In this document: in pieces, positions 1-64,000 of the stretch
Layout of the letters: each line of letters starts with the position of its first letter
Numbering within the stretch: the first letter of the stretch is position 1
Virus record (IMG/VR): IMGVR_UViG_3300001605_000009
Source of the DNA: a virus
Lineage: Duplodnaviria; Heunggongvirae; Uroviricota; Caudoviricetes
DNA length: 64,000 nt
Direction: 5' to 3' (one strand)
Program-made: the position numbers and the translations under genes
The notes under the pieces: model-generated
Told to the model about the DNA's origin: nothing
The model's database searches: none
Seen by the model: only the letters and a program-made list of their open reading frames with translations

Positions 1-112
1 GCGCACCAGTCCAGCCATCGTGCTGAAACTTGGCACTGGAGAGAATCTCTTCTCTCCAGGCCTTTAGTGTGTTTAAAGGTACCTCACCCTTGTATTCGTA
101 GTAATCACTCAT
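1..112 (-). CDS. hypothetical protein, N-terminal part only (gene continues beyond the left edge of the window); its ATG overlaps the polymerase stop codon as ATGA
   Basis: The minus-strand ATG at 110-112 is in frame to position 1 and gives MSDYYEYKGEVPLNTLKAWREEILSSAKFQ. It has a start/stop overlap with the upstream gene. Confidence 0.35.
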   Translation of the reverse strand, partial: MSDYYEYKGEVPLNTLKAWREEILSSAKFQHDGWTGA

Positions 113-2400
113 GCCGCCTCCGCATATTGCTTCTCGAACTTGCCGAATGAGTAATCATCCCCAATTTCAAAGTCACAACCAATAGCACATCCTGGGATTG
201 ATAGTCCTCGATCTTTCTTTATGAAGGCTTCAATCTCCTGTACGTAGTGATCTACTTCATCGTCAGGAACCTCAGCCAAGATAGAGTCATGTACTAGAGC
301 GAAGATTCTAGCTTTCATTCCAGTACTCTTGATGTACTGCTGCATTTCTATACCTGCTAGTAGGTTAACATCACTAGCAGGTGACTGAACTAGAAAGTTA
401 ATTCCTGAGCGAACTGCGTGTCCACGCACGGCTCCGTCAGTAGATAGAACGTTAGCAAGTCTACGCTTACGACCAAAGAAGGAATATGTGTATCCATTCT
501 TAGAGATAAACTCCTGGTTCTTATCTAGCCACTCCTTCAAGCCCTTAAACTGCTTGAAGTAGGACTTAATAGCAGCTTTAGCATCATCTACACTAAAGTG
601 ATAGTCCATGTTATTGGCTTTAGCTTCCTTGTTAACAGTCTCGCTGACCTTAGAAGGTCCGCTACCGTATAGGATGCCGAATGTAATAGCCTTGGCAGCC
701 TGACGTAGAAGTGGATATAGAGCTTTAACTTCCTCTACCTTACACTCTAGTCCGAATACCTTCTTTGCCATAGTAGAGTGGAAGTCTCCTCCGCTTTTGA
801 ATACATTCATCAGCTCTCTGTCACCAGACAAAACAGCAACAATGTAAACTTCAGCGGTGGTCAAATCGACTGCGACAATCTTATGGCCTGGAGCAGCTTT
901 GATGGCACCCTTAACAGCACTATTGTCACGAGGAAGCTGCTGCATATTCAGACGACCAGAAGAAGATAACCGCCCACTAGTAGTACCATGAATATTAAAG
1001 TTAGTACGAAGACGACCGTCTCTGTCTAGTTGCGGAATGATCTTATCAAGATAGGTATTCTTGATCTTGCTCTTTTGTCTGATATTCAGAATAAGAGCAG
1101 GAATAGGATGTTGATCCGCTAGCTCCTGCAGCACCTCTGCGTCCGTAGAGTCTAGGCCGGCTCCCGTCTTCTTACCGATAGGCTGTAGGCCAAGATAGTC
1201 AAATAGGAAGCTGCGAAGCTGCATAACACTGTTAGGGTTAAACTGCTTACCTTGAGCTTCCTCAAACTCTTTAACCTTAGGCTCCTTATAAAGCTCTGCT
1301 ACAGACTCGTCGATGCTTTTCTGCATTTCCGCCTGCGCGAACTTTAGCCTGTCTAAGTCGAATGGAACCCCATTATCCTGAATTTCAGACAAAAAGGTTG
1401 ACGCCGGAATAAGGATCTGGTTATATACTCTATCTAGCTTCTTATTCTTAGTAACCGCAGGCTTTAGCTTTAGGTAGATAAGGAATGTTACAATAGAGTC
1501 AATAGCTGCATATGGTTGAATAACTTCGAATGGAATAAGATCAAAGGTAAAGTCTTCTTTAAGACAGCCTGTTCTCTTCCTATACTCCGCAATCCACTCA
1601 TACATAGGCTGCTCATAGTCACCGTAATCGGTATACTGTAATGCTAGCTGCTTCAATCCGTGTGTGCCAGGGTTTTCATCAATACAGTAGTGCAATAGCA
1701 TGGTATCTTCGTACCGTGGGAACGTCCATCCAAAATGGTACGTTAGAAACGGCAAGTCGAACTTAGCGTTATGGAATACTACAATCTTCATACTGAACAG
1801 CGCCTGAAATAGATCAGAGCACTCCTCGTCTATGCAGTCAGAGTCAATGTAGACTCCATGATCCCGTTCGTAACACAAACTGATACCTAATACAGCACCA
1901 TTCCTAGGATATAGAGCTCCACACTCGGAGTCGACTGCAATAAAAGGGTTAGGACTTGCAATAGCATCCTGTAAGAATTTCTTTAACTTCTCAGAATCTC
2001 TAATGCCATAAATTTTATCACTAGTATAAGATACTACCTTTTTAGTTCCGGTAACATATCCAATGATGCTATCCCTAGACTCGTCCCATAGCTTTGCTGA
2101 TTCTGGCTTAAAGGCCACCATAGCAGGATTAATAACTGGTAAGAACTTGTCATCAACAATCTTACCGCTATGGTCAGTAACAGAGGCGTTCTTAGTATAA
2201 AACTTGCAGGCATCAGCACCTACAAGAATAACCCATTCATAGCTATCTGGGTCAAATTCAATATCTACATGCTTCTTTAGAAGCTTCTTAATTGTAGGGT
2301 CTGAGCATAGTGAGTATCTATCGAACTCAAATGCTCCCTTAAAACTCTTGGAAAAGTCTGTTCGGCTAGGTTTAGACTCAATTATAGCTATATTAGCCAT
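109..2400 (-). CDS. DNA polymerase, family A (Pol I-like), with an N-terminal 3'-5' exonuclease domain
   Basis: 763-residue ORF. Pol A motif B (RQAAKAITFGILYGSG) and motif C (LVHDSILAEV) are present, and the N-terminus carries 3'-5' exonuclease-like acidic motifs. Confidence 0.9.
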   Translation of the reverse strand: MANIAIIESKPSRTDFSKSFKGAFEFDRYSLCSDPTIKKLLKKHVDIEFDPDSYEWVILVGADACKFYTKNASVTDHSGKIVDDKFLPVINPAMVAFKPESAKLWDESRDSIIGYVTGTKKVVSYTSDKIYGIRDSEKLKKFLQDAIASPNPFIAVDSECGALYPRNGAVLGISLCYERDHGVYIDSDCIDEECSDLFQALFSMKIVVFHNAKFDLPFLTYHFGWTFPRYEDTMLLHYCIDENPGTHGLKQLALQYTDYGDYEQPMYEWIAEYRKRTGCLKEDFTFDLIPFEVIQPYAAIDSIVTFLIYLKLKPAVTKNKKLDRVYNQILIPASTFLSEIQDNGVPFDLDRLKFAQAEMQKSIDESVAELYKEPKVKEFEEAQGKQFNPNSVMQLRSFLFDYLGLQPIGKKTGAGLDSTDAEVLQELADQHPIPALILNIRQKSKIKNTYLDKIIPQLDRDGRLRTNFNIHGTTSGRLSSSGRLNMQQLPRDNSAVKGAIKAAPGHKIVAVDLTTAEVYIVAVLSGDRELMNVFKSGGDFHSTMAKKVFGLECKVEEVKALYPLLRQAAKAITFGILYGSGPSKVSETVNKEAKANNMDYHFSVDDAKAAIKSYFKQFKGLKEWLDKNQEFISKNGYTYSFFGRKRRLANVLSTDGAVRGHAVRSGINFLVQSPASDVNLLAGIEMQQYIKSTGMKARIFALVHDSILAEVPDDEVDHYVQEIEAFIKKDRGLSIPGCAIGCDFEIGDDYSFGKFEKQYAEAA

Positions 2401-3223
2401 ATAACATCTCCTTTAATTCGATCACTTGTGAGGCTGTCATTTCACCTGGATCATCCACGTCCGGATGATTAATAGCCCTATGGCTTACTTCTCTTTCTTC
2501 TAAAAATTTAATCAGTTTATCTGTACCAAGCTTACCTGCCGCATCATCGTCAAAGAATATGTCAATACAGGATACGCCCTGAATTTTTAGAATATTTAAC
2601 TTTTCTTCGTTCATCTTGTTAACACCAAACGCACAAACAGCATTAGTTAGCCCCTTATCGTGCAGGTTTAACATATCTATTATGCCCTCTACTAGAATGA
2701 TGCTTCCCTGAATTGGTTTAACAATCGGAAAGAACGGCAGAGAGGCTCCAGCTGGGTGGAATAAGTACTTAGGGTCGCCCTGACTTAGGTGTCTACCACA
2801 GAATGATACGATCTTACCAGATATACTATATACGGGGAAGACTACTCTACCAATAAATTCTGGATTGTTATGCTGAAAGGCACCAAATTTTAGTAGAGTC
2901 TTAGCAGAAATCCCTCTCCAGTCCCTATCAAAGGGTACCGCAGTCTCAGGAACTCTGTAGCCCGTAGATTCCTTAAGCTTCTCGTCTATAAGACTAGTAA
3001 GCTTTTTGCGACGTATCTGTAGCCAGTCGGCTTTTTCTCCGAAGTGCTCAAATATGCTGCCTTTATACCCACAAGAGAGACAGTTAAATATGCCAGTAAC
3101 TTTATCTACTCTAAGGCTTGGGTTTCGGTCTTCATGGTCAGGGCTTAGACACCTTATTAGGTAGTCACCGCCACGTGGCTGAAAATCAATTCCTTTTGAC
3201 CTTAAAACGTCGTCAACTAGCAT
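2393..3223 (-). CDS. DNA primase (DnaG-like zinc-binding domain plus TOPRIM)
   Basis: A Cys/His zinc ribbon (CLSPDHEDRNPSLRVD...CLSCGYKG) is followed by TOPRIM acidic motifs (ILVEGIIDMLNL and FFDDDAAGKLG). Confidence 0.8.
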   Translation of the reverse strand: MLVDDVLRSKGIDFQPRGGDYLIRCLSPDHEDRNPSLRVDKVTGIFNCLSCGYKGSIFEHFGEKADWLQIRRKKLTSLIDEKLKESTGYRVPETAVPFDRDWRGISAKTLLKFGAFQHNNPEFIGRVVFPVYSISGKIVSFCGRHLSQGDPKYLFHPAGASLPFFPIVKPIQGSIILVEGIIDMLNLHDKGLTNAVCAFGVNKMNEEKLNILKIQGVSCIDIFFDDDAAGKLGTDKLIKFLEEREVSHRAINHPDVDDPGEMTASQVIELKEMLYG

Positions 3224-3226
3224 ATC

Positions 3227-4621
3227 TTACTGCTCCCAAGGTAGATCGTCGTAGATACCATCCATTATAGGCTTAGAATCTTCGTCATCGTCTTTTTTCT
3301 TTTTCCCAAAGCTCTTTCTTGCCGGAGCCTCTCCATCTATAACTACTTCTTGTCCATTTTCAGGACCAATACGAAGTGTCTCCCAATACGCTTTAGAGGT
3401 AAAATTAATCTTAGCGTCTCCACGTATTTTTGTACATGTAAACTGAATAGAGTCTGGACCTGCTTCTAGTGTAAACGCCGCGTCAGCAGAGTCTAGAATA
3501 CCTTTAGCAAATCTAGCTTCACCACTAGCATCAATCTGATATGGTGAGAAGAAGGGTACGTTTAGCTCTCCAGCCATAGTCTTTAACGCAGTACTTACTA
3601 CGATTTGATCCTTCCAGTCAAACTTGTCTTCCGATGAGTTTGTCCTTTTGATCTGATTAACGTAGTCTACAATAACTAGGCCGACATTTCCTAGCTTTCT
3701 TATGCGCTTGATTATCTCAGCTTTTAACTTTGGTAGCGTTAGAACTGGATCATAGATAATATCAATCTGTACGGGCTTTAGGGGCTCTTTCTGGATTGCA
3801 GCATGAAACTTATCAAAGTCTCGATGTTTCTTGTATACTTCTAGGTGTGTGTCACCGTTTTCGTAGCGATCAGCCCACCAAGTAGCTACCTTCATCCATT
3901 CCAGATTATCTAGCGTTCTATACTTGATTTTAGAGTGCGGGACACCTGAACCAATAGAACACTGTCTCTGCAGAACTTCTCTAGTAGGCATTTCGATAGT
4001 GAAGAAGAGAACTGATTTACCTCTCTTGTACACCGTGTCTGCAAGATTAGAACAAGTAATAGACTTACCCGAACCTCTCTTACCTCCCATCAGAATATAA
4101 TCTGTACTCTTAAAGCGAACCTTCTTATCAAAGTCGTCATTCAATCCAAGAGGGATATAGTCTGCAATCTCGTCTTCTGACTCAAAAAGATTTATCTTCT
4201 GAAGATTATCCTCAGTAGTTCTAAGTTCAACCTTGTCCTCAATCCTAGATATAATATCATAGAGTGAGTCTAGCGTCTCCTCTGCTGTCTCGAAAGAGAT
4301 AGAGTCTTGAACGTACTTATGTAGTTGAAATAGTGTTTCTTTTTGAGTAAATTCGTTTTTTAAGTAGTCCAGCAATAGGAATGGCTCTGCCTCTACTTCT
4401 ACGGCTTCAATAGCGTAGATTTTGTCTAGAGTAGGCCCGTCCCTTGTAGCCAGCTTAAGTTCTTCAATCGTTGGTAGCTTGTGGTATGAGTCGATTTGCT
4501 TATCAACAATGTCATAAACTACATGATACTCGCTAGGCAAATAATGCCGTCTTAAGCTGGACCAGGTGTCAAAGTCTTCCTCTTCAAGGATTCGTTTGAA
4601 CAAAGCACTAGCAAGATTCAT
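3227..4621 (-). CDS. replicative DNA helicase (DnaB-like, RecA fold)
   Basis: Walker A motif GGKRGSGKSITCSNLA, Walker B motif LVIVDYV, and a DnaB-like N-terminal domain. The gene lies between the primase and ligase genes. Confidence 0.85.
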   Translation of the reverse strand: MNLASALFKRILEEEDFDTWSSLRRHYLPSEYHVVYDIVDKQIDSYHKLPTIEELKLATRDGPTLDKIYAIEAVEVEAEPFLLLDYLKNEFTQKETLFQLHKYVQDSISFETAEETLDSLYDIISRIEDKVELRTTEDNLQKINLFESEDEIADYIPLGLNDDFDKKVRFKSTDYILMGGKRGSGKSITCSNLADTVYKRGKSVLFFTIEMPTREVLQRQCSIGSGVPHSKIKYRTLDNLEWMKVATWWADRYENGDTHLEVYKKHRDFDKFHAAIQKEPLKPVQIDIIYDPVLTLPKLKAEIIKRIRKLGNVGLVIVDYVNQIKRTNSSEDKFDWKDQIVVSTALKTMAGELNVPFFSPYQIDASGEARFAKGILDSADAAFTLEAGPDSIQFTCTKIRGDAKINFTSKAYWETLRIGPENGQEVVIDGEAPARKSFGKKKKDDDEDSKPIMDGIYDDLPWEQ

Positions 4622-4696
4622 GAAAGTAATCTCCTATAAACAAGTTTAGCCGGAGCAGTACTTAAACTGCTCCGGCTTTCACTTTAAAGAGAAAAC

Positions 4697-5416
4697 TTAA
4701 GCAGCCTTCTCAGCCTTAGCAGCCTTAGCTGCACCATCATAGTCTGAGGCCGTTAGTGCACGACGTGTAAGCATTGTCTTAACACCGCGCTCGGTCTTAT
4801 TGATTGCTTCAGCAATCTGCGCAACAGTTAGTGATGGAACATCAATATCAGCTAGTGGATCAGCTGCTGGACCCTTAAGGTCACGCTGCTTTGGCATCGC
4901 ATCAATTTCACCAGCGCGTTGTAGGCTAAGAGCCTTACCGCGTACTGACTGAATTGACTTACCAACTGCTTCAGCAATATCCTCAACAAAGTTGCCCGCC
5001 TTAATCATCTTAAGTACCTGAGCTTCTTCATCCTGTGAGTAGGTCTTTACAGACTCTACCTTCGCTGCTTCCTTGACATGTCCAGTTAGTTCCATTGAGA
5101 GGATCTTACCCTGAATAGCCTTTGGAGTATAGTCACCTGGGAACTTGTCCGCGATTTCTACATATGTGAACTCGCCGGTATTCTGCGTTACAAAGTGGCG
5201 AAGTTCCTCGGTTACTTCATCAGAGAAGGCACGTGGAGCGGCTGAAGCTAGTTCAACATCATATCCTAGCTTACGTAGCTTTGAGGAAATTGAACGTGTG
5301 CTTGTTTCTAGATCTTCTGCAACAGTCGCAACAGTTGCACGGCTTACCGGACGTTCGTCACCTACGAGGTTAACTAGTTGTGCGGTACGATCTTCGGTCC
5401 ATTTAGGTGTAGTCAT
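4697..5416 (-). CDS. multi-repeat helix-turn-helix protein carrying four copies of the IAExLGKSxRSV/I motif
   Basis: The protein contains repeats such as VAEDLETSTRSISSKLRKLG, IAEAVGKSIQSVRGKALSL and IAEAINKTERGVKTML. The same motif defines a paralog family found across the window. Confidence 0.5.
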   Translation of the reverse strand: MTTPKWTEDRTAQLVNLVGDERPVSRATVATVAEDLETSTRSISSKLRKLGYDVELASAAPRAFSDEVTEELRHFVTQNTGEFTYVEIADKFPGDYTPKAIQGKILSMELTGHVKEAAKVESVKTYSQDEEAQVLKMIKAGNFVEDIAEAVGKSIQSVRGKALSLQRAGEIDAMPKQRDLKGPAADPLADIDVPSLTVAQIAEAINKTERGVKTMLTRRALTASDYDGAAKAAKAEKAA

Positions 5417-5419
5417 AAT

Positions 5420-6172
5420 TTAATTATTCTCCAATATAAAAGTTTTAAGGTCGTCTATGACCAATACGCCAGATTCTCTGGCTTTTTGAGTTTTAGTGGT
5501 TTCTTTACCACTTTCGTTTACTAGAATAGTCACGTCCTTAGTAATAGTGGACTTAACTAAATATCCCAGTTTTTCTAGTTCGACTTGGGCTTCTGCCTTA
5601 GTCTTAAAGCTAACTAGCTTACCTGTAATACAGACTGTACCTTTTGTTGCCTGTTTAGCAATCTTGGTAGTTTCAAAGCTAAGATTATGTGGTAGAAATA
5701 AATACCAATCATTTTCACTTAACCAGCTTATAAGGTTGTCTGTCGCTTTTGGACCTAATCCTGCTTCTGAACAGCTACTGACTGTTATAGACTCAATATC
5801 AGAACATACCTTAGATAACTTATCTGTGGCTGTTTTACCAATAAGCGGTATTCCCAGAGCAGGTAGCACATCATTAAGTCTTTTAGATTTAGATTGCTCA
5901 ATCTCGTCTAATAGCTTAGTTGCCATCTTTTCTGAGTTTAACCCTTCGGATATTTCCAATAGAGTTAATTCGTAAATGTCTAGCGGACTAGACAACTGTA
6001 GTTTTTCCACTGCTGCGGGACCCAAGCCTTTAATCTTAAGTGTAGTAGCGAAGTGTTCTACTTGTTTCTTGTTAACTGATCCGCAATCAGAACTGCGGCA
6101 GTAAAGAATATCATTAACGAGAACTAGAGAGCTGTTGCATGATGGACAATTAGTTGGAATGTTTATTTGCAT
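5420..6172 (-). CDS. NAD-dependent DNA ligase, C-terminal portion (zinc finger, helix-hairpin-helix and BRCT domains); a separate ORF from the adenylation domain
   Basis: Cys4 finger CPSCNSSLVLV...YCRSSDC, helix-hairpin-helix region, and a C-terminal BRCT-like segment (GKLVSFKTKAEAQVELEKLGYLV). The -35/-10 promoter and ribosome-binding site lie immediately upstream. Confidence 0.8.
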   Translation of the reverse strand: MQINIPTNCPSCNSSLVLVNDILYCRSSDCGSVNKKQVEHFATTLKIKGLGPAAVEKLQLSSPLDIYELTLLEISEGLNSEKMATKLLDEIEQSKSKRLNDVLPALGIPLIGKTATDKLSKVCSDIESITVSSCSEAGLGPKATDNLISWLSENDWYLFLPHNLSFETTKIAKQATKGTVCITGKLVSFKTKAEAQVELEKLGYLVKSTITKDVTILVNESGKETTKTQKARESGVLVIDDLKTFILENN

Positions 6173-6198
6173 ATTATCTCTCTGCTCTTGATAAAGCC

Positions 6199-6240
6199 AT
6201 TATATCTAAACTTAGGGTCAAAGTCAAGAAGTATTTTTAA
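6199..6240 (-). promoter_or_regulatory. sigma70-type promoter with TTGACT, a 17-nt spacer and TATAAT, upstream of the ligase C-terminal gene
   Basis: The reverse complement of the -35 hexamer is at 6222-6227 and of the -10 hexamer at 6199-6204. A-rich UP-like sequence lies upstream on the minus strand. Confidence 0.6.
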
Positions 6241-6968
6241 CCTAGGTGGCCAGGCACGCTTCTAATTATTTCATCATCTAAGTCGAAAAGCTCTGTGTGT
6301 CCGGGAAACTTTTTTGAAGAGAAGTGTCTTTTATTTGCCCATAATTTGTGTAATGACTGCTCTAAGTTAAATACTTCCTCTAAGGATCCCTTAACTATTT
6401 TCAGTAGTCTATACTCATACCCTTTGAATCCGTTAGCTCGCCTCTTTACATCCTTAAAGTTAGTACCCTTGGTTATACCTATCTTTAAGCACTCTCGTAC
6501 GTTTGTCTCCTTGTTTACTAAAACCACTAAATATAGTATACCTGGAGACTTTGCTATTTCTGGATTCCTACTGAAAAAGGTAGGATTATACTTACCAACT
6601 CTATTGCAGTCAGGACACCCGGATCCGCTCAAAACGTTATTAGGTATAGCTTTCCACTTATGGCCTGCTTTACATTCATGTAGTATAGGAGTTTTAGCTC
6701 CTTTATAGGAGTCTAGTACCTTTATATTAAGCTCTTTAGATAGTAGCTCCTCCGTGTACATTACTGTAGTTTTCTGTAATTTATTACTACAGACGGGGCA
6801 ACCACTACCTCCCAATATACTACTGGGACTAACTGGCCACCTATGCCCGTGAAGACACTCATGGAGTATAGGTGTTTTATTGGTAAGGTATTCTTCTACT
6901 GGCCAGTAGTCTATTTCTTTTCTAAATAGCTCCTCTTCATACTGAGCATGAGTCTTCTTACTAGCCAT
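6237..6968 (-). CDS. GIY-YIG family homing endonuclease with two N-terminal Cys/His zinc-binding repeats, inserted between the two ligase parts
   Basis: Duplicated HECxxGHxW...GSGCPxC motifs are followed by GILYLV...KIGITKG (GIY-YIG). The ORF at 28329..29006 is a paralog. Confidence 0.7.
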   Translation of the reverse strand: MASKKTHAQYEEELFRKEIDYWPVEEYLTNKTPILHECLHGHRWPVSPSSILGGSGCPVCSNKLQKTTVMYTEELLSKELNIKVLDSYKGAKTPILHECKAGHKWKAIPNNVLSGSGCPDCNRVGKYNPTFFSRNPEIAKSPGILYLVVLVNKETNVRECLKIGITKGTNFKDVKRRANGFKGYEYRLLKIVKGSLEEVFNLEQSLHKLWANKRHFSSKKFPGHTELFDLDDEIIRSVPGHLG

Positions 6969-7209
6969 GTAATAGGCGTTGAATCACGTTTAGTGGCTTA
7001 ACTCCAGTAAAACGCTCTACCTCAGTACCTTCAGCACTTAGAACAATAGTAGTTGGCACAGCACGTACCTCATACTTCTTAGTCAGTTCGTCATGAATAT
7101 CAATATCATACCTAATAACCCTAGTAGGGTCTAAGCCCTCTAGTGTCTTCTTATATGTTTGGCACGGCCCACACCAGGTGGCCGAAAATACCAGCAATGT
7201 ATTACTCAT
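6961..7209 (-). CDS. thioredoxin
   Basis: WCGPC active-site motif in an 82-residue protein. Confidence 0.85.
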   Translation of the reverse strand: MSNTLLVFSATWCGPCQTYKKTLEGLDPTRVIRYDIDIHDELTKKYEVRAVPTTIVLSAEGTEVERFTGVKPLNVIQRLLHG

Positions 7210-8152
7210 AGATTCTCCTTAGTACTCGCGGGATAATCTCACCCGCACGAACTACTTCAACAAGACACCCAATTTCTAGGTCTAGGTCTTGGATGTACTT
7301 CATATTATGCAGTGTAGCTCTAGATACCGTAGCTTCACCGATTACTACAGGCTCTAGAAGCGCGACAGGGCTGACAACACCAGAACGTCCTACTTGCCAA
7401 TCAACACCCAGTAGTTTAGTTAATACTCCACCCTTACGCTCTTTGAGAGCAAAGGCACCACGTGGGTGCTTTGACGTGTACCCAGCTTCATAAAACTTCT
7501 CGTAGTCGTCAATACGAAACACTGTACCATCTTGTGGAAACTCATCAAGAAAGTGTGGGTCAGAAGAAAATACTGTATGAAATCCGTAGCAAGAAGCTAG
7601 CTTTTCCATATCCTCTGACCACGTATCATAAACATGTGGTGTAATACCATACGCAATAAACTGTAGCTCACGAGTCTTAAACTCTTCAACTGACTTTAGG
7701 CTTAAAGCACCGGCAGAATAGTTACGAGCGTTGTCAATAGTCTTTGGAGCCACAACCTCACCAGTAATCTGAGTTACTAGCTCATCCATTGAGCTGAACG
7801 GTATTTCCTGAGGGATAAGAGTACGCATATTAGCAGTAATGTCAAGACCTTCCTTGCCATCACCTCGTGTTAGCGATAGGAAGTGCTTACCCTTACAGTA
7901 GTAGTTACCTACAGCTGCTCCATCTAGCTTACGCGTAGTAGCTACTGCACCGCCTAGACTGATTAAAGGTTCATCATCATAGCATTTCTGCAGGCTCCAC
8001 ATAGGAAAAGCGTGAGCAATCCGATCACCTGTGATCGAAGCACCCACGCTTTCATAGCCATGATACTCCGCTAGTTTATCAAATTCTTCGTCGCTGATGA
8101 TTGGATCACCCGCGTAGTATTTAGAACTTGCATAATCTAGAAAAGCTTTCAT
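7202..8152 (-). CDS. NAD-dependent DNA ligase, N-terminal portion (Ia, adenylation and OB domains)
   Basis: The N-terminus YYAGDPIISDEEFDKL matches the LigA Ia domain. The adenylation motif KLDGAAV (KxDG) and an OB-fold segment (GRSGVVSPVALLEPV) are present. Confidence 0.85.
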   Translation of the reverse strand: MKAFLDYASSKYYAGDPIISDEEFDKLAEYHGYESVGASITGDRIAHAFPMWSLQKCYDDEPLISLGGAVATTRKLDGAAVGNYYCKGKHFLSLTRGDGKEGLDITANMRTLIPQEIPFSSMDELVTQITGEVVAPKTIDNARNYSAGALSLKSVEEFKTRELQFIAYGITPHVYDTWSEDMEKLASCYGFHTVFSSDPHFLDEFPQDGTVFRIDDYEKFYEAGYTSKHPRGAFALKERKGGVLTKLLGVDWQVGRSGVVSPVALLEPVVIGEATVSRATLHNMKYIQDLDLEIGCLVEVVRAGEIIPRVLRRIYE

Positions 8153-8475
8153 TGATAAATGTCCTGTAATAGTTCGCTAAAATTAGATATTATCACATCT
8201 TTAGACTCAGCTAAAGACAAGATTTCAACCAACCCAGTGAATAACTCCTTAGAGTTGTTTAAATCTAAAGGCATAGCTACCCCATCTTTAGTGGGGAGCC
8301 ATTCTTCAGAAAAATCCAAGTAGTACTTACGAAGGTGCATATACTCTACACCCCTAAATCTATTGATTGTAAGTCTTACTTGGAAGTCTTCTGTACAGTG
8401 TATTACGCGAGAGTAAATTTCCTCGTCATCGTCCATTATCCCTTCCCTTGAGCGAGACAGATAATGGAACAACAC
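8149..8475 (-). CDS. hypothetical protein
   Basis: ORF only; it overlaps its neighbours by a few nucleotides. Confidence 0.35.
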   Translation of the reverse strand: MLFHYLSRSREGIMDDDEEIYSRVIHCTEDFQVRLTINRFRGVEYMHLRKYYLDFSEEWLPTKDGVAMPLDLNNSKELFTGLVEILSLAESKDVIISNFSELLQDIYQ

Positions 8476-8701
8476 TGGTTACGCTACTAGGTCTAATAAG
8501 CCTATAGGAGTCTGCATCCCAGCAGAATAGCAACACGGTGTCTTCGGTTTCTCTCGCTCTATTTGATTTGGTCTTTACATAATCCGTAGTAAAGTCTAGA
8601 GTACATACATTATACTTTAGTTTCTTAGACTCTAGGCTTCTGTATGTAATGGTGGCGTCGCCGTAATCTTTTACAGCATCAATTAGTTCATCTTTTGTCA
8701 T
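8426..8701 (-). CDS. hypothetical protein
   Basis: ORF only. Confidence 0.3.
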   Translation of the reverse strand: MTKDELIDAVKDYGDATITYRSLESKKLKYNVCTLDFTTDYVKTKSNRARETEDTVLLFCWDADSYRLIRPSSVTSVVPLSVSLKGRDNGR

Positions 8702-8770
8702 ATTTATCCCGTCAGCAGGTTGGCATACTCGCGGACGCGAGTACCCGCAGTTAAGCGGGTACTTTATGGA

Positions 8771-9136
8771 TTAAGCAAAGAGGCCTGCGAAGTAGATAGC
8801 AGCCTTGCCAGTCAACTTAGAAATAATATCTGAGTCTACTGTTTTACCAGCAGCTTCGATAGCTGCTACTAGTTGTGCTTGTGCGTCTTCCTTACTAACT
8901 CGTGTAGAAGCTGCCTTAGTTGTCTTTGTTGTCTTTGACTGACCACCTGAAGATGGAGCCGCTGGATCCTTCTTAACGTATACGCCAGCCTTGCTGAGAA
9001 TCATACGAACGCCATTAACGCTCTCTTCCATATCTTCAGCAATTTCTGCTACAATATCCATTGAATTTTCTGGCGTTGGCTCAGCCTTTTCATACATAGA
9101 AATAGCTTGTGCCTTACGTTCATCTGTCCATGCCAT
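8771..9136 (-). CDS. small helix-turn-helix protein, member of the window-wide paralog family
   Basis: The motif IAEDMEESVNGVRMILSKAGVY is shared with the ORFs at 36761, 57769, 60752 and 4697. A consensus promoter and a ribosome-binding site lie upstream. Confidence 0.55.
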   Translation of the reverse strand: MAWTDERKAQAISMYEKAEPTPENSMDIVAEIAEDMEESVNGVRMILSKAGVYVKKDPAAPSSGGQSKTTKTTKAASTRVSKEDAQAQLVAAIEAAGKTVDSDIISKLTGKAAIYFAGLFA

Positions 9137-9166
9137 ATTGTGTATTCTCCTTATTGTTGAAACTTC

Positions 9167-9210
9167 ATTATATTAAAATAAAAGCCTAAAGTCAAGAACT
9201 ATTTTGACTT
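9167..9210 (-). promoter_or_regulatory. sigma70 promoter with TTGACT, a 17-nt spacer and TATAAT, carrying the conserved AAAATAGTTCTTGACT upstream motif
   Basis: The minus strand reads aaaatagttcTTGACTttaggcttttattttaaTATAAT. This motif recurs upstream of many minus-strand genes. Confidence 0.65.
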
Positions 9211-9215
9211 TAGGC

Positions 9216-9292
9216 TGGCGAGGGTGCTCGGATTCGAACCGAGATTTGTGGGGTTGGAGTCCACCGTGTTAAACCATTGTCACTACACCGAC
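9216..9292 (-). tRNA. tRNA-like gene, possibly Trp (CCA anticodon), with two acceptor-stem mismatches
   Basis: It has a T-arm (CTCGG-TTCGAAT-CCGAG), an anticodon stem-loop with CCA at positions 34-36, and a 3' CCA end. The 5' acceptor strand GTCGGTG pairs imperfectly with the 3' strand CACCCTC. Confidence 0.4.
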
Positions 9293-9295
9293 GTA

Positions 9296-9508
9296 TTAGT
9301 TGTAGAGGTCTCGTGCATCAGCTTCATTATTGAATACTGCGCAACCACAATACCTCATAGTGTGCCTACGGAAATGCTTATCAAAATAAGCATTATGACT
9401 TGCTAGGTCTTCGCAAGCCTCTTTCAAAGTTTCACCCTTACCGTAGCCCAGGTGACAGGCTGTGTAGTCTCGGCGTGGGTCGCCCTCACACCAGATTTCC
9501 ATTAACAT
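9296..9508 (-). CDS. hypothetical Cys-rich small protein
   Basis: ORF only. Confidence 0.3.
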   Translation of the reverse strand: MLMEIWCEGDPRRDYTACHLGYGKGETLKEACEDLASHNAYFDKHFRRHTMRYCGCAVFNNEADARDLYN

Positions 9509-9600
9509 GCTACTCTCCTTAGATAAACAGAATAGCGTAAAATAGAATGGAAGTCAAGGATAGAATTAAGTCTAGCCCTATACGAGTTACAATAATTTCT

Positions 9601-9792
9601 TTACTTGGCATCTACACACTCCACATAACTTGTTTGTCCGTCATTCCAGTGCCTAATGACACCAGCTACAATAACAGCGTTGGTAATTAAATACGCCGCT
9701 AATATAGCAGTACGAATATAGGCTACAACATCTGATTCTTTGTTGCACTCAGTAGCCTTATCACCGAGTGCCTTACACCATAAACGCCACAT
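9601..9792 (-). CDS. hypothetical small membrane protein
   Basis: The ORF contains a hydrophobic segment. Confidence 0.3.
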   Translation of the reverse strand: MWRLWCKALGDKATECNKESDVVAYIRTAILAAYLITNAVIVAGVIRHWNDGQTSYVECVDAK

Positions 9793-9808
9793 ATTAATTC
9801 CTTTAAGA

Positions 9809-9882
9809 TGGATGCTCGACTAGGGCTCGAACCTAGATTGCACGGATCAAAACCGCGTTTCCTACCATTAGAAGATCGAGCA
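9809..9882 (-). tRNA. tRNA-Gln (UUG)
   Basis: Manual fold: the acceptor strands TGCTCGA and TCGAGCA pair perfectly, the anticodon loop is TTTTGAT, and the T-arm is CTAGG-TTCGAGC-CCTAG. Confidence 0.75.
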
Positions 9883-9883
9883 A

Positions 9884-9958
9884 TGGTGCTTCCACTCTGA
9901 ATCGAACAGAGATTTTCGGGTTACAAAGCCGAGGTAATAGCCGTTATACTATGGAAGC
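9884..9958 (-). tRNA. tRNA-Thr (UGU)
   Basis: The acceptor strands GCTTCCA and TGGAAGC pair perfectly, the anticodon loop is TTTGTAA, and the T-arm is CTCTG-TTCGATT-CAGAG. Confidence 0.65.
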
Positions 9959-10101
9959 TTGGTGGAAACCCTCACGGATTGGTTTCCTGTACGAGCACTC
10001 CCACGACTATTGGCTGCAGCACAAATAGTGTCTCGTATTAACCCTCACGTATCGGGTTTAATGTCTAGCATTACGACCAGCAGGGGTAGCTAGACTGAAC
10101 G

Positions 10102-10177
10102 TGGTACTCCCAGTAGGATTCGAACCCACGACCAAGCCATCATGAGTGGCCGGCTCTAACCGCTGAGCTATAGGAGC
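10102..10177 (-). tRNA. tRNA with a CAU anticodon (Met, or Ile2 if modified by lysidine)
   Basis: The acceptor stem pairs with G-U wobbles, the D-arm is TAGCTCAGCGGTTAGAGC, the anticodon loop is CTCATGA, and the T-loop is TTCGAAT. Confidence 0.75.
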
Positions 10178-10349
10178 ATTATTCTGGGTCTAAAATGAAA
10201 AGTAGAATAGTTAGTGGCCATACTAAAGACACACCAAGAAGAATCACAAACTGTGTAGACCCAATCTTAATAGGTGAGTCGTATAACATATAAGCTATTA
10301 AGGCTAAAGCTATTCCAAAGTAAATGATTGCTGCTATTTCCATTTTAAC

Positions 10350-10426
10350 CTCTTATACCTGGTGCACCCGGCAGGACTCGAACCTGCAACATACGGAGTA
10401 GAAATCCGATGCTCTGTCCAGTTGAG
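10350..10426 (-). tRNA. tRNA-Arg (UCU)
   Basis: Acceptor strands GCACCCG and CGGGTGC, D-arm GCTCAACTGGACAGAGC, anticodon loop TTTCTAC, and T-arm GCAGG-TTCGAGT-CCTGC. Confidence 0.7.
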
Positions 10427-10442
10427 CTACGGGTGCTAATTA

Positions 10443-10904
10443 CTAATGTCTAACGCAGTGATCTGCGGCTGTAGTTGCAGCAAAGCTATCTGGCTTTACT
10501 CGCGCTTGAAGACCAAGACCTCGAACCCATCCAATAGCCTCACTTGTAACTACATTACTAGCGTGACGAGGGTCAGGATTAAAGTCTAGGTGAATTTCGA
10601 GACGACGATCTCCAACTACGTCTTCAATAGCGTAGAATGCCTCTAGAGCAAACTGCACTTCCATCATTAGACGGGGGCGCATCTGACCGTAATCTGGTAG
10701 AGTTACCTTGTTATGAAAGACCTTGCAGCCATTTTTAGAGTTCATATGTAGAATAATAACTGTAGAAAAGTCAGCCTTATTCTTCGTTGAATTTCGTAAT
10801 GAGTCACATCCAATATAAATACTTGATGCCTTACTTGATTTTAGAATTTCTTCTCTGGCATCAGCCCACATAACTATCCGTTTCAATTGACTCAATAGAC
10901 TCAA
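10443..10904 (-). CDS. hypothetical protein
   Basis: ORF only. Confidence 0.35.
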   Translation of the reverse strand: MSLLSQLKRIVMWADAREEILKSSKASSIYIGCDSLRNSTKNKADFSTVIILHMNSKNGCKVFHNKVTLPDYGQMRPRLMMEVQFALEAFYAIEDVVGDRRLEIHLDFNPDPRHASNVVTSEAIGWVRGLGLQARVKPDSFAATTAADHCVRH

Positions 10905-11115
10905 ACTTAATCGAGCGCCACTGGTTCTGCTCCAAGTCCCATACTGTTATAGTAAACTGGGACGGAGCGTATTTAATATTAGGGTTCAACTCAAGAACAG
11001 GCAAAAACATACTGTTCAATGTGCAATGCATTTCACGCTTTTCGCCATTCACTTTAGTGAATACGATAGTGGCTGTTTCTGTTTTCAGAAGCTCGCGAAG
11101 TTCGTTAATATCCAT
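10861..11115 (-). CDS. hypothetical protein
   Basis: ORF preceded by a consensus promoter at 11142-11185. Confidence 0.4.
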   Translation of the reverse strand: MDINELRELLKTETATIVFTKVNGEKREMHCTLNSMFLPVLELNPNIKYAPSQFTITVWDLEQNQWRSIKFESIESIETDSYVG

Positions 11116-11141
11116 GTGCCTTTTGCCTTTCTGTTGATACT

Positions 11142-11185
11142 CTTATATCAAAATAGAGGTACTAAGTCAAGAACTATTTTCGACC
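11142..11185 (-). promoter_or_regulatory. sigma70 promoter with TTGACT, a 17-nt spacer and TATAAG
   Basis: The minus strand reads aaaatagttcTTGACTtagtacctctattttgaTATAAG, with a ribosome-binding site and ATG downstream. Confidence 0.6.
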
Positions 11186-11351
11186 TTCATTACTAGAGAG
11201 AAGTTCTCATATCGCCTGAGAAACTCTAGCTCACGAGACATAGTTTCCTCAATCATTGGTGAGAATACTGGAAAACTGTATGTAGAACTAATTGGGTTCC
11301 CACGAAGTGGGAAAGTGCTGGTGATAGTTACTTTCATGGTAACTCCTAAAA

Positions 11352-11442
11352 TGGTAGTCCTGTGTGGATTCGAACCACAATTAACCCCTAATCTGGGCTC
11401 CGGGATATAAATCCGGTCGTTTTACCATTAAACTACAGGACC
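11352..11442 (-). tRNA. tRNA-like gene, 91 nt, with a long extra arm; the anticodon may be UAU (Ile) but the fold is unusual
   Basis: The acceptor strands GGTCCTG and CAGGACT pair, and the D-arm and T-arm (TGTGG-TTCGAAT-CCACA) are canonical. The anticodon region is ccgga-TTTATAT-cccgg, and roughly 20 nt lie between the anticodon arm and the T arm. Confidence 0.5.
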
Positions 11443-11444
11443 GT

Positions 11445-11530
11445 TGGTGGGGAAGACGGGACTCGAACCCGCACGGACAAAGTCCACAAGATTTTAAGTC
11501 TCGCGCGGCTACCAATTTCACCACAACCCC
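11445..11530 (-). tRNA. tRNA-Leu (UAA), type II, with U-U mismatches in the acceptor stem
   Basis: The D-loop AAATTGGTAG and anticodon loop CTTAAAA are Leu-like, a variable arm and T-loop TTCGAGT are present, and the 3' end is CCA. The acceptor strands GGGGTTG and CTTCCCC give 5 of 7 pairs. Confidence 0.5.
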
Positions 11531-11625
11531 TTGCTTGATACATATGTTATAACTGAAATAAGATAAGAAGTCAAGATATATTTTTTAAATGGTGGGTGGC
11601 CCACTATAGGCCACCCACTATATAA

Positions 11626-14600
11626 TTAAAAGAATGCTAGAAATGCTCCTAACTTCTTTATAGCGCCAATAATAGACCCTGTTATATAACTGATTGATAA
11701 ATAATTAGGACTTGTTCCTGTAAAAGAAAGACCCGTATTATTCCCTCCATTCGTACTATTAGCTCCTACATTCCACGCTGTTGACTTTTTAAGAATCGCC
11801 GGAGTAGTGTTCGTAGAAGTTATAGTTACTAAGGAACTTGAATCCCCACTTATATTGAAACTACTAAATGTCTGAGTTGATCCACCTTCAAATTTTATAG
11901 TAGTAGGTTTCACTGTATTACTCATAGTATCAAAAGTATTGTTACCATAGATTGACAGAGTGCTTCTTTGTAACGTGGTAGAAGATGGAGTAACAGTAAA
12001 GTTATTATATGTCTGGTCACCTCCATAGAATTGGTATTCTACTGGTATTGAATAGGTAGTACATATGATATTGGCCGTGCCTTTATCTAATGTAAGATTA
12101 GTGGGATCGCTTATATCCCAACCAAATATTGGTATTAATGCAGAATACGCGCTCACATCTATTAAATATTGAAGATATGTAAGGTTATATGGTACTATAG
12201 TCCAATTACCAGACCCCATTATCAGGGCTCTACTTGAAGTGTAACTACTACTAAATTCTGGTACAGTAACATCATATCCATTAGCATTAAATGTTCCGGC
12301 CTTTAATATCATCCCTCCAGTAGTGTTCAGAGTAGCGCCATAAGAATAATAGGCGAGATTTATAGCACTACCTAGCTGATAAATTGCTCCTGGACAGTTG
12401 AATGTTAGAAACGCGCCACAAGCATTACTTGTAGTGTTGATAGTTAATGTCTTAGTTCCAGAGGTTGCCAAGAAATTAACAAAGCCAGTCAGAACAGCAG
12501 AGTTGTTAGTCATATTACCGTAGATATTAACTTTTGATGCCATATTGTACGTACCAGTGAATCCTGTATCGTTATAGTTACGAATAGAAGGTACTCCACC
12601 TGTACTAAATGAGATTATATCTGAACCAGCAGTAATATTTATATCAAAACAGGTAGTCTCTGTCATTCCAGGAGCAAATATAGTTCTAGTCCCCGTGCTT
12701 CCAGAATAAGTCAAATTCACAGTTGGTATACCTGTGTAATTAAAGTTCCCACCACTTACCTCCATATAAAGTATAGTACCGTTATTACCAGTAATATTTA
12801 TAGCACTACTACCGAATGCAATAGCTGGAAAGTCATATATAGAGGCAGATACAGCAGGCTGTAGCGAAGAAACTGTAGCAGTAAATCCATTCAAGTCTAG
12901 TGTACCAGTATAAATAGATACAGTACCACTACAAGTCAGCGCTGAGCCTAGCTTAGTTGTACCAGAATTAGTGTTATATACATTTATACCTGTAGGCCAT
13001 GTAACTCCTGCAGAAGTAATAGTTTGAGTAGCCCCACTTTTATTAAATGTTACTACTCCTGTTCCTGTTATTGTTAGTCCAGAGTATAGAGTGACATTTC
13101 CATATATATCAGGAGATGTTGTACCAATAGCTAAAGTAGAAGCTGTTGTTCTAGAAGAGTAATTTAAAGTACCAATGTTCCAGTTGGCATTTATTGTAAG
13201 CGTACTTGCAACACCCGTATTAGTGAATGTTGCAGTATCTTGAGCTAATGGGAAGTTAGCTACTGCAGGAGTACCCGCTGCTGTTGTTGCCCAAGCTGTT
13301 GCAGTCCAAAGAGAATTACCCAATAAGTTCCAATACACAGTTTTAGGAGTAGATGTGGTAATATTAGTGTTGTTTCCACAATCTCCAAGCCTTATTCCTG
13401 TCCAAGTACCTGCAGCTCCTGCAGCTGTAATATCCCTGAAGTCTACATCAGTAAGGGCAGATATTGCATTTGCTGTTATTGTTCTAGCAGTACCTTGAGT
13501 ATTAGATTGTAGGAAAGTTCTATAGATTGCTGACGTGCCGGCCCCAATAGTAAGTGTACCGTTGACAGTTTGATTACCTCCACCAAATATGACTTGACTA
13601 ATACCCACACTTCCAGTACGTCCAGCTATATTTAAATTATTGAAAGTATTAACTCCAGTAATATTAGCAGTGTTAATTGCTGTATTATTAAATGTTACAT
13701 TATAGTATGTTTTATCCCCGCCAGTGAAGGTAGGAGTAGTAGAAGTTAATACTATTGTAGAGGTACCGGCATTTATAGTATTTGTAGACAGTGCTTGCCA
13801 TGCCGTTCCAGTAGCGGATAGTGTCACTGTAGAACCATTTAAGTTTATAGTGGCATACTCACTTGCATTAATAGTTGTTGCGGATACAGAGTAGTTAGAA
13901 GTGTCAAGATTTCCTACAAGATTTATAGCATTAGTTGAGGTAAATGCTCCGCCCAATAACACTGTAGTTGATGGGCTGTAGGATGCTATCGCGATAGGAA
14001 ATGATTTTCCTGCAGTATTTAAGGTTTGTGTTTTGGTATACCCCAAAAAGGCTAACTGTCCTGTAAGTGTTGTTGGCGTTACACCCGTTCCTAGTATAAA
14101 ATCACTGTATACAAATTGAGTACTACTACCAAAAGCTAGCGTCATTACGGTTGTTCTGGCAGACATATTGATAGTACCCGTATTATATAGACCATCAAAG
14201 GTAACAGTAGTTGCTGCGCCAGTATTATCAAATATAGCAGTATCTTGAGCCAATGGAAAGTTATTTACAGCAGGAGTTCCACCAGAACTGGTGGCCCAAC
14301 CATTAGCAGACCAATTTACAGTTCCAGTTAGATTCCAATAGACAGTTTTAGAGGACTCAAATGTAATATTAGAGTTATTCCCACAATCACCAAGTCTGGT
14401 ACCAGACCAATTTCCTGAGGTACCTGCTACTACAATATCTCTGAAGTCAACATCTACTAATGAACTAATCGCAGCAACAGTTAGCGTGATTTGGGTATCA
14501 AACACCTGACTAAGTAGCCAAGTTCTGTATGCTGGACCAGTTCCTGCTCCTATATTAAGAGTTCCATTAATAGTCTGATTAGCATTAAATTGTAAATAAT

Positions 14601-17600
14601 TAACCCCAGTAACTGTTCTTCCAGCAATCGTAAGATTGTTAAATACATTGCTACCTCTAATACTATTAACGACTGATTCAGCGGAACCACCTGAGGTAAA
14701 ACTTACATTATAATAGGTTTGTTCGCCTCCATTAAATGATTGACTGGCAGCACTCAAGTTAATCGTTGATGTTCCACTTGATAAAGTAAGACCTGTTGGT
14801 ACCGTAATATCCCACCCACCAGAAGATAAAGTAATAGTTGAAGACCCCAAAGTCAACGATCTGGTATTACTATTACTACTAGAAACAGATCCTGCAGTAA
14901 CATTAAAGTTACTAGTGCTGAACGAGCCGTTAGTTAGCGTTAATGTGTATGTACTTAAATTGATAGCGTCAGCAAGAGTCCACTCTCCGCCAATACCATT
15001 GAATGTAATTGGACACCCCAATGCTTTACCACTAGAAGTGATTATTTTACCGGCAGATGTTGATGCAAATGTTCTCACACCTGCGCCAGCAGTAACAGTC
15101 ATGCCTGTTGATAACGTCAGATTACCGTAGATTGTAATGGCACTATTTGGCCAAGTACCCGCAAAACCAGTAAATACTAGATTTCTTACGTTTCCAGTAA
15201 CAGTAGTAGAGCTTGTTCCTGCGGTGATATTAAACGATACACTGTTAGATTCAGATGGAGAACCCGCGATAATAGTTCTAGCTGTTGCAGTAGCGTTAGT
15301 TACGTTTACAATAGGAGTTCCTGTTACTGTCATATTGTATACGTTTGTAGCATCCCATACTGTACCAGTCCCATTAAGAGTTAAGGAGCCATAATTAAAA
15401 GCTAAGGTTCTTGCGCTGTTTGAATTTGTTATAAAAGCAGGACATGAATGATTATTTCCATTCAAATCTAAATATCCAGCCGCAAGTCTTATAGTACTAG
15501 TAGAAGTAGTACCAGTTGATAACTGACCAGTAAGAGTCCATCGTCCAAACAGTCCATTAAAAACTATAGGGAATCCTAGGGTTTTTCCATTTGGATTAAT
15601 AGTATTACCAGTATATGTTGATAAGAATGAAACAGTATTCGTACCAGCAGCCACTGTCATTCCAGTTGATACAGTAAGACTTCCATAAATTCCTAACGCT
15701 ACATTAGTCCATGAGCCTGCAAATCCAGTGAAGTCTAGGTTTTTTATTCTGTTATTAGCAGTGAACGTAACAGGGCCAGTTCCTGCAGTGATATTAAAGG
15801 AAAAAGCATAATCTTCCGACCATACTCCGGCAGAGATCGTCCTAGTAAGAGATGTAACGGCAGTGACATCTACTCTTCTTAGGCCAGAAGTAGTTAAATT
15901 AGTTACTGTAGCAGTATTCCAAATAGTACCAGTTCCCTCTAGTTTTAAATACCCAGTAGACCCAAACATAATAGACCTAGTATTAGAATTACTAGATGAA
16001 AAGGAATTTAGAGATAAAGAGTACTCATTTAAATCAAGTGTACCATTAGTTAGCGTAAGCGACCCCATTCCTGTATTAGTAACATTTACTTTTATTGTAC
16101 TGTTGTAGGCGTCTATATTAGTAATATTTGTAGGTTGATAGCCTACTAATTGGATTTTATTTACTCCGATATAATTTAAAGTACAGCCGATACCCGCAGA
16201 AACACCCATCATATTATTATTACTTCCACACCAGTAAGTAGTAGTCGTGCCATAGGATAAGGTAAAAAGAGTCGATCTAGCGGTGGTATCATAAGTACCA
16301 ATATACCAATTCTGATCAAGAGTAAGAGTACTCCCAGCACTATTGTCATCCACAATACACGTATCTTGTACTAATGGAAAATTAGCAGCATCTGGGGTGC
16401 CACCAGAAGTCAATGCCCAGCCTGGTGAAGACCAGTTACTAACTCCTGGACGGTTCCAATATACGGTTTTTGGCGCTGCAAATGTGATGAGAGAGTTTCC
16501 TCCTGCGTCACCTAAACTAGTGCCGGACCATGTAGCTGTCCCAGATCCTGTAATGTAGCGAAAGTCTACATTCGAAAGGTCCGTTGAAGCTGCGGTAATA
16601 ACTCTAGGGCTGCCTGTTTGGTTACTTTGTAGTAATGTTCGATTTAGTAGTTCAGTACTAGATACAGTTAATGTACTAGTAATTACTACATCACCACCTA
16701 AATATGTAGGCGTTACTCCTACTGAGTCCCTGGCTGGGATATTTAAATTAATAAAAGTTATGGTAGGAGAAGGACTATTAACTGAACTACCAATACTATA
16801 TCCAAATGTATTTGCAGTAAAATTAACAGTACCAAAACTCTGCCCATCTGGAAGAAAGTTTACAATAGCCGCAGTATGCGTACAATTAATAGTAGATGAA
16901 ATACCACTAAAAGTTAGCTCTGTTGAGTTAAAAGTTATAGGTGACTGCCCATTTAGTGTTACAGTAGAAGTACCTAATGTTATTGATCTAATGTTAGAAT
17001 TACTAGACGAAATACTGCCCGCAGTTACATTATAGTTACCTGTGTCAAACGAACCCTTAGTGACTGTGATTTGATTCGTTCCAATATTCAACGCATCTTG
17101 CAGAGTCCACCCACCACCAACACCATCAAAAGTAGCAGGGCCGTTTAATGTGACGCCATTAGATGTAATGGTCTTACCTGTAGAAGTGGCTGCGAATGTA
17201 AGTGATGTATACGCGGCTACTGTTTGACCAGTTCCAAGAGTCAGGTTTCCATATATAGTACCCGCTGTTGGAATCCATGCTCCACTAAACCCAGTGAAGT
17301 CTAGATTCTTAAAGGTACTCGTGCTGGTTGATACGTTTCCTGTTCCGGCTGTGACATTTACAGATGCTTCAGAGAGTGCACCTGTGGTAATTGTTCTGGC
17401 TGTTGCTGATGAGTTAGTCAGATTGACTGTAGGGAACCCCGATATAGCTATAGAAGAGGTCGTATTGAATACTGTGCCAGTTCCCGATAATGATACAATA
17501 CCCGATGTACCAAAATTTAGTGTTCTAGCAGACAGACCAGTAGAAACGAATAATCCCGTTGTGAGTGTGAAGTTATTCAGGTTTAATGTACCAGAGTTTA

Positions 17601-18600
17601 ACGTGGTAGTTCTAGTCGAACCTACGGTAAACGCATCCTGAAGTGTCCATACACCTGTACCATTAAAGTTAATGGGAAAATCTAATAATTTACCATTGGT
17701 TGTAATTGTTCTACTGACATTTGCAAAAAATGTCCAGGCTCTTGTACCCGCAGTCAGTATCATAGTAGGGGATAATATTAAATTTCCATATATGCTTATA
17801 GCAATATTACTTACAGTACCGCTAAATCCAGTAAAGTTTAAATTGTTCACGCGATTGTCTGCGGTGAAAGTAACAATATCTGTTCCGGCAGTAAAGTTAA
17901 AACTTAATTCAGTAGCATTCGCTCCCGCATTTATAGTTCTTGTCCCAGTAGATCCAGAATAAGTGCAGTTAATTGTCGGTGTTCCAGAAACTTTTAATCC
18001 AGTTTGAGTAGCTGCATCAAAAATAGTTGTACCAGAGCCAGTAAGCGTTAAGTCTCCAGTACCAAAGTTAAATGTTCTCGTAGTAGATCCGGAGATATTG
18101 GCTGTTAACGCGGTAAATTTATTAGTGCCTATCGATAGAGTACCCACCGTAAGGGTAAGTGTACTGCTCGTAGAAAATGCCCCGTTTAGGGTAACTGTAA
18201 TAGAGTTGCCATTTACTACTACAGGACTACTAATTATTGAAGTACCAGTATTACATATAGCAGTGGTACCATTGAAGGATAGTGAGCCTGTGTTTGTCCA
18301 ATTAATAGTTCCAGAAATAGTAAGTCCAGAAGTAGTCACAGATATATTACTTGATCCATTAAAAGTCAAAGTGCCTGCTGATGGGTTTGCCATATTAATA
18401 CCAAGAACTGATGTAGTAGCAGTTCTTGTTACTGTGTAGGATGCTCCAGACCCTGCAACATTAGACTCAGAGTCAAAAATGGCAACATCGGCAGTAGTTG
18501 GAACGGCAGCACCTCCAGTTCCTCCAGATGTAAGTGACCAATTAGTTGTGTTCGTAGCATCCCAGGTACCTGTGCCGCCTACCCAATATTTATTAGCCAT
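11626..18600 (-). CDS. giant repetitive Ser/Thr/Gly/Asn-rich structural protein (2324 residues), likely a tail fibre or adhesin with beta-helix-like modules
   Basis: A single ORF of 2324 residues. The module KTVYWNxxGxxxWSxxGWAxxxGGTPxxxNFPLxQDT occurs four times and the module NL(D/V)FTGF(S/A)G(T/A)W at least five times. Composition is low-complexity beta-rich. The gene lies next to small fibre-like genes. Confidence 0.8.
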   Translation of the reverse strand: MANKYWVGGTGTWDATNTTNWSLTSGGTGGAAVPTTADVAIFDSESNVAGSGASYTVTRTATTSVLGINMANPSAGTLTFNGSSNISVTTSGLTISGTINWTNTGSLSFNGTTAICNTGTSIISSPVVVNGNSITVTLNGAFSTSSTLTLTVGTLSIGTNKFTALTANISGSTTRTFNFGTGDLTLTGSGTTIFDAATQTGLKVSGTPTINCTYSGSTGTRTINAGANATELSFNFTAGTDIVTFTADNRVNNLNFTGFSGTVSNIAISIYGNLILSPTMILTAGTRAWTFFANVSRTITTNGKLLDFPINFNGTGVWTLQDAFTVGSTRTTTLNSGTLNLNNFTLTTGLFVSTGLSARTLNFGTSGIVSLSGTGTVFNTTSSIAISGFPTVNLTNSSATARTITTGALSEASVNVTAGTGNVSTSTSTFKNLDFTGFSGAWIPTAGTIYGNLTLGTGQTVAAYTSLTFAATSTGKTITSNGVTLNGPATFDGVGGGWTLQDALNIGTNQITVTKGSFDTGNYNVTAGSISSSNSNIRSITLGTSTVTLNGQSPITFNSTELTFSGISSTINCTHTAAIVNFLPDGQSFGTVNFTANTFGYSIGSSVNSPSPTITFINLNIPARDSVGVTPTYLGGDVVITSTLTVSSTELLNRTLLQSNQTGSPRVITAASTDLSNVDFRYITGSGTATWSGTSLGDAGGNSLITFAAPKTVYWNRPGVSNWSSPGWALTSGGTPDAANFPLVQDTCIVDDNSAGSTLTLDQNWYIGTYDTTARSTLFTLSYGTTTTYWCGSNNNMMGVSAGIGCTLNYIGVNKIQLVGYQPTNITNIDAYNSTIKVNVTNTGMGSLTLTNGTLDLNEYSLSLNSFSSSNSNTRSIMFGSTGYLKLEGTGTIWNTATVTNLTTSGLRRVDVTAVTSLTRTISAGVWSEDYAFSFNITAGTGPVTFTANNRIKNLDFTGFAGSWTNVALGIYGSLTVSTGMTVAAGTNTVSFLSTYTGNTINPNGKTLGFPIVFNGLFGRWTLTGQLSTGTTSTSTIRLAAGYLDLNGNNHSCPAFITNSNSARTLAFNYGSLTLNGTGTVWDATNVYNMTVTGTPIVNVTNATATARTIIAGSPSESNSVSFNITAGTSSTTVTGNVRNLVFTGFAGTWPNSAITIYGNLTLSTGMTVTAGAGVRTFASTSAGKIITSSGKALGCPITFNGIGGEWTLADAINLSTYTLTLTNGSFSTSNFNVTAGSVSSSNSNTRSLTLGSSTITLSSGGWDITVPTGLTLSSGTSTINLSAASQSFNGGEQTYYNVSFTSGGSAESVVNSIRGSNVFNNLTIAGRTVTGVNYLQFNANQTINGTLNIGAGTGPAYRTWLLSQVFDTQITLTVAAISSLVDVDFRDIVVAGTSGNWSGTRLGDCGNNSNITFESSKTVYWNLTGTVNWSANGWATSSGGTPAVNNFPLAQDTAIFDNTGAATTVTFDGLYNTGTINMSARTTVMTLAFGSSTQFVYSDFILGTGVTPTTLTGQLAFLGYTKTQTLNTAGKSFPIAIASYSPSTTVLLGGAFTSTNAINLVGNLDTSNYSVSATTINASEYATINLNGSTVTLSATGTAWQALSTNTINAGTSTIVLTSTTPTFTGGDKTYYNVTFNNTAINTANITGVNTFNNLNIAGRTGSVGISQVIFGGGNQTVNGTLTIGAGTSAIYRTFLQSNTQGTARTITANAISALTDVDFRDITAAGAAGTWTGIRLGDCGNNTNITTSTPKTVYWNLLGNSLWTATAWATTAAGTPAVANFPLAQDTATFTNTGVASTLTINANWNIGTLNYSSRTTASTLAIGTTSPDIYGNVTLYSGLTITGTGVVTFNKSGATQTITSAGVTWPTGINVYNTNSGTTKLGSALTCSGTVSIYTGTLDLNGFTATVSSLQPAVSASIYDFPAIAFGSSAINITGNNGTILYMEVSGGNFNYTGIPTVNLTYSGSTGTRTIFAPGMTETTCFDINITAGSDIISFSTGGVPSIRNYNDTGFTGTYNMASKVNIYGNMTNNSAVLTGFVNFLATSGTKTLTINTTSNACGAFLTFNCPGAIYQLGSAINLAYYSYGATLNTTGGMILKAGTFNANGYDVTVPEFSSSYTSSRALIMGSGNWTIVPYNLTYLQYLIDVSAYSALIPIFGWDISDPTNLTLDKGTANIICTTYSIPVEYQFYGGDQTYNNFTVTPSSTTLQRSTLSIYGNNTFDTMSNTVKPTTIKFEGGSTQTFSSFNISGDSSSLVTITSTNTTPAILKKSTAWNVGANSTNGGNNTGLSFTGTSPNYLSISYITGSIIGAIKKLGAFLAFF

Positions 18601-18841
18601 TTAGTATCTCTCCTTGGATTAATACATCCACTGGAGAGGCTTCTTCTGGGGCAACATATGTAATAATAGTAATCCAGTTATCAAATCGCTCTTGTTTCAT
18701 AACTTCAATTTGCTCAGGAGCTGTAGCAGCATAGTTTTCTTGAGTAAAGTATAGTGCGTCCCTATAATTATTAGTTCCGTCTGTTTTCTCGAAAATAATA
18801 CGAATCATACCATCTTCAGTTGTTTCAATAATGTCTGTCAT
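18593..18841 (-). CDS. hypothetical protein, likely structural
   Basis: ORF whose start overlaps the end of the giant ORF. Confidence 0.4.
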   Translation of the reverse strand: MTDIIETTEDGMIRIIFEKTDGTNNYRDALYFTQENYAATAPEQIEVMKQERFDNWITIITYVAPEEASPVDVLIQGEILNG

Positions 18842-18850
18842 AAATACTCC

Positions 18851-19339
18851 TTAAAATCCAAAATTAGTAGCAATTAATTCCCACTTACTAGTATTGCTGT
18901 TATACATAAAACCAATATAGTCAGTCTTACTTGAGCCAGTGGTGGTAGTTGGTAATGGCAGGTCAGTAGACCCGATAAATATCGCATTCCATGAGAATGT
19001 CTGGATATTTGTAGACTTTACTCTTAATAATAGCTTATCTCCATTTTTAAGTGTTCCTGTAGGTGCATTAACTGTTAATGTACCAGCAGCTTGAGTATTT
19101 ATTTGATACGCTAAATCAGTAGTATCAACATTTATAGATACACTAGCTCCATCCGCTATTAAAGTATCATTAGTGGAACCAGTTGTAGCTCCTATCTCGA
19201 CAATACTTGGAGTACCATCATCTTTCTTAATAAAAAGCTTGCCATCATTTGTATTGATGGCAAGCTGTCCTAGTTCCAGATCAGTAGTGGTAGGCACTTT
19301 ACCAGGTACTGCTGATCTTTTAAATTTTATATCTGCCAT
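18851..19339 (-). CDS. tail-fibre-like protein with the conserved N-terminal IKxKRS...DGKL motif
   Basis: The N-terminus MADIKFKRSAVPGKVPTTTDLELGQLAINTNDGKLFIK is the conserved fibre N-terminal box. The rest of the protein is Thr/Gly/Asn-rich. Confidence 0.55.
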   Translation of the reverse strand: MADIKFKRSAVPGKVPTTTDLELGQLAINTNDGKLFIKKDDGTPSIVEIGATTGSTNDTLIADGASVSINVDTTDLAYQINTQAAGTLTVNAPTGTLKNGDKLLLRVKSTNIQTFSWNAIFIGSTDLPLPTTTTGSSKTDYIGFMYNSNTSKWELIATNFGF

Positions 19340-19378
19340 GTGGCTCCTGTAATCCTGCTATATAGCACAGGGTCTTTA

Positions 19379-19831
19379 CTAGAATGTTCCTAGATCAATT
19401 GTTCCGACTGCTAAAGTTACATAACCACTTGCAGCATCTTTAGTCCAGCTCATTGATGTGCTCATACGAACTATGCCATCAGTACCATCGGTTCCCCAGA
19501 TATAACCAGCAGTTCCACCTGAAACTACAGCTACTTTCTCATCTGAGGAAGCGGCTGGAATATTCAATGCTGTTTTAAAGTCATTGAAAAGCATCTTCTT
19601 TTCCTTGACACCCGTAGCACTAGCATCATGAATAAGAATAAGATCCGCAGCGCCATCAATAGCTGCTAGTGTAACTAGATCATCAACTGGTGGGACAATC
19701 GGAAGTGTTGTTGTAGCATCTGTAGCTACGTGTAGTGTACCACGATCTGTGGTAAATAGTTGTTCACCCGCTAGTAGTGCTGATGTAGGTAGATTAGCCT
19801 TTAGGCCTCTTTTAATTTGAACTCTTGCCAT
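19379..19831 (-). CDS. tail-fibre-like paralog
   Basis: The N-terminus MARVQIKRGLKANLP...GEQLFTTDRGTL is the same N-terminal box. Confidence 0.5.
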   Translation of the reverse strand: MARVQIKRGLKANLPTSALLAGEQLFTTDRGTLHVATDATTTLPIVPPVDDLVTLAAIDGAADLILIHDASATGVKEKKMLFNDFKTALNIPAASSDEKVAVVSGGTAGYIWGTDGTDGIVRMSTSMSWTKDAASGYVTLAVGTIDLGTF

Positions 19832-19834
19832 GTT

Positions 19835-20143
19835 TTACTCGAATGTGCCGCAATCAAGCGGTCCTGAGATATCCGTTGCCGGAATATCTGAAACTGCGGT
19901 GAAAGCGTCCTGCCCCACACCTTTAATATATCCTGTGAACTGTGTTCCACCTGTTCCTCCTTGAGGAACCTGTGACACATCATTCGTTTTTACAAACGAC
20001 GAATAGCCGTCGGGATCAGTCCCGACGGCTAGTCTATCTTCATCTGTAATTAAGTAAGGCTCGCCGTCTTTTAGTTGTCCGGCTGCCTTAGCAGCCTCTA
20101 TCTGAGCGCGCGTACCTCGTTTTATCTGTATAGTATGTACCAT
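19835..20143 (-). CDS. tail-fibre-like paralog
   Basis: The N-terminus MVHTIQIKRGTRAQIEAAKAAGQLKDGEPYLITDE is the same N-terminal box. Confidence 0.5.
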   Translation of the reverse strand: MVHTIQIKRGTRAQIEAAKAAGQLKDGEPYLITDEDRLAVGTDPDGYSSFVKTNDVSQVPQGGTGGTQFTGYIKGVGQDAFTAVSDIPATDISGPLDCGTFE

Positions 20144-20190
20144 AGGTCACTATAACGTACCGAAGAGTACGTGCTTGCTTTTAAGCAGTG

Positions 20191-20376
20191 TTAGCGCTTG
20201 GCCCCAGCAGAACATACAATAATATGCAACCAAAACGCTGCGGCCCAGTTCCAGAAGGTCAGGGCGATCGAGGTATTAAATAGGTGATTAATCGCTAGAA
20301 TGCTCAGCCAGGGAGCAACCACGAACAATCCAATAAGAGCTGCAATGAAAGCTGTGATAAGTAAAGATTTTAACAT
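20191..20376 (-). CDS. small membrane protein with two transmembrane segments (holin-like topology)
   Basis: A 61-residue hydrophobic protein with a consensus promoter and ribosome-binding site upstream. Confidence 0.4.
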   Translation of the reverse strand: MLKSLLITAFIAALIGLFVVAPWLSILAINHLFNTSIALTFWNWAAAFWLHIIVCSAGAKR

Positions 20377-20432
20377 ATTTTTTATACCTCAAAATGGTTT
20401 GAAAGTCAAGCTATTTTTTAACGGGTCTAGGA

Positions 20433-20816
20433 CTAAGTAAGTTTGACTGGAAGCTCTGTGAGAGCCAAGTCCCTGTCTAGGAACTTATATTCAATCTTAT
20501 TTGGCTTGAAGAATTCTGTGATCTTACTAGCAACTAGAGGTACGTCAATCCATGAGCAAGAGTATAAGTCTAGCTGCAGAACTGTATTGTCGTCGTCCTC
20601 AAATGTGTGAAGCATTACGTGCGAAGTACTTAGGATAGCACCTGCAGTAATTCCTGTATTACCAGGCATTGTACTATAGATTGAGAAGGGACCAGACAGA
20701 ATCTCCATTGAAATAGCCTCAATAAGATTTGCTAGCCATTCCGTAACGCTGTGCTGGTCCCTGATTGCAGATTCTAGTTCTGCTCTAACTAGTAGATGTT
20801 CGTGCTTTAAAATCAT
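20433..20816 (-). CDS. S-adenosylmethionine decarboxylase proenzyme-like protein (pyruvoyl-dependent, SpeD/SpeH class)
   Basis: ILSTSHVMLHTFED resembles the ESH(I/L)SIHTWPE self-cleavage region, and LDLYSC resembles the VDVFTCG motif. Confidence 0.45.
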   Translation of the reverse strand: MILKHEHLLVRAELESAIRDQHSVTEWLANLIEAISMEILSGPFSIYSTMPGNTGITAGAILSTSHVMLHTFEDDDNTVLQLDLYSCSWIDVPLVASKITEFFKPNKIEYKFLDRDLALTELPVKLT

Positions 20817-21508
20817 TATCTTCCTTCGAGAAACTTTGGAAAGCTTGCTCGGTATGGACGGTAAACATCCACACCATATTTATTAAGATGATCTAGTGCT
20901 GCTAGATCATAGGCGTAAGCCCCATCGTAATAACCTCCGTAGCCTTCCATCCGGTGGCCTTCAGTATTCTCGATAGGTTCAATAACATATACTTGATAGT
21001 ATTTGTTTTCTGGATCGGAAGCCTTTCGCTCCTCTCGTACAATGCTAAGAGCATTACGCTTAGAATTCCAAACGATCTCACCACGAATAAATGTCTCTCG
21101 TAGGCACTGTTCTGGAATGAGATCGGGAAGCCAGTAACTGCTTCCAACACTTGGACAAGGTACACCTACATTGTCAACAACGTCACGAACAAATCCTGGA
21201 GAACGGAATAATCTCTTAGAGATCTCAGCAACAGAGTCTCCGTCTAGAAAACTCTCGATGATAGCTTGAATCTCGTAAGGAGTAGCTGGTTTGCCACGAT
21301 TGGCTGCACGCCGACGTTGCTGCTCAGCCTGCTCCTCACGAAAAGTATCAAGAATCTTTGTTAGACGAGTAGTATTGTATGAGATATTGAGAATCTCGCA
21401 AGCTTCTTTCTTCGAAATAGGCTTGTCAGCCTCTAGAAGTTCGATAACTTTCTTGATATTAGTCTCGGTAAGGTTCTCATGCTCCTTAGCCTTTACTTTG
21501 CTTGCCAT
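20816..21508 (-). CDS. hypothetical protein with N-terminal helix-turn-helix motifs
   Basis: The motifs ISKKEACEILNISYNTTRLTKIL and SVAEISKRLFRSPGFVRDVV are present. Confidence 0.4.
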   Translation of the reverse strand: MASKVKAKEHENLTETNIKKVIELLEADKPISKKEACEILNISYNTTRLTKILDTFREEQAEQQRRRAANRGKPATPYEIQAIIESFLDGDSVAEISKRLFRSPGFVRDVVDNVGVPCPSVGSSYWLPDLIPEQCLRETFIRGEIVWNSKRNALSIVREERKASDPENKYYQVYVIEPIENTEGHRMEGYGGYYDGAYAYDLAALDHLNKYGVDVYRPYRASFPKFLEGR

Positions 21509-21703
21509 ACAACTCTCCCTTTAAAGACAAATTATACTATCAAACCAATGGATTGTCAAGTTAAATTTTGAAGATCCTAAGGACTTCATCGTCTAGATCG
21601 TAGTCTAGCATGTCTCCATCTTCCCAATCCAGATTGCGCATCATGCTCTCTGGAATGGTAATAAAGTGTTCGTCTAACTCGGAATCGTATTCAATTTCCA
21701 CTA

Positions 21704-22498
21704 TCATGCTCCAAGCGCTTCTTCAATTCCTGGGAAGCGCTGCTTTATAATGTCCCAACACTGGTCTGCTACAATCATGTGCTCTAGCTGAGTTCCATTC
21801 GACCGTCTTAGTTGGCAGTAATGAATCCAAGATCGTAGCGTGCCAGCCATAATAATAGTTGATTTTGTACAGCCTTCTGGAAGTACGGCCCGTGCTTGCT
21901 CCTTGGCAATCCCACGATCTGTAGCCCACTTATACGCGAAGTCTGCGGCATTAATTACTGACTTCTGAACAACGTCCCATTCGTCTGCTAGCCGATTCTC
22001 GTCTGGAGAAAGCTTTACAGAGTTCTGTCGGTTCTTCTTATCCTGTAGTCGGGCTTCTCGAAGTATATATCCTAGATCCTTGGTAGGATCAGCGTAGCGC
22101 TGGCTATATTCTTGAAAGCTAAAGCTACGGTGACGTAGCATCTGACGCGCAATGTCCCGAGTTGTCTTAATCTCAATAGACAGAGAAACCATTTCTAGTG
22201 GAGACCAGTGATTTTCTCGAACAAGATACTTTACCAGCTTTGGGCCTGTGGCAGTGTTATTTTGATTAGACGGATTAGAAACCCGCGCAACCCACGCTAC
22301 CAGCTCTTCGGCTGTACTACAACCTGTGTACTCGGTAGGTTGCGAAATACTGATTAAATTTGCTTCACTCAACGTTGAAACTCCATGTATATAAGAAGGC
22401 AAAGGACTACCGCCCAAATACTCGTAGGTACTTGAGACAGCAGTCCTAGCAGGATTAAAATTAATATGATTGGTATCATCTACCAGAGATTCTCCCAT
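21704..22498 (-). CDS. thyX: flavin-dependent thymidylate synthase ThyX
   Basis: ThyX signature RHRSFSFQEYSQRY (RHRx7-8S). Confidence 0.85.
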   Translation of the reverse strand: MGESLVDDTNHINFNPARTAVSSTYEYLGGSPLPSYIHGVSTLSEANLISISQPTEYTGCSTAEELVAWVARVSNPSNQNNTATGPKLVKYLVRENHWSPLEMVSLSIEIKTTRDIARQMLRHRSFSFQEYSQRYADPTKDLGYILREARLQDKKNRQNSVKLSPDENRLADEWDVVQKSVINAADFAYKWATDRGIAKEQARAVLPEGCTKSTIIMAGTLRSWIHYCQLRRSNGTQLEHMIVADQCWDIIKQRFPGIEEALGA

Positions 22499-23066
22499 TC
22501 TGTTGCGCTACTAGATCGTCGTCCCACCAGTCTGGTTTACCGCGACGCTTCCATGAAGCAAACGGACCCTTGTCTAGCATATAGAACTTACGATATGACG
22601 CAACGGCGTCATCGCTTTTAAGCTCGTCTGGCATAGCAAGTGTAGGTCTAGTCCACCCAACATTGGGAAGTCTAGTTGGCTCTGGCATTCGGTTTACCTC
22701 GGCACAAGAGGCGTGAGTCTTGTTACCTCGCCACATAGTCTCTTCGTTGAGAGCATTGACGTAGCAGATTATCCAATAGTGGTGATCTAGGCTACTACGT
22801 GCCCAAATAGCGCTGGGATGATTGATGTGAGTAGGGAGATATCGAGTGAATACACGATCGTCAATACTCGGTTCATTACGCTTAGCATCATTTATAACTC
22901 CTAGTTCTTCGCTTGTTAACTTACGTGGTACGTACCCAATATGCTTGTCAACCCATAATGTAGTTGTCATAAGCTGAGCAGCCTCAAGCTGCATCTTACC
23001 TACATGCTTGTCAATGTGATATTCAGCACATTTATCTACGTCATGGTCCAAATAAAAGAGATTCAT
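22476..23066 (-). CDS. hypothetical protein
   Basis: ORF only. Confidence 0.35.
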   Translation of the reverse strand: MNLFYLDHDVDKCAEYHIDKHVGKMQLEAAQLMTTTLWVDKHIGYVPRKLTSEELGVINDAKRNEPSIDDRVFTRYLPTHINHPSAIWARSSLDHHYWIICYVNALNEETMWRGNKTHASCAEVNRMPEPTRLPNVGWTRPTLAMPDELKSDDAVASYRKFYMLDKGPFASWKRRGKPDWWDDDLVAQQNGRISGR

Positions 23067-23323
23067 TCAAAGAACACTTCTATTTCTCCAAGGACAACAA
23101 ATGGATAGACTGGCTTCACAGATCCATGTTCTAGAATGTTATACACGAAGTCTTCATCCTCTTCGTCATAGACTGTATAAGAAGACCAATCAATATCGGG
23201 AACGAAATTCTCTTCGCACTCATTTAGAAAGTGAAATAACCCAGCATTGGTAGTATATAAGGTATCTGAGTACCTCCAAGGCTTATAACAGGCTGTCTTA
23301 CGAATTATATATAGTTCCTGCAT
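23063..23323 (-). CDS. hypothetical protein
   Basis: ORF only. Confidence 0.3.
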   Translation of the reverse strand: MQELYIIRKTACYKPWRYSDTLYTTNAGLFHFLNECEENFVPDIDWSSYTVYDEEDEDFVYNILEHGSVKPVYPFVVLGEIEVFFE

Positions 23324-23326
23324 AAA

Positions 23327-23635
23327 TCACCAATTGAAGTAAGAATTAGACTCGGTATGATCCAGTACAGTGATAGGGTACTTATGTACAAACGTTTCTA
23401 GATACTCTAAGGCATCGCCTAGGCTCATAGTTTCGTCAATAGGCTCCGGGCTATAGGGTAGCTGCCAGTCTAGGCAACTATGTGCTACCCTCAAGTCCTC
23501 TTTTAGTTCTTCACTAAAGTCGGAGTAGGTTTGCTTACCTTGTCCAAAGGCGTCAAATAATGCCTTACTCTTAGTGTAAACAACTCGTTGACCATCCCAC
23601 TCTGGTCCAAAGCGGCATAGAATCGAATAATACAT
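23327..23635 (-). CDS. hypothetical protein
   Basis: ORF only. Confidence 0.3.
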   Translation of the reverse strand: MYYSILCRFGPEWDGQRVVYTKSKALFDAFGQGKQTYSDFSEELKEDLRVAHSCLDWQLPYSPEPIDETMSLGDALEYLETFVHKYPITVLDHTESNSYFNW

Positions 23636-23690
23636 CAGTAATTCCTTTCAAATAGACATTACCAAATTAATAAAGGCAAGTCAATACAAA

Positions 23691-23972
23691 TTATTGACTT
23701 GCCTTCTCAGCTTCTTTGAGCCGTTTATCTACTAGTAGCGCGTATCCTGCAAGATCGTGCCATGAGTCTGAGTATAGGGTTCCAATGGGGGCATTTAGAA
23801 TGCGTGCAATCTTATCCGCTATAGTTGTTAGTGCCTGTCGTTCATCAGCTAGTAAATGATTCCAGTTTGTATTAGATCGCATTACGTCTTGAAGAGCCTG
23901 TGCAATCGTAGCGTGGTCCATAAAGGTTCCATACCGCGCTCCACGCTCTTCTAATGTCTTATCTACAGACAT
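23691..23972 (-). CDS. hypothetical protein
   Basis: ORF whose stop lies inside a palindromic hairpin with a T-tract at 23676-23704. Confidence 0.35.
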   Translation of the reverse strand: MSVDKTLEERGARYGTFMDHATIAQALQDVMRSNTNWNHLLADERQALTTIADKIARILNAPIGTLYSDSWHDLAGYALLVDKRLKEAEKASQ

Positions 23973-24247
23973 TTAATCTCCTTGCCGTTGTTAATTGCAT
24001 CCTTGACGCAATTGTATAAATCAATTAATTTGTTTTTTTGGTGTGCTTCAGCATTATACTGCATATCAGAAGCTGCGCCATCTAGTACAAGAGCACCCAT
24101 TGAAGGATCTGTTAGCTGCGGCAGTTGACCTGCTTTCTCTGATAGACCAGGTGGAATATCAGGAATTCGTACTGGTTTTGCTAAGCCTGTGTCCAAGGTC
24201 TTACAGCAACCTCCTAGTAGTAATACCGATAGTAATAATACTTTCAT
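23963..24247 (-). CDS. outer-membrane spanin (o-spanin, lipoprotein)
   Basis: Signal peptide with lipobox LLGGC, Pro-rich, and a start that overlaps the end of the upstream inner-membrane spanin gene by 4 nt. Confidence 0.55.
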   Translation of the reverse strand: MKVLLLSVLLLGGCCKTLDTGLAKPVRIPDIPPGLSEKAGQLPQLTDPSMGALVLDGAASDMQYNAEAHQKNKLIDLYNCVKDAINNGKEIKCL

Positions 24248-24684
24248 TTTACGTCTCCCAATACTACCTTAGCTGGGTACTGTGGACCTAGCTGACGTAT
24301 TGCGTTTCTATTGTCTAGTACTTCCTGATCCACTACACACGAAGTGTAAACTGGATTGTTCTTTACTATGGTTTGTAGCCGGTCACGATACACAGTCTCT
24401 GTCTTAACGCGCTTTAATGCTTCTTCTACGGCATTCTTGCCGAATGTAGAAACAACACTAACAATAAGAGCTTCAAATTCTCTGTTCTTAGCGTCTTCGA
24501 CGGCTACTCTGGCTTCCCACTTCGCTCGTTCTTCAAGAACACCCTTGTCATAGTACTTATCAGATACTACAAAGAAGGAAACTACTAGTCCTACTGTTGG
24601 TAGTAACCATTTCCAGTTATTACTTATAAAATTACCAATAAACTTGGTTCCACCAAGGAGGGCTAGGCCTATACTAGTTAACAT
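24244..24684 (-). CDS. inner-membrane spanin (i-spanin, Rz-like)
   Basis: An N-terminal transmembrane helix is followed by a coiled-coil (ERAKWEARVAVEDAKNREFEAL). It sits immediately upstream of the lipoprotein gene. Confidence 0.55.
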   Translation of the reverse strand: MLTSIGLALLGGTKFIGNFISNNWKWLLPTVGLVVSFFVVSDKYYDKGVLEERAKWEARVAVEDAKNREFEALIVSVVSTFGKNAVEEALKRVKTETVYRDRLQTIVKNNPVYTSCVVDQEVLDNRNAIRQLGPQYPAKVVLGDVK

Positions 24685-24712
24685 TTAACTTCTCTAGGCC
24701 TGAGCCTCTTGC

Positions 24713-25003
24713 TTAATAGCAGTTATCGCACTTTGGAGATTCAAAGACTTTTCGTGAGGCTGGTTGGCCGCAGTCACCACAGATAGCTGCTGACATTTCT
24801 CTAGCAAACATGGCGAAAGCATCTGTTATCTTGCTTCCACCTGCATAGGTAATCTGTAGTAGCCCGTGGTGAACGTCAAATTGAACTTCACCTTGTACTG
24901 GAATACCCCTGTTAAATTCTACGTCGTATTCGGACATTGTAACAAAGGCGGAAATAATTGGTTCCCAACTAGTTGGTACCTCCTTACTTACATAGACTTG
25001 CAA
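24713..25003 (-). CDS. hypothetical protein
   Basis: ORF only. Confidence 0.3.
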   Translation of the reverse strand: MQVYVSKEVPTSWEPIISAFVTMSEYDVEFNRGIPVQGEVQFDVHHGLLQITYAGGSKITDAFAMFAREMSAAICGDCGQPASRKVFESPKCDNCY

Positions 25004-25397
25004 GGTACTTTTCCTTATTATCAGAAGAGAAATAAATACGCTCTTCTTCTTCAGAGAGAGGTCTACTCATTGGAGTATTCTTCTCGTCCCTCCAACACAG
25101 ATGGTTGGTATTCTCAAAAGGTATAAGCCAAGGTGTCATTAATTTCTCCGTGTAAGTGCGGCGGGTTCTGTTTCTAGGTTCCGCCAGACCCAAGAAGAAT
25201 CAAGCTACTAGAGCTAGACCTTCAAATGCTGAGTTATCGTTAGCATTTACTTTTTGTGGCTCTTTGCCAGTCAATAGTCTCGGCGTTCCCTATTACACGA
25301 AAATCGATCCCTGGTCGCCCCCATCATAGAATATCGGACTGTGTAGGTACCAATACACGAGACACTGATAAACGGTCAGGCTCTTCCCAATATTCTA

Positions 25398-25425
25398 TGG
25401 TGGAGGCGGCGGGAATTGAACCCGC
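25398..25425 (-). ncRNA. tRNA/tmRNA 3'-end-like element (T-arm, acceptor 3' strand and CCA) with no matching 5' half
   Basis: The minus strand reads GACGCGGG-TTCAATT-CCCGCCGCCTCCACCA. This matches the 3' end of bacterial tmRNA and tRNA closely. No complementary GGAGGCG was found within plausible distance. Confidence 0.4.
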
Positions 25426-25454
25426 GTCTTTTCGTCTTTATTGTCGGCTGTCAG

Positions 25455-25497
25455 CGACTATATACTCGTTATAACAAAAGTTACAACAAAAGTCAAG
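25455..25497 (-). promoter_or_regulatory. sigma70 promoter (TTGACT, 17-nt spacer, TATAAC) firing into the tRNA/tmRNA-like fragment
   Basis: The minus strand reads aaaaatatttcTTGACTtttgttgtaacttttgtTATAAC, about 45 nt upstream of the fragment. Confidence 0.5.
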
Positions 25498-25732
25498 AAA
25501 TATTTTTCAAGCGTTCGGCCTTAGCACGAAGATGCTCAGCTGGGGACATTCCGTAGTCCTGATGGTTAACAGAAATATTCGCTAGTACAAATCCAAGGTC
25601 TTTTCGCTCCTGATAGAACTGCTCACGCATCTTTCGCTTACGCTCTAGCTTCTGCTCACGAGTTTCTAGATTTGGGAAGTTGACTTGTCCGTTGGACTTT
25701 TGCTTCTGTACGACCTGTTCTGCTTCCTGCAC
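25493..25732 (-). CDS. hypothetical basic protein
   Basis: ORF with the promoter at 25830-25870 upstream. Confidence 0.4.
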   Translation of the reverse strand: MQEAEQVVQKQKSNGQVNFPNLETREQKLERKRKMREQFYQERKDLGFVLANISVNHQDYGMSPAEHLRAKAERLKNIS

Positions 25733-25829
25733 TTATAATCTCCTCTATTGTTCTACCACATCCTAGACATGTATTGGTTGACCTTTCTAGTTCACACTTA
25801 TTTTGACATCTCTTTTCTGTCATTAGACT

Positions 25830-25870
25830 AATATAGAGAAGTTTAAATCAAAAGTCAACTACTAAATTTT
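25830..25870 (-). promoter_or_regulatory. sigma70 promoter with TTGACT, a 17-nt spacer and TATATT (the leftward member of a divergent pair)
   Basis: The minus strand reads aaaatttagtagTTGACTtttgatttaaacttctcTATATT. Confidence 0.55.
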
Positions 25871-25899
25871 CTTTACTAGGCAGCTTGGTTAACGAACCT

Positions 25900-25950
25900 A
25901 ACCTAAAATAGCTCTTGACTTTTACCTTAACTTACTCTATATTACTTAAA
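25900..25950 (+). promoter_or_regulatory. sigma70 promoter with TTGACT, a 17-nt spacer and TATATT (the rightward member of a divergent pair)
   Basis: The plus strand reads aaaatagctcTTGACTtttaccttaacttactcTATATT at 25915-25943. Confidence 0.6.
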
Positions 25951-26070
25951 TGCAGCACAAATGCTAAACTTAATTTACGAGAAGCACATTAAATGAAAAG
26001 TAACTTAAGCGCGTAACCCTGAAGGTTAGTATTTGTGCTGTTAATTATAACAACTAAAAGGAAATAACTC

Positions 26071-26280
26071 TTGGGTAAAAAGAAGTTGAGGTCAAAGACC
26101 TCGTCTAAAGGTGAGCGTCGCAACGTAGCCGGTAGTTTTCAATACTGGTCAGTGCTAGATCGCGCACTATTCAAAGCCAAAGCACAGGCTGCTGGTAAGC
26201 GAGTGTGCCATACTATTGCAAATCCAGATAAGTCAGCAACTAATATGCCGTTCATTAGGGTTTGTAGCAGTGGAAAGTAA
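26071..26280 (+). CDS. hypothetical small basic protein with a TTG start
   Basis: ORF with the ribosome-binding site aaaaggaaat upstream. The call is uncertain. Confidence 0.3.
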   Translation: MGKKKLRSKTSSKGERRNVAGSFQYWSVLDRALFKAKAQAAGKRVCHTIANPDKSATNMPFIRVCSSGK

Positions 26281-26467
26281 CATTGTAGAGTTCCGGCCTA
26301 AAGTGGCTGAAGTAGTAGAAGAGTATGATCCAGTAGTTGACTTTGTTCATAATAACCTACTACCGTGGGCTATGAGTAATAATCTGGATATTAACTCTAT
26401 GAAGTTCAAGCTAAATGGGGCCACTATTATGGCCTGCCTACAAGGGATGTTACTAGATGACGTTTAA
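26216..26467 (+). CDS. hypothetical protein
   Basis: ORF only. Confidence 0.3.
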   Translation: MQIQISQQLICRSLGFVAVESNIVEFRPKVAEVVEEYDPVVDFVHNNLLPWAMSNNLDINSMKFKLNGATIMACLQGMLLDDV

Positions 26468-26867
26468 TAAGTTACATGAGGATGCAATCATTCCTCAATA
26501 CCAAACTAAGGGGTCTGCTGGTCTAGATCTTCACAGTATTGAAGCAGCCACACTTCAGCCAGGTAAGTACACATTGGTAGCCACCGGGCTATCAATTGAC
26601 CTACCAGAGAACACAGAGGGACAGGTTCGGTCCCGCTCTGGCCTTGCGGCTAAGCACGGTGTACAAGTTCTCAATAGCCCTGGAACTATCGACGAGGATT
26701 ATAAGGGAGAGATCAAGGTCATCCTACATAATGCCGGTGATAGTGTCTTTTCTATTGAGAAGGGAGACAGAATTGCACAGCTAGTCATTGCTCCAGTTTA
26801 TAAACTGGAAGGTTATGCACTAGATAATACACGAGAAGATAAAGGATTCGGGTCAACAGGCTTATGA
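26457..26867 (+). CDS. dut: dUTP diphosphatase (dUTPase)
   Basis: All five dUTPase motifs are present: GSAGLDL, RSRSGLA, GTIDEDYKGEI, GDRIAQL and FGSTG. Confidence 0.9.
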   Translation: MTFNKLHEDAIIPQYQTKGSAGLDLHSIEAATLQPGKYTLVATGLSIDLPENTEGQVRSRSGLAAKHGVQVLNSPGTIDEDYKGEIKVILHNAGDSVFSIEKGDRIAQLVIAPVYKLEGYALDNTREDKGFGSTGL

Positions 26868-27058
26868 GAGTAGAAATTAGAAACAACAACGTCGAACGAG
26901 GAATGCAAGTACTCAAGCGTAAGCTAATTGACGAAGGCGTGTTTAAAGAAATGGCCGAGCGCAGGCACTATGAGAAGCCTAGCGACAAGAAGCGCCGACT
27001 AAAGCGCGCAGCCATCACCAGGGAGAGACGCAGGGAACGTAGTCGTAATGATGCGTAA
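26864..27058 (+). CDS. ribosomal protein bS21-like (phage-encoded S21 homolog)
   Basis: A 64-residue basic protein. VEIRNNNVERGMQVLKRKL...FKEMAERRHYEKPSDKKRRLKRAA aligns with the bacterial S21 pattern (V.VR.NE...AL.RFKR..EK.G...E.RRR.FYEKP...RKR.K). Its ATG overlaps the dUTPase stop codon. Confidence 0.65.
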   Translation: MRVEIRNNNVERGMQVLKRKLIDEGVFKEMAERRHYEKPSDKKRRLKRAAITRERRRERSRNDA

Positions 27059-27064
27059 AACTGA

Positions 27065-27403
27065 GTGGATCAATGCATAAATGAAGTAGTTAATACAGTA
27101 TACGCCGAAAGTAGGGGTACTGGTGAAATGGGAATGAAAGCTGTAGTTCATGTAATAATGAATCGCAGCAAAGATCAAAAAGTTAGGCCTTGCGTTATAG
27201 TAAGACAACCTAACCAGTTCGCCAGAGGTAAGAGTAGACCTAGTGATCCAGCATGGCAGATGGCCAAAAAGTTGGTTCTAGAGCCTGGTAAAGATATTAC
27301 TAGAGGTGCTCGTTACTTCCATAATCTTACGGTTAAGCCTAGTTGGAGTTATCGCTTTAGAGTGACAATGCGATTAGGTAGGCATATATTTTATAAACCT
27401 TAA
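27065..27403 (+). CDS. cell wall hydrolase, SleB/CwlJ family (candidate endolysin)
   Basis: VYAESRGTGEMGMKAVVHVIMNRS matches the Hydrolase_2 signature (AEARGE...A.V.NR). A GTG start is likely. A rho-independent terminator follows the gene. Confidence 0.65.
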   Translation: MDQCINEVVNTVYAESRGTGEMGMKAVVHVIMNRSKDQKVRPCVIVRQPNQFARGKSRPSDPAWQMAKKLVLEPGKDITRGARYFHNLTVKPSWSYRFRVTMRLGRHIFYKP

Positions 27404-27408
27404 AATTA

Positions 27409-27443
27409 GGCTCGAAGGGAAACCTTCGGGCCTTTTCTTTTAC
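27409..27443 (+). terminator. rho-independent terminator
   Basis: GGCTCGAAGG-GAAA-CCTTCGGGCC followed by TTTTCTTTT. Confidence 0.7.
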
Positions 27444-27487
27444 CCACACGTAACACCAAAACTCAAAAGATGTGCCTCCGGCGCAGC

Positions 27488-27528
27488 ATACAAATAAAGC
27501 CCGCTTCCAGTTAAGGAGGCGGGCTTTA
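27488..27528 (-). terminator. hairpin terminator for the minus-strand phosphoesterase gene
   Basis: The minus strand reads AAAGCCCGC-loop-GCGGGCTTT followed by ATTTGTAT. Confidence 0.5.
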
Positions 27529-27531
27529 TCG

Positions 27532-28323
27532 TTACAACTCTAGAATGTTAAATCTATTAAAGCCTTGAGCATTTTCATCCCTATAACCTTTTGGGTTACA
27601 AACGACTCTAGTGTTCCCAATATTGTAGTCAAAGCTATTATGCATATGACCATGAGTCCACAACTCAATCTGCGGGTTATCTAGAATAAAGTTATCTAGA
27701 TCAGAATAGTAACCGAAGTTACTTTGCTCATACATTTCATCCTGATAACTACCATGAACTGACATCCTAGACGGGGCATGATGGCTCATGACAACAACAC
27801 GCTCCGCTGAACGGATATTATTAGCAATCCTACGAAGAGCCCTAGCATGAAAATCAGCAGTATCAGATGGAATCAATTTTCTATAGATGGTTCCATCTTT
27901 GTACTTAATGATCTTAAAGTCACTCATATAGCCCTTGAGGTAATACTCAGTAAGTGGGTTCTTATGATTACAATCAGTCCACAGCGTAGTGCCAAAAAAC
28001 CTGATTCCATCAATATCAACCCATTCATCATCCAGAATGGTAATGCCGTCTAGATTATTCTTTAGAATAGTAGAAGTATTATTGATAGTTCCACTGTAGC
28101 TTTCATGGTTGCCAGGAATATAGAGAACGTGCTGATATTTAGTACGGCAGTACTCGAAGAAATCTAGAAAACGCTGCTTCTGGTAGAAGTACTTGCTGTC
28201 TTCAGTTCTATTGAGAATATCAGCAACGCAAATATCCCCGTTTAGCATCAGCATATCTGCATCTTCAGTTGGACGAAAGTCCTCGAACTCTAAATGTAGG
28301 TCCGACATTTGTAGAATGCGCAT
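27532..28323 (-). CDS. calcineurin-like metallophosphoesterase (Ser/Thr protein phosphatase-like)
   Basis: Phosphoesterase motifs DLHLE, GDICV and GNHE are present, with downstream His motifs. Confidence 0.7.
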   Translation of the reverse strand: MRILQMSDLHLEFEDFRPTEDADMLMLNGDICVADILNRTEDSKYFYQKQRFLDFFEYCRTKYQHVLYIPGNHESYSGTINNTSTILKNNLDGITILDDEWVDIDGIRFFGTTLWTDCNHKNPLTEYYLKGYMSDFKIIKYKDGTIYRKLIPSDTADFHARALRRIANNIRSAERVVVMSHHAPSRMSVHGSYQDEMYEQSNFGYYSDLDNFILDNPQIELWTHGHMHNSFDYNIGNTRVVCNPKGYRDENAQGFNRFNILEL

Positions 28324-28328
28324 ATTTA

Positions 28329-29006
28329 TTAATCCTTGTCTAAATTTAGTATGTCTTCTTTAAATAGCTCTGTGTTACCCTTTGACTTTAAAAAGTCTTT
28401 TACATATATTCTTTTGTCTTTGAACTTCTTTAGTATTTCTGTTTCTTTATCTAAAGCGTCCTGTCCTCTTATAAAGAACTCTCCAAATAATATTTTAATA
28501 TCCCTATCTTTGTCCTGTCTAAACCTCTGCTCAATAGATTTGTTTGTAATACCAACCTTATAATACTCATTATCTATTTTAATATAGTACAATATAGCAG
28601 ATTTAGTAGTATCAAAAGTATAGGAGGCCGGAGAATTAAACAGAGAACAAATTGGGCACCCACTACCTGATAGTATATTTGTAGGTGTTGAACTCCACTC
28701 ATGTCCGTCTGTGCACTTGTGAAGTAAATGTGTGTATGCATTTATATAAGGGTCAAGAACCTCTATTCCTCTGGTCTTTAATTGTAATTGATATGTTGAA
28801 TGCTCTTTTTTAACTCCGCCTTTGCAAGTAGGACAACCCTTACCTTGCAGTACACTATTAGGCCTAGCTAACCACGTGTGGCCTGCTATACACTCATGCA
28901 TAATAGGGGTACTACTATTAATATAAGTCTGTATGGGGTAAGCATCTGCTTCTATATTTAGAAGTCTATTTTCGTATTCTTCGTGTGTTAGTGTCTTCTT
29001 AGCCAT
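28329..29006 (-). CDS. GIY-YIG homing endonuclease with dual zinc-binding N-terminal repeats (paralog of the ORF at 6237..6968)
   Basis: HECIAGHTW...GKGCPTC, HKCTDGHEW...GSGCPIC, and then AILYYIKIDNEYYKVGIT. Confidence 0.7.
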   Translation of the reverse strand: MAKKTLTHEEYENRLLNIEADAYPIQTYINSSTPIMHECIAGHTWLARPNSVLQGKGCPTCKGGVKKEHSTYQLQLKTRGIEVLDPYINAYTHLLHKCTDGHEWSSTPTNILSGSGCPICSLFNSPASYTFDTTKSAILYYIKIDNEYYKVGITNKSIEQRFRQDKDRDIKILFGEFFIRGQDALDKETEILKKFKDKRIYVKDFLKSKGNTELFKEDILNLDKD

Positions 29007-29062
29007 AAAAGCATACTATATTATTACATAGTAAATGTCAAGAGTTTTTTACATCAAACACA

Positions 29063-29095
29063 TAAAAAAACTCCCTCATTTAGTGATGAGGGAGT
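29063..29095 (-). terminator. rho-independent terminator (strong on the minus strand)
   Basis: ACTCCCTCAT-TTAGTG-ATGAGGGAGT followed by a T7 tract on the minus strand. Confidence 0.7.
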
Positions 29096-29099
29096 TACG

Positions 29100-29363
29100 T
29101 CAAGTAATAATATTTACTTGTTCAAATTTTCTATCTGTCGGCCATGCGACAGCATATGGGTTATCTCTATCAAAGAGTACTAGATACTCATCATCAGTGA
29201 TTTCTCTAGCATCTGAGATAACTTCGTCTAAGTGAAGCTGAGAGAACTCTTTTAGATCGTCCTCTTTCATAACTACTAGGTCTTTTGCGTAGTCAGCACA
29301 CTTAGCATCTACTACATATCTCATACGAAACATAGATACGGCCTCTACTAGGTATTTTGGCAT
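29100..29363 (-). CDS. hypothetical protein
   Basis: ORF only. Confidence 0.3.
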   Translation of the reverse strand: MPKYLVEAVSMFRMRYVVDAKCADYAKDLVVMKEDDLKEFSQLHLDEVISDAREITDDEYLVLFDRDNPYAVAWPTDRKFEQVNIIT

Positions 29364-29576
29364 TTAAGTCGTCCTTTCTGTCTTCTGGTATACCTGTGCC
29401 CAGTCTGCTCCGTAAGCAGGACATACCAGAATATTATCTGGTAGTCCGTTTCTATCTAGTGAGCCTGTCTGTCCACATATAAAGTATACACCGCTTAGCT
29501 TTTCCGCCAGCACTGTGTGTCTGATTATAGACTGTAGTTTACGAAGATCGTCTAGCTCTCCTGGGTATTTTTCCAT
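29364..29576 (-). CDS. hypothetical protein
   Basis: ORF only. Confidence 0.3.
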   Translation of the reverse strand: MEKYPGELDDLRKLQSIIRHTVLAEKLSGVYFICGQTGSLDRNGLPDNILVCPAYGADWAQVYQKTERTT

Positions 29577-29851
29577 TATAACTTCTCCAAGTACATAGCG
29601 TCTAGGTAGCCGTCAATCCAGTCTTTATCAGCTTCTGAACCTCTAACAAATGGTCCTTCCATAGATAGCCCATTCCGGTAGGCTTCAGAGCCTAAAACAT
29701 AGGCGAGATTCTTCTTCCGGTCTTCGATCTTAACACTGAAACTAGTCACTAGTCCACTCCACATTTTTGATGCCTGCTTCCTCAATTGCCGACTGACAAA
29801 CAGGACAGGGCTTGGCATTTCCATACTTACCGCTTCGTGTAATCCTAGCAA
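29576..29851 (-). CDS. hypothetical protein
   Basis: ORF only. Confidence 0.3.
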   Translation of the reverse strand: MLGLHEAVSMEMPSPVLFVSRQLRKQASKMWSGLVTSFSVKIEDRKKNLAYVLGSEAYRNGLSMEGPFVRGSEADKDWIDGYLDAMYLEKL

Positions 29852-30110
29852 CTAGAATTCTATGCGCGCGGGTAATATCACGACACCTAATAATGGCGTC
29901 CAACTCAGCGTGAAGAAACACCTTGTGGTCCAGACCCACCTTTTTAGCATGACGAGCCTGCTTAGGGTGAGTCTTTACATAAGAATTCTTACCAATACTA
30001 AGTACGCGACCTTTCTTATCAAAGATGGTCGCTGTAATGTGCTGAGTTTGACGCCTACTCATATTAGTCCCAGAGACTCCTAAAGTATTTTCCGAAAAGC
30101 CTAGTTCCAT
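29742..30110 (-). CDS. dCMP/cytidine deaminase (zinc-dependent); the true start is probably the internal Met near 30062
   Basis: HAELDAI (HAE) and PCPVCQSAI (PCxxC) zinc-binding motifs. The upstream part overlaps its neighbour. Confidence 0.65.
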   Translation of the reverse strand: MELGFSENTLGVSGTNMSRRQTQHITATIFDKKGRVLSIGKNSYVKTHPKQARHAKKVGLDHKVFLHAELDAIIRCRDITRAHRILVARITRSGKYGNAKPCPVCQSAIEEAGIKNVEWTSD

Positions 30111-30693
30111 TGGCTATACGATCATCATAAGCTTTTTTAGCATCCCAGTCAACACTATAAGTATGCTTTGGTCCATAATTTAGCTTATATAGTCCGTTCT
30201 CGGCCGGACCCCACTGGTAGTCAGACTCTCCAGTAGAAAAGTCTTCCGGGTATTCTTCAACAATCTGAGTGAAAGCCCAGATCATTTCGTCCATAACCCA
30301 ATTCCAGCGATCTTCTCCACCTTTTAAGGAACCCCAGTCTTCCTTCTCTTCACTACGAAGATGTTCTGGAACCTCCTCGTTATCCACAGTACTAAAGCCG
30401 TGATTAGTATCTTTAAGTTGCTTCAGTCCAGGAAGAATAATAAGTGCTAAAGTGTGATCTAGGCTGAATGTATCATACGAATGATACTTAATCTCTACTT
30501 TGCGGTTCCTATTCAATTTTCTAACAAAGACTTTGTTGATGAAGTCTAAAGGAACCAGAACTAGCTTATCGTACCAAGTATGGTCTTTTTCTCCAATATC
30601 AACCCACTTGTCTCCGTACATATACTCTAGGTACAAGCACTCTAGTTTATGGGTTGATAGCCAACTTCTATACGGTCCAATATTAACTTTCAT
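30064..30693 (-). CDS. hypothetical protein
   Basis: ORF only. Confidence 0.35.
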   Translation of the reverse strand: MKVNIGPYRSWLSTHKLECLYLEYMYGDKWVDIGEKDHTWYDKLVLVPLDFINKVFVRKLNRNRKVEIKYHSYDTFSLDHTLALIILPGLKQLKDTNHGFSTVDNEEVPEHLRSEEKEDWGSLKGGEDRWNWVMDEMIWAFTQIVEEYPEDFSTGESDYQWGPAENGLYKLNYGPKHTYSVDWDAKKAYDDRIANGTRLFGKYFRSLWD

Positions 30694-30948
30694 CTGGTAT
30701 CCATTCTATCTTATGGTAGGCTACAACTCTTGTTACGAAGCTCCCGTCAGGGTATTCTAGCTCTAGAGTTACTCCGGTGGTGTTCATGCCACGAACGTAC
30801 CCATGAACTATGTATTCTACATTGTGGTCGTCCCACATATCTGTAATTAATCTACATTTCATACTGCCTCTCCAATATCCTTACTTTAGCTTATATTAGC
30901 TTCAATGTCAACAAATAAAAAGGGGGAAGCCGAAGCTCTCCCCTCTCA

Positions 30949-31161
30949 TTACTTTGCTAATTTCTTACCAAGAAGGTAGATGCCGATCCCTGGTAAAGCT
31001 ATAGGCCATAGAAGGGCCAGCCCCAGAGTTCCTATTACGTAAAACATAACTTTACCTGAGTCGATGCTACCACCACGGTTACAGAAAAGACTTTTAGTGT
31101 TCCTCCCGGCGTTAAATACTGAGTAGACTAATACTATAATAAACCCCAGGAGCCAGATCAT
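30949..31161 (-). CDS. small membrane protein with two transmembrane segments (NfeD-like partner of the SPFH protein?)
   Basis: A 70-residue hydrophobic protein whose start overlaps the end of the SPFH gene. Confidence 0.4.
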   Translation of the reverse strand: MIWLLGFIIVLVYSVFNAGRNTKSLFCNRGGSIDSGKVMFYVIGTLGLALLWPIALPGIGIYLLGKKLAK

Positions 31162-31955
31162 TTTACGTTCACAATACCTTTGAAGTCATAGGGAACCACG
31201 ATAGTGCCGACCTTACCTTCTTTGATAGCCTCTGAAATATTAATCAGAGCCTGTGCTTCCATGTACTTGGTAGCACCAGAGTTGGCGTTTAGAGCAGCAA
31301 TACGCTCAGCTTCTAGCTTAGCAGTTCGTACTTCGGCTTCTTTAGTCTTAGTGCCATTCTGTGCCCGAACTAGTTCGTTTGCAGACTCTACAATACTATC
31401 AGCGGCTTGAATATTCTTTACCAGAACCTGAGATACATTGATCGAAGTACCTAGCTTTTCAGCATTAAGCTGATCTACAATTTCTGCACGAACTAGCTGT
31501 TCGATTTCAGCTCGGTTATCTGCCATCTTTAGTGACTCATAGCGACGAGCAACTTTGTATGCAGCGTTACGGGCAAGTTGGTGAATGTAGTTATACATTA
31601 GAAGGGTATCACCTTCTTCTGTTACCTGATGGAATCCACGATTCTTTTCAATGTAAATCTCAGCCGCTGAAGCTGGGTTCACCGAGTAAATAACTGAGAT
31701 ATCAAAGTCCTTGACACTAGAGTTATCGGAAGCTAGAGGATGAAGGTCGACAACATCTACTGACACGTCCTTAACTGGGAAGGTCATAACAGAACCAAAC
31801 ATGGTCTGATTAAGAGTACCTGCACCAAGTTCAGCAGTCTCAACTTGCTTATCCATACCAACTCGAACACCGACTTCACCAGTCTCAATACGAGTACAGG
31901 CCGATGCGGAAACTACTAGACCGGCAAGAAGAGCAAACTTTGTAAAACGATTCAT
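31158..31955 (-). CDS. SPFH (band-7, stomatin/prohibitin-like) domain lipoprotein
   Basis: A signal peptide with Cys (LVVSASAC) is followed by an SPFH-like core and a coiled-coil tail (ADNRAEIEQLVRAEIVDQLN...EAEVRTAKLEAERIAAL). Confidence 0.65.
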   Translation of the reverse strand: MNRFTKFALLAGLVVSASACTRIETGEVGVRVGMDKQVETAELGAGTLNQTMFGSVMTFPVKDVSVDVVDLHPLASDNSSVKDFDISVIYSVNPASAAEIYIEKNRGFHQVTEEGDTLLMYNYIHQLARNAAYKVARRYESLKMADNRAEIEQLVRAEIVDQLNAEKLGTSINVSQVLVKNIQAADSIVESANELVRAQNGTKTKEAEVRTAKLEAERIAALNANSGATKYMEAQALINISEAIKEGKVGTIVVPYDFKGIVNVK

Positions 31956-32282
31956 GAAAATTCCTTAAAATAGAACGATGATTAGGATAACTGCGAATAT
32001 CGTTGCAGTTAGTGAGTACATTATAGGATAAAATAAAGGCTTTGTCAAGTCCCAATCTAGGGAAGGTATGATTTTAATCCCAAAGAAGACTAGACAAAAT
32101 ACAAACAAAAATCCAAGTATAATCTTACCCATTAGTGAATAGTATGCGCAATGAGATACTCCTCCTCAACAAACCAAGTAACCAGTGTTTTCATTTCTGA
32201 GTCATCAAAATCCATATACGACTGGATAAAGCTAAGATCCTCTCCTTCTAGTAGAAGACTAAGAGCGTCCAGCTTTTCTTCT

Positions 32283-32606
32283 TCATCCACCATTGCCAAG
32301 AAGCTCCATTAGTGCGGGATCGAAATAGACATGACCCTTAGTACGTTCCTTACTAGGATCGGCCTTCGCTACTACAGTAACGTGAGAACTAAACTCCTTT
32401 CCTCGAAGCCTTTCGATAAGACTAGTGGTGTACTCAACCATGTCTTGGTTGTATACAATCCAGAAAATATGTTTAGTTGGGTTAGCTGGAAGGCCAAGAA
32501 TGGCTTGTTCCCGTTTTACGTAAGAAGTCACTGCTTTCTCCTTGTTATGCCTCATTATACTGAATTGACACGAAGATGTCAACACTGAAATTAGAGTATC
32601 TTGCAA
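32283..32606 (-). CDS. hypothetical protein
   Basis: ORF only. Confidence 0.3.
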   Translation of the reverse strand: MQDTLISVLTSSCQFSIMRHNKEKAVTSYVKREQAILGLPANPTKHIFWIVYNQDMVEYTTSLIERLRGKEFSSHVTVVAKADPSKERTKGHVYFDPALMELLGNGG

Positions 32607-32844
32607 AGCTCCAGTGCCTGAGCTGGTTCAAAGCCTTCTGATAGGTAAGCCTCATATAGCGTTCTTCGGCAGTACGCGATATCCGAAGAGAACTCAGCTA
32701 GGTGCATGTAACTCCCTACGAGTACAGGAATAAGCTGGTCGGCGCCAAGTAAATTTTCATCCATAAATAACTCTTACTTCTTTTATTGAAGCTCTTGTTG
32801 AAGACATATTCTTTATACTACAAAATTAGCTTGGTGTCAAGCAC

Positions 32845-32880
32845 TAAAAAAGGGTCGGTAATCACGAAGACTACCGACCC
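32845..32880 (-). terminator. rho-independent terminator (minus strand) that also supplies the UP/-35 region of a downstream promoter
   Basis: GGGTCGGTA-loop-TACCGACCC followed by TTTTTTAGTGCTTGACA, then a 17-nt spacer and TATAAA. Confidence 0.65.
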
Positions 32881-33348
32881 TTATGTTGCTGGTTACGTTT
32901 ACCAGACTGTGCGTCTTTCCGAACAGTCACTATAGCACTTTGTGTTAACGACGGCGACTTTAGCAACCTACGCTGAATAGCAAAGCCTACTCAGAGCTAC
33001 ATTTGAATAACCGAGTGAATGCTCTCGGCCCTAGCTTATAGTAGAAGGGCAACCGCCAGTAGTTAGCTGGGCTTAAGACTTTATGGGGTAACTACGTCCA
33101 TAGAATCCGGGATTCACACTATCCCTGAGTGGCTCTTAGCGGTCCCCATACGGTGAACCTTTTGCATATCCATACTGGCATTGCCAACAGGGCTAAGTTA
33201 TAACACTCCTGCACTAGCTTGTAGTGCGCCGGAGTGTTAAAGTGGAAAGCAGTCTTTAGGCCTTCCTCATTACCTCTTCCGAGGCCTAGGGTCATGGCAC
33301 GCCCACCTAAAGTTCCATGATGAAGGCTACTGCCTACTGCTTATCTTG

Positions 33349-33422
33349 TGGTGCGGACGGAGAGTATCGAACTCTCGACTACTGGGTGGAAGCCAGTCAC
33401 GTTACCATTACGCCACGCCCGC
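33349..33422 (-). tRNA. tRNA-Gly (UCC)
   Basis: The acceptor strands GCGGGCG and CGTCCGC pair with one G-U. Anticodon loop CTTCCAC; T-arm GAGAG-TTCGATA-CTCTC. Confidence 0.75.
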
Positions 33423-33661
33423 ATTAATCCATTCTCTAACGTCGTCAGACGTGATACTAAACTTGTGATACTTCTTGAGCATAGACACTACTCTAGGTAC
33501 AATATAAGAGTATAGAACTACTCTATCCTTGACCTTGTTCTCTACAGTCAGATAAGGTTTACCTGCTATATAGGCTCTTGCTAGAAAGGTTGCTCTGTTC
33601 TCGTTTCCAACATCCCACCTACGATGGGCTGCAGTTGCTTATCGGCCACACCTAAGTTAAC

Positions 33662-33746
33662 TGGTGGGTAGTGTAGGGTTCGAACCTACCGTGCCTTTCG
33701 ACTCTGGGTTTACAATCCAGGACGCGTCCACTCGCGCATACTACCC
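33662..33746 (-). tRNA. tRNA-Tyr (GUA), type II
   Basis: An 85-nt gene with acceptor strands GGGTAGT and ACTACCC, anticodon loop TTGTAAA, a long variable arm, and T-arm GTAGG-TTCGAAC-CCTAC. Confidence 0.7.
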
Positions 33747-34118
33747 AATTATTTCTCTGCCGCTTTTCATCGTTATTAGTTTATTCGTGAACTCATTCCA
33801 TGTTTTAGCCCAAGGCCCACGAAAAGTCAAGACATATGTTTGACCATGCGAATCCACTTTGTGAAAATCTTCTCTAGTAGTAATGAAGGGAATCAAGCTA
33901 GGTTTATATTCACGAACGCTACCGTCGAGCATAGTCTCGGTCAGCTTTCCTTTTAGGACCCAACTAAAGCAGTTGAATGCATGATTGTGAAAAGCTTCAC
34001 GGCTACGACCGTCAAATTTTAGTATAAGAGCCGAGAATAAGCGCCTAGACTCAATAAGCCAGTAACCTGTTACTGTGCTTTCTGGTCCGCCGTCTTTCAT
34101 TTTCTTAAGGAGCTTCAT
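33741..34118 (-). CDS. hypothetical protein
   Basis: ORF only. Confidence 0.35.
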   Translation of the reverse strand: MKLLKKMKDGGPESTVTGYWLIESRRLFSALILKFDGRSREAFHNHAFNCFSWVLKGKLTETMLDGSVREYKPSLIPFITTREDFHKVDSHGQTYVLTFRGPWAKTWNEFTNKLITMKSGREIIG

Positions 34119-34375
34119 CCGTACATTTCCTGTTGCTCAAACATTCTTTCACGAAGACTAACTTCACGAAATAGTGCATCGTCCGGAACTGTTTTTAGTA
34201 GATCAATCTGCTCTTCTGTGAGTTGTGTACAGTAGTATCCATAATCTTCTGGATCAAGCTTTAACACATTCTTAATATAGTTAAAATAACTATGTTGATG
34301 TTCTGGACTAAGGTAGGCTCGGTTTACTAACATACCTCCATCTTTGACCCAAACTGGTACTTGAATTTCTTCCAT
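34115..34375 (-). CDS. hypothetical protein
   Basis: ORF only. Confidence 0.35.
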   Translation of the reverse strand: MEEIQVPVWVKDGGMLVNRAYLSPEHQHSYFNYIKNVLKLDPEDYGYYCTQLTEEQIDLLKTVPDDALFREVSLRERMFEQQEMYG

Positions 34376-34376
34376 A

Positions 34377-34727
34377 TCAAAATACCTTTAGCTGATTTGC
34401 ACTGAACCCAATCTGACGATACAGAATATCATTCAAGATAGGAAGTTTAGTTTTAACTATACCCATACGCTGAGAGTTAGGCTTCTTACGAAGAATAGTA
34501 CCTCTAGTCTTTAGACCCGCACCCTTTGCTAGTATAGCAATCTGACGTCCAATCTCATACCCAGGACTACTAATATCGTAGTTAAATGGCTCGCCATTAT
34601 AAATGGAAAGAATACCAGCATGAATACTAGGAATATTTAGCCAGTCTTCTACGGTTGTTCTAACGCCCTCTACGGTAATATTGCTCATTAGTATCTCCAC
34701 TTGTTGAAACCATATTAGCGGATTCAA
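34377..34727 (-). CDS. hypothetical protein
   Basis: ORF only. Confidence 0.35.
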   Translation of the reverse strand: MNPLIWFQQVEILMSNITVEGVRTTVEDWLNIPSIHAGILSIYNGEPFNYDISSPGYEIGRQIAILAKGAGLKTRGTILRKKPNSQRMGIVKTKLPILNDILYRQIGFSANQLKVF

Positions 34728-34756
34728 CGTGAAGGATCAAGACTTAAATTAGGAAC

Positions 34757-34832
34757 TGGTGAACCATGTTGGGATCGAACCAACGACACGGAGATTAAGA
34801 GTCTCCTGCTCTACCTACTGAGCTAATGGTCC
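34757..34832 (-). tRNA. tRNA-Lys (CUU)
   Basis: Acceptor strands GGACCAT and ATGGTTC, D-arm TAGCTCAGTAGGTAGAGC, anticodon stem GGAGA/TCTCC with loop CTCTTAA, and T-loop TTCGATC. Confidence 0.7.
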
Positions 34833-34987
34833 GAATACTTAACTCAATACACTAGATATTGTTAATACCACTCCGTTTAGCTTAAGAGTGCGTAAAAGCG
34901 ACCTGACAATCACCCTTTCGCATAGTGTCAGCTATACCGACACTTTGAGAGAGTGCCGTCTAGTGTACTGAGTTAAATACTCGGTAA

Positions 34988-35063
34988 TGGTGCCTCCCCG
35001 AGGAATCGAACCCCAACCTCTAGTTCTTCAGACCAGCGCGCACACCAGCTACGCCAGAGAGGC
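34988..35063 (-). tRNA. tRNA-Phe (GAA)
   Basis: Acceptor strands GCCTCTC and GGGAGGC, anticodon loop CTGAAGA, and T-loop TTCGATT. Confidence 0.7.
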
Positions 35064-35187
35064 AAAATGCTGTTACGGTAGCACTCCACTTGATTTATAC
35101 ATAGAACGTCAACTAGATAGCGTCTGCAGTACGGACCTAGTAATATAGTCTAGTGATAAATAGTGAAGTGCTGTCATAACAGCACAA

Positions 35188-35269
35188 TGGAGTCGGCGAC
35201 AGGATTCGAACCTGCATTTTCAATCCAGTTACCTTTCTCTCCGTTCGTAGCGGAGGGGGTTACGCCGAC
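35188..35269 (-). tRNA. atypical tRNA-like gene, 82 nt; the anticodon arm may read ACG (Arg) but the D-arm is irregular
   Basis: The acceptor strands GTCGGCG and CGCCGAC pair perfectly, the T-arm is GCAGG-TTCGAAT-CCTGT, and the 3' end is CCA. The internal arms CTCCG-CTACGAA-CGGAG do not fit a standard cloverleaf. Confidence 0.4.
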
Positions 35270-35278
35270 AATATTATT

Positions 35279-35944
35279 TTACCAGTTGGGTACTTTGTTA
35301 GATTTCTTTAGATTTTCTTCTACGGTTAAATACTGTAGGTTATTCTCTACATGTAGTCCACAACTATTTTTAGCGTTAAGAGGGTATATATGATCTACAT
35401 GATACCCTTCTGGACACTCATTATATATTTCTTTTAGCTTCTTAATATCTGCCCATGGAGCTAGGGCTTGTTTTAGTTGGGCCCTTCTTCTGGCATTCTT
35501 TTCTCTACCATGTATTTTCCAGTATTCCTGATGATACTCTTTATTATTTTGATAATTATTCTTATTATATGAAGATTTACAATCTGTGCAGTACCTGTCT
35601 ATACCGTCATGCTCTAGGGCAGATTTAGTGAAAGTCTCTCTTAAAGAGAATTCACTACATCCGGAGCACTTCTTGTAGTCTGACTGTCTTACTAGCCAGG
35701 ATACCCAGGTACCCTCCCCTCCTTGTAGCTTTACCTCAGGAAATAGCCTCTTAACTAATCTATTAAAGGTCTGTTCAGACCTACCAAGACTTTTTATAGC
35801 TTTTGGACCTGTTCCATAAGTAAATAGGGCGTCTACCACTTCTCCAAAACAAATAGGTGGTTTTTCACCTCTTTTGTTAATGACTATAGTGTACTGCCCT
35901 ATGTTTAGGTTTTTATAAATTGATTCTTTTACTTTCTGTTCCAT
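35279..35944 (-). CDS. HNH homing endonuclease, inserted within the tRNA cluster
   Basis: HNH motif GYHVDHIYPLNAKNSCGLHVENNLQYLTVEENLKKSNK. N-terminal DNA-binding region. The promoter at 35953-35997 lies upstream. Confidence 0.75.
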   Translation of the reverse strand: MEQKVKESIYKNLNIGQYTIVINKRGEKPPICFGEVVDALFTYGTGPKAIKSLGRSEQTFNRLVKRLFPEVKLQGGEGTWVSWLVRQSDYKKCSGCSEFSLRETFTKSALEHDGIDRYCTDCKSSYNKNNYQNNKEYHQEYWKIHGREKNARRRAQLKQALAPWADIKKLKEIYNECPEGYHVDHIYPLNAKNSCGLHVENNLQYLTVEENLKKSNKVPNW

Positions 35945-35952
35945 ATTCCAAA

Positions 35953-35997
35953 ATAATAGCAGTTTGGAGGACAGAAGTCAAGAACTAAAATTTGGTA
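35953..35997 (-). promoter_or_regulatory. sigma70 promoter with TTGACT, a 17-nt spacer and TATTAT
   Basis: The minus strand reads aaattttagttcTTGACTtctgtcctccaaactgcTATTAT, followed by the ribosome-binding site and ATG of the HNH gene. Confidence 0.55.
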
Positions 35998-36070
35998 CCC
36001 CAGGCGAGACTCGAACTCGCACAACTTTCGGACCTAAACCGAACGACTTTACCAATTTGCCCACAGGGGC
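35993..36070 (-). tRNA. tRNA with a UAG anticodon (Leu-like); one U-U acceptor mismatch
   Basis: Anticodon stem TTCGG/CCGAA with loop TTTAGGT, T-arm GCGAG-TTCGAGT-CTCGC, and acceptor strands GCCCCTG and CTGGGGT. Confidence 0.5.
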
Positions 36071-36078
36071 ACAATAAA

Positions 36079-36154
36079 TGGTGGAGGATAACGGGATCGA
36101 ACCGTTGGCCTCAACAGTGCAAGTGTTGCGCTCTCCCAGCTGAGCTAATCCCCC
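36079..36154 (-). tRNA. tRNA-Ala (UGC)
   Basis: Acceptor strands GGGGGAT and ATCCTCC (one G-U pair), D-arm TAGCTCAGCTGGGAGAGC, anticodon loop CTTGCAC, and T-loop TTCGATC. Confidence 0.75.
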
Positions 36155-36156
36155 AT

Positions 36157-36232
36157 TGGTACCTGATGACGGTCCTGCCCCGCCGACCTGAGTCTTGTAA
36201 GGACCCCGCTCTACTAACTGAGCTAATCAGGC
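36157..36232 (-). tRNA. tRNA-Val (UAC) with a non-canonical T-loop
   Basis: The whole gene aligns with canonical bacterial tRNA-Val except that the T-loop reads GGCAGGA instead of the canonical TTCGATC. The anticodon loop is CTTACAA. Confidence 0.5.
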
Positions 36233-36380
36233 AAACTTTTTTCTACAGGCATACTTTCGTAGCTGTTTCTTTTTATCTTTAATAACTTTTGGTTTGTTGT
36301 ATCTGTAGCTATTACCTGCTACAGGGTTTCTTGTCTTCATTTCAAGTTCTCCTTATAGCAAGAATTTAACTAACAGTCAA

Positions 36381-36457
36381 CATCTAAATTTGGTGAACCC
36401 TCTGGGATTCGAACCCAGGATCGCGGATTAAAAGCCCACTGCTTTAGGCCTACTAAG
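36381..36457 (-). tRNA. tRNA-Lys (UUU)
   Basis: Acceptor strands GGACCCT and AGGGTTC, anticodon loop CTTTTAA, and T-arm CTGGG-TTCGAAT-CCCAG. Confidence 0.7.
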
Positions 36458-36471
36458 CTAAGGGTCCGTTA

Positions 36472-36768
36472 TTACTTTGATCCGTAACAGGTATGTTCAG
36501 TCTCTTGCTTAAAGCTTCGAATAGCTAGATCCTTCATTTCCTGCGTCGGATAGACGGGAGTCTTAAAAGCATAGCGAATCATGCTCTTGGTTAGCTCGGT
36601 AACTTGAGTGTTAGGAGTAACCATATTCAGTACTTCCTGCTCTTCTAGTCCGAGTTGTCGTGCCCACATAACACTACCTGCTAGTTCTCCCATAGAGGAA
36701 CATACGTTGGCAGCCGCAGGAGTGCAGGACATTACAAAAGCAGTAAAAGCTAGTACAATCTTATTCAT
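36472..36768 (-). CDS. small secreted or periplasmic protein with a signal peptide
   Basis: N-terminal hydrophobic signal MNKIVLAFTAFVMSCTPAAA. Confidence 0.4.
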   Translation of the reverse strand: MNKIVLAFTAFVMSCTPAAANVCSSMGELAGSVMWARQLGLEEQEVLNMVTPNTQVTELTKSMIRYAFKTPVYPTQEMKDLAIRSFKQETEHTCYGSK

Positions 36769-37144
36769 TTTCTAAATCCACTAGGTGTGCACGAATGAAA
36801 TCTACGTTCGATAAGGCTTTGTGCAGAGCCTGTAGATCAAGTTTACCAGCTTTAGCCAGTGATGGAATCTCTAGTCCGAACCAGTCACCAATCTCCTTAG
36901 CAAGGTCCTCCTTGCGAGTAATGGGTTCTCCGTTCTTGCTAACACGAATGGGAGCCTTATAAACTCCAGCACTAGATAGCTTAGCAATAATAGAGCGAGC
37001 ACTTTTACCAAGCTCCTCTGCTAGACGATCTACGGTTGCGCGAGTAGGCTCAGCCGAGTACTCGTCAATAATAAGTTGGCTAGTTTCCTCTGTGTAACTC
37101 ATGGTCACTCCAATATAGTTGTGTAAGTCCATAACTAAGGCCAT
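36761..37144 (-). CDS. helix-turn-helix paralog family member
   Basis: Motif LAEELGKSARSIIAKLSSAGVY. Confidence 0.5.
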   Translation of the reverse strand: MALVMDLHNYIGVTMSYTEETSQLIIDEYSAEPTRATVDRLAEELGKSARSIIAKLSSAGVYKAPIRVSKNGEPITRKEDLAKEIGDWFGLEIPSLAKAGKLDLQALHKALSNVDFIRAHLVDLENE

Positions 37145-37505
37145 AGGCCTCTACTTCCCACGGACTAAAATAATACTGTTCAGAGCCAACCTTGCTATCT
37201 TCGAACTTCTCGCCCTTCCAGATAGAATGGGCGTTGCCATCGACTAAATCTCCACGTGCATACTGTTCAACATGGACCATTTCGTGTGCTAGAACCCCTA
37301 CTGACTCGGCTCCCTTTTCTAGTACAACTAGGAAAGTTTTGATAATATCACTAGCTTCTGGAAAGTGCTCGCAGTAGCCATACATCCCTTTTAGCTTCTT
37401 TTTAATCTTGATGTGAATAAACACAGAGTCATCAAGACCCAGCTTATCAGCAAAAAATCCAGCTGCCTTGGTTAGCTTCTTACTCTTACAATCAATGATT
37501 GCCAT
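37080..37505 (-). CDS. putative zinc metallopeptidase (HExxH)
   Basis: HEMVHVEQ motif, with a consensus promoter upstream. Confidence 0.45.
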   Translation of the reverse strand: MAIIDCKSKKLTKAAGFFADKLGLDDSVFIHIKIKKKLKGMYGYCEHFPEASDIIKTFLVVLEKGAESVGVLAHEMVHVEQYARGDLVDGNAHSIWKGEKFEDSKVGSEQYYFSPWEVEAYGLSYGLTQLYWSDHELHRGN

Positions 37506-37514
37506 TGGATGATC

Positions 37515-37560
37515 CTTATATCAGAAATGGGGCGTACTGTCAAGAACTATTTTTGAATAG
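37515..37560 (-). promoter_or_regulatory. sigma70 promoter with TTGACA, a 17-nt spacer and TATAAG
   Basis: The minus strand reads aaaaatagttcTTGACAgtacgccccatttctgaTATAAG. Confidence 0.6.
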
Positions 37561-37825
37561 CGTTCCTAAGAGTTACTAGATCATCGAGAACTAACTTATC
37601 AAGACCTTTAAATGGGGTTCCTAGAATATTCTCGATTTGCTTTACTAGGTCAGCTTTTGACTCTTTCTTCATCTTAACTGGCTCTCTCAACTCTAGTGGC
37701 CTATAGCTTAGGTTACGTTCACGAATACGAGCTAGGACGTGACGAACTGGGTGTCCACTATTAAGAGATACCGCTAGTGCGGTTTCGTAGTTATGCTCTT
37801 CAAATTGATCTAGAAAGTAATCCAA
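37547..37825 (-). CDS. hypothetical protein with a TTG start
   Basis: ORF with the ribosome-binding site taaggagac upstream of the TTG. Confidence 0.4.
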   Translation of the reverse strand: MDYFLDQFEEHNYETALAVSLNSGHPVRHVLARIRERNLSYRPLELREPVKMKKESKADLVKQIENILGTPFKGLDKLVLDDLVTLRNAIQK

Positions 37826-37880
37826 CTGCTTGTCTCCTTATTTAGATAAATATATCGTAAATAAGGAGACAAATCAAGAG

Positions 37881-38369
37881 TTATTTTGAGTGTTCCTCGC
37901 AAAGAGTACGAATCCAACCTGTCTTTGTTGGCTTTCCTTTATTACCGCAGACTTCGCAGATGCGATAACTCATTTCCTCGGCCATTGTTTCTAGACCTCG
38001 AATGTACTCATCGCCACCACTATAATAGAAACGAAGGCCTCCGAATTTTTCTTTGACCTGAACGGCAACCACCTGATCAATAGGTTCTGGTAGTGGGCGA
38101 GGCTCACGACTCATCCAAGGTTCTCGATCTTGGAAGTCTGTTTTTGCGTGTTCTGCTAGTTCATCATTGAACTTCTTTGTCAGTTCAATAGAACGGTTAC
38201 GCCAATCAATGTGCCCCTGAATAAGAGCACAAAGTTTATCAAGTAGGTCGTACCATCCGTCACCTACGGACAGGCCCCAATACATACAGGTCTTACTAGG
38301 ATCTTCGTAGCGATCACGAAAGATAAGTGGGTACTTTTCACAAAGCTTTTTATCGAGATCAGAATGCAT
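37881..38369 (-). CDS. hypothetical protein with a C-terminal zinc ribbon
   Basis: CEVCGNKG...CEEH motif. Confidence 0.4.
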   Translation of the reverse strand: MHSDLDKKLCEKYPLIFRDRYEDPSKTCMYWGLSVGDGWYDLLDKLCALIQGHIDWRNRSIELTKKFNDELAEHAKTDFQDREPWMSREPRPLPEPIDQVVAVQVKEKFGGLRFYYSGGDEYIRGLETMAEEMSYRICEVCGNKGKPTKTGWIRTLCEEHSK

Positions 38370-38796
38370 TTAGTTTCTCCTGAATTTCAAGGTAGAACTT
38401 GTGATACTTAGCAATACGGGCTACATCCTTCTCGGTGACACCCTTTAGACGGCGAATATCCGAATTGTGACGAAGATCACAAAGCTTGACTCGCATTGCA
38501 TCATGACTGTTAAGTACTTGCTGCTTATAGTTGTCGTAGGACTGGCCATCACGCTTCGTTAGATTTAGAATACCATCTACAACACGATCAGAGAATCCCT
38601 CGTCAAGCAACCTCCGACTAGAAGTATCCGTGTCCTCTAGAAGGTCATGCCCCAGGGCAATACACATAAGTTCTTCGTCTTCGGAGTTTAGATAGTGCAT
38701 AACTTTTAGACAGTGAAATACGTAAGGCTTCCCAGCCTTATCATACTGTCCTTTATGCGCCTCGCACACAATGCTCAGCATGTTTTCTAGGTTCAT
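38359..38796 (-). CDS. HD-domain phosphohydrolase resembling the (p)ppGpp hydrolase domain of Rel/SpoT (small alarmone hydrolase-like)
   Basis: AHKGQYDKAGKPYVFHCLKV...ALGHDLLEDT matches the SpoT/Mesh1 HD signature (HxGQxRKxGxPYxxH...LHDxxEDT). Confidence 0.6.
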   Translation of the reverse strand: MNLENMLSIVCEAHKGQYDKAGKPYVFHCLKVMHYLNSEDEELMCIALGHDLLEDTDTSSRRLLDEGFSDRVVDGILNLTKRDGQSYDNYKQQVLNSHDAMRVKLCDLRHNSDIRRLKGVTEKDVARIAKYHKFYLEIQEKLNAF

Positions 38797-38994
38797 TACT
38801 CAAAGTCCTTCTCTAGATGTTCCATCACACCTTCCCACAGCTTTTTAAAGGCTGGGTTACTGGCGTTTTTCCACGCCGTAAAGGCTAGATACCAACGAAA
38901 TTCTGGTGAGGTTCTAATCACTGGTTTTCTCCTGCACAATCTTTACAAGTTTGTAGTTCTGTCTCTTTATGTATTCAATATACAGAGAAACGGC

Positions 38995-39225
38995 TTACAG
39001 GTCAACATAAGACTTTAGATATGCTATTTCTTCTTCCGCATCCTGAGCGTACTCTATGTTCTCTAGCACTAGTAGAGAGATTTCCTCGCGCGCTTCCCTG
39101 ATTTCTTTGACAGCACGCATCATCCTGCTCATAGCAAGTGCGAGTTTGGCGTCTTGTTCGCCATCTACCGCCTTCATAACACGAAGATGTTCAATGCTTT
39201 GTCGTAGCTCTTCTTCAATAAACAT
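38995..39225 (-). CDS. hypothetical coiled-coil protein
   Basis: ORF only. Confidence 0.3.
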   Translation of the reverse strand: MFIEEELRQSIEHLRVMKAVDGEQDAKLALAMSRMMRAVKEIREAREEISLLVLENIEYAQDAEEEIAYLKSYVDL

Positions 39226-39246
39226 AGTTATCCTTTAGTGCTGAGG

Positions 39247-39552
39247 TCACCGTCCCGCCTCCCATGCTTCACGCTCCTTGCGCATTTGCTCGGTGGCGCG
39301 GGTGAGGTTGGCGCAAGGTCGGATGTGCGGCATTAATGCGCTGCCACCTAACCATGCTGCTACCACCCGCTTCGCCGCTTCTTCGTCAGGATCGGTCATC
39401 GGTGCAGGCGGGTTCATTAGCAGCTCGGCTACGGTTAAGACGGCGGGGTAATCGCGGCACCCCGGCCATTTGTAGTCATATACCGGTCCACTAGCATTCA
39501 GCAACCGCACGGCTTCGCGGCCTACGTGGTCGGGGATGGTGGTCATTTCCAA
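39247..39552 (-). CDS. hypothetical protein encoded in a GC-rich islet
   Basis: ORF in a segment of roughly 58% GC. It overlaps the upstream small ORF. Confidence 0.4.
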   Translation of the reverse strand: MEMTTIPDHVGREAVRLLNASGPVYDYKWPGCRDYPAVLTVAELLMNPPAPMTDPDEEAAKRVVAAWLGGSALMPHIRPCANLTRATEQMRKEREAWEAGR

Positions 39553-39683
39553 CTACCCCTTTTTGAAAATGATCGGGCGACGTAAAACCCGAACCATGCC
39601 AGCGCCAGAATGACGATAATCGTTGGAACGCCGATCAAGGCGGCAAGCGCCCAAAGCGCCCAAGTGGGGATTGTGAATGTCAT
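39543..39683 (-). CDS. small single-pass membrane protein (46 residues) in the GC-rich islet
   Basis: MTFTIPTWALWALAALIGVPTIIVILALAWFGFYVARSFSKRGSWK. Its ATG overlaps the stop of the upstream gene as ATGA. Confidence 0.4.
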   Translation of the reverse strand: MTFTIPTWALWALAALIGVPTIIVILALAWFGFYVARSFSKRGSWK

Positions 39684-39979
39684 GGCTGGCCTTTCGTGAA
39701 GGGTGCGAGGGCTTGGCGCATCTGTTCAAATGCCACAGTCGGTACGAGAACATATCTGGGGTGATGGTGCTCGCTGGTCATGTAGTCATCACCCATCGCC
39801 TTCGCAGCCTCCACCAGCGCAGCCACATCGGTTGCAACAGGCGTTGCATCTGTGCGTGTGGCGAGGATGCGATGCTGCGCTGCAATTTCGGAGGCCGTAT
39901 CGCAATTTACATCCCAAGCATTCCGAATGTTTCTAGCGCAGTCCTTATCAGCTTGAGTCACTTCGATCTTATCAGTCAT
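39680..39979 (-). CDS. hypothetical protein in the GC-rich islet
   Basis: 99-residue ORF whose composition differs from the rest of the window. Confidence 0.4.
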   Translation of the reverse strand: MTDKIEVTQADKDCARNIRNAWDVNCDTASEIAAQHRILATRTDATPVATDVAALVEAAKAMGDDYMTSEHHHPRYVLVPTVAFEQMRQALAPFTKGQP

Positions 39980-40080
39980 TTCTATCTCCTATTCATGAAT
40001 ATATATAGCAGGAACTAACTAAATAGTCAATATAAAAATTATAGTAGCCCATAGAATAATAGAAACTATACACCCAACTC

Positions 40081-40578
40081 TCATAGAAACTTCACAGCTA
40101 GTGCTGTGGCGTCCCACCAGGCGTTATGCTGTACCGCCTCAGTTAGTAATGTAGGGTAACAATCAATGTTCTCTACTGTGAACTTAATCTGCCTGTATCC
40201 AGTAGACTCCCACCCACCGTCTGGTCCAGTTGAGAGAGCCTTACAGAAACGGTAAATATCTACAGGGCTGTCTGCGACGATTTCGAAATCTACATCAGGT
40301 AGAAAGGCTCTCAGTACGGCACCCACATCATTTGTGTTGACATTGATGACCTTCGACGCAAGATGAGAATCTAATACAGGAATTACGTTTCCTGCTACCC
40401 ACGGGTCACACACTAAAGCATCGGCCACTTTGATATAAATGCTATCATGAATATTTACTAGAGCCATACTGATTAGATCACCGTCGTGGCCATCAAATTC
40501 ACAATCAAGGTAATATTTCATATATGTCTGCTTCCTTATATAGAGATTTCCAGTATTCAGCCTCGTACTCGGTATCAA
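40081..40578 (-). CDS. small DEDDh-type 3'-5' exonuclease
   Basis: Exo I motif YYLDCEFDG and Exo III motif HNAWWDA. Confidence 0.5.
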   Translation of the reverse strand: MIPSTRLNTGNLYIRKQTYMKYYLDCEFDGHDGDLISMALVNIHDSIYIKVADALVCDPWVAGNVIPVLDSHLASKVINVNTNDVGAVLRAFLPDVDFEIVADSPVDIYRFCKALSTGPDGGWESTGYRQIKFTVENIDCYPTLLTEAVQHNAWWDATALAVKFL

Positions 40579-40647
40579 ATGTCATAGGCCTAAGATCGTC
40601 TAGAGGGCCTTCCATCAAAGGAAGACCCTCTACAATAATTCCATACT

Positions 40648-41193
40648 TCATGCTAGCTTATATACCGTATTTCGTGTAATAAGACGAGTACCTTCAATAC
40701 CCTTAACCTCTGAAGTCGTAATCTTATCTCCATCACGGAAACGATTCTTTGAATCTCCGTAGATTTCTCCGGTTACTACAGTGCAATCGTAATGGAAGCT
40801 TTTTACTAGGTGCCAATTACGAAGCTCAGCATCATAAGGAGCTTCTTTTACTTCTACTACTTTCATTGGTTCTTTCTCCGATCTTTCTAGGTGACTGTGC
40901 ATAGCGGCTCCGCAGAAGAACCTATCACCTTCATTGAATTTAACATCATTAAGATAAAACGGTTTTAGTGTAATATCTCCATTTGAGCTCACTCTACAGG
41001 TAGAGATATAACCCTTCTTCTCTAGATACATACGTAGACGAGCGAAGCTAGGGTGATCTACTGATCCGTGTGAGGACCAGCTTCCACCCACTTCAGATTG
41101 TTCGCAGTTGATAGCATCAACCACCGCACATAGGTACTTTGGATCAATACGCATACGTAGGGTATACAGCTCTAGTGACGGTTGAAAGCTCAT
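40648..41193 (-). CDS. hypothetical protein
   Basis: ORF only. Confidence 0.35.
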   Translation of the reverse strand: MSFQPSLELYTLRMRIDPKYLCAVVDAINCEQSEVGGSWSSHGSVDHPSFARLRMYLEKKGYISTCRVSSNGDITLKPFYLNDVKFNEGDRFFCGAAMHSHLERSEKEPMKVVEVKEAPYDAELRNWHLVKSFHYDCTVVTGEIYGDSKNRFRDGDKITTSEVKGIEGTRLITRNTVYKLA

Positions 41194-41498
41194 TTGTACT
41201 GCTCACTCTGTAGTGAGAAATCCTCTTCAAAGGAACCACCTCCAGCCCGGAGGCCTTCATGTTCTTCTGAGTCATATTCTTCCCACCAGTACTCTAGATC
41301 ATCTGAGGTGACTTCGTTATCATACTCATTAGAGTAATCATCCACTAAATCCCAGCCGTACATTTGGGCATTTTCCACCGACGCCTCGTAGCAATATTCG
41401 GTAATCTTGTCATCTGAAGTATCATTTGACACTAGAAGTGCCTCTGCAAAATCAGTTCCTACAGTTTTAGCTGATCCTCGAAGAATAATCTTACGCAT
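41190..41498 (-). CDS. hypothetical acidic protein
   Basis: ORF only. Confidence 0.35.
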   Translation of the reverse strand: MRKIILRGSAKTVGTDFAEALLVSNDTSDDKITEYCYEASVENAQMYGWDLVDDYSNEYDNEVTSDDLEYWWEEYDSEEHEGLRAGGGSFEEDFSLQSEQYK

Positions 41499-41528
41499 TG
41501 GAAATCTCCTCTTGATACCACCATTATA

Positions 41529-42014
41529 TCATTGTGGACCACAAGGGTCAACAATGATTTGGTGGAATCCCTCATCTAATGTGGGCGGCTGATAGTTACG
41601 ATCCATCTGCCTAAGAATATGCTCTGGAATCCGTTTATCAGGCCTGCTAGCAAGTCGTTCTGCCCAATTATCAGGAATTGGAAAAACAACTGCCGTAAAC
41701 TTATGGTTTGGCAATGCCTTAAACAACCGTGCGCGACTCTTTACTGTTAAGTTTGTACGATCAATGTAAACATCTTCGTTACACCCTTCTAGAAGTTCCC
41801 AAAAATGTGCCTCTGCTTTCTTGATGTATTCTGGGAACACATTATTATATGTTTGTCCTCTAAGCTTAGCAAATAACTCGATAAAATCATCACTAGAAGC
41901 TACAAAGATATTATCTGGTCGGCTGGCAAGCCACGTAGACTTGCCAACTCCAGGAAGACCCACTAAAACATACGCATTAGGCATTATAAATAACTCCTGG
42001 AAACCATTCTGCAC
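41529..42014 (-). CDS. P-loop polynucleotide kinase-like protein (kinase domain of T4 Pnk-type)
   Basis: Walker A motif GLPGVGKST. The gene is small and sits next to the RNA ligase genes. Confidence 0.6.
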   Translation of the reverse strand: MQNGFQELFIMPNAYVLVGLPGVGKSTWLASRPDNIFVASSDDFIELFAKLRGQTYNNVFPEYIKKAEAHFWELLEGCNEDVYIDRTNLTVKSRARLFKALPNHKFTAVVFPIPDNWAERLASRPDKRIPEHILRQMDRNYQPPTLDEGFHQIIVDPCGPQ

Positions 42015-43191
42015 GGATTTCTTCGTACTTACTAGTCTTAGCTAGATTCTTGCGAATAGTATTATAAATTTTTTGCTCACAAACACTAACGGCATCTACG
42101 TACAGAACCTCGTCCCACATAGCAAACGCTATAGATCTATTAAGCCCACTCATTTTATTCGCATATGTGGTCGCGAAAGTCTTCCGATCCATACCACCGA
42201 TACGCCGACAGTTAGATACTTGTGAAACAATAGAGAGTGCCAAAGGATGAATAACTTTATTAAAGTCATTCTCGAACTGAGAAAGACGATCACGCTCTTC
42301 TTGTGGAAGATGCGCTTTCACGTCGTCTAGCTTTTGATCTAGAATAAGTTCAACAATGTGGCGATCCTGTAGAATACGCTCCTTAGCCTTGTGAATCTGC
42401 ACGTACCAGTCACACTTTAGCTTTACCATGTGTCCGTTGTCAAAACGCACAACGAAGCCTTCAGTGTCCTGAAGATCACGAGTGTGCTCAATAAGACCGT
42501 TGATGTGCTCCTGGGACGGGAAGGATTTCACAATTGGGATATTATACTTCTCGATAATAGGATAGTTATTATGAAGGTTGATAATATAACTACCGCGCTC
42601 CATATTACGAATAGCTGTAAGAATCAGACGATCCTCTGGATAGTCTAGAACGATGCGCTGCTTACGTGAGCACCACTCAAAAATAGGAGTAAACCCATTC
42701 TCGATAAGATCACGAGAGAAGTCAATGTAGTGTGGATTGTTATTCACAAACTCCTCAACAGGCTTCGCCACATCAGTAGCACCCATCTTAGTACCGAATA
42801 CTAGAACAGCACGATTAAAGAATGGGGCAATCATTGATCCATCCAGTTTATCCAGAATGATGTGATCCTCATACAGAGGAACATTCTCGGTCTCTGGTCG
42901 TTCGTTTACGTTGAAGAACTTGTGATAAGGACGGCGAAGAATATCGCCCGTTTCGTTGTCAAAGATAATACCCCGACATTCACGACGAGTAGCAGCGTGC
43001 TTAGCATCCGTAAAAGCTAGCTTGTTAAGCTGCTCGCTCCACTCAATCACAGGCGGAAAAGTATCCTCAAACATCACATTGTAGTTGATAACGGTATAAC
43101 CGTCTTTAACAGCCACTACAAATTCACTACGACCTTCAATCGCAGGAAGCACATCACTGATGTTACGAATTACTGGGAATTGATAGTTCAT
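41977..43191 (-). CDS. RNA ligase 1 (T4 RnlA-like)
   Basis: ECRGIIFDNETGDILRRPYHKFFNVNERPET aligns with the T4 Rnl1 segment [34 protein letters not shown]. The nucleotidyltransferase lysine motif DKLDGSM is present. Confidence 0.75.
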   Translation of the reverse strand: MNYQFPVIRNISDVLPAIEGRSEFVVAVKDGYTVINYNVMFEDTFPPVIEWSEQLNKLAFTDAKHAATRRECRGIIFDNETGDILRRPYHKFFNVNERPETENVPLYEDHIILDKLDGSMIAPFFNRAVLVFGTKMGATDVAKPVEEFVNNNPHYIDFSRDLIENGFTPIFEWCSRKQRIVLDYPEDRLILTAIRNMERGSYIINLHNNYPIIEKYNIPIVKSFPSQEHINGLIEHTRDLQDTEGFVVRFDNGHMVKLKCDWYVQIHKAKERILQDRHIVELILDQKLDDVKAHLPQEERDRLSQFENDFNKVIHPLALSIVSQVSNCRRIGGMDRKTFATTYANKMSGLNRSIAFAMWDEVLYVDAVSVCEQKIYNTIRKNLAKTSKYEEIRAEWFPGVIYNA

Positions 43192-43199
43192 TTGTCTCT

Positions 43200-43262
43200 C
43201 CTCTTTGAACCTTTATAGCCCAAAAACGAAAAAAAGTCAAGGCCTATTTTTGGCCTTGACTA
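43200..43262 (-). promoter_or_regulatory. overlapping terminator hairpin and promoter (TTGACT, 17-nt spacer, TATAAA)
   Basis: The minus strand reads GTCAAGGCC-loop-GGCCTTGAC followed by TTTTTTTCG. The TTGACT inside the 3' arm of the hairpin is followed by a 17-nt spacer, TATAAA, a ribosome-binding site and the ATG of the Rnl1-like gene. Confidence 0.55.
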
Positions 43263-43531
43263 ATTCTTTTGTATCGCTGTCGTAACGTAGAAATGACTAT
43301 TTCCCATAGAAACCAAGCACCAAATCCGCCAAATAAGACGTAGGCAGCTAGTGTCTCTCCTAAAAGGTATTCTATACCTAGTTCTACTCCAATTGATAGT
43401 CCACCGACTACTACCACAATAGCTAAAGTTCCTGCTAGAGCCACTCCTAGTAAGATAAAGAAGTCTTTACTTGGAGTAAGTGTCTTTTGTAATGCTTTCC
43501 AATTCATTCTGGCCCACTCCCGTTGCCCCAA
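43244..43531 (-). CDS. small membrane protein
   Basis: Two hydrophobic helices. Confidence 0.4.
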   Translation of the reverse strand: MGQREWARMNWKALQKTLTPSKDFFILLGVALAGTLAIVVVVGGLSIGVELGIEYLLGETLAAYVLFGGFGAWFLWEIVISTLRQRYKRISQGQK

Positions 43532-44160
43532 GCCTTGACAGGCCCAACATATCCTACTACTTCCCAGCGATCCTTAATACGAGCTTCTACTTCGTCGAAG
43601 GACAGAGGCTCGTAGTTAGTGTGCTCTACAGATACACAGAGATAACGCGGGTCAGGAACAGATACTGACTTATATTCACTAGGGTGGGAACTATGGTAAT
43701 CGCTCCAGCCTTTGGATACCATTTTATGCCTAGTCTGCATTACTTCATTGGCATGAAGGTGCCCATGCACGTTAACCTTAAATCGGTCAGTTACGCAGTC
43801 TGGATGCAGCGGAATATGGCTAAGAATAAACTTATCCACAAACACACGAACACCATACATCTTTTCAAAGCCAACTTCCCGATAGTACTTATCATGAAAA
43901 ATATCATGATTACCGCGTACTAGACGCTTCTTACCATTAAGACGTTTTACTAGCTCTAGTGAAGGCTTCTTGATGACAACATCACCAAGATGGTAGACGG
44001 TGTCCTGCGGGCTTACTTTAGCATTCCAACGCTCGATCATGGCCTCGTCCATTTCTTCGTTAGAAGAGAACGGACGTAGAGGATCCCCATTGGGAAGCTT
44101 AAACTTCTGCCACGAATTAGTGTGCCCGAAATGGGTATCACTTATAACAAAGCTGCTCAT
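43504..44160 (-). CDS. calcineurin-like metallophosphoesterase (candidate RNA 2',3'-cyclic phosphodiesterase or 3'-phosphatase in the RNA-repair cluster)
   Basis: Phosphoesterase motifs DTHFGH, GDVV, GNHD and HGHLH. Confidence 0.65.
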   Translation of the reverse strand: MSSFVISDTHFGHTNSWQKFKLPNGDPLRPFSSNEEMDEAMIERWNAKVSPQDTVYHLGDVVIKKPSLELVKRLNGKKRLVRGNHDIFHDKYYREVGFEKMYGVRVFVDKFILSHIPLHPDCVTDRFKVNVHGHLHANEVMQTRHKMVSKGWSDYHSSHPSEYKSVSVPDPRYLCVSVEHTNYEPLSFDEVEARIKDRWEVVGYVGPVKAWGNGSGPE

Positions 44161-44383
44161 TCATATACTCCAATATATCATATAGTACGCTGGTACTGAG
44201 ACCTGTTCGACCTGTTCTTAGATCATCTCGAATACGATCACGAATCATTAGCTCCGCGGCTTCTGCATTCGTGAACATAAAATCATTAAGCTCTTGAAAC
44301 TTCTCAATTTCCTCAAATGAGGGCTCTGGATTATAAGGCTCTCGTGGTTTGTAGGGACCTAAGTCTCTATCATAGTCTGTCAT
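44138..44383 (-). CDS. hypothetical protein (start set to the ATG that overlaps the lipoprotein stop)
   Basis: The ORF in the track begins with TTG. An ATG six nucleotides downstream overlaps the lipoprotein stop as ATGA. Confidence 0.35.
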   Translation of the reverse strand: MTDYDRDLGPYKPREPYNPEPSFEEIEKFQELNDFMFTNAEAAELMIRDRIRDDLRTGRTGLSTSVLYDILEYMNEQLCYK

Positions 44384-44556
44384 GAGCAAGTATCTGGCAT
44401 ATCATAACCCGCAGAATACTTAGGGGCTATCCCATTGTCTGACCCCTGCCAGTATGCTACACCATCTATGCATATAATTTCATATTTAGGTTTAGGGGTT
44501 GGCTCACTGCAACCCGAGAGTAGACCTAGACATAGAATAATTACTGGATATTTCAT
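44380..44556 (-). CDS. small lipoprotein (58 residues, lipobox LLSGC)
   Basis: MKYPVIILCLGLLSGCSEPTPKPKY... It is below the 60-residue ORF cutoff of the track. Its ATG overlaps the Rnl2-like stop as ATGA. Confidence 0.45.
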   Translation of the reverse strand: MKYPVIILCLGLLSGCSEPTPKPKYEIICIDGVAYWQGSDNGIAPKYSAGYDMPDTCS

Positions 44557-45569
44557 GAATTAATCCTTTTAATAAACCAAGGGCGAGCCTTGTTAGCAAT
44601 TGGTCCACCAAGCTTCTTAGGATCAAACCCAGAGGCTACAATAGTATCGGTTTCTTCCTTTACAACATCGTTGTAGACCCAACGAATGAAGTCACCCATT
44701 GAAGTCATATCTAGGGGCTTTAGTTGCTCACGAACTAGGTTATCAACACCCTGTTCTAGACGTTGCTCGGTAACTGTAGTGTCAACGAAGTCCTTGAGAG
44801 CTTGAACGGCTTCAACGTCTACAGCAGCTAGAGTCTTAACCTTAGATGCTGAGTGCTTTTCACCCTTTACCTTGAAACGAAGACCTTCCCAACCTGGTGT
44901 AACGCAGGTCCAAACAACACCTTCTCCGACACCAGATACACCGAAAGCCTTGCCCACAGGGCATTCGTTTTCGACGGCTTCTGTGATTTCGATCATGCGG
45001 TTCTGTGCTAGTTCAGGATGTGCGAAGTCAATGTCAAGCTCCCACATTGGAAACTCCTCAATGTCACGAACACCTGGAATATCAGTAAACTCAGTTTCTC
45101 CAGATAGAGGGTCACTCCAGAGCTCTGTACCGTCTTGTTCAATAAACTTCACTGCGAAGATGACAAACATCTTAGGCAGTTCACTAACAGCCACACCACG
45201 TTGAATGCCTTGTCCACACCACTCACCGTATACGGCAATCTTGCGCACACTTGGGTGGCTCATAGTACCAAAGAATTCTAGCCACTTTTTCTCGTACTTC
45301 ATCTGTGCTAGCATGAAGCCAGCGTTATCCTGAGTAAGACTTAGCACCCGTTCACGAGACTGATAAGAAAGTTCTTGTGAAACATAATCGTACACTACAG
45401 CTGCGTTTGTACCGTGAAGCTTCACAGTACCATGAAACTTCAGAGTTGGAAGCTCCCGTGTATGGTCATAGATTGGCTGGCCTGTATCATCCTTACCGAC
45501 ATAGCGGTGTGACGCCTTCACATGATGAATGACGTTGCGAAACTGCTCGATTGATGGAAACTTAATCAT
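44553..45569 (-). CDS. RNA ligase 2-like nucleotidyltransferase (start corrected to an internal ATG with a ribosome-binding site)
   Basis: KLHGTN matches the KxHGTN lysine motif of T4 Rnl2. The promoter at 45578-45640 and the ribosome-binding site taaggagat place the start at 45569 rather than 45752. Confidence 0.65.
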   Translation of the reverse strand: MIKFPSIEQFRNVIHHVKASHRYVGKDDTGQPIYDHTRELPTLKFHGTVKLHGTNAAVVYDYVSQELSYQSRERVLSLTQDNAGFMLAQMKYEKKWLEFFGTMSHPSVRKIAVYGEWCGQGIQRGVAVSELPKMFVIFAVKFIEQDGTELWSDPLSGETEFTDIPGVRDIEEFPMWELDIDFAHPELAQNRMIEITEAVENECPVGKAFGVSGVGEGVVWTCVTPGWEGLRFKVKGEKHSASKVKTLAAVDVEAVQALKDFVDTTVTEQRLEQGVDNLVREQLKPLDMTSMGDFIRWVYNDVVKEETDTIVASGFDPKKLGGPIANKARPWFIKRINS

Positions 45570-45577
45570 TCTTATCT

Positions 45578-45640
45578 CCTTAACAAAACAAATATAGCCC
45601 ATCAACCGAGAAAAGTCAAGGGCTATTGAAAGGCTTGGTC
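45578..45640 (-). promoter_or_regulatory. sigma70 promoter with TTGACT, a 17-nt spacer and TATATT
   Basis: The minus strand reads caatagcccTTGACTtttctcggttgatgggcTATATT. Confidence 0.55.
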
Positions 45641-45775
45641 CATAAAGTCGTAATATGCCTGTGTAATCAAAAGTGATTAGTGTATAATCATCTGACATGA
45701 AGGCATACTCGTTTATCTCGTCTGCGTAGCACCTAGGTTCCGTCCGGTCCATACGTAAATATCATCCGGCATTGT

Positions 45776-46213
45776 TTAAGCTGTCTTCCATTCATAGTCG
45801 TCTACTGTGCAAACGGACTCAAAGCCGTCATACTCGTCAATTTTATAGAGCGTGCCTTCATCAACTTCCGCAATTTTAAGATTAGAGTATCTAGAATTAG
45901 CCGCTTGTCCAAGAGTCTCTATAACTTCTACTAGGCAAGGGTCAGTACGATCAATATTGCTAACCGAGAAGCAAAGCTTGTTTGAGATCTCAAATCTTCC
46001 TACACCTGCAGGGTTCTGATGGTCTTTTGCTAGTGCCTCCTCATACTCTGGTACAGGGCAGAGATAATAGTTGGTAAAAAAGTCTCCAACTTCATGTTTG
46101 GAGTACAACGTAATCCTCTTTAGTTTTGCGTATAGTTCAACAGCCTTATTGGAGAGCCCAAAACCGCCGTAACAAGCGTTATATACAATCTTAGTCATTA
46201 TGCTGTCTCCCAA
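45776..46213 (-). CDS. hypothetical protein; paralog of the ORF at 46198..46497
   Basis: The C-terminal motif IDEYDGFESVCTVDDYEWKTA matches IEEYDGAETLRLENEYDWETA in the neighbouring ORF. Confidence 0.4.
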   Translation of the reverse strand: MGDSIMTKIVYNACYGGFGLSNKAVELYAKLKRITLYSKHEVGDFFTNYYLCPVPEYEEALAKDHQNPAGVGRFEISNKLCFSVSNIDRTDPCLVEVIETLGQAANSRYSNLKIAEVDEGTLYKIDEYDGFESVCTVDDYEWKTA

Positions 46214-46497
46214 TCGTATTCATTTTCTAGCCGCAAAGTTTCTGCACCATCATACTCTTCAATACGAAAACGTGTGCCTACTGGAACCCACCGAACTACT
46301 AGTCCTTCAATACCACCAACATAGGCGTCCGGATAAATTTCTCTAGCAATATCTACAATTTCAGTCTCAGACTGTCCCTCTAGAAGGGCCTCTACGATTC
46401 TAGGTTCAAATACATTCTGTCCCCACGTTGACCATCCCGATCCGAATCCACGAGACACTAAAACAGCAACTTCCCCGTCTACAATAAACTTACTCAT
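46198..46497 (-). CDS. hypothetical protein; tandem paralog
   Basis: Shares the C-terminal motif described for the ORF at 45776..46213. Confidence 0.4.
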   Translation of the reverse strand: MSKFIVDGEVAVLVSRGFGSGWSTWGQNVFEPRIVEALLEGQSETEIVDIAREIYPDAYVGGIEGLVVRWVPVGTRFRIEEYDGAETLRLENEYDWETA

Positions 46498-46694
46498 GTT
46501 AAAATCTCCTTCACAACGTCTTCCAGAGTGTCAAAATCGCCTGTGAAATTATCACAGTCAAAGTACCCGCCGCCTTCTCCACGAAAGCCCTCTAGATCAT
46601 GCTGCTCTAGCAACTTAATGCACAGCTCGTTATTGAAGAAACGAACAGACATTGATCCATCACCGCAGTCTACAGCTGTATAAAAGATTCTCAT
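46494..46694 (-). CDS. hypothetical protein
   Basis: ORF only. Confidence 0.3.
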   Translation of the reverse strand: MRIFYTAVDCGDGSMSVRFFNNELCIKLLEQHDLEGFRGEGGGYFDCDNFTGDFDTLEDVVKEILT

Positions 46695-46891
46695 GACATA
46701 TACTCCTGGATTTCTTCTTGTGCTTCTGATACTGCTGAGGCAATCTGCTCAAAGTAGTAGCTAAGGCTATCGGCCACGGATTCTTTAGCAACATCCAGCT
46801 GGTTTTCTAGCTTTCGTACGTCCCTCTCTAGACGGTCGATTTTGGACTGAAGCTCGTTCACCCAGGCCTTGTAATAAAGAACTTCATCCAC
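46691..46891 (-). CDS. hypothetical coiled-coil protein
   Basis: ORF only. Confidence 0.3.
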   Translation of the reverse strand: MDEVLYYKAWVNELQSKIDRLERDVRKLENQLDVAKESVADSLSYYFEQIASAVSEAQEEIQEYMS

Positions 46892-46943
46892 GTTTCTTCC
46901 TCCCTTTGTTTAATGCCTTAATTGCTAGTGTAGGTGGAGCGGT

Positions 46944-47051
46944 TCAGGTAAAGTGAACTCCTGCCCCACCACATCCGGGACAGTCCCACCATTGAAGTTT
47001 ATTAGAAGTAGTCAAAAGATTGCCAGAGCCTTTACAGACAACACAGATCAT
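46944..47051 (-). CDS. 35-residue zinc-ribbon mini-protein
   Basis: MICVVCKGSGNLLTTSNKLQWWDCPGCGGAGVHFT, with the ribosome-binding site aaggagac upstream. It is not in the ORF track. Confidence 0.35.
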   Translation of the reverse strand: MICVVCKGSGNLLTTSNKLQWWDCPGCGGAGVHFT

Positions 47052-47115
47052 TTCCTGTCTCCTTAAACAATAATATAGCCCGTTAACCTTTGAAAGTCAA
47101 CGGGCTATTTAAGTT

Positions 47116-48492
47116 TTACTTGATTTCAGCGCGTTTTCGAATGTCCTCGAAAGTTTGCTGCTTAGGGACTTCTCCGTCTACAAAGACTACTCGAAGATAG
47201 TCACCTACTGTTTCATAGTCGTCTTCATGATTACTTACTGTAAAGTACTCGTTGTAGAATGTTTTACCTAACTTCAGCAAGCCCCGCTTAGAGCGCTTAC
47301 CACTATCAGTGACTGGATCTTTATAAACATCAACCCATTTGCCGTTGATCTTAGCAGCTGAGCACTTCATGGCGAATTTAAAATCGTCTCGATTAACGAT
47401 CTGAAGAAGCGCGCCGCCCTGACCAAAGACTACGTTATCAGCACTGAAGTCGTGTGCTGCTAGATTGTCTAGAATAGCACGAATAGAGTCGATGTTGATA
47501 CCGTCACCCTGCAATACGCGAACGTTATTAAGAACCTTAAAGCCCTTTTCGTTTACAGTGTAGCCGAAGTATTCTGCTAGAATGCTTACGCAGTCTAGTA
47601 CTACTTTCTTTGGCTCTCCAGAGTCCGGACGAACAACAAGAGTAGCGCCGCTGTCTAGAACATCCTGCTTTAGTACTGTACCCCACAGCTTGCAGGCTTC
47701 ATAGATATTGTAGCTGTCTGAAACAGCGGATACAATACCACCTGGCTTACCATTCTTCTTAACCATGTTACGGTACGCGTCAACTTCGTTTTCGCGACCC
47801 CAACTGGTTACAGTGCTATGTTCCATAGCGGGAACACTGAACCCAGCCATATCAGCACCATAGTGGCGACGAGCAAAGAGCAGAGCTTCAATAGTGTCAG
47901 TACCCATGAAGTTGACAAGATGCGCTGCTCCGCCAATTCCAGCCGACTCAAGCGAGCTAACACCGCGAGAACCAAAGTCATGAAGCTTAAAGCTAATATC
48001 AGCAGGAGTTCCAGTGCGAACGAGAGCATCTAGAATGACCTTCTTAATTTCGCGGCTATTGGTAGCCACAGTTGTAGGATACCAGATCGCTCGAAGAAGC
48101 GCGGTTTCTAGGAACGACGTCAACCACCAGCAATTTGGATCAGTATTCTCAATAGTGGCGAGCACGTTATGAGTTGGCACGACAGTGCCCTCATGTACAG
48201 CTGTGATAAGAACAGGAAGACGACCGTCATGCTCACGAACAATGTACTCCCAACCCTCACGGTTGAAAGGCTCACCATGTGCTAGAATGATGGCTTCCGC
48301 TTCATCAATCATTTCCATAGTGATAGGTTCCATCAAGTATTCTTGAATGAATGCCTGAAGACCAAAGAACACAGTTTCGTCGTACTTGCCACCACGGCTT
48401 TCGATGTAGCTATATACGATTTCAGTACCTTCGGGGTACTGGTTAAATTGGCTGTATTTGTAGCTATCGCTGTTTAGGATAATGTTTTTCAT
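47116..48492 (-). CDS. nadV: nicotinamide phosphoribosyltransferase (NadV/NAMPT)
   Basis: A 458-residue protein with an NAMPT-like N-terminus (LNSDSYKYSQFNQYP) and overall family architecture. Confidence 0.8.
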   Translation of the reverse strand: MKNIILNSDSYKYSQFNQYPEGTEIVYSYIESRGGKYDETVFFGLQAFIQEYLMEPITMEMIDEAEAIILAHGEPFNREGWEYIVREHDGRLPVLITAVHEGTVVPTHNVLATIENTDPNCWWLTSFLETALLRAIWYPTTVATNSREIKKVILDALVRTGTPADISFKLHDFGSRGVSSLESAGIGGAAHLVNFMGTDTIEALLFARRHYGADMAGFSVPAMEHSTVTSWGRENEVDAYRNMVKKNGKPGGIVSAVSDSYNIYEACKLWGTVLKQDVLDSGATLVVRPDSGEPKKVVLDCVSILAEYFGYTVNEKGFKVLNNVRVLQGDGINIDSIRAILDNLAAHDFSADNVVFGQGGALLQIVNRDDFKFAMKCSAAKINGKWVDVYKDPVTDSGKRSKRGLLKLGKTFYNEYFTVSNHEDDYETVGDYLRVVFVDGEVPKQQTFEDIRKRAEIK

Positions 48493-48540
48493 GTTGGTTT
48501 CCCTTTTGATGCCTCATTATATGAAATTTCAGCTAATTGG

Positions 48541-49014
48541 TCAAGCCCAATATTTAGTAATGTATGTGATTAGGTCTTCCAAACTATCAACCACATTAAG
48601 ATCATATACGCTAGAAACAATATCTACATTTCCTTTACGCCAGAACGGATCAGGACAGTATACAATAGCCTGTTGTCCCATTCCAGCAACAAGGCCAAGC
48701 TCTAGTAGAGTAATTGGTGATTTTGTACTTGGATCAAATACAAATACTACCAGATCACTGTTTTCAATACCAGATAGCTCCCATAGTACTTGCTCTTGAA
48801 ACTGTTCGTTATCAATAGATTGAGTCCAACTGCTGTCCCAATCATCCCTACGAGGATTAAGGAAGGTAATATCACTATTCTGAAAATGACTAACTAATTC
48901 ATCTTGCCAGTTGATAGCTGTACCCATTTCAATAGAGCCAGCTAGAAAGATTAAAGTATTAAACTCATCAAACTCATTTGGGGCTTTAATTACTTGCATA
49001 TACTGTTGTTCCAT
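48541..49014 (-). CDS. nucleoside 2-deoxyribosyltransferase-like or Rcl-like protein
   Basis: The IFLAGSI motif and a Rossmann-like fold resemble the deoxyribosyltransferase/LOG superfamily. Confidence 0.45.
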   Translation of the reverse strand: MEQQYMQVIKAPNEFDEFNTLIFLAGSIEMGTAINWQDELVSHFQNSDITFLNPRRDDWDSSWTQSIDNEQFQEQVLWELSGIENSDLVVFVFDPSTKSPITLLELGLVAGMGQQAIVYCPDPFWRKGNVDIVSSVYDLNVVDSLEDLITYITKYWA

Positions 49015-49202
49015 TACAGCTCACTCGCATAGGGCGAATAGGCTTTCTATTTACTAGTACTTCGACGTCGCTCTTACCTACAGTTTCCCAGATACGATAA
49101 GTAGGAATATCAGGAACTTCTAGTCCCGATCGTAGCGCTGTCCAGCATTGCCCTGCGTACACCCACTGTACACAGAGCATATCATTTCGTGTTTTCTTAC
49201 CT

Positions 49203-49703
49203 TCAGACATTTGTAAACTCCACTAATGTTGCTGATCCACCCTTAAGCTCTTTAGCAAACTCTTCTAGCATTGAAATGATACGATCCTTATCTCCACCAG
49301 CTAGGCCCATTCCAATGTAAGGAAAGCCAAAGTCGTAGTTTGGATAAAGATGCAAAAGCTTCTGTAGAATAACAGCGAAACTGGCATATTCAAAGTGGTC
49401 CTTACCCCGTGGTAGGTAGTCGTACTGTGTATACGCGTTCACAATAGTAAAACTCCCAACCCTAGTATGTGTGAAGTTTCCTAGCTTTAGATATGGAATG
49501 AGCTTTTTCTTCTCGTGATAAGCCGTATCTACATCGTATGCAGACGGAAAGCGCTCTCGAATCTCTTTAGCAATACCACTTCCCATAGTATTCTTGCAAT
49601 TGCAGCCATGAACGATAATATCGAACTTACCGCGCTCTGCTAGAGTGAGAAGGTTTCCTTTAGTGTGCTGTAGCATCTTGAGACCACTCCCAGTATTTAT
49701 CAA
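49203..49703 (-). CDS. Macro domain protein (ADP-ribose binding or ADP-ribosylhydrolase)
   Basis: DIIVHGCNCKNTMGSGIAKEI matches the Macro domain glycine-rich ADP-ribose-binding loop. Confidence 0.6.
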   Translation of the reverse strand: MINTGSGLKMLQHTKGNLLTLAERGKFDIIVHGCNCKNTMGSGIAKEIRERFPSAYDVDTAYHEKKKLIPYLKLGNFTHTRVGSFTIVNAYTQYDYLPRGKDHFEYASFAVILQKLLHLYPNYDFGFPYIGMGLAGGDKDRIISMLEEFAKELKGGSATLVEFTNV

Positions 49704-49959
49704 GTTTTTCTAGCTCTCTCGAGCCTATAGCAATAATATCCGAGTCTGGGAAATTATTAGCAATAAAGAAGTTTAGAGCGGCGGATACGTCTGCTAATTC
49801 TTCAATAAGATTCTGGCCGAGATCAGCGCCACCCCAATAGGCTAACTCCCCACCGTTCCCTATGATTTTACTCAGAACAGTTTGAAGCTCTCCCATCTCC
49901 TCTTGAAGTTTAGACAACCCTCTCCATGAATCTGTTGATTTAATTCTGTACATCACCAA
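49660..49959 (-). CDS. MazG-like nucleotide pyrophosphohydrolase
   Basis: The EEMGEL and IEELADV acidic motifs are typical of MazG/HisE family proteins. Confidence 0.5.
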   Translation of the reverse strand: MVMYRIKSTDSWRGLSKLQEEMGELQTVLSKIIGNGGELAYWGGADLGQNLIEELADVSAALNFFIANNFPDSDIIAIGSRELEKLDKYWEWSQDATAH

Positions 49960-50144
49960 CTCCTAATAATTGCTTGATGACCACAATTAGGGCAGTCTAC
50001 CCACTCGTGTCCATCAGGACCGCCACTGTAGTCCCTACCACGGTACTCTTTCACTTCACAGAGCTTGTACTCTAGAATAGAAGCACATCCGCGACAGGTA
50101 ATCCGCTTCACAGCTGACTCGTCTCGTCCTACAACTTTAACCAT
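49953..50144 (-). CDS. zinc-ribbon protein
   Basis: CRGC...CPNCGH motif. Confidence 0.4.
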   Translation of the reverse strand: MVKVVGRDESAVKRITCRGCASILEYKLCEVKEYRGRDYSGGPDGHEWVDCPNCGHQAIIRSW

Positions 50145-51189
50145 TTAGTAGTTCCTTAATGATATGATAATGATCGTCGAACATAACACTTTCATCTAGC
50201 TCAGAGATATTAATCCAGCCAGCTGAGACAGCATCATCTGCGCCAACCACATCAGGTCGTTTACCCATCCAGCTAATATCAAAGTAAAAACAGTGACTTA
50301 CAGTATGTCCCATAGTTGAGCGACCTGGATGATCGGCAATGAACAGCTTTGGCTTCCCACTAAGTAGTAGGTCATCCTTAGTAAGTTGCAAACCAGTTTC
50401 TTCAAGCAGCTCACGAAGTGAGCCAGCTAGTGTGCGCTCGCCCGCATTAAGATGGCCCCCAGGAAGAGCTAGAAGCCCCTTACCGGGGTGTTTTCCACGC
50501 TCTACAAGCAGAATCTGGTCGTTATATCGAACCACAGCATCTACAGTGATCTGCTTAACAGGATACGGGGAAGAAGACCACAACTCTGTGTTTATATCAA
50601 TTTCTGTCTGCCAATCAGACATGTAGTTGATAAAACCTAGCTCAGAGTTAGTAATTACGTCTACTGTGCTCCATGGGAGGTTATCTAGCTGTAGCGAAAA
50701 GTCTCGGAAGAGTTCTTCACGAATATCAGTGGCATTCAGCGGGGCATCAATAGCCCACTCTACTAGATCATAGTTTGGGAACATATCAAGGTAGTAGCTA
50801 GACTCGTCCTTACGGGCACCGATGATGCCAATCTTGAGGTCAGCAGTACCATTGTTGTGAAATCCATCAGGATTGGCAACGTCTAGTGCTGTGAACTTGA
50901 TAGCTTCTCTTACTTCGGCAGCCCATGCACTATCATCATAGGGCTGGTCCCGAATAGCGTCTGTATATAGATTTGTGCCTTCAGGATAAGAAGCTAGAAT
51001 CATATCAGAGCGCTCTTCATAGGTCCATGGATTCTTTGGAGTACGCGCACCACCAGAACTTCCAATAAGAACTAGGACGTTCTTGGCTTTGGTAAAAGCA
51101 TGGTCGATCACACTCTTGTGACCCTTATGAAACGGCTGAAAGCGTCCGATGTATACTAGAAGGTCGTACATTATTATCTCCTTATGCAC
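50137..51189 (-). CDS. bifunctional NMN adenylyltransferase and Nudix ADP-ribose pyrophosphatase (NadM-Nudix, NatV-like)
   Basis: Nucleotidyltransferase motif GRFQPFHKGH at the N-terminus and Nudix box GGHLNAGERTLAGSLRELLEETG at the C-terminus. Confidence 0.85.
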   Translation of the reverse strand: MHKEIIMYDLLVYIGRFQPFHKGHKSVIDHAFTKAKNVLVLIGSSGGARTPKNPWTYEERSDMILASYPEGTNLYTDAIRDQPYDDSAWAAEVREAIKFTALDVANPDGFHNNGTADLKIGIIGARKDESSYYLDMFPNYDLVEWAIDAPLNATDIREELFRDFSLQLDNLPWSTVDVITNSELGFINYMSDWQTEIDINTELWSSSPYPVKQITVDAVVRYNDQILLVERGKHPGKGLLALPGGHLNAGERTLAGSLRELLEETGLQLTKDDLLLSGKPKLFIADHPGRSTMGHTVSHCFYFDISWMGKRPDVVGADDAVSAGWINISELDESVMFDDHYHIIKELLNG

Positions 51190-51222
51190 TGATAATACAA
51201 AATTTAAGCAGTTGAGTCAACA

Positions 51223-51459
51223 CTATTTACTAACGACCCAGTAAGCAAGTGCGAGAGGCCCTAGACAAGCTAATCCGGCTAGAAACATAGGAATGGTGGC
51301 TGGCCAAAGTAACCCAAAGAAAAAGCTACCTATAGCTATAGCCTCTCGTTCAGCTGTATCTATTTCTTCTCCCTTACGAATAAATGTTAGGAATTTTAGA
51401 TATACGTAGGCAGATAGAGGGGCTAATATAATAAAGCCAATAAACCAACTAACAATCAT
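51223..51459 (-). CDS. small membrane protein
   Basis: Hydrophobic ORF. Confidence 0.3.
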   Translation of the reverse strand: MIVSWFIGFIILAPLSAYVYLKFLTFIRKGEEIDTAEREAIAIGSFFFGLLWPATIPMFLAGLACLGPLALAYWVVSK

Positions 51460-51697
51460 AGTTGCGCTCCAGGTACTCTTTTAAGTCCTCTTGAGACATT
51501 TTGAGATTCTCTTCTGTCTGCTTTTGAATTGCCTCTAAGATAATCTCATTTCTTACTTTAATGGAATCGCCCCGAAAGCATTGACTAAGTTTCGACCGTA
51601 GATTGGAAACTTCTAGTCTTAGCGCTATGATCTCTTCTTTCAGGTCGTTGATAGTTTCTACCCTACCCCAGTCTTCTGGATCATTTATACTCATCAA
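51449..51697 (-). CDS. hypothetical coiled-coil protein
   Basis: ORF only. Confidence 0.3.
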   Translation of the reverse strand: MMSINDPEDWGRVETINDLKEEIIALRLEVSNLRSKLSQCFRGDSIKVRNEIILEAIQKQTEENLKMSQEDLKEYLERNYDC

Positions 51698-52388
51698 TAG
51701 CCTTTCGTTTTCCTAATATGTCTAAAATTACAGAGATAAATCCCTCATTAGAGGAATCTATATGGTGACTCACGTGTCTATGCTCTCCACCAGTTAAAAT
51801 ACCAAATACTAATCCTCTATTGATAGCACCACTATCGTCGTGATTAAAGGTAGACCACGACAAGGTTACCAGAGCGCAAGCTGCTGGAACCAGCCACAGA
51901 AATAGAAGGGCCTTCAAAGAAATTAGTAGTAACAATACTGGTAAGCACACTAGTATCCAGTAGTGACGCTGAAAGAACATAACTCTAGGATTCTTACTTA
52001 ACCTAGCAATTGTTCGATAGTCTCCCTTATCTTTATCTACCCAAAAGAGTGGAAAAGCGGCTCTCCAACCTATGTATTTTGGAGAGTGAGGATCACGATT
52101 CGTGTCTACGTATTTATGGTGATTAATGTGTATAGAGGCTGCCTCTAGTGGAGTTGACATACTACCATAGAACCCAAAAGCTAGACATATAAATTCTATA
52201 GCTGGGTGAAACTTGTGTGTTTGATGGGTTATTACTCTATGATAAGTAGCTGTATACCCAACACACCTAAATAGAAAAAATACTAGAATAGATACTAGTG
52301 CCCAACCTAGGGTTATAAAGTATAAAGACGCTAAGGCTAGTATAGGCAGCGTTATCTGCAATATAAACAGAAATAGAGCCTTATTCAT
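51681..52388 (-). CDS. membrane di-iron His-box enzyme (fatty acid desaturase or hydroxylase family)
   Basis: Three histidine boxes (HRVITHQTH, HINHHKY and HRHVSHH) and multiple transmembrane segments. Confidence 0.5.
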   Translation of the reverse strand: MNKALFLFILQITLPILALASLYFITLGWALVSILVFFLFRCVGYTATYHRVITHQTHKFHPAIEFICLAFGFYGSMSTPLEAASIHINHHKYVDTNRDPHSPKYIGWRAAFPLFWVDKDKGDYRTIARLSKNPRVMFFQRHYWILVCLPVLLLLISLKALLFLWLVPAACALVTLSWSTFNHDDSGAINRGLVFGILTGGEHRHVSHHIDSSNEGFISVILDILGKRKAIDEYK

Positions 52389-52926
52389 AGAGGCCTCTAC
52401 TTCTCAACATATCAAATATCCACTGCTTGTTATCTCTCCAGAATCTAGCAGAGCGTAGACCCTCAGTAGAAGCTACATATCGTTTATCTCGTGTTTCAAA
52501 GTATTCCATAGTATTAAACTCGCACCCTACATGCATCCAGCCATTATCTAGAGCTGTAATTGGGTACTCTATTCCATCAATAATAAGTGGAGGGGAGTTG
52601 ATGATGGTTCCCTTCCAATGCACATTTTCAAAGTTTGTGCCAGTAAAGTCTACGGTACTAAGGAGAGTATCATCCATAGTACAGGAGTCTAGCACACAGT
52701 TTTTGAACTGAGAGCGGAAAATATAAGCATTACTAAACTCACATAGGGTGAAGCTACAGTTAGTGAACTTTGTGCCAGTGATATAGGCATTTAGGTCACA
52801 CCCATGAAATGTACAATTAGAGAACTCCGCCCCGTACATATCAGCATTCTTGAGAGTACAGTTAGAGAAGACTACACCAGTATAGTCTTCATAGCGCATG
52901 TTTTTAAAGGTATGATTCTCAATCAC
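52381..52926 (-). CDS. pentapeptide-repeat protein
   Basis: Tandem A(D/N)LxX-type repeats (FSNCTLKNADMYGAEFSNCTFHGCDLNAYITGTKFTNCSFTLCEFSNAYIFRSQFKNCVLDSCT). Confidence 0.7.
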   Translation of the reverse strand: MIENHTFKNMRYEDYTGVVFSNCTLKNADMYGAEFSNCTFHGCDLNAYITGTKFTNCSFTLCEFSNAYIFRSQFKNCVLDSCTMDDTLLSTVDFTGTNFENVHWKGTIINSPPLIIDGIEYPITALDNGWMHVGCEFNTMEYFETRDKRYVASTEGLRSARFWRDNKQWIFDMLRSRGLYE

Positions 52927-53425
52927 AGAATCTCTCTAAGTAAAGGGCTTCACCTTCTGAAATGCCTAGTGCACGGAACCAGCTACGAAAGTATAAGTCT
53001 AACTCTTCAGAACGCTCATGCTTTCCTTTATGGAACTGTTTAAAGTCTTTCCAGTTTTGTACTTTATCAGCAATAAGCATCTTATTGACCTGCTCTAGTG
53101 GACTGATTTTAATCTGTCTACGAAGCTCTAGTGGGCACCAGTCTTTATAATTATTACGAAATACAATGTCACTAAGACTGGCATTAGCAATATTACGGTA
53201 TTCCATAACGTATACTACCACGAGCTGTGGAAGCTTTACAAGCTCGAAGTAATTATCCTCTAGGTCATAATCATTTTGGTACATGGGGTGCAGACGATAT
53301 GCCAGAATGGCCGCAGGATCGGTTCCAAGAGCCTCTAGAATACGAGTTCCCTCTTTGATATGATTAATGAGGGGCACACCTGAGCGCTTTGCGGTTCGAT
53401 TACCGTAGAATTCTTCAATAGTCAT
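52919..53425 (-). CDS. hypothetical protein (start moved to the internal Met; the upstream frame is occupied by a small membrane-protein ORF at 53427-53580)
   Basis: An ATGA overlap with a 51-residue hydrophobic ORF in another frame. Confidence 0.35.
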   Translation of the reverse strand: MTIEEFYGNRTAKRSGVPLINHIKEGTRILEALGTDPAAILAYRLHPMYQNDYDLEDNYFELVKLPQLVVVYVMEYRNIANASLSDIVFRNNYKDWCPLELRRQIKISPLEQVNKMLIADKVQNWKDFKQFHKGKHERSEELDLYFRSWFRALGISEGEALYLERFCD

Positions 53426-53718
53426 AGATTCTCCATTAGTACGCGGACACCAATTAGACTGAGCATAGCGCAGACTACAAAACAGAAAGCCAGAGCAAAG
53501 ATGGAACACTCAACAGCAATACCTGCTACAATAGTGAATCCAAAGACTCCTACTATAGCTGTTCTAACCGAGTTGTTCATAGTACTTCCTTTGTGCTTCC
53601 GTTAGTTGTGCGTCATGCGACGCATTATGAATAGGGTCGAATCCACACTCTGGGCAGCTTTCTTCCCAGAAGAAGAATCTGTAGTCACAGTGTATGCAGT
53701 ATTCGTCTGGATTACGCA

Positions 53719-53925
53719 TTACCATGACGGAAACTCATCTTCATAATCAGAGTTATAGGCATCCCAACCATCTCGCCGGAGTTGAGCCTGATTTTCTCGG
53801 TAAGATGGAATCTCTGAGCAGGGGTTACTAATATTATAAACTACAGGTTTATCTGAGCTGAGCATACTCTTTAGCCAGCGCACATCAGCCTCTAGTCGGG
53901 CCACTCTTAGTTCTAGTTCATTCAT
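53719..53925 (-). CDS. hypothetical coiled-coil protein
   Basis: ORF only. Confidence 0.3.
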   Translation of the reverse strand: MNELELRVARLEADVRWLKSMLSSDKPVVYNISNPCSEIPSYRENQAQLRRDGWDAYNSDYEDEFPSW

Positions 53926-54467
53926 TATTCAAATCCTCTTAGTGCAGCAAATGTTTTAGGCAGACTCTGACAGACTTCGTACGCTAGCAGCAGCTTTCGC
54001 ACTTCTGCATCCGTCATTTCATCTAGGTCTTTGGGACTTTGAAATCCTCGGCCCACAATTTTAACAAGTTCAGCTCCCGCGCGGTCTGCGTCTCCAATTG
54101 CAATGATCGGTCGCTGTCTACGCATAATACGGAACCAAGATACAAGTCGTCTAGGCGTTGCTCCAAGAACCGCGACGGCGGACAGACCAAGATTGTGTAG
54201 CTTGATTGCTTTAAAGATTCCCTCAACGATGTATAGTGGGCCTCCAAAGTCTCTGGAGTAGAATCCGTCGACATCCCTCGGTAAATACGTATAATATCTT
54301 CCTTCTCGTGGGTCATTTCTTTTCTCCTTACTAGCGCCAGGTCGGTAAACCTGATAACCTACTAGCCTGCTACCGTTGTACAGCATAAATGTAGCTGTTT
54401 CGCCATCAGTGTAATATGTGCCCGGAGAGGCACCACGTGAGGCCATATGTTCAACCAAGCATGTCAC
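53925..54467 (-). CDS. standalone TOPRIM-domain protein
   Basis: TOPRIM motifs IVEGIFKAIKLHNLG and AIGDADRAG. Confidence 0.5.
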   Translation of the reverse strand: MTCLVEHMASRGASPGTYYTDGETATFMLYNGSRLVGYQVYRPGASKEKRNDPREGRYYTYLPRDVDGFYSRDFGGPLYIVEGIFKAIKLHNLGLSAVAVLGATPRRLVSWFRIMRRQRPIIAIGDADRAGAELVKIVGRGFQSPKDLDEMTDAEVRKLLLAYEVCQSLPKTFAALRGFE

Positions 54468-54645
54468 GAATAATTTGTCCTAATGCCCATAGACCACCAA
54501 TAGTTGCTAGGACTCCAACAACCACTTGAAAAACTGTGATGAAGAGAGGCACAGAGGTTAAAACAGCTACAGTGCCAACCAGCAGTGCAGCTAGGATTCC
54601 TAGGGCTACACTTTTAAGAAAGTCAACCAAAGTAAATATCCCCAA
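54451..54645 (-). CDS. small membrane protein (first of a cluster of five or six tiny hydrophobic ORFs spanning 54.45-55.35 kb)
   Basis: Hydrophobic 64-residue ORF. The neighbouring ORFs are similar and most are shorter than 60 residues. Confidence 0.35.
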   Translation of the reverse strand: MGIFTLVDFLKSVALGILAALLVGTVAVLTSVPLFITVFQVVVGVLATIGGLWALGQIIRDMLG

Positions 54646-54855
54646 GAGTATATGATATAAACATTACGCCTAAAGCTATAATTACCCAGGCTACTAGCTT
54701 GTAGACCATTACAATGTGTATAAAGGCCACCATTAGTAGCAGTACTCCAAATCCTAGTACTAGTCTAATCAGATGATGCATGAACTACAACTCCCACAAT
54801 GATTGCACAGGCTAGTAGAAAGGCGGAAGCGGCTAGAAAGATGCCTAGAATTACT

Positions 54856-55038
54856 TCAATCATAACCAAGATCCTCCTTAACTAAGCTTCCTATAACACA
54901 TAGAAGGGGAACTAGAAACAGTAGACCGAAAACTATCACTGCAATAACCGGAAAGCTATTGACAAAAGCCACTAAGCAGGATATCGCCACTCCTAAGAAT
55001 AGGACGAAGCCTAGTCCAAAAAAGAAGTTTTTAATCAT
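54856..55038 (-). CDS. small membrane protein
   Basis: Hydrophobic 60-residue ORF. Confidence 0.35.
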   Translation of the reverse strand: MIKNFFFGLGFVLFLGVAISCLVAFVNSFPVIAVIVFGLLFLVPLLCVIGSLVKEDLGYD

Positions 55039-55419
55039 AATAGAATTGCATCCCCAATAACTACTGATCCCACGACTAGTAGCAATACCGTCATGCCACC
55101 AATTACTAGGTTAGGAAATGCAATAGCTAGTTGCATAAGTCCGAAAAAGACGGCGGCTAGAATAGCGAGGGCACCAAACCCAACAATGAAACTTTTAACC
55201 ACGAATTAGATTCCCAATTACACCAGACACGATAAGAGTAGTAGCTACGATCCATAGTATGGTCATGAAGCCGGGCACAAAAGCAAATCCAGCAATAACT
55301 GGCACTACGATTATGAGGCCCACTCCAACGTCTCTAAGCAATTCCATTTTCATTTCTCCTTAATTGAGTTTAATATACACTGGAAAAAGCCGGCTGTCAA
55401 GGGTTAAATCGGGGTTGGG

Positions 55420-55461
55420 TGAAAAATAATTCTTGACATTGCAACTGTTTTTTGTTATATT
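55420..55461 (+). promoter_or_regulatory. sigma70 promoter (TTGACA, 17-nt spacer, TATATT) with flanking ATTGCAA direct and inverted repeats
   Basis: aaaaataattcTTGACAttgcaactgttttttgtTATATT. The ATTGCAA repeats may be an operator. The leftward partner promoter (TTGACA, 17-nt spacer, TATATT) at about 55376-55405 drives the small membrane genes. Confidence 0.55.
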
Positions 55462-55500
55462 TTTTATATTGCAAAAGCGTTGCAAAGTCAGAGGAAATCA

Positions 55501-55818
55501 ATGGAAGAAAAACTAGACAAAATTATATCACTACTAGAGGAGTTAGTTTATAACTCTAAACACTATAACGGATATGTTAAATGGTCCTACGAACAGGAAG
55601 AATTTCTAGATATTATGTTTACAGCAGGGCACGATGTTCCAGAATTAATAAAGCTCATTAAAGAAAAATTTGGTATTGATAGATCAGCCGGGGCCATATG
55701 CTCTAGACTAAGTAAGCTTGGACTAAATAAGCCTATTGAAAAGAAACGAGTCATTGAAAAGAAAGAGTCTACTACTATAGAAGATATTTTTGACCTACTA
55801 CCGTGGGAAGTAGAATGA
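55501..55818 (+). CDS. helix-turn-helix protein (plus-strand member of the paralog family)
   Basis: The ATG at 55501 has a ribosome-binding site upstream. Motif IKEKFGIDRSAGAICSRLSKLGL. Confidence 0.5.
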   Translation: MEEKLDKIISLLEELVYNSKHYNGYVKWSYEQEEFLDIMFTAGHDVPELIKLIKEKFGIDRSAGAICSRLSKLGLNKPIEKKRVIEKKESTTIEDIFDLLPWEVE

Positions 55819-56324
55819 GCGTAGATAATATTAGAAACAATCCGCGATGGACCGCAGAAGAAGAAGAGAAACTGTGTAGGGCTGTATCCGCTTACTCGGA
55901 TTGGGACGAAGTCCCATACGCTAGTATTCAGGACAAATACTTCCCACACCGATCTGTGTCAGCTCTGCAAGCTAAGTATCTTCGTACTAAAGATAAATAT
56001 TCCTTCTATCAGTGGAGTGATAACGCATCTAAAAATGTGTTCAGAATGTACCTGGATGGGGCCTCCATCGGTCAAATTCACACTAAGATGATAGAAGTGG
56101 GACTAACTGGAGCGAGCCCACGAGATATTGAGCTAGAGATAGAAAGGCTTCGAGGGATTCTCTCTAGTAAGGTTAGGACTTATGCCGAAGAGCATGGACT
56201 TAGGCCAACTAAGAGATATTCGCTGGAACAGCTCCAAGCTTTCGCCAAATTCAAAGCTCCCGAGGGCAACTCCTTCGCAGCTAAAGCCGCTATTGCAGCG
56301 CTTCATGAGATTATTAATGGCTAG
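55803..56324 (+). CDS. Myb/SANT-like helix-turn-helix repeat protein
   Basis: WTAEEEEKL and a helix-turn-helix motif of the paralog-family type. Confidence 0.45.
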   Translation: MGSRMSVDNIRNNPRWTAEEEEKLCRAVSAYSDWDEVPYASIQDKYFPHRSVSALQAKYLRTKDKYSFYQWSDNASKNVFRMYLDGASIGQIHTKMIEVGLTGASPRDIELEIERLRGILSSKVRTYAEEHGLRPTKRYSLEQLQAFAKFKAPEGNSFAAKAAIAALHEIING

Positions 56325-56637
56325 AGGCTGGACACCACAAGAGGATGAATTACTACTTAGACTTCGAGACGAAGGTCTCACAGCTAGGGAGATTGCTCTT
56401 AGACTAGAGCGCAGTGCTGGAGCAATCAGAATGAGAGCTTCACTACTAGCTGAGGACAAGCAGAAACGCTGGACTGAAGCTGATAAGCAGCTAGTATTTC
56501 AACTTAAATCTGAAGGACATACTAACAAGTTTATTGCTATAAAACTGGGCAGAACAGCATCTTCAATTAGTACGTTTGTCTCTCGCAACTGGCATGTTGA
56601 ACAGGCTTCAACCGATGCTAGGAAAAATAATTCTTGA
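56317..56637 (+). CDS. Myb/SANT-like helix-turn-helix repeat protein (start set to the ATG at 56317)
   Basis: Motifs WTPQEDELLLRL, IALRLERSAGAIRMRASLL and IAIKLGRTASSISTFVSRNW. Confidence 0.45.
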   Translation: MARGWTPQEDELLLRLRDEGLTAREIALRLERSAGAIRMRASLLAEDKQKRWTEADKQLVFQLKSEGHTNKFIAIKLGRTASSISTFVSRNWHVEQASTDARKNNS

Positions 56638-56663
56638 CATTTGATATCGCATATGGTATCATA
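56622..56663 (+). promoter_or_regulatory. sigma70 promoter (TTGACA, 17-nt spacer, TATCAT) firing into a 500-bp ORF-free region
   Basis: aaaaataattcTTGACAtttgatatcgcatatggTATCAT. It overlaps the stop of the preceding gene. Confidence 0.5.
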
Positions 56664-57112
56664 CAAACTATGTTAAGTTAGATTGCTTTATATTTACTTT
56701 TATTCTGTTATTGACCTGATCGCGACGGTCCGAGCGTCTCGGATCCGTCGCGTATTCAGGGAGACTCAATACAGACTTTATATCGTGTCTAACTTGTTTT
56801 GCTACAGCCCTTAACGGGCTGGAATTGCGTTTAAAATCCGCTACAAAAATTATGGCTATTTTAAGCTCTTTCTACAAGGCTGTATCGGCTTTTTGATAAC
56901 TTTCTCTTCATTCATCATAAACTTGATCCAACCTAACTCTAGCCGCTCGCTTTAGCCTCGATTCAGCCTGCTGTAGCTCGTTAAAATGTCGTTAGTTGCG
57001 CACGAAGTGCGCTGGATTTAGCTTCAGGCACCAGCTCAACCAAAATAATTTTTTGGCGCTTTTGCTTGGGTGCCAACACAAAAAAGGCCGTACCAAACTG
57101 GCACAGCCTCAT

Positions 57113-57154
57113 AAAAACCGAAAAAAGCGGGTCTAACTTTCGTTAGGCCCGCTT
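57113..57154 (-). terminator. rho-independent terminator (bidirectional, stronger on the minus strand)
   Basis: AAGCGGGTCTAAC-TTTCG-TTAGGCCCGCTT with a T6 tract on the minus strand. Confidence 0.65.
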
Positions 57155-57161
57155 AAGTTGT

Positions 57162-57380
57162 TTAATCTGCAAAAATCTCGTAAGAAAGCTCAAAATCTGC
57201 GTCAAGCACCATCTCACCTACTAGCAGTTCCTCGTCCTCGGAGAGGACTAGCACGATGTCAAAAAATCCAGCAGCACTGTGCACAACCTGGATCGCCTCG
57301 CGATCATACTCTAGGAAAAGGTCTGGAATAGCTTGCGCATACTGCGTCAAGATCGTCTCAATATCGTCGCGAATGTTCAT
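57162..57380 (-). CDS. small acidic protein
   Basis: A 72-residue Asp/Glu-rich ORF. Confidence 0.4.
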   Translation of the reverse strand: MNIRDDIETILTQYAQAIPDLFLEYDREAIQVVHSAAGFFDIVLVLSEDEELLVGEMVLDADFELSYEIFAD

Positions 57381-57575
57381 TGCTTATCTCCGTTGCTTGA
57401 AACTCATTCTAGCCGTTTTAGTGCGCGAAGTCAACATGAAAAAAATAGTTCTTGACACCAGTTTGCACCTGGTTGGCGAACGAAGTTCGCAAGCTTGGTA
57501 AAAATAGTTCTTGACACAAGCATGGCCTAAAATAGATGTTGACTTCGCACTAGCCGGCGCAGGATTTTTGGCGCT

Positions 57576-57620
57576 ACAAAAATAACCGCCACACCTTTGC
57601 AGGGGGCGGTTATTTTTCGT
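57576..57620 (-). terminator. bidirectional rho-independent terminator
   Basis: ATAACCGCC-loop-GGCGGTTAT with T-tracts on both strands. Confidence 0.6.
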
Positions 57621-57768
57621 ACTAGCCGATCCAACGGCAGGCTCTGTTCATTCTAGACTGCGTAAAACAGGCACTGGGAGGGATCCGGTCGTGTACTGAT
57701 ACTAGGAGGGGTGAGGAGTGTCGTTGCTACTCAATGCCTCACCTTATTGTAGCGTTTCCTAGTATTGC

Positions 57769-58080
57769 TTAGGCACTCAGTTTCGAACGAAGTTCGACGA
57801 GTACCAACTTAGGAGCCTTCTCAAGACCATCGAGGCTGCGACCAACGAGGGCCGAAATCTCAGCTACAATGTCTTCCTTGCTCTCGATCTTACCGCCAGT
57901 CTTGCTGGTCTTGACCTTACCACGGTAGGAGCCGAGGCGGACTGCCTTAGCACGCACCGAGCGCACGTCCTTACCAAATTCAGCGGCGAGCATTTCTGCC
58001 GTAGCGTTGTCGATAACCTCGAATTCAGCGAGGCGGGCTTCTTGAGCGTCGGTGTAGTTCTTGATGATGGTCTTGGTCAT
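57769..58080 (-). CDS. helix-turn-helix paralog family member
   Basis: LAAEFGKDVRSVRAKAVRLGSYRGKVKTSKTGG aligns along its whole length with the ORF at 60752..61075. Confidence 0.55.
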   Translation of the reverse strand: MTKTIIKNYTDAQEARLAEFEVIDNATAEMLAAEFGKDVRSVRAKAVRLGSYRGKVKTSKTGGKIESKEDIVAEISALVGRSLDGLEKAPKLVLVELRSKLSA

Positions 58081-58148
58081 AAATGATCCTTTTCTTGGGT
58101 TGATTTAGTATTTATAGTTGGTTTGGGGTTGAATGTCAACTACTATTT

Positions 58149-58244
58149 TCAGAAGTCCTGGTACATGTCCCAGACGCGGCTGGTGTCGTAGTCGTCTTCG
58201 AGGGCGTCTTGGTCTTCAACGAAATCGTCTTGATACTGATCCAT
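58149..58244 (-). CDS. 31-residue highly acidic mini-protein (candidate DNA mimic or anti-restriction protein)
   Basis: MDQYQDDFVEDQDALEDDYDTSRVWDMYQDF, with the ribosome-binding site gaaggaagga upstream. It is not in the ORF track. Confidence 0.4.
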   Translation of the reverse strand: MDQYQDDFVEDQDALEDDYDTSRVWDMYQDF

Positions 58245-58278
58245 ATTTTGTTTCCTTCCTTCTCGCTCTTGATGTACT

Positions 58279-58310
58279 CTTATAACCGGAAAGCGGTCGG
58301 CGGTCAACAT
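58279..58310 (-). promoter_or_regulatory. sigma70 promoter (TTGACC, 17-nt spacer, TATAAG) carrying the conserved box CTCTTGATGTACTCTTATA
   Basis: The box recurs upstream (on the minus strand) of the genes at 59215..59940 and 60752..61075. Confidence 0.5.
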
Positions 58311-58339
58311 AAACTTTTAGCAGTGCTGGTCGGCTTTGG

Positions 58340-58380
58340 TTATTTTTTAACTTGACTTTGCATTGATTTGCCACTATAAT
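58340..58380 (+). promoter_or_regulatory. consensus sigma70 promoter (TTGACT, 17-nt spacer, TATAAT) firing into a 470-bp ORF-free segment
   Basis: ttaacTTGACTttgcattgatttgccacTATAATtttggcgctgcgcgcc. Confidence 0.6.
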
Positions 58381-58716
58381 TTTGGCGCTGCGCGCCTTAC
58401 CAGACCTTCTTCGAGGTCATTTTCAGCACACGTAAAAATTGAACTTGCACTAGGTCGTCGCGGCGCTAAGGGGCTCGTTATAAGTTGCTCCCGCACTCTT
58501 CCTAGCAGGTAACTTTCGCACTAGCATTGCTTTCGCACTGGCGCAGGAACGCTGTTCTCGTTTTGTTCTCGGTTTGTTCCATGTGATGATATATCGTTAC
58601 GCTCATTTAACATAACATGCTTTCCCTGATTTAAGCTGCCTAAGTCATTGATATTACTAGATAAAACCGTTTAACATAATGCATTTTATCAAACCCATAT
58701 TTATTTTTCCTAGCTC

Positions 58717-58745
58717 TTGACAAATGTGTTGAAACCTGTTAAAAT
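58717..58745 (+). promoter_or_regulatory. island plus-strand promoter cassette (TTGACA, 17-nt spacer, TAAAAT, then CGGCGC), copy 1
   Basis: cTTGACAaatgtgttgaaacctgtTAAAATcggcgc. A TG dinucleotide at -15/-14 gives an extended -10 element. Confidence 0.6.
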
Positions 58746-58932
58746 CGGCGCTAGGCCATTTTCGGCGCTGTCACATCCATTATAGCAGGTTTTAATGGGC
58801 TTGTCAATAGGAAAAATCGCCTGTGGATAAATATATTCTAGCGCGGCCTGACCGAACAAAACGGGAACAAAAATTTCGGCGCATTCAGCGCGCTATTTTC
58901 AGTATAGCATATGCCAAAAATGCTGTCAAGCG

Positions 58933-58973
58933 AAAAAAATGCTCCAGAACCAGTCTGGAGCATTTTCTTTTTC
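58933..58973 (-). terminator. bidirectional rho-independent terminator
   Basis: ATGCTCCAGA-ACCAGT-CTGGAGCAT flanked by an A6 tract and a T tract. Confidence 0.75.
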
Positions 58974-59175
58974 AGTCCTTCACTTCAACGTCGATAGTAA
59001 AGGATAGTTCGACTTCTTTATATAACTTGACGTTATAAACACTTACGCCATTTTTTACTTCCTCTTTAATGTCGTCTAGTATGTCTGCTAGTGACTCACT
59101 ATAGTAACTGCCAGTCACACCGCCAGTAATGCCCAAGATTTCAGCATAAAACATAATACTTAATCCTTTTTCCAA
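58972..59175 (-). CDS. hypothetical small protein
   Basis: ORF followed by a terminator. Confidence 0.4.
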   Translation of the reverse strand: MEKGLSIMFYAEILGITGGVTGSYYSESLADILDDIKEEVKNGVSVYNVKLYKEVELSFTIDVEVKD

Positions 59176-59214
59176 AGTTGGGGCAAGTAATCATTACTTG
59201 CCCCGTTTCTGTTT

Positions 59215-59940
59215 TTACTTGACCGTGAAGTGATCCCGAACGGCGAAGTCACGATAGTTGTATGGCGGCGGATTCATATAGTCAGACGGTGAAGTATTTT
59301 TGACTAATGCCGTAAGAATAGGCACCTCGTAATACTTGGCGTCTTCTAGTGCCGTATGTGGTTCGTCTGGCAATCCCGCGCCTAGCAGAAATTTTGCCAT
59401 AACATCGGCATTAGTTTGCACGCCCATATGCCCTGTTTTACTTGTGCGATTGCCGAAATAGTGATTCTGCAAAGCAAAGTTAAGAAAAGCGCGAGTATTG
59501 CCCCACTTAGCAGCGGCAGCGTGCCACAAACAAAATTGACTAGGGAACAAATCATTGGCAATAATGCCAGACTTGTTCATCTTATCACGGTCGAAAGCCA
59601 AGTTATAGGCTGTCATAACAGGCGAGTACTTAGCGGCAATCTTGCTAAGTACGCGATTAACAGCACCAACGCTTGCCAATACTCGCGTTCCGTCTTGTAG
59701 CATTTGCTCATAAGCGGCGTAGCGCGCGGGCAGGCTTTCCTTGCTGAAAACATCGCCCTTATCCCCGAAAACATGAAACAGAGGGTGCGCCTCTTTATCG
59801 CTGAAAAAGTCGCCAATTAGAATGCCCATCTCATAATGGATGTTTCCTTGCTTGTCGGAAACAACGATGCCCATATCCGCGACCATATTGGTTTGCGTTG
59901 TTTCCGTGTCAATTGTCAAGAAAAACTTTTTCTTACCCAT
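59215..59940 (-). CDS. DEDDh 3'-5' exonuclease (DnaQ/RNase T-like)
   Basis: Exo I FLTIDTETT, Exo II YNLAFDRD and Exo III HTALEDA motifs. Confidence 0.75.
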   Translation of the reverse strand: MGKKKFFLTIDTETTQTNMVADMGIVVSDKQGNIHYEMGILIGDFFSDKEAHPLFHVFGDKGDVFSKESLPARYAAYEQMLQDGTRVLASVGAVNRVLSKIAAKYSPVMTAYNLAFDRDKMNKSGIIANDLFPSQFCLWHAAAAKWGNTRAFLNFALQNHYFGNRTSKTGHMGVQTNADVMAKFLLGAGLPDEPHTALEDAKYYEVPILTALVKNTSPSDYMNPPPYNYRDFAVRDHFTVK

Positions 59941-59998
59941 TTTTCGTTCCTTTGCCCTTTGGGTCTTTCAGGAGAGCCTTGCGCCCTCTTGATGCTCT

Positions 59999-60045
59999 CT
60001 TATACCTAGCGAATCGTTGCCCGTCAAGAAAAACTTTTCCACAAT
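59999..60045 (-). promoter_or_regulatory. sigma70 promoter (TTGACG, 17-nt spacer, TATAAG) with an upstream DnaA-box-like TTTTCCACA
   Basis: The minus strand reads TGTGGAAAAgtttttcTTGACGggcaacgattcgctaggTATAAG. Confidence 0.55.
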
Positions 60046-60061
60046 TTATTTATTTTTGCTC

Positions 60062-60090
60062 TTGACAGATTGATTGGACCCTGTTAAAAT
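60062..60090 (+). promoter_or_regulatory. island plus-strand promoter cassette, copy 2
   Basis: cTTGACAgattgattggaccctgtTAAAATcggcgcc, with a terminator hairpin starting about 10 nt downstream. Confidence 0.6.
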
Positions 60091-60098
60091 CGGCGCCA

Positions 60099-60131
60099 AT
60101 AAACCCTTGAAAAACAAGGGTTTATTTTGTT
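60099..60131 (+). terminator. rho-independent terminator
   Basis: AAACCCTTG-AAAAA-CAAGGGTTT followed by ATTTTGTT. Confidence 0.65.
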
Positions 60132-60136
60132 GGCTG

Positions 60137-60538
60137 CTATACTATCGGAAACACAAGTATTGCAAGCAATATAGAATTGAGAGCAAAGCCAATGCCATTA
60201 GAGACAATATAGAGCATATCCTTTTGATATACTGCTCGCCACAAGTAAAGCGCCAAGCCAACCCAAGTCAAGAGTACCATTGATAGTGGTGGCATAGTGG
60301 TGTTATATCCGGCAATTTTTCCGACCATAGTGGGAACAGTATTGCTATGCAGCATAACCATTGCAAGCCAGCCAGCAATTTCAGGGGCTGGCATATTGCG
60401 AATTTTTTGAAAAAACATTGACTTTTCCTTTTTCTTGGGAAAATTCCCATAAGCCGCGTCATGCAAACAAGCCGCCACTAGATCATTGCCTAGTGCCCGT
60501 TCCCGCTTGCTTGCCGCTAGAAGTTCGTTTTTCGTCAT
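60137..60538 (-). CDS. membrane protein with C-terminal transmembrane helices
   Basis: A 133-residue ORF with a hydrophobic C-terminal half. Confidence 0.45.
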   Translation of the reverse strand: MTKNELLAASKRERALGNDLVAACLHDAAYGNFPKKKEKSMFFQKIRNMPAPEIAGWLAMVMLHSNTVPTMVGKIAGYNTTMPPLSMVLLTWVGLALYLWRAVYQKDMLYIVSNGIGFALNSILLAILVFPIV

Positions 60539-60607
60539 GCCCTCTTATGGACTAGGCCAGCCGACCCGTCAAGAAAAACTTTTCCACAAATAAAAATAAA
60601 TAAGCTA

Positions 60608-60636
60608 TTGACAAACCCTAGCGCGTCTGCTAAAAT
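60608..60636 (+). promoter_or_regulatory. island plus-strand promoter cassette, copy 3
   Basis: aTTGACAaaccctagcgcgtctgcTAAAATcggcgcc. Confidence 0.55.
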
Positions 60637-60704
60637 CGGCGCCTCCAGCCGGATTTTTTGGCGCTAATACAATTATAACAGAATCAAAAGGCTTTGTCAA
60701 GCCC

Positions 60705-60742
60705 AAAAAACAAATAAAAAAAGTGGGGGATTTCTCCCCCAC
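60705..60742 (-). terminator. rho-independent terminator (minus strand only)
   Basis: GTGGGGGA-TTTC-TCCCCCAC followed on the minus strand by TTTTTTTATTTGTTTTTT. Confidence 0.75.
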
Positions 60743-60751
60743 CCTATTGAC

Positions 60752-61075
60752 TTATGCGGAAAGCCGTTCCCGAAGGATTTGCAAGGCCAGCTTAGGGGCC
60801 TTTTCCAGTCCGTCCATATTTTTCTGGACAAGTGCCGCAATGTCTGCAACAATGTCTTCCTTGGTTTCGACTGGGCCGCCAGTCTTGCTGGTCTTTTCCT
60901 TAGCCTTATAAATGCCCATGCGAGTTGCCTTAGCGCGAATTGAGCGAACGTCCTTGCCGAGCTTTTCGGCCAATTCGATTGCCTTATCATTGTCAATGAT
61001 GCCAGCGGCCAAGAGAACAGCCTCTTGTTCAGCCGAGTAGTTCTTGACGGTTTCGGTTTTTGCAGTAGCAGCCAT
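60752..61075 (-). CDS. helix-turn-helix paralog family member
   Basis: LAEKLGKDVRSIRAKATRMGIYKAKEKTSKTGG is co-linear with the ORF at 57769..58080. Confidence 0.55.
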   Translation of the reverse strand: MAATAKTETVKNYSAEQEAVLLAAGIIDNDKAIELAEKLGKDVRSIRAKATRMGIYKAKEKTSKTGGPVETKEDIVADIAALVQKNMDGLEKAPKLALQILRERLSA

Positions 61076-61208
61076 GAGAAAATTTCCTTTTTATCTCGAA
61101 GGGCCTATCCCCTCTTGATGTACTCTTATACCGCGCGTTTGCATGTCTGGCAAGAGAAAAATGCACGAAAGCCGAAAAAACTTTTCCACAGTACATTTAT
61201 TTTTGCTC

Positions 61209-61237
61209 TTGACAGGCTCTAGGAAACCTGCTAAAAT
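61209..61237 (+). promoter_or_regulatory. island plus-strand promoter cassette, copy 4
   Basis: cTTGACAggctctaggaaacctgcTAAAATttggcgcc. Confidence 0.55.
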
Positions 61238-61287
61238 TTGGCGCCAATAGGCCTTCAGAAATCTTTTCGCTTGACACGTTTTTTCGC

Positions 61288-61316
61288 TTGACACGGCTGG
61301 CGTTCCGTCCTATAGT
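61288..61316 (+). promoter_or_regulatory. additional plus-strand promoter (TTGACA, 17-nt spacer, TATAGT) inside a tandem 17-bp duplication
   Basis: The sequence cgcTTGACAcg occurs twice. The second copy is followed by a 17-nt spacer and TATAGT, and about 70 nt further on by a terminator. Confidence 0.5.
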
Positions 61317-61354
61317 GAGAGTAGCGGGCAAAATTTTCGGCGCCTTTGGCACAT

Positions 61355-61390
61355 TTAAAAGGTGGGAACAAGTCCCACCTTTTACTTAAT
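61355..61390 (-). terminator. bidirectional rho-independent terminator
   Basis: AAAAGGTGGGAACAAGTCCCACCTTTT. Confidence 0.7.
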
Positions 61391-61598
61391 GTGCTCTGTA
61401 ATCAAGTATAGATTGCAATTCGATTATTTCCCGCAATGTCCTTTGTTTCTCCATGTTTGCAGTATAAAGATCAACAATGATTGACGAAATCAGATCCTCT
61501 TGTAGTGCTAGTTTGTCCTCTGCACAGTCAAGCTGCAATTCTAGTGGTTCCTCGTTCATGCCGCTAACTTTCCGTTTTGCTTTACAGCGTTGAAACAA
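61386..61598 (-). CDS. hypothetical small protein
   Basis: ORF with a terminator at its end. Confidence 0.4.
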   Translation of the reverse strand: MFQRCKAKRKVSGMNEEPLELQLDCAEDKLALQEDLISSIIVDLYTANMEKQRTLREIIELQSILDYRAH

Positions 61599-62029
61599 GT
61601 AATACCGATTGAAAGCATTGCGTCAATTACTTTCAAGTTATCGTCAAACATAATTGCGCAAGCATCCTTTGCACAAGAAAAGCCTTCGCCCGCAAAGTAT
61701 GCTTCTAGCAGATCAACTTTCAATTGCGCGTCCCCGCGCATATCGTTAACGCCGCGCGACAAGAAAACATCATGTTCTAGTCCATGCTTTTCAAGGAACA
61801 AATGGTTGCTTTCATGTGGCGAACGCGCCGTGCAAATGATAACCGTATGGCCAGCCTTTTTAATCTGTTTCATGCTTTTTGCAAGTGGCAAAAGCGAGTC
61901 ACCCATAATTTTCTCATGGGTATTATTCTCCAGCCAGTGCGCAAGATTAAGCGAGCCATCGGGCAACGTGTTTTGACGGTGGCTTGAGTCGATAACCGTG
62001 CCATCCAAGTCGAAAATTACATAAGCCAT
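61556..62029 (-). CDS. HAD-superfamily 5'-nucleotidase (deoxyribonucleoside 5'-monophosphatase-like, comparable to T5 dmp)
   Basis: HAD motif I FDLDGTV at the N-terminus. The gene is small and located in a pre-early-like island. Confidence 0.65.
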   Translation of the reverse strand: MAYVIFDLDGTVIDSSHRQNTLPDGSLNLAHWLENNTHEKIMGDSLLPLAKSMKQIKKAGHTVIICTARSPHESNHLFLEKHGLEHDVFLSRGVNDMRGDAQLKVDLLEAYFAGEGFSCAKDACAIMFDDNLKVIDAMLSIGITCFNAVKQNGKLAA

Positions 62030-62122
62030 TTTGCTAGTCCTTGCTGTCTTGATGCCCCATTATTGCCAGAAAAGCGGCATAGCGTCAAGAAGTTTTTATC
62101 CACAATTAAAAATAATTTGCTA

Positions 62123-62151
62123 TTGACAACCTATAAAAATCCTGCTAAAAT
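62123..62151 (+). promoter_or_regulatory. island plus-strand promoter cassette, copy 5, with a perfect DnaA box 20 nt upstream
   Basis: aTTGACAacctataaaaatcctgcTAAAATcggcgct. TTATCCACA is at 62096-62104. Confidence 0.55.
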
Positions 62152-62160
62152 CGGCGCTAA

Positions 62161-62197
62161 TTAAGCCTTTGAAAACAAAGGCTTAATTGCTTGTTTA
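62161..62197 (+). terminator. rho-independent terminator
   Basis: TTAAGCCTTTG-AAAAC-AAAGGCTTAA followed by TTGCTTGTTT. Confidence 0.6.
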
Positions 62198-62635
62198 ATC
62201 TATGGGGCAAGAGGACTGGCAGCTCTTGCTTGCCCACCAAACCGTTTCCGGTCTTGACAGCCGATTAAAAGTGCGAATGTCAAGTAAAATTGGCTCTCCC
62301 GAATGTTCGCTAGTCGCCAGCTTTTCCACCTTGTCAAGCCAGCGATTAGAGTATTCTGCGTCAGCTAATATGTATTCAATTGGGCAGCCGTCAAACATAT
62401 CGTATTTGAATGTTTTAGAGAATGCAATAACGCTAGAGCGATCAAAAGAAAAGCGCGCCTTTGGTGGGTTTACTAGCCCAAACCAACGCCTAGTGCTAGA
62501 ACGCTTTTCTTCTGATTTGACCCAGCTATTGACTTGTTTGTCAGTTTCTACAGTGACTTGATGCACAATTTCAAGGCGGCAATCCTCTACCATTGCCAGA
62601 AGTGAAGCCTTAGTGACTGGAACAAAACCCTTCAT
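62195..62635 (-). CDS. hypothetical protein
   Basis: ORF only. Confidence 0.4.
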   Translation of the reverse strand: MKGFVPVTKASLLAMVEDCRLEIVHQVTVETDKQVNSWVKSEEKRSSTRRWFGLVNPPKARFSFDRSSVIAFSKTFKYDMFDGCPIEYILADAEYSNRWLDKVEKLATSEHSGEPILLDIRTFNRLSRPETVWWASKSCQSSCPID

Positions 62636-62835
62636 GCATAATTCCTTTGAATAAAGCGATCACCAAAACGATCAAGAGCGAGAATCTGCCAATCATCACT
62701 TTCATAGTCGATATCTATATCGTAGTCAAGCGGTTCTGCAACAAAAAACAGATCACAATCCCATGCTTCCGTGCTAGCATTATCTGCTAAGTGCCAGTCA
62801 AGAGGTTCGTTCATTGCTTCATTCCTTGTTTCCAT
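62632..62835 (-). CDS. small acidic protein
   Basis: A 67-residue Asp/Glu-rich ORF containing DYDIDIDYESDDW. Confidence 0.4.
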   Translation of the reverse strand: METRNEAMNEPLDWHLADNASTEAWDCDLFFVAEPLDYDIDIDYESDDWQILALDRFGDRFIQRNYA

Positions 62836-62882
62836 GAATCCACCTTAGACAATAAAAAACGCCTGTCAAGAAATCTTTTCTC

Positions 62883-62910
62883 TTGACAAAATAAAATAAC
62901 CTGCTAAAAT
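62883..62910 (+). promoter_or_regulatory. island plus-strand promoter cassette, copy 6 (16-nt spacer)
   Basis: cTTGACAaaataaaataacctgcTAAAATcggcgc. Confidence 0.5.
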
Positions 62911-62975
62911 CGGCGCATCTGAGCCAAAAAATTCGGCGCTACTACCATTATAGCATGAAGCTAAATTGTTGTCAA

Positions 62976-63009
62976 ATAAAAAATAAGGCCTGAAGGCCTT
63001 ATTTTTTAG
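62976..63009 (-). terminator. bidirectional rho-independent terminator
   Basis: AATAAGGCC-TGAA-GGCCTTATT flanked by an A6 tract and a T6 tract. Confidence 0.7.
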
Positions 63010-63194
63010 TTCTCCACAACTCTAGCGGCCTTATATTGGGCCGCTTTCATGAAACGCTTAGCCTTATCCAAGGCGTCGCGGGCCTCGCCAGCAGTGTCAA
63101 AATATTGTGCCCGTTCGATCCTTCCAGCAAAGGTCCATACCGTGCCGCGCAGGTAGCAGATGCCTTGTGGTGTGGTCAGTTGAACAGTGAACAT
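63006..63194 (-). CDS. hypothetical small protein
   Basis: ORF only. Confidence 0.35.
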   Translation of the reverse strand: MFTVQLTTPQGICYLRGTVWTFAGRIERAQYFDTAGEARDALDKAKRFMKAAQYKAARVVEN

Positions 63195-63282
63195 TGCTTA
63201 TCTCCTTGCTGATGAATTAACCCTAGGCCATAGCAGTCCCAATGTCTAGCAGTATTTATCCACAAGCAAATTTTATTTGCTC

Positions 63283-63310
63283 TTGACAAACTATAGAAAA
63301 CCTGTCAAAA
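63283..63310 (+). promoter_or_regulatory. island plus-strand promoter cassette, copy 7 (-10 hexamer CAAAAT), with a perfect DnaA box at 63256-63264
   Basis: cTTGACAaactatagaaaacctgtCAAAATcggcgcc, with a hairpin immediately downstream. Confidence 0.45.
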
Positions 63311-63347
63311 TCGGCGCCAATGGGAGGCTTTGCAGCCTCCCATTTTG

Positions 63348-63551
63348 TCAACCATAATTCTGCCAATTCACAATATCGGCCAATGCTTGTTCTGCCGTTG
63401 GCTTTTCATCATAATGCTTGACAAAATCCTCGTCAGTGCCTTCAAAGATTAGATGGTTTCTTCGAGGCAACCAAAAGGCGGCTTGATCCTTTTCGCCACC
63501 ATACCAAGAAACCATTAGATCATTGTGCACCCATTCAGCAGTTGTTTTCAT
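63348..63551 (-). CDS. hypothetical small protein
   Basis: ORF only. Confidence 0.35.
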   Translation of the reverse strand: MKTTAEWVHNDLMVSWYGGEKDQAAFWLPRRNHLIFEGTDEDFVKHYDEKPTAEQALADIVNWQNYG

Positions 63552-63754
63552 CGGCTAGACTCCAATCCAAAGGCTTCGAGGCCTTCATCACCATATTCGC
63601 TTTCTACCGCTTCTGCAAGCATTTCTTCTGGAGTATAGTCGGCTTCCCAGAAATCATAGTAATTCTGGTCAGGCCAGCAATCCGTTGGCATTCCCACGGT
63701 TTCGATCATAAGAGCGTCAACCCGTGCCATCCAAGTCTTGAAAGAAACTGCCAT
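63548..63754 (-). CDS. small acidic protein
   Basis: A 68-residue acidic ORF overlapping the downstream gene by 4 nt. Confidence 0.4.
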   Translation of the reverse strand: MAVSFKTWMARVDALMIETVGMPTDCWPDQNYYDFWEADYTPEEMLAEAVESEYGDEGLEAFGLESSR

Positions 63755-63832
63755 TTGTTATCTCCTCGTTACAAGAACAACCTAGGCCCTAGCTTATCCC
63801 TAGTCAATCCCTAAAATAAAAAACTTTTGCTA

Positions 63833-63861
63833 TTGACAGGTTGAATTGAACCTGCTAAAAT
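63833..63861 (+). promoter_or_regulatory. island plus-strand promoter cassette, copy 8
   Basis: aTTGACAggttgaattgaacctgcTAAAATtggcgcc followed by the hairpin TAGGGCTTTGG-TTTC-CCAAAGCCCTA. Confidence 0.55.
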
Positions 63862-63900
63862 TGGCGCCAATAGGGCTTTGGTTTCCCAAAGCCCTATGTG

Positions 63901-64000
63901 TCAAGGGATTATTTCAAAAGATTCGCCATGATCGTGAAAATATTCTTCTCCACCCATTTCATAGAAGTATTCTTCTATCGTCTCTTTATCAGTAAGGCTA
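63901..64000 (-). CDS. hypothetical acidic protein, C-terminal part only (gene starts beyond the right edge of the window)
   Basis: In-frame minus-strand ORF ending ...EEYFYEMGGEEYFHDHGESFEIIP with its stop at 63901. Confidence 0.35.
   Translation of the reverse strand, partial: SLTDKETIEEYFYEMGGEEYFHDHGESFEIIP

What the first reader, a model, noticed from the sequence alone, without database searches (positions are those of the whole stretch)
5420..8152. NAD-dependent DNA ligase split into two ORFs by a GIY-YIG homing endonuclease gene and a thioredoxin gene
The Ia, adenylation and OB domains (7202-8152) are separated from the zinc-finger, helix-hairpin-helix and BRCT domains (5420-6172) by a GIY-YIG endonuclease ORF and a thioredoxin ORF. 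The C-terminal part has its own consensus promoter and ribosome-binding site. Either the ligase functions as two subunits, or this is a homing-endonuclease gene insertion or an intein-less split gene. The same homing-endonuclease family has a second copy at 28329-29006, and an HNH endonuclease sits in the tRNA cluster, which shows active mobile-element traffic.
Basis: partly seen in the sequence, partly recalled or inferred. Interest (0 to 1): 0.55.

Follow-up and report, generated by a model that had tools for sequence, protein, structure and literature searches.

The report
T5-type two-subunit ligase with inserted endonuclease
The ligase is the two-gene NAD-dependent DNA ligase shared by all T5-like phages, so the split is old and already known; the thioredoxin and endonuclease genes were inserted later into the promoter spacer between the two genes, and the endonuclease gene is visibly being swapped between near-identical phages.

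Summary
On the minus strand lie ligA (7202-8152), a CGPC thioredoxin (6961-7209), a 243-aa zinc-finger/T5orf172 nuclease gene (6237-6968), a TTGACT-17-TATAAT promoter (6227-6199) and ligB (5420-6172).

- The break falls at the OB-fold/zinc-finger junction. It is identical in T5 (ligA/ligB, reported in 2005), My1, Aeromonas and Vibrio T5-like phages.
- All 78 informative environmental relatives are split. In 70 of them the two genes are 55-120 nt apart, which is just a conserved strong promoter plus ribosome-binding site.
- A two-chain ligase of this type from a Providencia T5-like phage is in the PDB (9HU3/9I5I).
- The best 120 LigB homologues are all 217-260 aa. None is fused.

Redoxin and T5orf172 genes in the spacer are confined to one environmental clade. 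The T5orf172 gene behaves as a mobile or recombining element. A contig that is 97-100% identical to the window on both sides carries an allele only 56% identical in protein, with sharp boundaries. Identity of this gene is also uncorrelated with identity of its flanks.

Verdict: a new member of known kinds (split T5-type ligase; T5orf172 homing-endonuclease-like gene beside replisome genes). Interest is low to moderate.

The parts
7202..8152 (-). ligA: N-terminal ligase subunit (domain Ia, adenylation/NTase domain with K75xDG, OB fold)
   Evidence: Pfam adenylation and OB domains. PHROG 3359 at 1.8e-94, and positions 13-381 of the 656-position full-length LigA PHROG 3869. PDB 9hu3_A at 7.7e-61. 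Its C-terminus is the same as in six genera.
6961..7209 (-). Thioredoxin (82 aa, WCGPC). Its start overlaps the ligA stop by 8 nt (ATGAGTAA).
   Evidence: Pfam PF00085 at 44.5 bits; PHROG 22; sequence. It is 96% identical to the L089 copy but only 47-51% identical to those of L006 and L007.
6237..6968 (-). Homing-endonuclease-like gene. Two CapR/DUF4379 treble-clef zinc fingers (about aa 1-124, nt 6597-6968) are followed by a T5orf172 (GIY-YIG superfamily) domain (aa 125-243, nt 6240-6596). Its start overlaps the thioredoxin stop by 8 nt.
6232..6898 (-). Tract replaced relative to the near-identical contig L089. Nucleotide identity here is 33-72%, against 93-100% in the 60-nt bins immediately on either side and 97-100% in most of the rest. 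It covers the endonuclease ORF minus its first ~70 nt and ends at the stop codon / promoter UP region.
   Evidence: Sliding identity and boundary alignments. Protein identities: ligA 94%, thioredoxin 96%, T5orf172 56%, ligB 98%, D5 100%.
6199..6227 (-). Sigma-70-type promoter for ligB (TTGACT-17-TATAAT, preceded by an A-rich tract), positionally equivalent to T5 promoters P-K28a/b
   Evidence: Scan result of 11 of 12 positions. The same promoter, at 11/12 or better, sits 22-33 nt before ligB in 77 of 85 loci. T5 annotates promoters between ligA and ligB.
5420..6172 (-). ligB: C-terminal ligase subunit (Cys4 zinc finger C9/C12/C25/C30, HhH, BRCT)
   Evidence: PDB 9hu3_B 'DNA ligase subunit B' at 1.3e-27, and E. 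coli LigA residues 402-664. PHROG 3498 at 3.3e-58, and positions 388-650 of the full-length profile. Invariant cysteines.
7530..7610 (-). Short divergent patch inside ligA relative to L089 (about 62% nt identity, many amino-acid changes in a variable NTase surface segment). It could be a small conversion tract or a target-site variant.
   Evidence: Its meaning was not established.
28329..29006 (-). Paralogous zinc-finger/T5orf172 (MUG113-like) gene, 225 aa, 35% identical to the copy in the ligase spacer
   Evidence: BLASTP 8e-43; Pfam DUF4379/CapR; PHROG 681 at 8.3e-39.
35279..35944 (-). HNH/endonuclease-VII-like ORF between tRNA-Phe and tRNA-Leu
   Evidence: PHROG 1035 'endonuclease VII' at 1.2e-13, plus PHROG 2255 and 144 'HNH endonuclease'. 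tRNA positions. No Pfam hit.

Best explanation
The window comes from a divergent, environmental T5-like phage (Demerecviridae-type replication module). Its NAD+-dependent DNA ligase is the ancestral two-subunit enzyme of that family.

LigA carries domain Ia, the adenylation domain and the OB fold. LigB carries the zinc finger, HhH and BRCT domains. Each is translated separately, and the two presumably assemble non-covalently to seal nicks. The junction lies in the OB/zinc-finger linker. The ancestral spacer is a strong sigma-70 promoter plus ribosome-binding site that starts the ligB-D5-helicase-primase-polymerase transcription unit.

In one environmental clade, a redoxin gene and a T5orf172-domain gene were inserted between the ligA stop codon and that promoter. 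In this phage they are translationally coupled to ligA through 8-nt ATG/stop overlaps.

The 243-aa protein has the architecture of T5orf172-class homing endonucleases: zinc-finger DNA-binding repeats followed by a GIY-YIG-like nuclease domain. Its gene is exchanged between phages by recombination. The conserved 5' end of the gene and the conserved ligB promoter act as homology arms. This makes the ligA|ligB spacer a boundary of genetic exchange.

Shown: the anatomy, the breakpoint, the family-wide split, the conserved promoter, the clade-restricted insertion, the allele replacement and the decoupled phylogeny.

Inferred: heterodimer assembly and nick sealing in this phage, nuclease activity, and DNA-break-driven homing.
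For: 1. The breakpoint is identical in six genera. LigA ends at ...RAGxIIPxxxxRxYD and LigB begins MxIxIPTxCPSC. It maps to E. coli LigA at about residue 389-393 | 402 and to positions 381 | 388 of the full-length PHROG profile.
2. T5 annotates ligA (T5.116) and ligB (T5.117) 202 bp apart with two promoters between them. My1 and an Aeromonas phage have gaps of about 170-180 bp with no ORF. [quoted passage not shown]
3. PDB entries 9hu3 and 9i5i hold chain A 'DNA ligase (NAD+)' and chain B 'DNA ligase subunit B'. Chain B is 100% identical to the LigB of Providencia phages PR1 and PSTCR5.
4. All 78 IMG/VR loci that include both genes have a stop codon within 27 nt of the end of LigA homology. 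Seventy have spacers of 55-120 nt. A promoter matching at least 11 of 12 positions precedes ligB in 77 of 85 loci.
5. The best 120 LigB homologues (59-98% identity) are 217-260 aa.
6. In a neighbour-joining tree, loci with redoxin plus T5orf172 in the gap form one clade (L006-L011, L021, L031 and the window). Further members L086-L088 carry the gene in the same position.
7. L089 matches the window at 97-100% nt identity in most 60-nt bins on both sides, but its T5orf172 protein is only 56% identical, with sharp boundaries.
8. Flank identity and T5orf172 C-domain identity are uncorrelated (Spearman 0.11, n=45 pairs). For example, L021/L088 flanks are 77% identical and the domain 42%, while window/L087 flanks are 50% and the domain 62%.
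9. ligA and ligB give discordant relationships across the gap. Window-L010 is 83% in ligA and 64% in ligB; window-L006 is 75% and 82%.
10. Published work describes T5orf172 genes as a GIY-YIG subfamily of homing endonuclease genes. They carry CapR-type zinc-finger repeats, are abundant in T5-like phages, sit next to replisome genes and undergo domain swapping.
Against: - No biochemical data exist for this phage's LigA/LigB, and I found no paper describing the 9HU3/9I5I structures.
- The T5orf172 domain lacks the second Tyr of the canonical GIY-YIG motif. It has an invariant Lys (K162) in that position.
- No empty-site allele was found among near-identical genomes. What is shown is replacement of one allele by another, not invasion of an empty site.
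- The tree is a simple neighbour-joining tree of two proteins with no support values.
Confidence: 0.85

Rival explanations
1. The endonuclease gene (with the thioredoxin gene) inserted into a once-continuous ligase gene and created the split. This would be a genes-in-pieces event like mobE in Aeromonas phage Aeh1 nrdA, which I recall from memory and did not check here.
For: - The gene family is regarded as homing endonucleases that settle in or next to essential genes.
- The spacer is an insertion hot spot. Unrelated ORFs occupy it in Vibrio phages and in L052/L054.
- An ancient event of this type at the root of the family cannot be excluded.
Against: - The same breakpoint occurs without any intervening ORF in T5, My1, an Aeromonas phage and 70 of 78 environmental relatives.
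- The gene-bearing loci form one nested clade.
- The inserted genes lie between the ligA stop codon and a promoter that is conserved in gene-less relatives. They entered an existing intergenic spacer.
Confidence: 0.08
2. The T5orf172 gene is no longer a selfish homing endonuclease. It has been domesticated, for example as a DNA-binding regulator of the adjacent ligB promoter or as a nuclease working with the redoxin. Its divergence between phages would then reflect diversifying selection plus ordinary recombination.
For: - Intact stand-alone T5orf172-domain ORFs of 121-127 aa, lacking zinc fingers, are kept next to a redoxin gene in at least five divergent lineages: L007, L009, L010, L021 and L031.
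- These ORFs form one cluster in the domain tree and keep the invariant residues.
- Domestication has a precedent in this family: CapR of the Vibrio satellite PLE.
- The gene sits directly upstream of a strong promoter.
Against: - The full-length form retains both the zinc-finger DNA-binding modules and the conserved putative catalytic Arg and Glu.
- Clean replacement of just this ORF between 97-100% identical genomes, together with phylogenetic decoupling, is what is expected of a mobile nuclease gene.
- There was no match to defence-system models.
Confidence: 0.2
3. The two ORFs are an artefact (frameshift or assembly error) or a decaying pseudogene. Alternatively, the halves are joined by an intein or an intron.
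For: None beyond the bare fact that a normally single gene appears in two pieces.
Against: - The identical arrangement occurs in at least 7 independent assemblies and in hundreds of phage records.
- Catalytic and structural residues are invariant in both halves.
- The two halves account for positions 13-381 and 388-650 of a 656-position LigA profile. That leaves no room for split-intein halves.
- Rfam finds no group I or II intron in the window.
- In most relatives the spacer is only 55-120 nt and is a promoter.
Confidence: 0.01

Closest known systems
Bacteriophage T5 split NAD+-dependent DNA ligase, ligA (T5.116) / ligB (T5.117). The same two-chain enzyme from Providencia phage PR1/PSTCR5 is in the PDB as 9HU3/9I5I.
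   Same: - Same domain partition: Ia, adenylation and OB in one subunit; zinc finger, HhH and BRCT in the other.
- Same breakpoint, same gene order within the replication module, and a promoter between the two genes.
   Different: - Only 37-45% amino-acid identity to cultured T5-like phages.
- The spacer here is 1029 nt and holds two extra genes, against about 200 nt of promoters in T5.
T5orf172-class homing endonuclease genes with CapR/DUF-type zinc-finger repeats (Barth, Dunham and Seed 2023, PMC10448857)
   Same: - N-terminal repeated treble-clef zinc fingers followed by a C-terminal T5orf172 domain.
- Multiple paralogues per genome, and a location beside replisome genes.
- Modular exchange of domains, and a position at a boundary of genetic exchange.
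   Different: - That paper's main text does not mention a ligase, so this insertion site is not described there.
- Relatives carry a stand-alone nuclease-domain form.
- A redoxin gene travels beside the endonuclease gene.
- No cleavage data exist for this protein.
Genes-in-pieces created by free-standing endonuclease genes in T4-like phages, such as Aeh1 nrdA split by mobE. This is recalled from the literature and was not checked with the tools here.
   Same: An essential replication or nucleotide-metabolism enzyme is encoded in two pieces that must assemble, with an endonuclease gene lying between the pieces.
   Different: Here the split exists family-wide without any endonuclease gene. The endonuclease gene is therefore a later tenant of the spacer and not the demonstrated cause of the split.

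Membership tests
Two-subunit (T5-type) NAD+-dependent DNA ligase | N-terminal subunit with domain Ia, an adenylation domain carrying the KxDG lysine, and an OB fold | tested here: met
   Pfam PF01653 and PF03120. K75, D77 and G78, and the Ia-domain residues Y12, S20, E22 and D25, are invariant. PHROG 3359 at 1.8e-94. 9hu3_A at 7.7e-61.
Two-subunit (T5-type) NAD+-dependent DNA ligase | Separate C-terminal subunit with a Cys4 zinc finger, HhH and BRCT | tested here: met
   C9, C12, C25 and C30 are invariant. It aligns to E. coli LigA residues 402-664 and to 9hu3_B at 1.3e-27. PHROG 3498 at 3.3e-58. There was no Pfam hit at E 0.01 or better.
Two-subunit (T5-type) NAD+-dependent DNA ligase | Break at the OB/zinc-finger linker, shared with T5 | tested here: met
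   Alignments A1 and A2 across six genera. Full-length profile positions 381 | 388.
Two-subunit (T5-type) NAD+-dependent DNA ligase | T5-type replication-module synteny and a promoter between ligA and ligB | tested here: met
   Gene order is PC4-like, ligA, ligB, D5-like, DnaB-like helicase, primase, polymerase.
Two-subunit (T5-type) NAD+-dependent DNA ligase | The subunits associate and seal nicks using NAD+ | not testable with these tools
   This is inferred from conservation and from the two chains deposited together in PDB entries 9hu3 and 9i5i.
T5orf172-class (GIY-YIG superfamily) homing endonuclease | T5orf172 domain | tested here: met
   PF10544 at 26 bits against a cut-off of 20, E 1.3e-5. 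PHROG 681 'endonuclease' at 4.5e-39.
T5orf172-class (GIY-YIG superfamily) homing endonuclease | Repeated zinc-finger DNA-binding modules (CapR/DUF4379 type) | tested here: met
   PF14311 at 1.4e-10 and PF21817 at 1.3e-7. There are two H..C..H / C..C units with invariant Cys and His. The model shows two repeated small beta/alpha modules.
T5orf172-class (GIY-YIG superfamily) homing endonuclease | GIY-YIG fold and catalytic residues (Tyr, Tyr, Arg, Glu) | tested here: inconclusive
T5orf172-class (GIY-YIG superfamily) homing endonuclease | Variable presence and horizontal movement at a fixed site next to conserved genes | tested here: met
   The gene is restricted to one clade. An allele has been replaced between near-identical genomes. 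Domain identity is uncorrelated with flank identity.
T5orf172-class (GIY-YIG superfamily) homing endonuclease | Site-specific cleavage of the allele lacking the gene, and biased inheritance | not testable with these tools
   This needs cleavage assays and mixed infections.
Intein-mediated or intron-mediated split gene | Intein halves at the junction, or a self-splicing intron between the exons | tested here: not met
   The two ORFs cover profile positions 13-381 and 388-650 with no extra sequence. There are no intron families in Rfam. ligA has its own stop codon, and ligB has its own promoter and start codon.
Thioredoxin | Thioredoxin fold match and a CxxC active site | tested here: met
   PF00085 at 44.5 bits; WCGPC in the sequence; PHROG 22.

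The most novel reading that the evidence does not exclude
The ligA|ligB junction may be an ancient, long-lived homing site. On this reading, the family-wide split of the T5-type ligase was itself created by an ancestral endonuclease-gene insertion at the OB/zinc-finger linker. Most lineages later lost the endonuclease gene and kept only the promoter. The environmental clade seen here would then preserve or re-enact that state. It includes a zinc-finger-less T5orf172 domain gene plus a redoxin gene, which may have been domesticated to act at the ligB promoter or together with the ligase.
Probability: 0.12. Interest if true: 0.55.

Novelty: new member of a known kind. Interest (0 to 1): 0.3.

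Why it matters
The headline claim, a ligase split by a homing endonuclease, would have been a fresh genes-in-pieces case. It is not one, and knowing this prevents a mis-annotation: the split is the normal state of T5-like phage ligases.

What remains useful is a clean natural example of endonuclease-gene turnover. Two phage genomes that are 97-100% identical in the flanking DNA differ by replacement of one endonuclease ORF, with the recombination junctions mapped to within tens of bases.

There is also a set of alleles at a single locus: empty, stand-alone nuclease domain, zinc-finger fusion, and double. These could be used to work out target recognition and domain shuffling in the poorly characterised T5orf172 nucleases. 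They also illustrate how such genes mark recombination boundaries between essential genes.

Tried and rejected
- Megablast of 5000-8600 against the phage collection found no match.
- Pfam gave no hit for LigB or for the HNH-like ORF. PHROGs and PDB sequence searches resolved both.
- Literature searches for a paper on 9HU3/9I5I or on 'split/heterodimeric DNA ligase' found only the 2006 LigN paper that cites T5.
- PADLOC gave no defence-system match for the endonuclease, its paralogue, the thioredoxin or the stand-alone domain.
- The idea that the thioredoxin sits in the spacer throughout T5-like phages was rejected. The spacer ORFs of Vibrio phages VspSw_1 and pVp-1 are unrelated: one is crAss001_48-like and the others have no family.
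- Simple vertical inheritance of the T5orf172 gene within its clade was rejected, because identity is uncorrelated with the flanks and because of the L089 allele swap.
- Intein, intron, frameshift and pseudogene readings were rejected.
Full report
**1. What is in the sequence**

- ORF 7202-8152 (316 aa) matches the NAD-ligase adenylation and OB-fold Pfam domains. It keeps the KxDG lysine (K75) and the Ia-domain motif.
- ORF 6961-7209 (82 aa) is a thioredoxin with a WCGPC site.
- ORF 6237-6968 (243 aa) has two DUF4379/CapR treble-clef zinc fingers and a C-terminal T5orf172 domain. It also matches PHROG 681 'endonuclease'.
- ORF 5420-6172 (250 aa) has no Pfam hit. It aligns to E. coli LigA residues 402-664, covering the zinc finger, HhH and BRCT domains, and to PHROG 3498.

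The ligA stop overlaps the thioredoxin start by 8 nt. The thioredoxin stop overlaps the endonuclease start in the same way.

The 64-nt gap before ligB contains TTGACT-17-TATAAT, an 11-of-12 match, followed by a purine-rich GAGAGA.

The same haplotype is present in at least seven independent assemblies, so it is not an assembly artefact.

**2. The split is ancestral and already known**

Protein searches of the phage collection return hundreds of T5-like phages (Demerecviridae) that annotate 'NAD-dependent DNA ligase subunit A' and 'subunit B'.

- In T5, ligA (T5.116) and ligB (T5.117) are 202 bp apart, with two annotated promoters (P-K28b and P-K28a) between them.
- Pectobacterium phage My1 and an Aeromonas phage have gaps of about 170-180 bp with no ORF.
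- Two Vibrio phages have two unrelated small ORFs in the gap.

Alignments across six genera show the same ends. LigA stops after ...RAGxIIPxxxxRxYD, and LigB starts MxIxIPTxCPSC. Against intact LigA the break falls at about residue 389-393 | 402 of the E. coli enzyme. Against a 656-position full-length phage LigA profile it falls at positions 381 | 388. This is the OB/zinc-finger linker, and it leaves no room for intein halves.

The PDB holds entries 9HU3 and 9I5I with chain A 'DNA ligase (NAD+)' and chain B 'DNA ligase subunit B'. Chain B is 100% identical to the LigB of Providencia T5-like phages PR1 and PSTCR5. I found no paper describing these entries.

**3. Environmental relatives**

A scan of IMG/VR with a LigB alignment returned 80 loci at 53-82% identity.

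- All 78 loci that include the ligA 3' end have a stop codon within 27 nt of the end of LigA homology.
- Seventy have a spacer of 55-120 nt (median over all 78 loci 82 nt), two have 290 nt and six have 501-1698 nt.
- The short spacer is essentially AAAAAATAnTTCTTGACa-17-TATAAT plus a ribosome-binding site. This promoter matches at least 11 of 12 positions in 77 of 85 loci, at a fixed 22-33 nt from the ligB start.

ligB opens a transcription unit.

The 120 best LigB homologues in the 5.8-billion-protein collection (59-98% identity) are all 217-260 aa. No fused form appears among close relatives.

**4. The inserted genes are a clade-specific addition**

In a neighbour-joining tree of LigB plus D5, the window groups with L006-L011, L021 and L031. 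These are precisely the loci with a redoxin gene and a T5orf172 gene in the spacer. The sister group has bare spacers.

Three more homologues of the 243-aa protein, found by protein search, also sit between ligA and ligB.

The contents of the spacer vary:

| Spacer contents | Loci |
|---|---|
| Thioredoxin + zinc-finger/T5orf172 fusion | window, L006, L086, L088, L089 |
| Fusion without thioredoxin | L087 |
| Thioredoxin + stand-alone 121-123-aa T5orf172 domain ORF | L007, L010 |
| Stand-alone domain ORF; contig starts inside the spacer | L009 |
| Full-length paralogue + glutaredoxin-like gene + stand-alone domain | L021, L031 |

The stand-alone domains form one cluster nested among the fused forms, and they keep the conserved residues.

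**5. The T5orf172 gene is being exchanged**

Across 45 locus pairs, identity of the T5orf172 C-domain is uncorrelated with identity of the flanking LigB plus D5 (Spearman 0.11). The extremes are:

| Locus pair | Flank identity | Domain identity |
|---|---|---|
| L021 / L088 | 77% | 42% |
| L006 / L007 | 85% | 52% |
| window / L087 | 50% | 62% |

The clearest case is contig L089.

- In 60-nt windows it is 97-100% identical to the window over most of 5.5 kb. Protein identities are LigA 94%, thioredoxin 96%, LigB 98% and D5 100%.
- Its T5orf172 protein is only 56% identical.
- The divergent tract runs from about 6898, roughly 70 nt inside the gene after the conserved ...EIDYWP, to about 6232, at the stop codon and the A-rich tract of the ligB promoter. 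Identity returns sharply to 97-100% on both sides.
- L089's allele is 82% identical to that of L006, which is in line with their flanks. The window's allele is therefore the replaced one.
- A second small divergent patch lies in ligA at about 7530-7610. Its meaning is unknown.

ligA and ligB also give discordant relationships across the spacer. Window-L010 is 83% in ligA and 64% in ligB, while window-L006 is 75% and 82%.

This matches the published picture of T5orf172 homing endonuclease genes. They are described as a GIY-YIG subfamily with CapR-type zinc-finger repeats, abundant in T5-like phages, located beside replisome genes, prone to domain swapping, and positioned at boundaries of genetic exchange.

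**6. How sure is 'GIY-YIG homing endonuclease'?**

- The domain assignment passes Pfam's cut-off.
- In a 21-sequence alignment Y146, R177 and E203 are invariant. The Tyr of the 'YIG' motif is an invariant Lys (K162).

Nuclease activity and break-driven homing are therefore inferred, not shown. A domesticated role remains possible, especially for the zinc-finger-less form.

**7. Mechanism proposed**

- LigA and LigB are made separately and assemble into the ligase (inferred).
- ligA, the thioredoxin gene and the endonuclease gene are translationally coupled on the upstream transcript. ligB is transcribed from its own conserved promoter and possibly also by read-through, since no terminator was predicted between them.
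- The endonuclease gene persists by occupying a spacer flanked by two essential, conserved genes. It spreads or is replaced by recombination, using the conserved 5' end of the gene and the promoter as homology. A break made by the nuclease in the competing allele is assumed but not demonstrated.
- The thioredoxin is most simply an accessory redox protein, for example for ribonucleotide reduction, carried in the same spacer. Its function was not tested here.

**8.

- The second copy at 28329-29006 is a real paralogue, 35% identical with the same architecture.
- The ORF at 35279-35944 in the tRNA cluster is HNH/endonuclease-VII-like by PHROGs.
- 'Active mobile-element traffic' is supported for the ligase spacer by the L089 comparison.

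**9. Verdict**

The causal interpretation is not supported, and the two-subunit reading is supported.

The feature is a new, divergent member of two known kinds. The modest added value is the well-resolved allele replacement, the series of spacer states at one locus, and the stand-alone T5orf172 domain plus redoxin pair.

Noticed in passing
window 25157-25500 (- strand): A permuted (two-piece) tmRNA gene inside this phage. ARAGORN calls it with tag peptide ANDNSAFEGLALVA. Rfam RF04321 tmRNA_permuted scores 90.8 bits against a gathering score of 47, and RF01849 alpha_tmRNA scores 79.7 against 50, both full-length. A phage-borne permuted tmRNA of alphaproteobacterial type may hint at the host and deserves its own follow-up.
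   Followed up: partly
L007:462-833, L009:75-446, L010:5567-5932, L021:5540-5908, L031:5570-5953: Intact stand-alone T5orf172-domain ORFs (121-127 aa, no zinc fingers) sit directly upstream of the ligB promoter. A thioredoxin- or glutaredoxin-like gene lies beside them wherever the contig extends upstream. They are conserved across divergent relatives and cluster together in the domain tree. This may be a domesticated nuclease domain.
   Followed up: partly
L021:4262-5143 and L031:4545-5207: These relatives carry a second, full-length zinc-finger/T5orf172 paralogue right after ligA. It is more like window copy 2 and has up to three zinc-finger repeats. The ligase spacer therefore holds two nuclease-family genes in these phages.
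   Followed up: partly
window 7202-8152 versus 5420-6172, compared with L006 and L010: ligA and ligB have discordant nearest relatives. ligA is 83% identical to L010 and 75% to L006, while ligB is 64% identical to L010 and 82% to L006. The spacer is therefore a recombination boundary between the two ligase subunits.
   Followed up: partly
window 11626-18600 (- strand): A 2324-aa ORF, rich in Thr, Ser, Asn and Gly, with long internal repeats ('...NFTGFSG...IYGNLTLS...'). It lies next to the first tRNA cluster and is probably a fibre or adhesin-like structural protein.
   Followed up: no
window 9216-11530 and 33349-36467: Two tRNA clusters: 14 tRNAs by ARAGORN and 2 more by Rfam. They include an 86-91-nt 'tRNA-Ile(tat)' at 11352-11442. 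An RNaseH-like ORF (PF04308) at 10443-10904 sits among the tRNAs.
   Followed up: no
window 9167-9216 (- strand): A second 11-of-12 promoter (TTGACT-17-TATAAT at 9195..9167) is embedded in a 13-bp-stem terminator-like hairpin (9216..9183), just after tRNA-Trp and upstream of the Phage_T5_A2-like ORF 8771-9136. A strong 12-bp-stem bidirectional hairpin also lies at 4648-4677 between the D5-like and DnaB-like genes.
   Followed up: no
L008:756-1120: In this relative the stand-alone T5orf172 ORF runs into ligB. The ligB promoter is missing and the called ligB ORF starts at residue 33. This is either a deletion variant or an assembly problem.
   Followed up: no
window 8149-8475 (- strand): A PC4-like (PF02229, transcriptional coactivator p15) ssDNA-binding-type ORF has its stop overlapping the ligA start by 4 nt. 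It is conserved at this position in all relatives examined.
   Followed up: no

Follow-up and report, generated by a model that had tools for sequence, protein, structure and literature searches.

A very probable circularly permuted tmRNA gene with a structured intervening segment in an apparently T5-like phage

Two-piece tmRNAs are well known from Alphaproteobacteria, some Betaproteobacteria (now placed within Gammaproteobacteria), and Cyanobacteria. They mature by RNase P and tRNA-type 3′ processing. The Caulobacter crescentus ssrA gene of Keiler, Shapiro and Williams (2000) is reportedly the prototype of the alphaproteobacterial two-piece tmRNA. T5-like phages of known host, as far as is known, infect bacteria with a one-piece tmRNA, a point against a two-piece gene in such a phage. 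A permuted gene begins with the 3′ half of the tRNA-like domain; an intervening segment separates it from the 5′ acceptor strand and the tag-coding part, which come later (PMC11915505). As for phages, Buchholz et al. (2022) surveyed 18,146 phage genomes and reported 53 unique two-piece tmRNAs, 50 of which are marine or aquatic (PMC9004378), and the tmRNA database (2025) holds 79 phage sequences (PMC11915505). Its permuted sequences number 11,946. A literature search on T5-like phages with a tmRNA returned method citations only.

The window analyzed in this study is a whole stretch of 64,000 nucleotides from the IMG/VR virus record IMGVR_UViG_3300001605_000009. A preliminary description of positions 25398-25497 on the minus strand had reported a promoter-driven small RNA that ends like a tRNA or a tmRNA but lacks a 5′ acceptor partner. 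ARAGORN calls a permuted tmRNA ("tmRNA*") at 25109-25490 on the minus strand, with the tag peptide ANDNSAFEGLALVA*. In Rfam, two models match over their full length: tmRNA_permuted (RF04321) at 25200-25459 with 90.8 bits (gathering score 47), and alpha_tmRNA (RF01849) at 25157-25500 with 79.7 bits (gathering score 50). The E-values for RF04321 and RF01849 (5e-18 and 8e-22, in the 901-nt region searched) are far beyond chance. Thus, a T5-like phage very probably has here a complete and functional ssrA (tmRNA) gene of the circularly permuted kind, and the flagged interval comprises its promoter and acceptor piece. The 79.7 bits of RF01849 are the top score in the clan of tmRNA models, while the alpha-specific inner helices (P2b region) are non-canonical or deleted in the RF01849 alignment. 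Judged from its sequence, the gene is alpha-like and not a typical member of the alphaproteobacterial subtype.

The order of the parts is permuted within a single transcription unit: the acceptor piece with the CCA end comes first, then the intervening segment, and then the coding piece, which starts from G1. According to the preliminary description, a complementary 5′ acceptor strand is absent within 400 nt. This is incorrect; GGGGGCG occupies 25322-25316, which is 75 nt past the CCA in the downstream direction. Under a non-permuted model, the partner would not be sought on that side of the CCA. The features of the locus are as follows.

About 25496-25160, minus strand: whole permuted tmRNA gene.
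25496-25491, minus strand: −35 hexamer TTGACT, read from the sequence.
25476-25468, minus strand: extended −10 element TGtTATAAC (TATAAC at 25473-25468, TG at 25476-25475), with a 17-nt spacer from the −35 hexamer.
25398-25459, minus strand: acceptor piece, predicted mature length about 62 nt.
25458-25443, minus strand: 5′ hairpin GTCGCTGACAGCCGAC, GUCG-CUGACAGC-CGAC.
25435-25429, minus strand: P2a 5′ strand ACGAAAA, which pairs with UUUUCGU at 25303-25297.
25428-25398, minus strand: tmRNA/tRNA-type 3′ terminus GACGCGGGTTCAATTCCCGCCGCCTCCACCA, with the CCA at 25400-25398.
25425-25409, minus strand: T arm GCGGG-UUCAAUU-CCCGC, with a 7-nt T loop.
25408-25398, minus strand: acceptor 3′ strand CGCCUCC (25408-25402), A73, and the encoded CCA.
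25397-25323, minus strand: intervening segment of 75 nt, not part of the mature tmRNA.
25397-25386 with 25338-25327, minus strand: closing helix of 12 bp, from folds.
25399-25390 (CATAGAATAT) and 25334-25325 (ATATTCTATG), minus strand: inverted repeat of 10 bp.
25326-25323, minus strand: UGAU leader, single-stranded in folds.
25322-25160, minus strand: coding piece, with its 3′ end somewhere down to about 25150 (Rfam, ARAGORN, and alignment A1).
25322-25316, minus strand: 5′ acceptor strand GGGGGCG, with G1 at 25322.
25315-25304, minus strand: D-loop analogue ACCAGGGAUCGA of the tRNA-like domain.
25303-25297, minus strand: P2a 3′ strand UUUUCGU.
25269-25257, minus strand: hairpin UGGC-AAAGA-GCCA upstream of the resume codon (PK1 region).
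25244-25200, minus strand: tag reading frame encoding ANDNSAFEGLALVA, with the resume codon GCU at 25244-25242 and the stop codon UGA at 25202-25200.
25191-25160, minus strand: 3′ H-type pseudoknot; S1 is GGGU (25191-25188) with ACCU (25179-25176), and S2 is GGCGG (25185-25181) with CCGCC (25164-25160).
24984-25139, minus strand: conserved ORF of 51 amino acids (MTPWLIPFENT...), with its ATG at 25139 and the ribosome-binding site GGAG at 25149-25146.

The acceptor piece, which is the first half of the ARAGORN tmRNA* call, contains the 5′ hairpin, the P2a 5′ strand, the T arm, the acceptor 3′ strand, A73, and the encoded CCA. Its putative 5′ end is estimated from the promoter spacing and from the start of the RF04321 match at 25459. 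Both the small hairpin and the tmRNA-type 3′ terminus with its encoded CCA had been noticed in the preliminary description, and they were found at 25458-25443 and 25428-25398, respectively.

What is the source of this gene? The window encodes a family-A DNA polymerase (PolA), a DnaB-like helicase, two RNA ligases, NAMPT, and an NMNAT/Nudix protein. Its tRNA genes number 14 by ARAGORN and as many as 17 by Rfam. Between the polymerase and those of T5-like phages, identity reaches about 44% at most. The source looks like an uncultured, distant T5-like phage, lytic in lifestyle. Neither the 3-kb neighborhood (megablast) nor the tmRNA gene (blastn) has a nucleotide match in the phage collection, which indicates that there is no cultured close relative. 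No SmpB was found in the 64-kb window by tblastn with an approximate E. coli SmpB query (best E = 2.2), a search that a very divergent SmpB could escape. Thus, the activity of the RNA would depend on an SmpB that is supplied by the host or encoded in the phage genome outside the window.

I recovered 24 related viral and metagenomic copies of the gene, and in many cases the same ORFs follow directly after it. A downstream ORF of 96 amino acids has homologues on 8 IMG/VR contigs (56-69% protein identity). On 7 of the 8 contigs, a permuted tmRNA occupies the corresponding position; the remaining contig ends inside the gene. A search with a 22-nt motif of the coding piece gave 16 further metagenomic copies. 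Among 185,579 bacterial and archaeal species genomes, the same motif was found only on one 592-bp MAG contig. This near-absence suggests, on the sequence data, that the tmRNA lineage is phage-borne, and it appears to be phage-specific. The relatives of the window come from environmental metagenomic and viral contigs. It had been considered at first that relatives might show an intact tRNA here, of which the locus would be a deletion remnant. The relatives do have an intact gene, but it is, as in the window, the complete permuted gene.

The pairing between the two pieces was assessed with an alignment (A1) of 17 distinct sequences, in which the acceptor and coding pieces were joined and the intervening segment was omitted. 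In the proposed structure, 97.4% of the cells are standard pairs, as compared with 44-51% when the partners are slid by 1-3 columns. Fifteen pairs have changed on both sides (the shuffled mean is 7.4), and the observed covariation score was reached by 0 of 500 shuffles. The acceptor stem is formed across the pieces by 7 bp between GGGGGCG and CGCCUCC, a perfect match including G3·U70. It is 100% paired in the 17 sequences, with 3 pairs changed on both sides and G3·U70 kept in 17/17. Seven stem sequences occur (GGGGGCG, GGGGGUG, GGGGGUA, GGGGCCG, GGGGACG, GGGGAUG, and GGGGCGG), and each has its matching partner. The alanine identity elements G3·U70 and discriminator A73 are thus present together with the 3′ CCA. 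The other cross-piece helix is P2a, in which pairing amounts to 89.9% and 2 pairs have changed on both sides; it is also formed in the minimum-free-energy fold of the precursor. The 17 distinct sequences therefore provide clean natural covariation evidence for the cross-piece helices.

Within the pieces, the T arm is 100% paired with 3 of its 5 pairs changed on both sides. In the 3′ pseudoknot, whose sequence aligns with the 3′ region of alpha_tmRNA, S1 is 98.5% paired (2 pairs changed on both sides) and S2 is 100% paired (4 of 5 pairs). The 5′ hairpin is 95.6% paired and has one pair changed on both sides. As an alternative to this hairpin, AGUC (25459-25456) may pair with a GACU of the coding piece; this pairing is 100% but has no informative variation, and GACU is invariant by construction because it lies inside the motif used to collect the sequences. 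The hairpin at 25269-25257 is likewise 100% paired but almost invariant and therefore uninformative; the PK1 region contains the sequence-collecting motif. In the D-loop analogue, a part of tmRNA that has a role in SmpB binding, GGGAUCGA is aligned to the conserved GGxUCGA block in both Rfam models (posterior probability "*"), and UCGA is invariant in A1.

The 170-nt precursor of the window folds into the proposed structure with z = −4.2, and 0 of 200 shuffles fold as well. In this fold, the acceptor stem runs into the intervening hairpin as one nearly continuous helix. When the two full pieces were cofolded by minimum free energy, the acceptor stem formed, but the T arm was mispaired with a strand of the 3′ pseudoknot. 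The cofold method cannot model pseudoknots. The cofold was set aside in favor of the covariation and the 170-nt precursor fold. The compensatory changes indicate that the phage tmRNA gene is under selection.

The consensus promoter noticed in the preliminary description (TTGACT, a 17-nt spacer, and TATAAC) is indeed present at 25496-25468. The −35 hexamer is invariant in 16 of 18 distinct upstream regions of the relatives, and the extended −10 element is kept as TGTTATAAC or TGTTATATC in most relatives. Moreover, the block AAAAUAwUUC-TTGACT-N14-TGT-TATAwC is kept in most of the 16 distinct relatives (of 18) that retain the promoter. A consensus promoter scan of the window did not list this promoter because position 6 of its −10 hexamer is a non-consensus C; its conservation in the 16 of 18 distinct relatives argues that it is real. 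The promoter-type pattern TTGACTTTTG-N13-TATA occurs 7 times in the window (0.08 expected), which suggests that the phage uses a family of host-RNA-polymerase promoters. Transcription probably starts near 25461-25459. On the minus strand from 25460 to 24660, there are no terminator-like sites, including between the pieces and before the next ORFs. Thus, both tmRNA pieces would come from one transcript, which probably runs on into the downstream genes. The 51-aa ORF directly follows the tmRNA and is probably co-transcribed with it as context, not as part of the RNA; homologous ORFs with ribosome-binding sites follow the tmRNA in the relatives. The ORF itself has no PHROG or Pfam match, and the flanking small ORFs have no PHROG/Pfam function except a DUF1289 match and a spanin-like protein.

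A course of maturation and action can be proposed by analogy with known two-piece tmRNAs. A sigma-70-type extended −10 promoter would give rise to one precursor, in which CGCCUCC-ACCA pairs with GGGGGCG over the 75-nt intervening hairpin and ACGAAAA with UUUUCGU, as covariation and folding show. The tRNA-processing enzymes would then remove the intervening segment: RNase P may cut 5′ of G1 (25322), and 3′ processing may halt at the CCA (25398), since RNase P and tRNA-type processing are described for two-piece tmRNA (PMC11915505). Two products are predicted, the acceptor piece (about 62 nt) and the coding piece (about 165 nt), joined by the acceptor-stem and P2 pairing. It is likely that the separate small RNA of about 70 nt anticipated in the preliminary description corresponds to this acceptor piece. 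The G3·U70 pair and A73 suggest that alanyl-tRNA synthetase may charge the tRNA-like domain. With host SmpB and EF-Tu, the RNA would enter stalled ribosomes, and translation would resume at GCU (25244). The peptide ANDNSAFEGLALVA would be appended as a ClpXP-type degron, and the tagged product would be degraded. The phage may benefit because ribosomes are kept free or because rescue is sustained during host shutdown. Such a benefit fits the up to 17 tRNA genes, the two RNA ligases, and the proposals made for phage Melnitz (PMC9004378).

The tag reading frame is open in 25/25 copies (the window and the 24 relatives), starting with a GCN codon and ending with [LV][AV]A and a stop codon. In the window, it begins at the alanine resume codon with no initiation codon, and its end is a hydrophobic degron. 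Nine different tag peptides occur among the 25 copies, all of the form ANDN...[LV][AV]A. For identical tag peptides, 3-4 different nucleotide sequences occur, and these vary at synonymous sites only. These synonymous changes indicate selection on the peptide. The tag of the window ends with LVA, presumably a fast-degrading variant of the ssrA tag.

The same functional tmRNA might serve another purpose, namely the early tagging of nascent host proteins for amino-acid recycling or proteome remodeling. The LVA end, presumably fast-degrading, and the strong-looking sigma-70-type promoter are in line with this purpose, which was raised by Buchholz et al. for phage Melnitz (PMC9004378). However, tmRNA is limited to stalled or non-stop ribosomes with no known selectivity for host proteins, and the sequence holds nothing that would separate such a role from plain rescue. 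I consider this purpose unlikely, though less so than the other rival readings.

Much less probable is an inhibitor, that is, an RNA with only a tRNA-like domain or a non-tagging tmRNA-like RNA that titrates host SmpB and blocks host trans-translation. There is a precedent in mycobacteriophage DS6A, which has a molecule consisting of the tRNA-like domain only, and a similar molecule was shown to inhibit tmRNA (PMC4131195, PMC11915505). That the window has no phage SmpB would also agree with an inhibitor. On the other hand, the tag frame, the resume-codon context, the stop codon, and the [LV][AV]A degron are kept in 25/25 copies with synonymous changes, which is unexpected if the mRNA-like part is unused. 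Selection on the tag peptide speaks against a decoy made of the tRNA-like domain alone as in DS6A.

To a similarly slight degree, I would credit a passive fragment or decaying pseudogene of a host ssrA, left for example by imprecise prophage excision or as an attP-type remnant. In other viral contigs, one-piece and beta-type tmRNAs end with the very sequence of the 31-nt 3′ terminus, and some of these matches are only short 3′ fragments typical of attachment sites (such as L010 and L013). But the gene is complete and shows compensatory changes, and its synteny is kept across relatives whose neighbor protein is 56-69% identical. Furthermore, the 22-nt motif occurs on one MAG contig only, so there is no evident recent host donor, and the phage looks lytic and T5-like.

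Least probable of all is that a stand-alone mini-RNA, about 70 nt long, imitates only the 3′ half of a tRNA or tmRNA and serves as a primer or as a decoy for Hfq, RNase P, CCA-adding enzyme, or anticodon nucleases. In its favor, the promoter and the tmRNA-like 3′ end are real, and the acceptor piece, once mature, would form a small RNA of its own. Against it, the 5′ partner 75 nt downstream covaries with the 3′ strand through seven stem sequences, no terminator lies between the pieces, and the whole gene fits the tmRNA models end to end. The decoy or mimic, the primer, and the truncated tRNA pseudogene, all proposed in the preliminary description, are contradicted by the covarying coding piece at 25322-25160 (75-238 nt past the CCA). 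This piece supplies the partner strand and the tRNA-like domain as well as the resume codon, the conserved tag frame, and the 3′ pseudoknot. The main lesson of the locus is a correction: a tmRNA-like 3′ end that has no partner on its upstream side marks a circularly permuted ssrA gene and not a new decoy RNA.

The intervening segment of this permuted tmRNA gene is itself structured. The 10-bp inverted repeat seen in the preliminary description is the closing helix of this segment. Both arms are present as described, but they do not flank the element; they bracket the intervening segment, the left arm beginning inside the CCA and the right arm lying 64 nt further downstream. Besides the closing helix, the segment of the window folds into two internal hairpins. 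Among the relatives, the intervening length varies from 5 nt (UUUAC) to 143 nt, and the sequence is not conserved while the flanking pieces are, which lends indirect support to a mature RNA of two molecules from which the segment is excised. A closing helix was found in 15/15 distinct long segments in the same register, starting from the first or second nucleotide after the CCA. These helices are 88.7% paired, as compared with 26-51% when slid, and 0 of 2000 shuffles reach 88.7%. The helix sequences are wholly different between lineages. Between the closing helix and G1, 13 of the 15 distinct long segments have UGAU. Within the ACCA end, A76, C75, and A73 are possible pairing partners of UGAU (from reading the sequence and from the precursor fold).

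A canonical T-arm hairpin (4 bp and a UUCRANN loop) is present in 7/17 distinct long segments, where 0.07 are expected. The 17 segments comprise those of the relatives and of other viral copies, and the carriers are L017, L018, L023, L024, L025, L037, and L001. Some of these T-arm-bearing segments fold into a cloverleaf, and ARAGORN calls them at relaxed thresholds only. In the window, the segment has no Rfam family match and no T-loop motif; as a candidate tRNA gene it was rejected, with no tRNA match up to E 10 and no ARAGORN call even at the 85% threshold. The segment of L018 was also rejected as a tRNA, having no match to RF00005; its T-arm hairpin alone was matched, via other tRNA-like families. 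The tmRNA database paper describes a single permuted tmRNA with an intact tRNA-Ala in the intervening sequence and calls it a unique feature (PMC11915505). Since this is the only such case in that paper, the recurrent tRNA-like pieces in the relatives are a small new observation.

Could the structured segment be more than a junk spacer? It might be a selected processing cassette, an acceptor/T-arm-like minihelix nested in the tmRNA precursor and subject to a second cleavage. I regard this as a tentative and rather improbable idea. If it were true, a second cut by RNase P or another tRNA-type enzyme at the helix base would set the CCA 3′ end exactly, and the cassette would release a third, possibly stable, small RNA. 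It would then be a phage-specific elaboration of permuted-tmRNA maturation and could mask the CCA end until processing. The elements of such a minihelix are a covarying 8-12-bp helix after the CCA, the UGAU leader, and a T-arm hairpin that usually lies just before the 3′ arm of the helix.

Compared with the alphaproteobacterial two-piece tmRNA (RF01849), the gene in the window shares the permuted order, the encoded CCA, G3·U70 with A73, the T arm, and the P2 pairing. It also shares an ANDN... tag with a hydrophobic AA-type degron and a 3′ pseudoknot with a ACCUNGNAACAGAA loop. In contrast, several P2b-region helices of the alphaproteobacterial type are missing or unmatched in the window, and its intervening segment is a long structured hairpin instead of a short A/U-rich loop. 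The gene also differs in being located on a T5-like phage and in having a signature motif that is essentially absent from bacterial genomes.

The Methylophilales phage Melnitz and the pelagimyophages resemble the window in having an alpha-type permuted ssrA on a large lytic phage with tRNA genes; the ssrA follows a promoter and shares its transcription unit with protein-coding genes further downstream (PMC9004378). Their backbone is that of a T4-like myovirus, whereas that of the window is T5-like with PolA. The ssrA of Melnitz bears a glutamine riboswitch at its 3′ end (PMC9004378), while no Rfam riboswitch family reaches the gathering score in the window. The mycobacteriophage Bxz1 group and Bacillus phage G also have a phage-borne ssrA that presumably relies on host SmpB, but it is one-piece and non-permuted (PMC4131195). 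Mycobacteriophage DS6A has the tRNA-like domain only (PMC4131195, PMC11915505), unlike the window with its full conserved coding piece and tag frame. The intervening sequence of GCA-2688965 sp002688965.2 holds an intact tRNA-Ala (PMC11915505); the likeness lies in a tRNA-type structure nested in the segments of the window's relatives, although their nested structures are not true tRNA genes.

This locus, a well-preserved but otherwise ordinary example of a known ribosome-rescue RNA, does not alter how trans-translation is understood at present. Phage two-piece tmRNAs have already been catalogued, and the locus adds an environmental T5-like clade to the known carriers. What is new beyond the catalogue is modest: an apparently phage-specific lineage and unusually structured intervening segments. 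The variable, always helix-closed segment may be used for studying how permuted tmRNA precursors mature.

I found canonical T-arm hairpins, such as AGGG-UUCGAGU-CCCU, inside the intervening segments that separate the acceptor and coding pieces of the permuted tmRNA genes of related phages. Such a hairpin is present in 7 of the 17 distinct long intervening segments, against 0.07 expected, and it usually lies immediately 5′ of the closing helix's 3′ arm. The segments include the following (L numbers denote contigs carrying related tmRNA copies).

L017, 2044-2186: segment with a T-arm hairpin
L018, 1130-1219: segment with a T-arm hairpin
L023, 1849-1938: segment with a T-arm hairpin
L025, 5781-5851: segment with a T-arm hairpin
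L037, 8589-8676: segment with a T-arm hairpin
L001, within the tmRNA at 16-297, minus strand: segment with a T-arm hairpin

The intervening segments of L018, L023, and L037 have cloverleaf folds. By Rfam, the T-arm-bearing segments of the relatives are not tRNAs, and the window's own intervening segment lacks the hairpin. The L016 segment is only 16 nt long and unstructured.

The tmRNA copies also vary elsewhere. In the alignment of the joined acceptor and coding pieces of 17 distinct sequences, the L017 and L026 coding pieces, from one sub-lineage, carry a 28-nt insertion (columns 185-212) in the spacer that separates the stop codon of the tag from the 3′ pseudoknot. The spacer thus tolerates insertions. 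The coding piece of L033, a metagenomic copy whose contig stops short of the acceptor piece, starts with GUGGGCG rather than GGGGGCG. This change of G2 to U would break the second acceptor pair; the GUGGGCG start may be a sequencing error or mark a defective copy. In L016 and L035, the conserved TTGACT promoter block is missing 5′ of an intact tmRNA gene.

About 330 nt upstream of the window's tmRNA promoter lies a divergent, back-to-back promoter-like pair. Both sites belong, like the tmRNA promoter, to the TTGACTTTT... family, which has seven members in the window. The pair and the small ORFs around the tmRNA are as follows.

25915-25943, plus strand: TTGACT, 17-nt spacer, TATATT
25830-25858, minus strand: the same hexamers and spacer length
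25656-25823, minus strand: cysteine-rich ORF of 55 aa, lying upstream of the tmRNA, with a match to DUF1289 (E = 2.5e-7)
25493-25732: 79-aa ORF overlapping the DUF1289 ORF in a different frame, its end at the tmRNA promoter
24984-25139, minus strand: 51-aa ORF (MTPWLIPFENT...CW) directly 3′ of the tmRNA
24713-25003, minus strand: 96-aa ORF following the 51-aa ORF downstream of the tmRNA

No terminator was found between the tmRNA and the 51-aa and 96-aa ORFs. Both ORFs are conserved in relatives, where they keep their order, and neither has a Pfam or PHROG match. In the ORF list, the 51-aa ORF is given a spurious upstream TTG start within the tmRNA. Positions 23963-24684 (minus strand) probably encode a spanin pair. 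Its first member, of 146 aa, weakly matches an Rz-like family (phrog_1152, E = 2e-4); the second, of 94 aa, bears the lipoprotein-type signal LLGGC.

ARAGORN found 14 tRNAs in the window, which has two tRNA gene clusters.

9216-11530, minus strand: tRNA gene cluster
33349-36467, minus strand: tRNA gene cluster

Rfam added two tRNAs uncalled by ARAGORN, at 36160-36232 (45.3 bits) and at 35191-35269 (31.1 bits, barely exceeding the gathering score). One ORF is very large (2324 aa; 11626-18600, minus strand) and adjoins a tRNA cluster. Minus-strand genes for a T4 Rnl1-like RNA ligase (41977-43191), a second RNA ligase (44553-45752), NAMPT (47116-48492), and an NMNAT/Nudix protein (50137-51189) form a tRNA-repair plus NAD-salvage set, which is consistent with a phage investing in continued translation.
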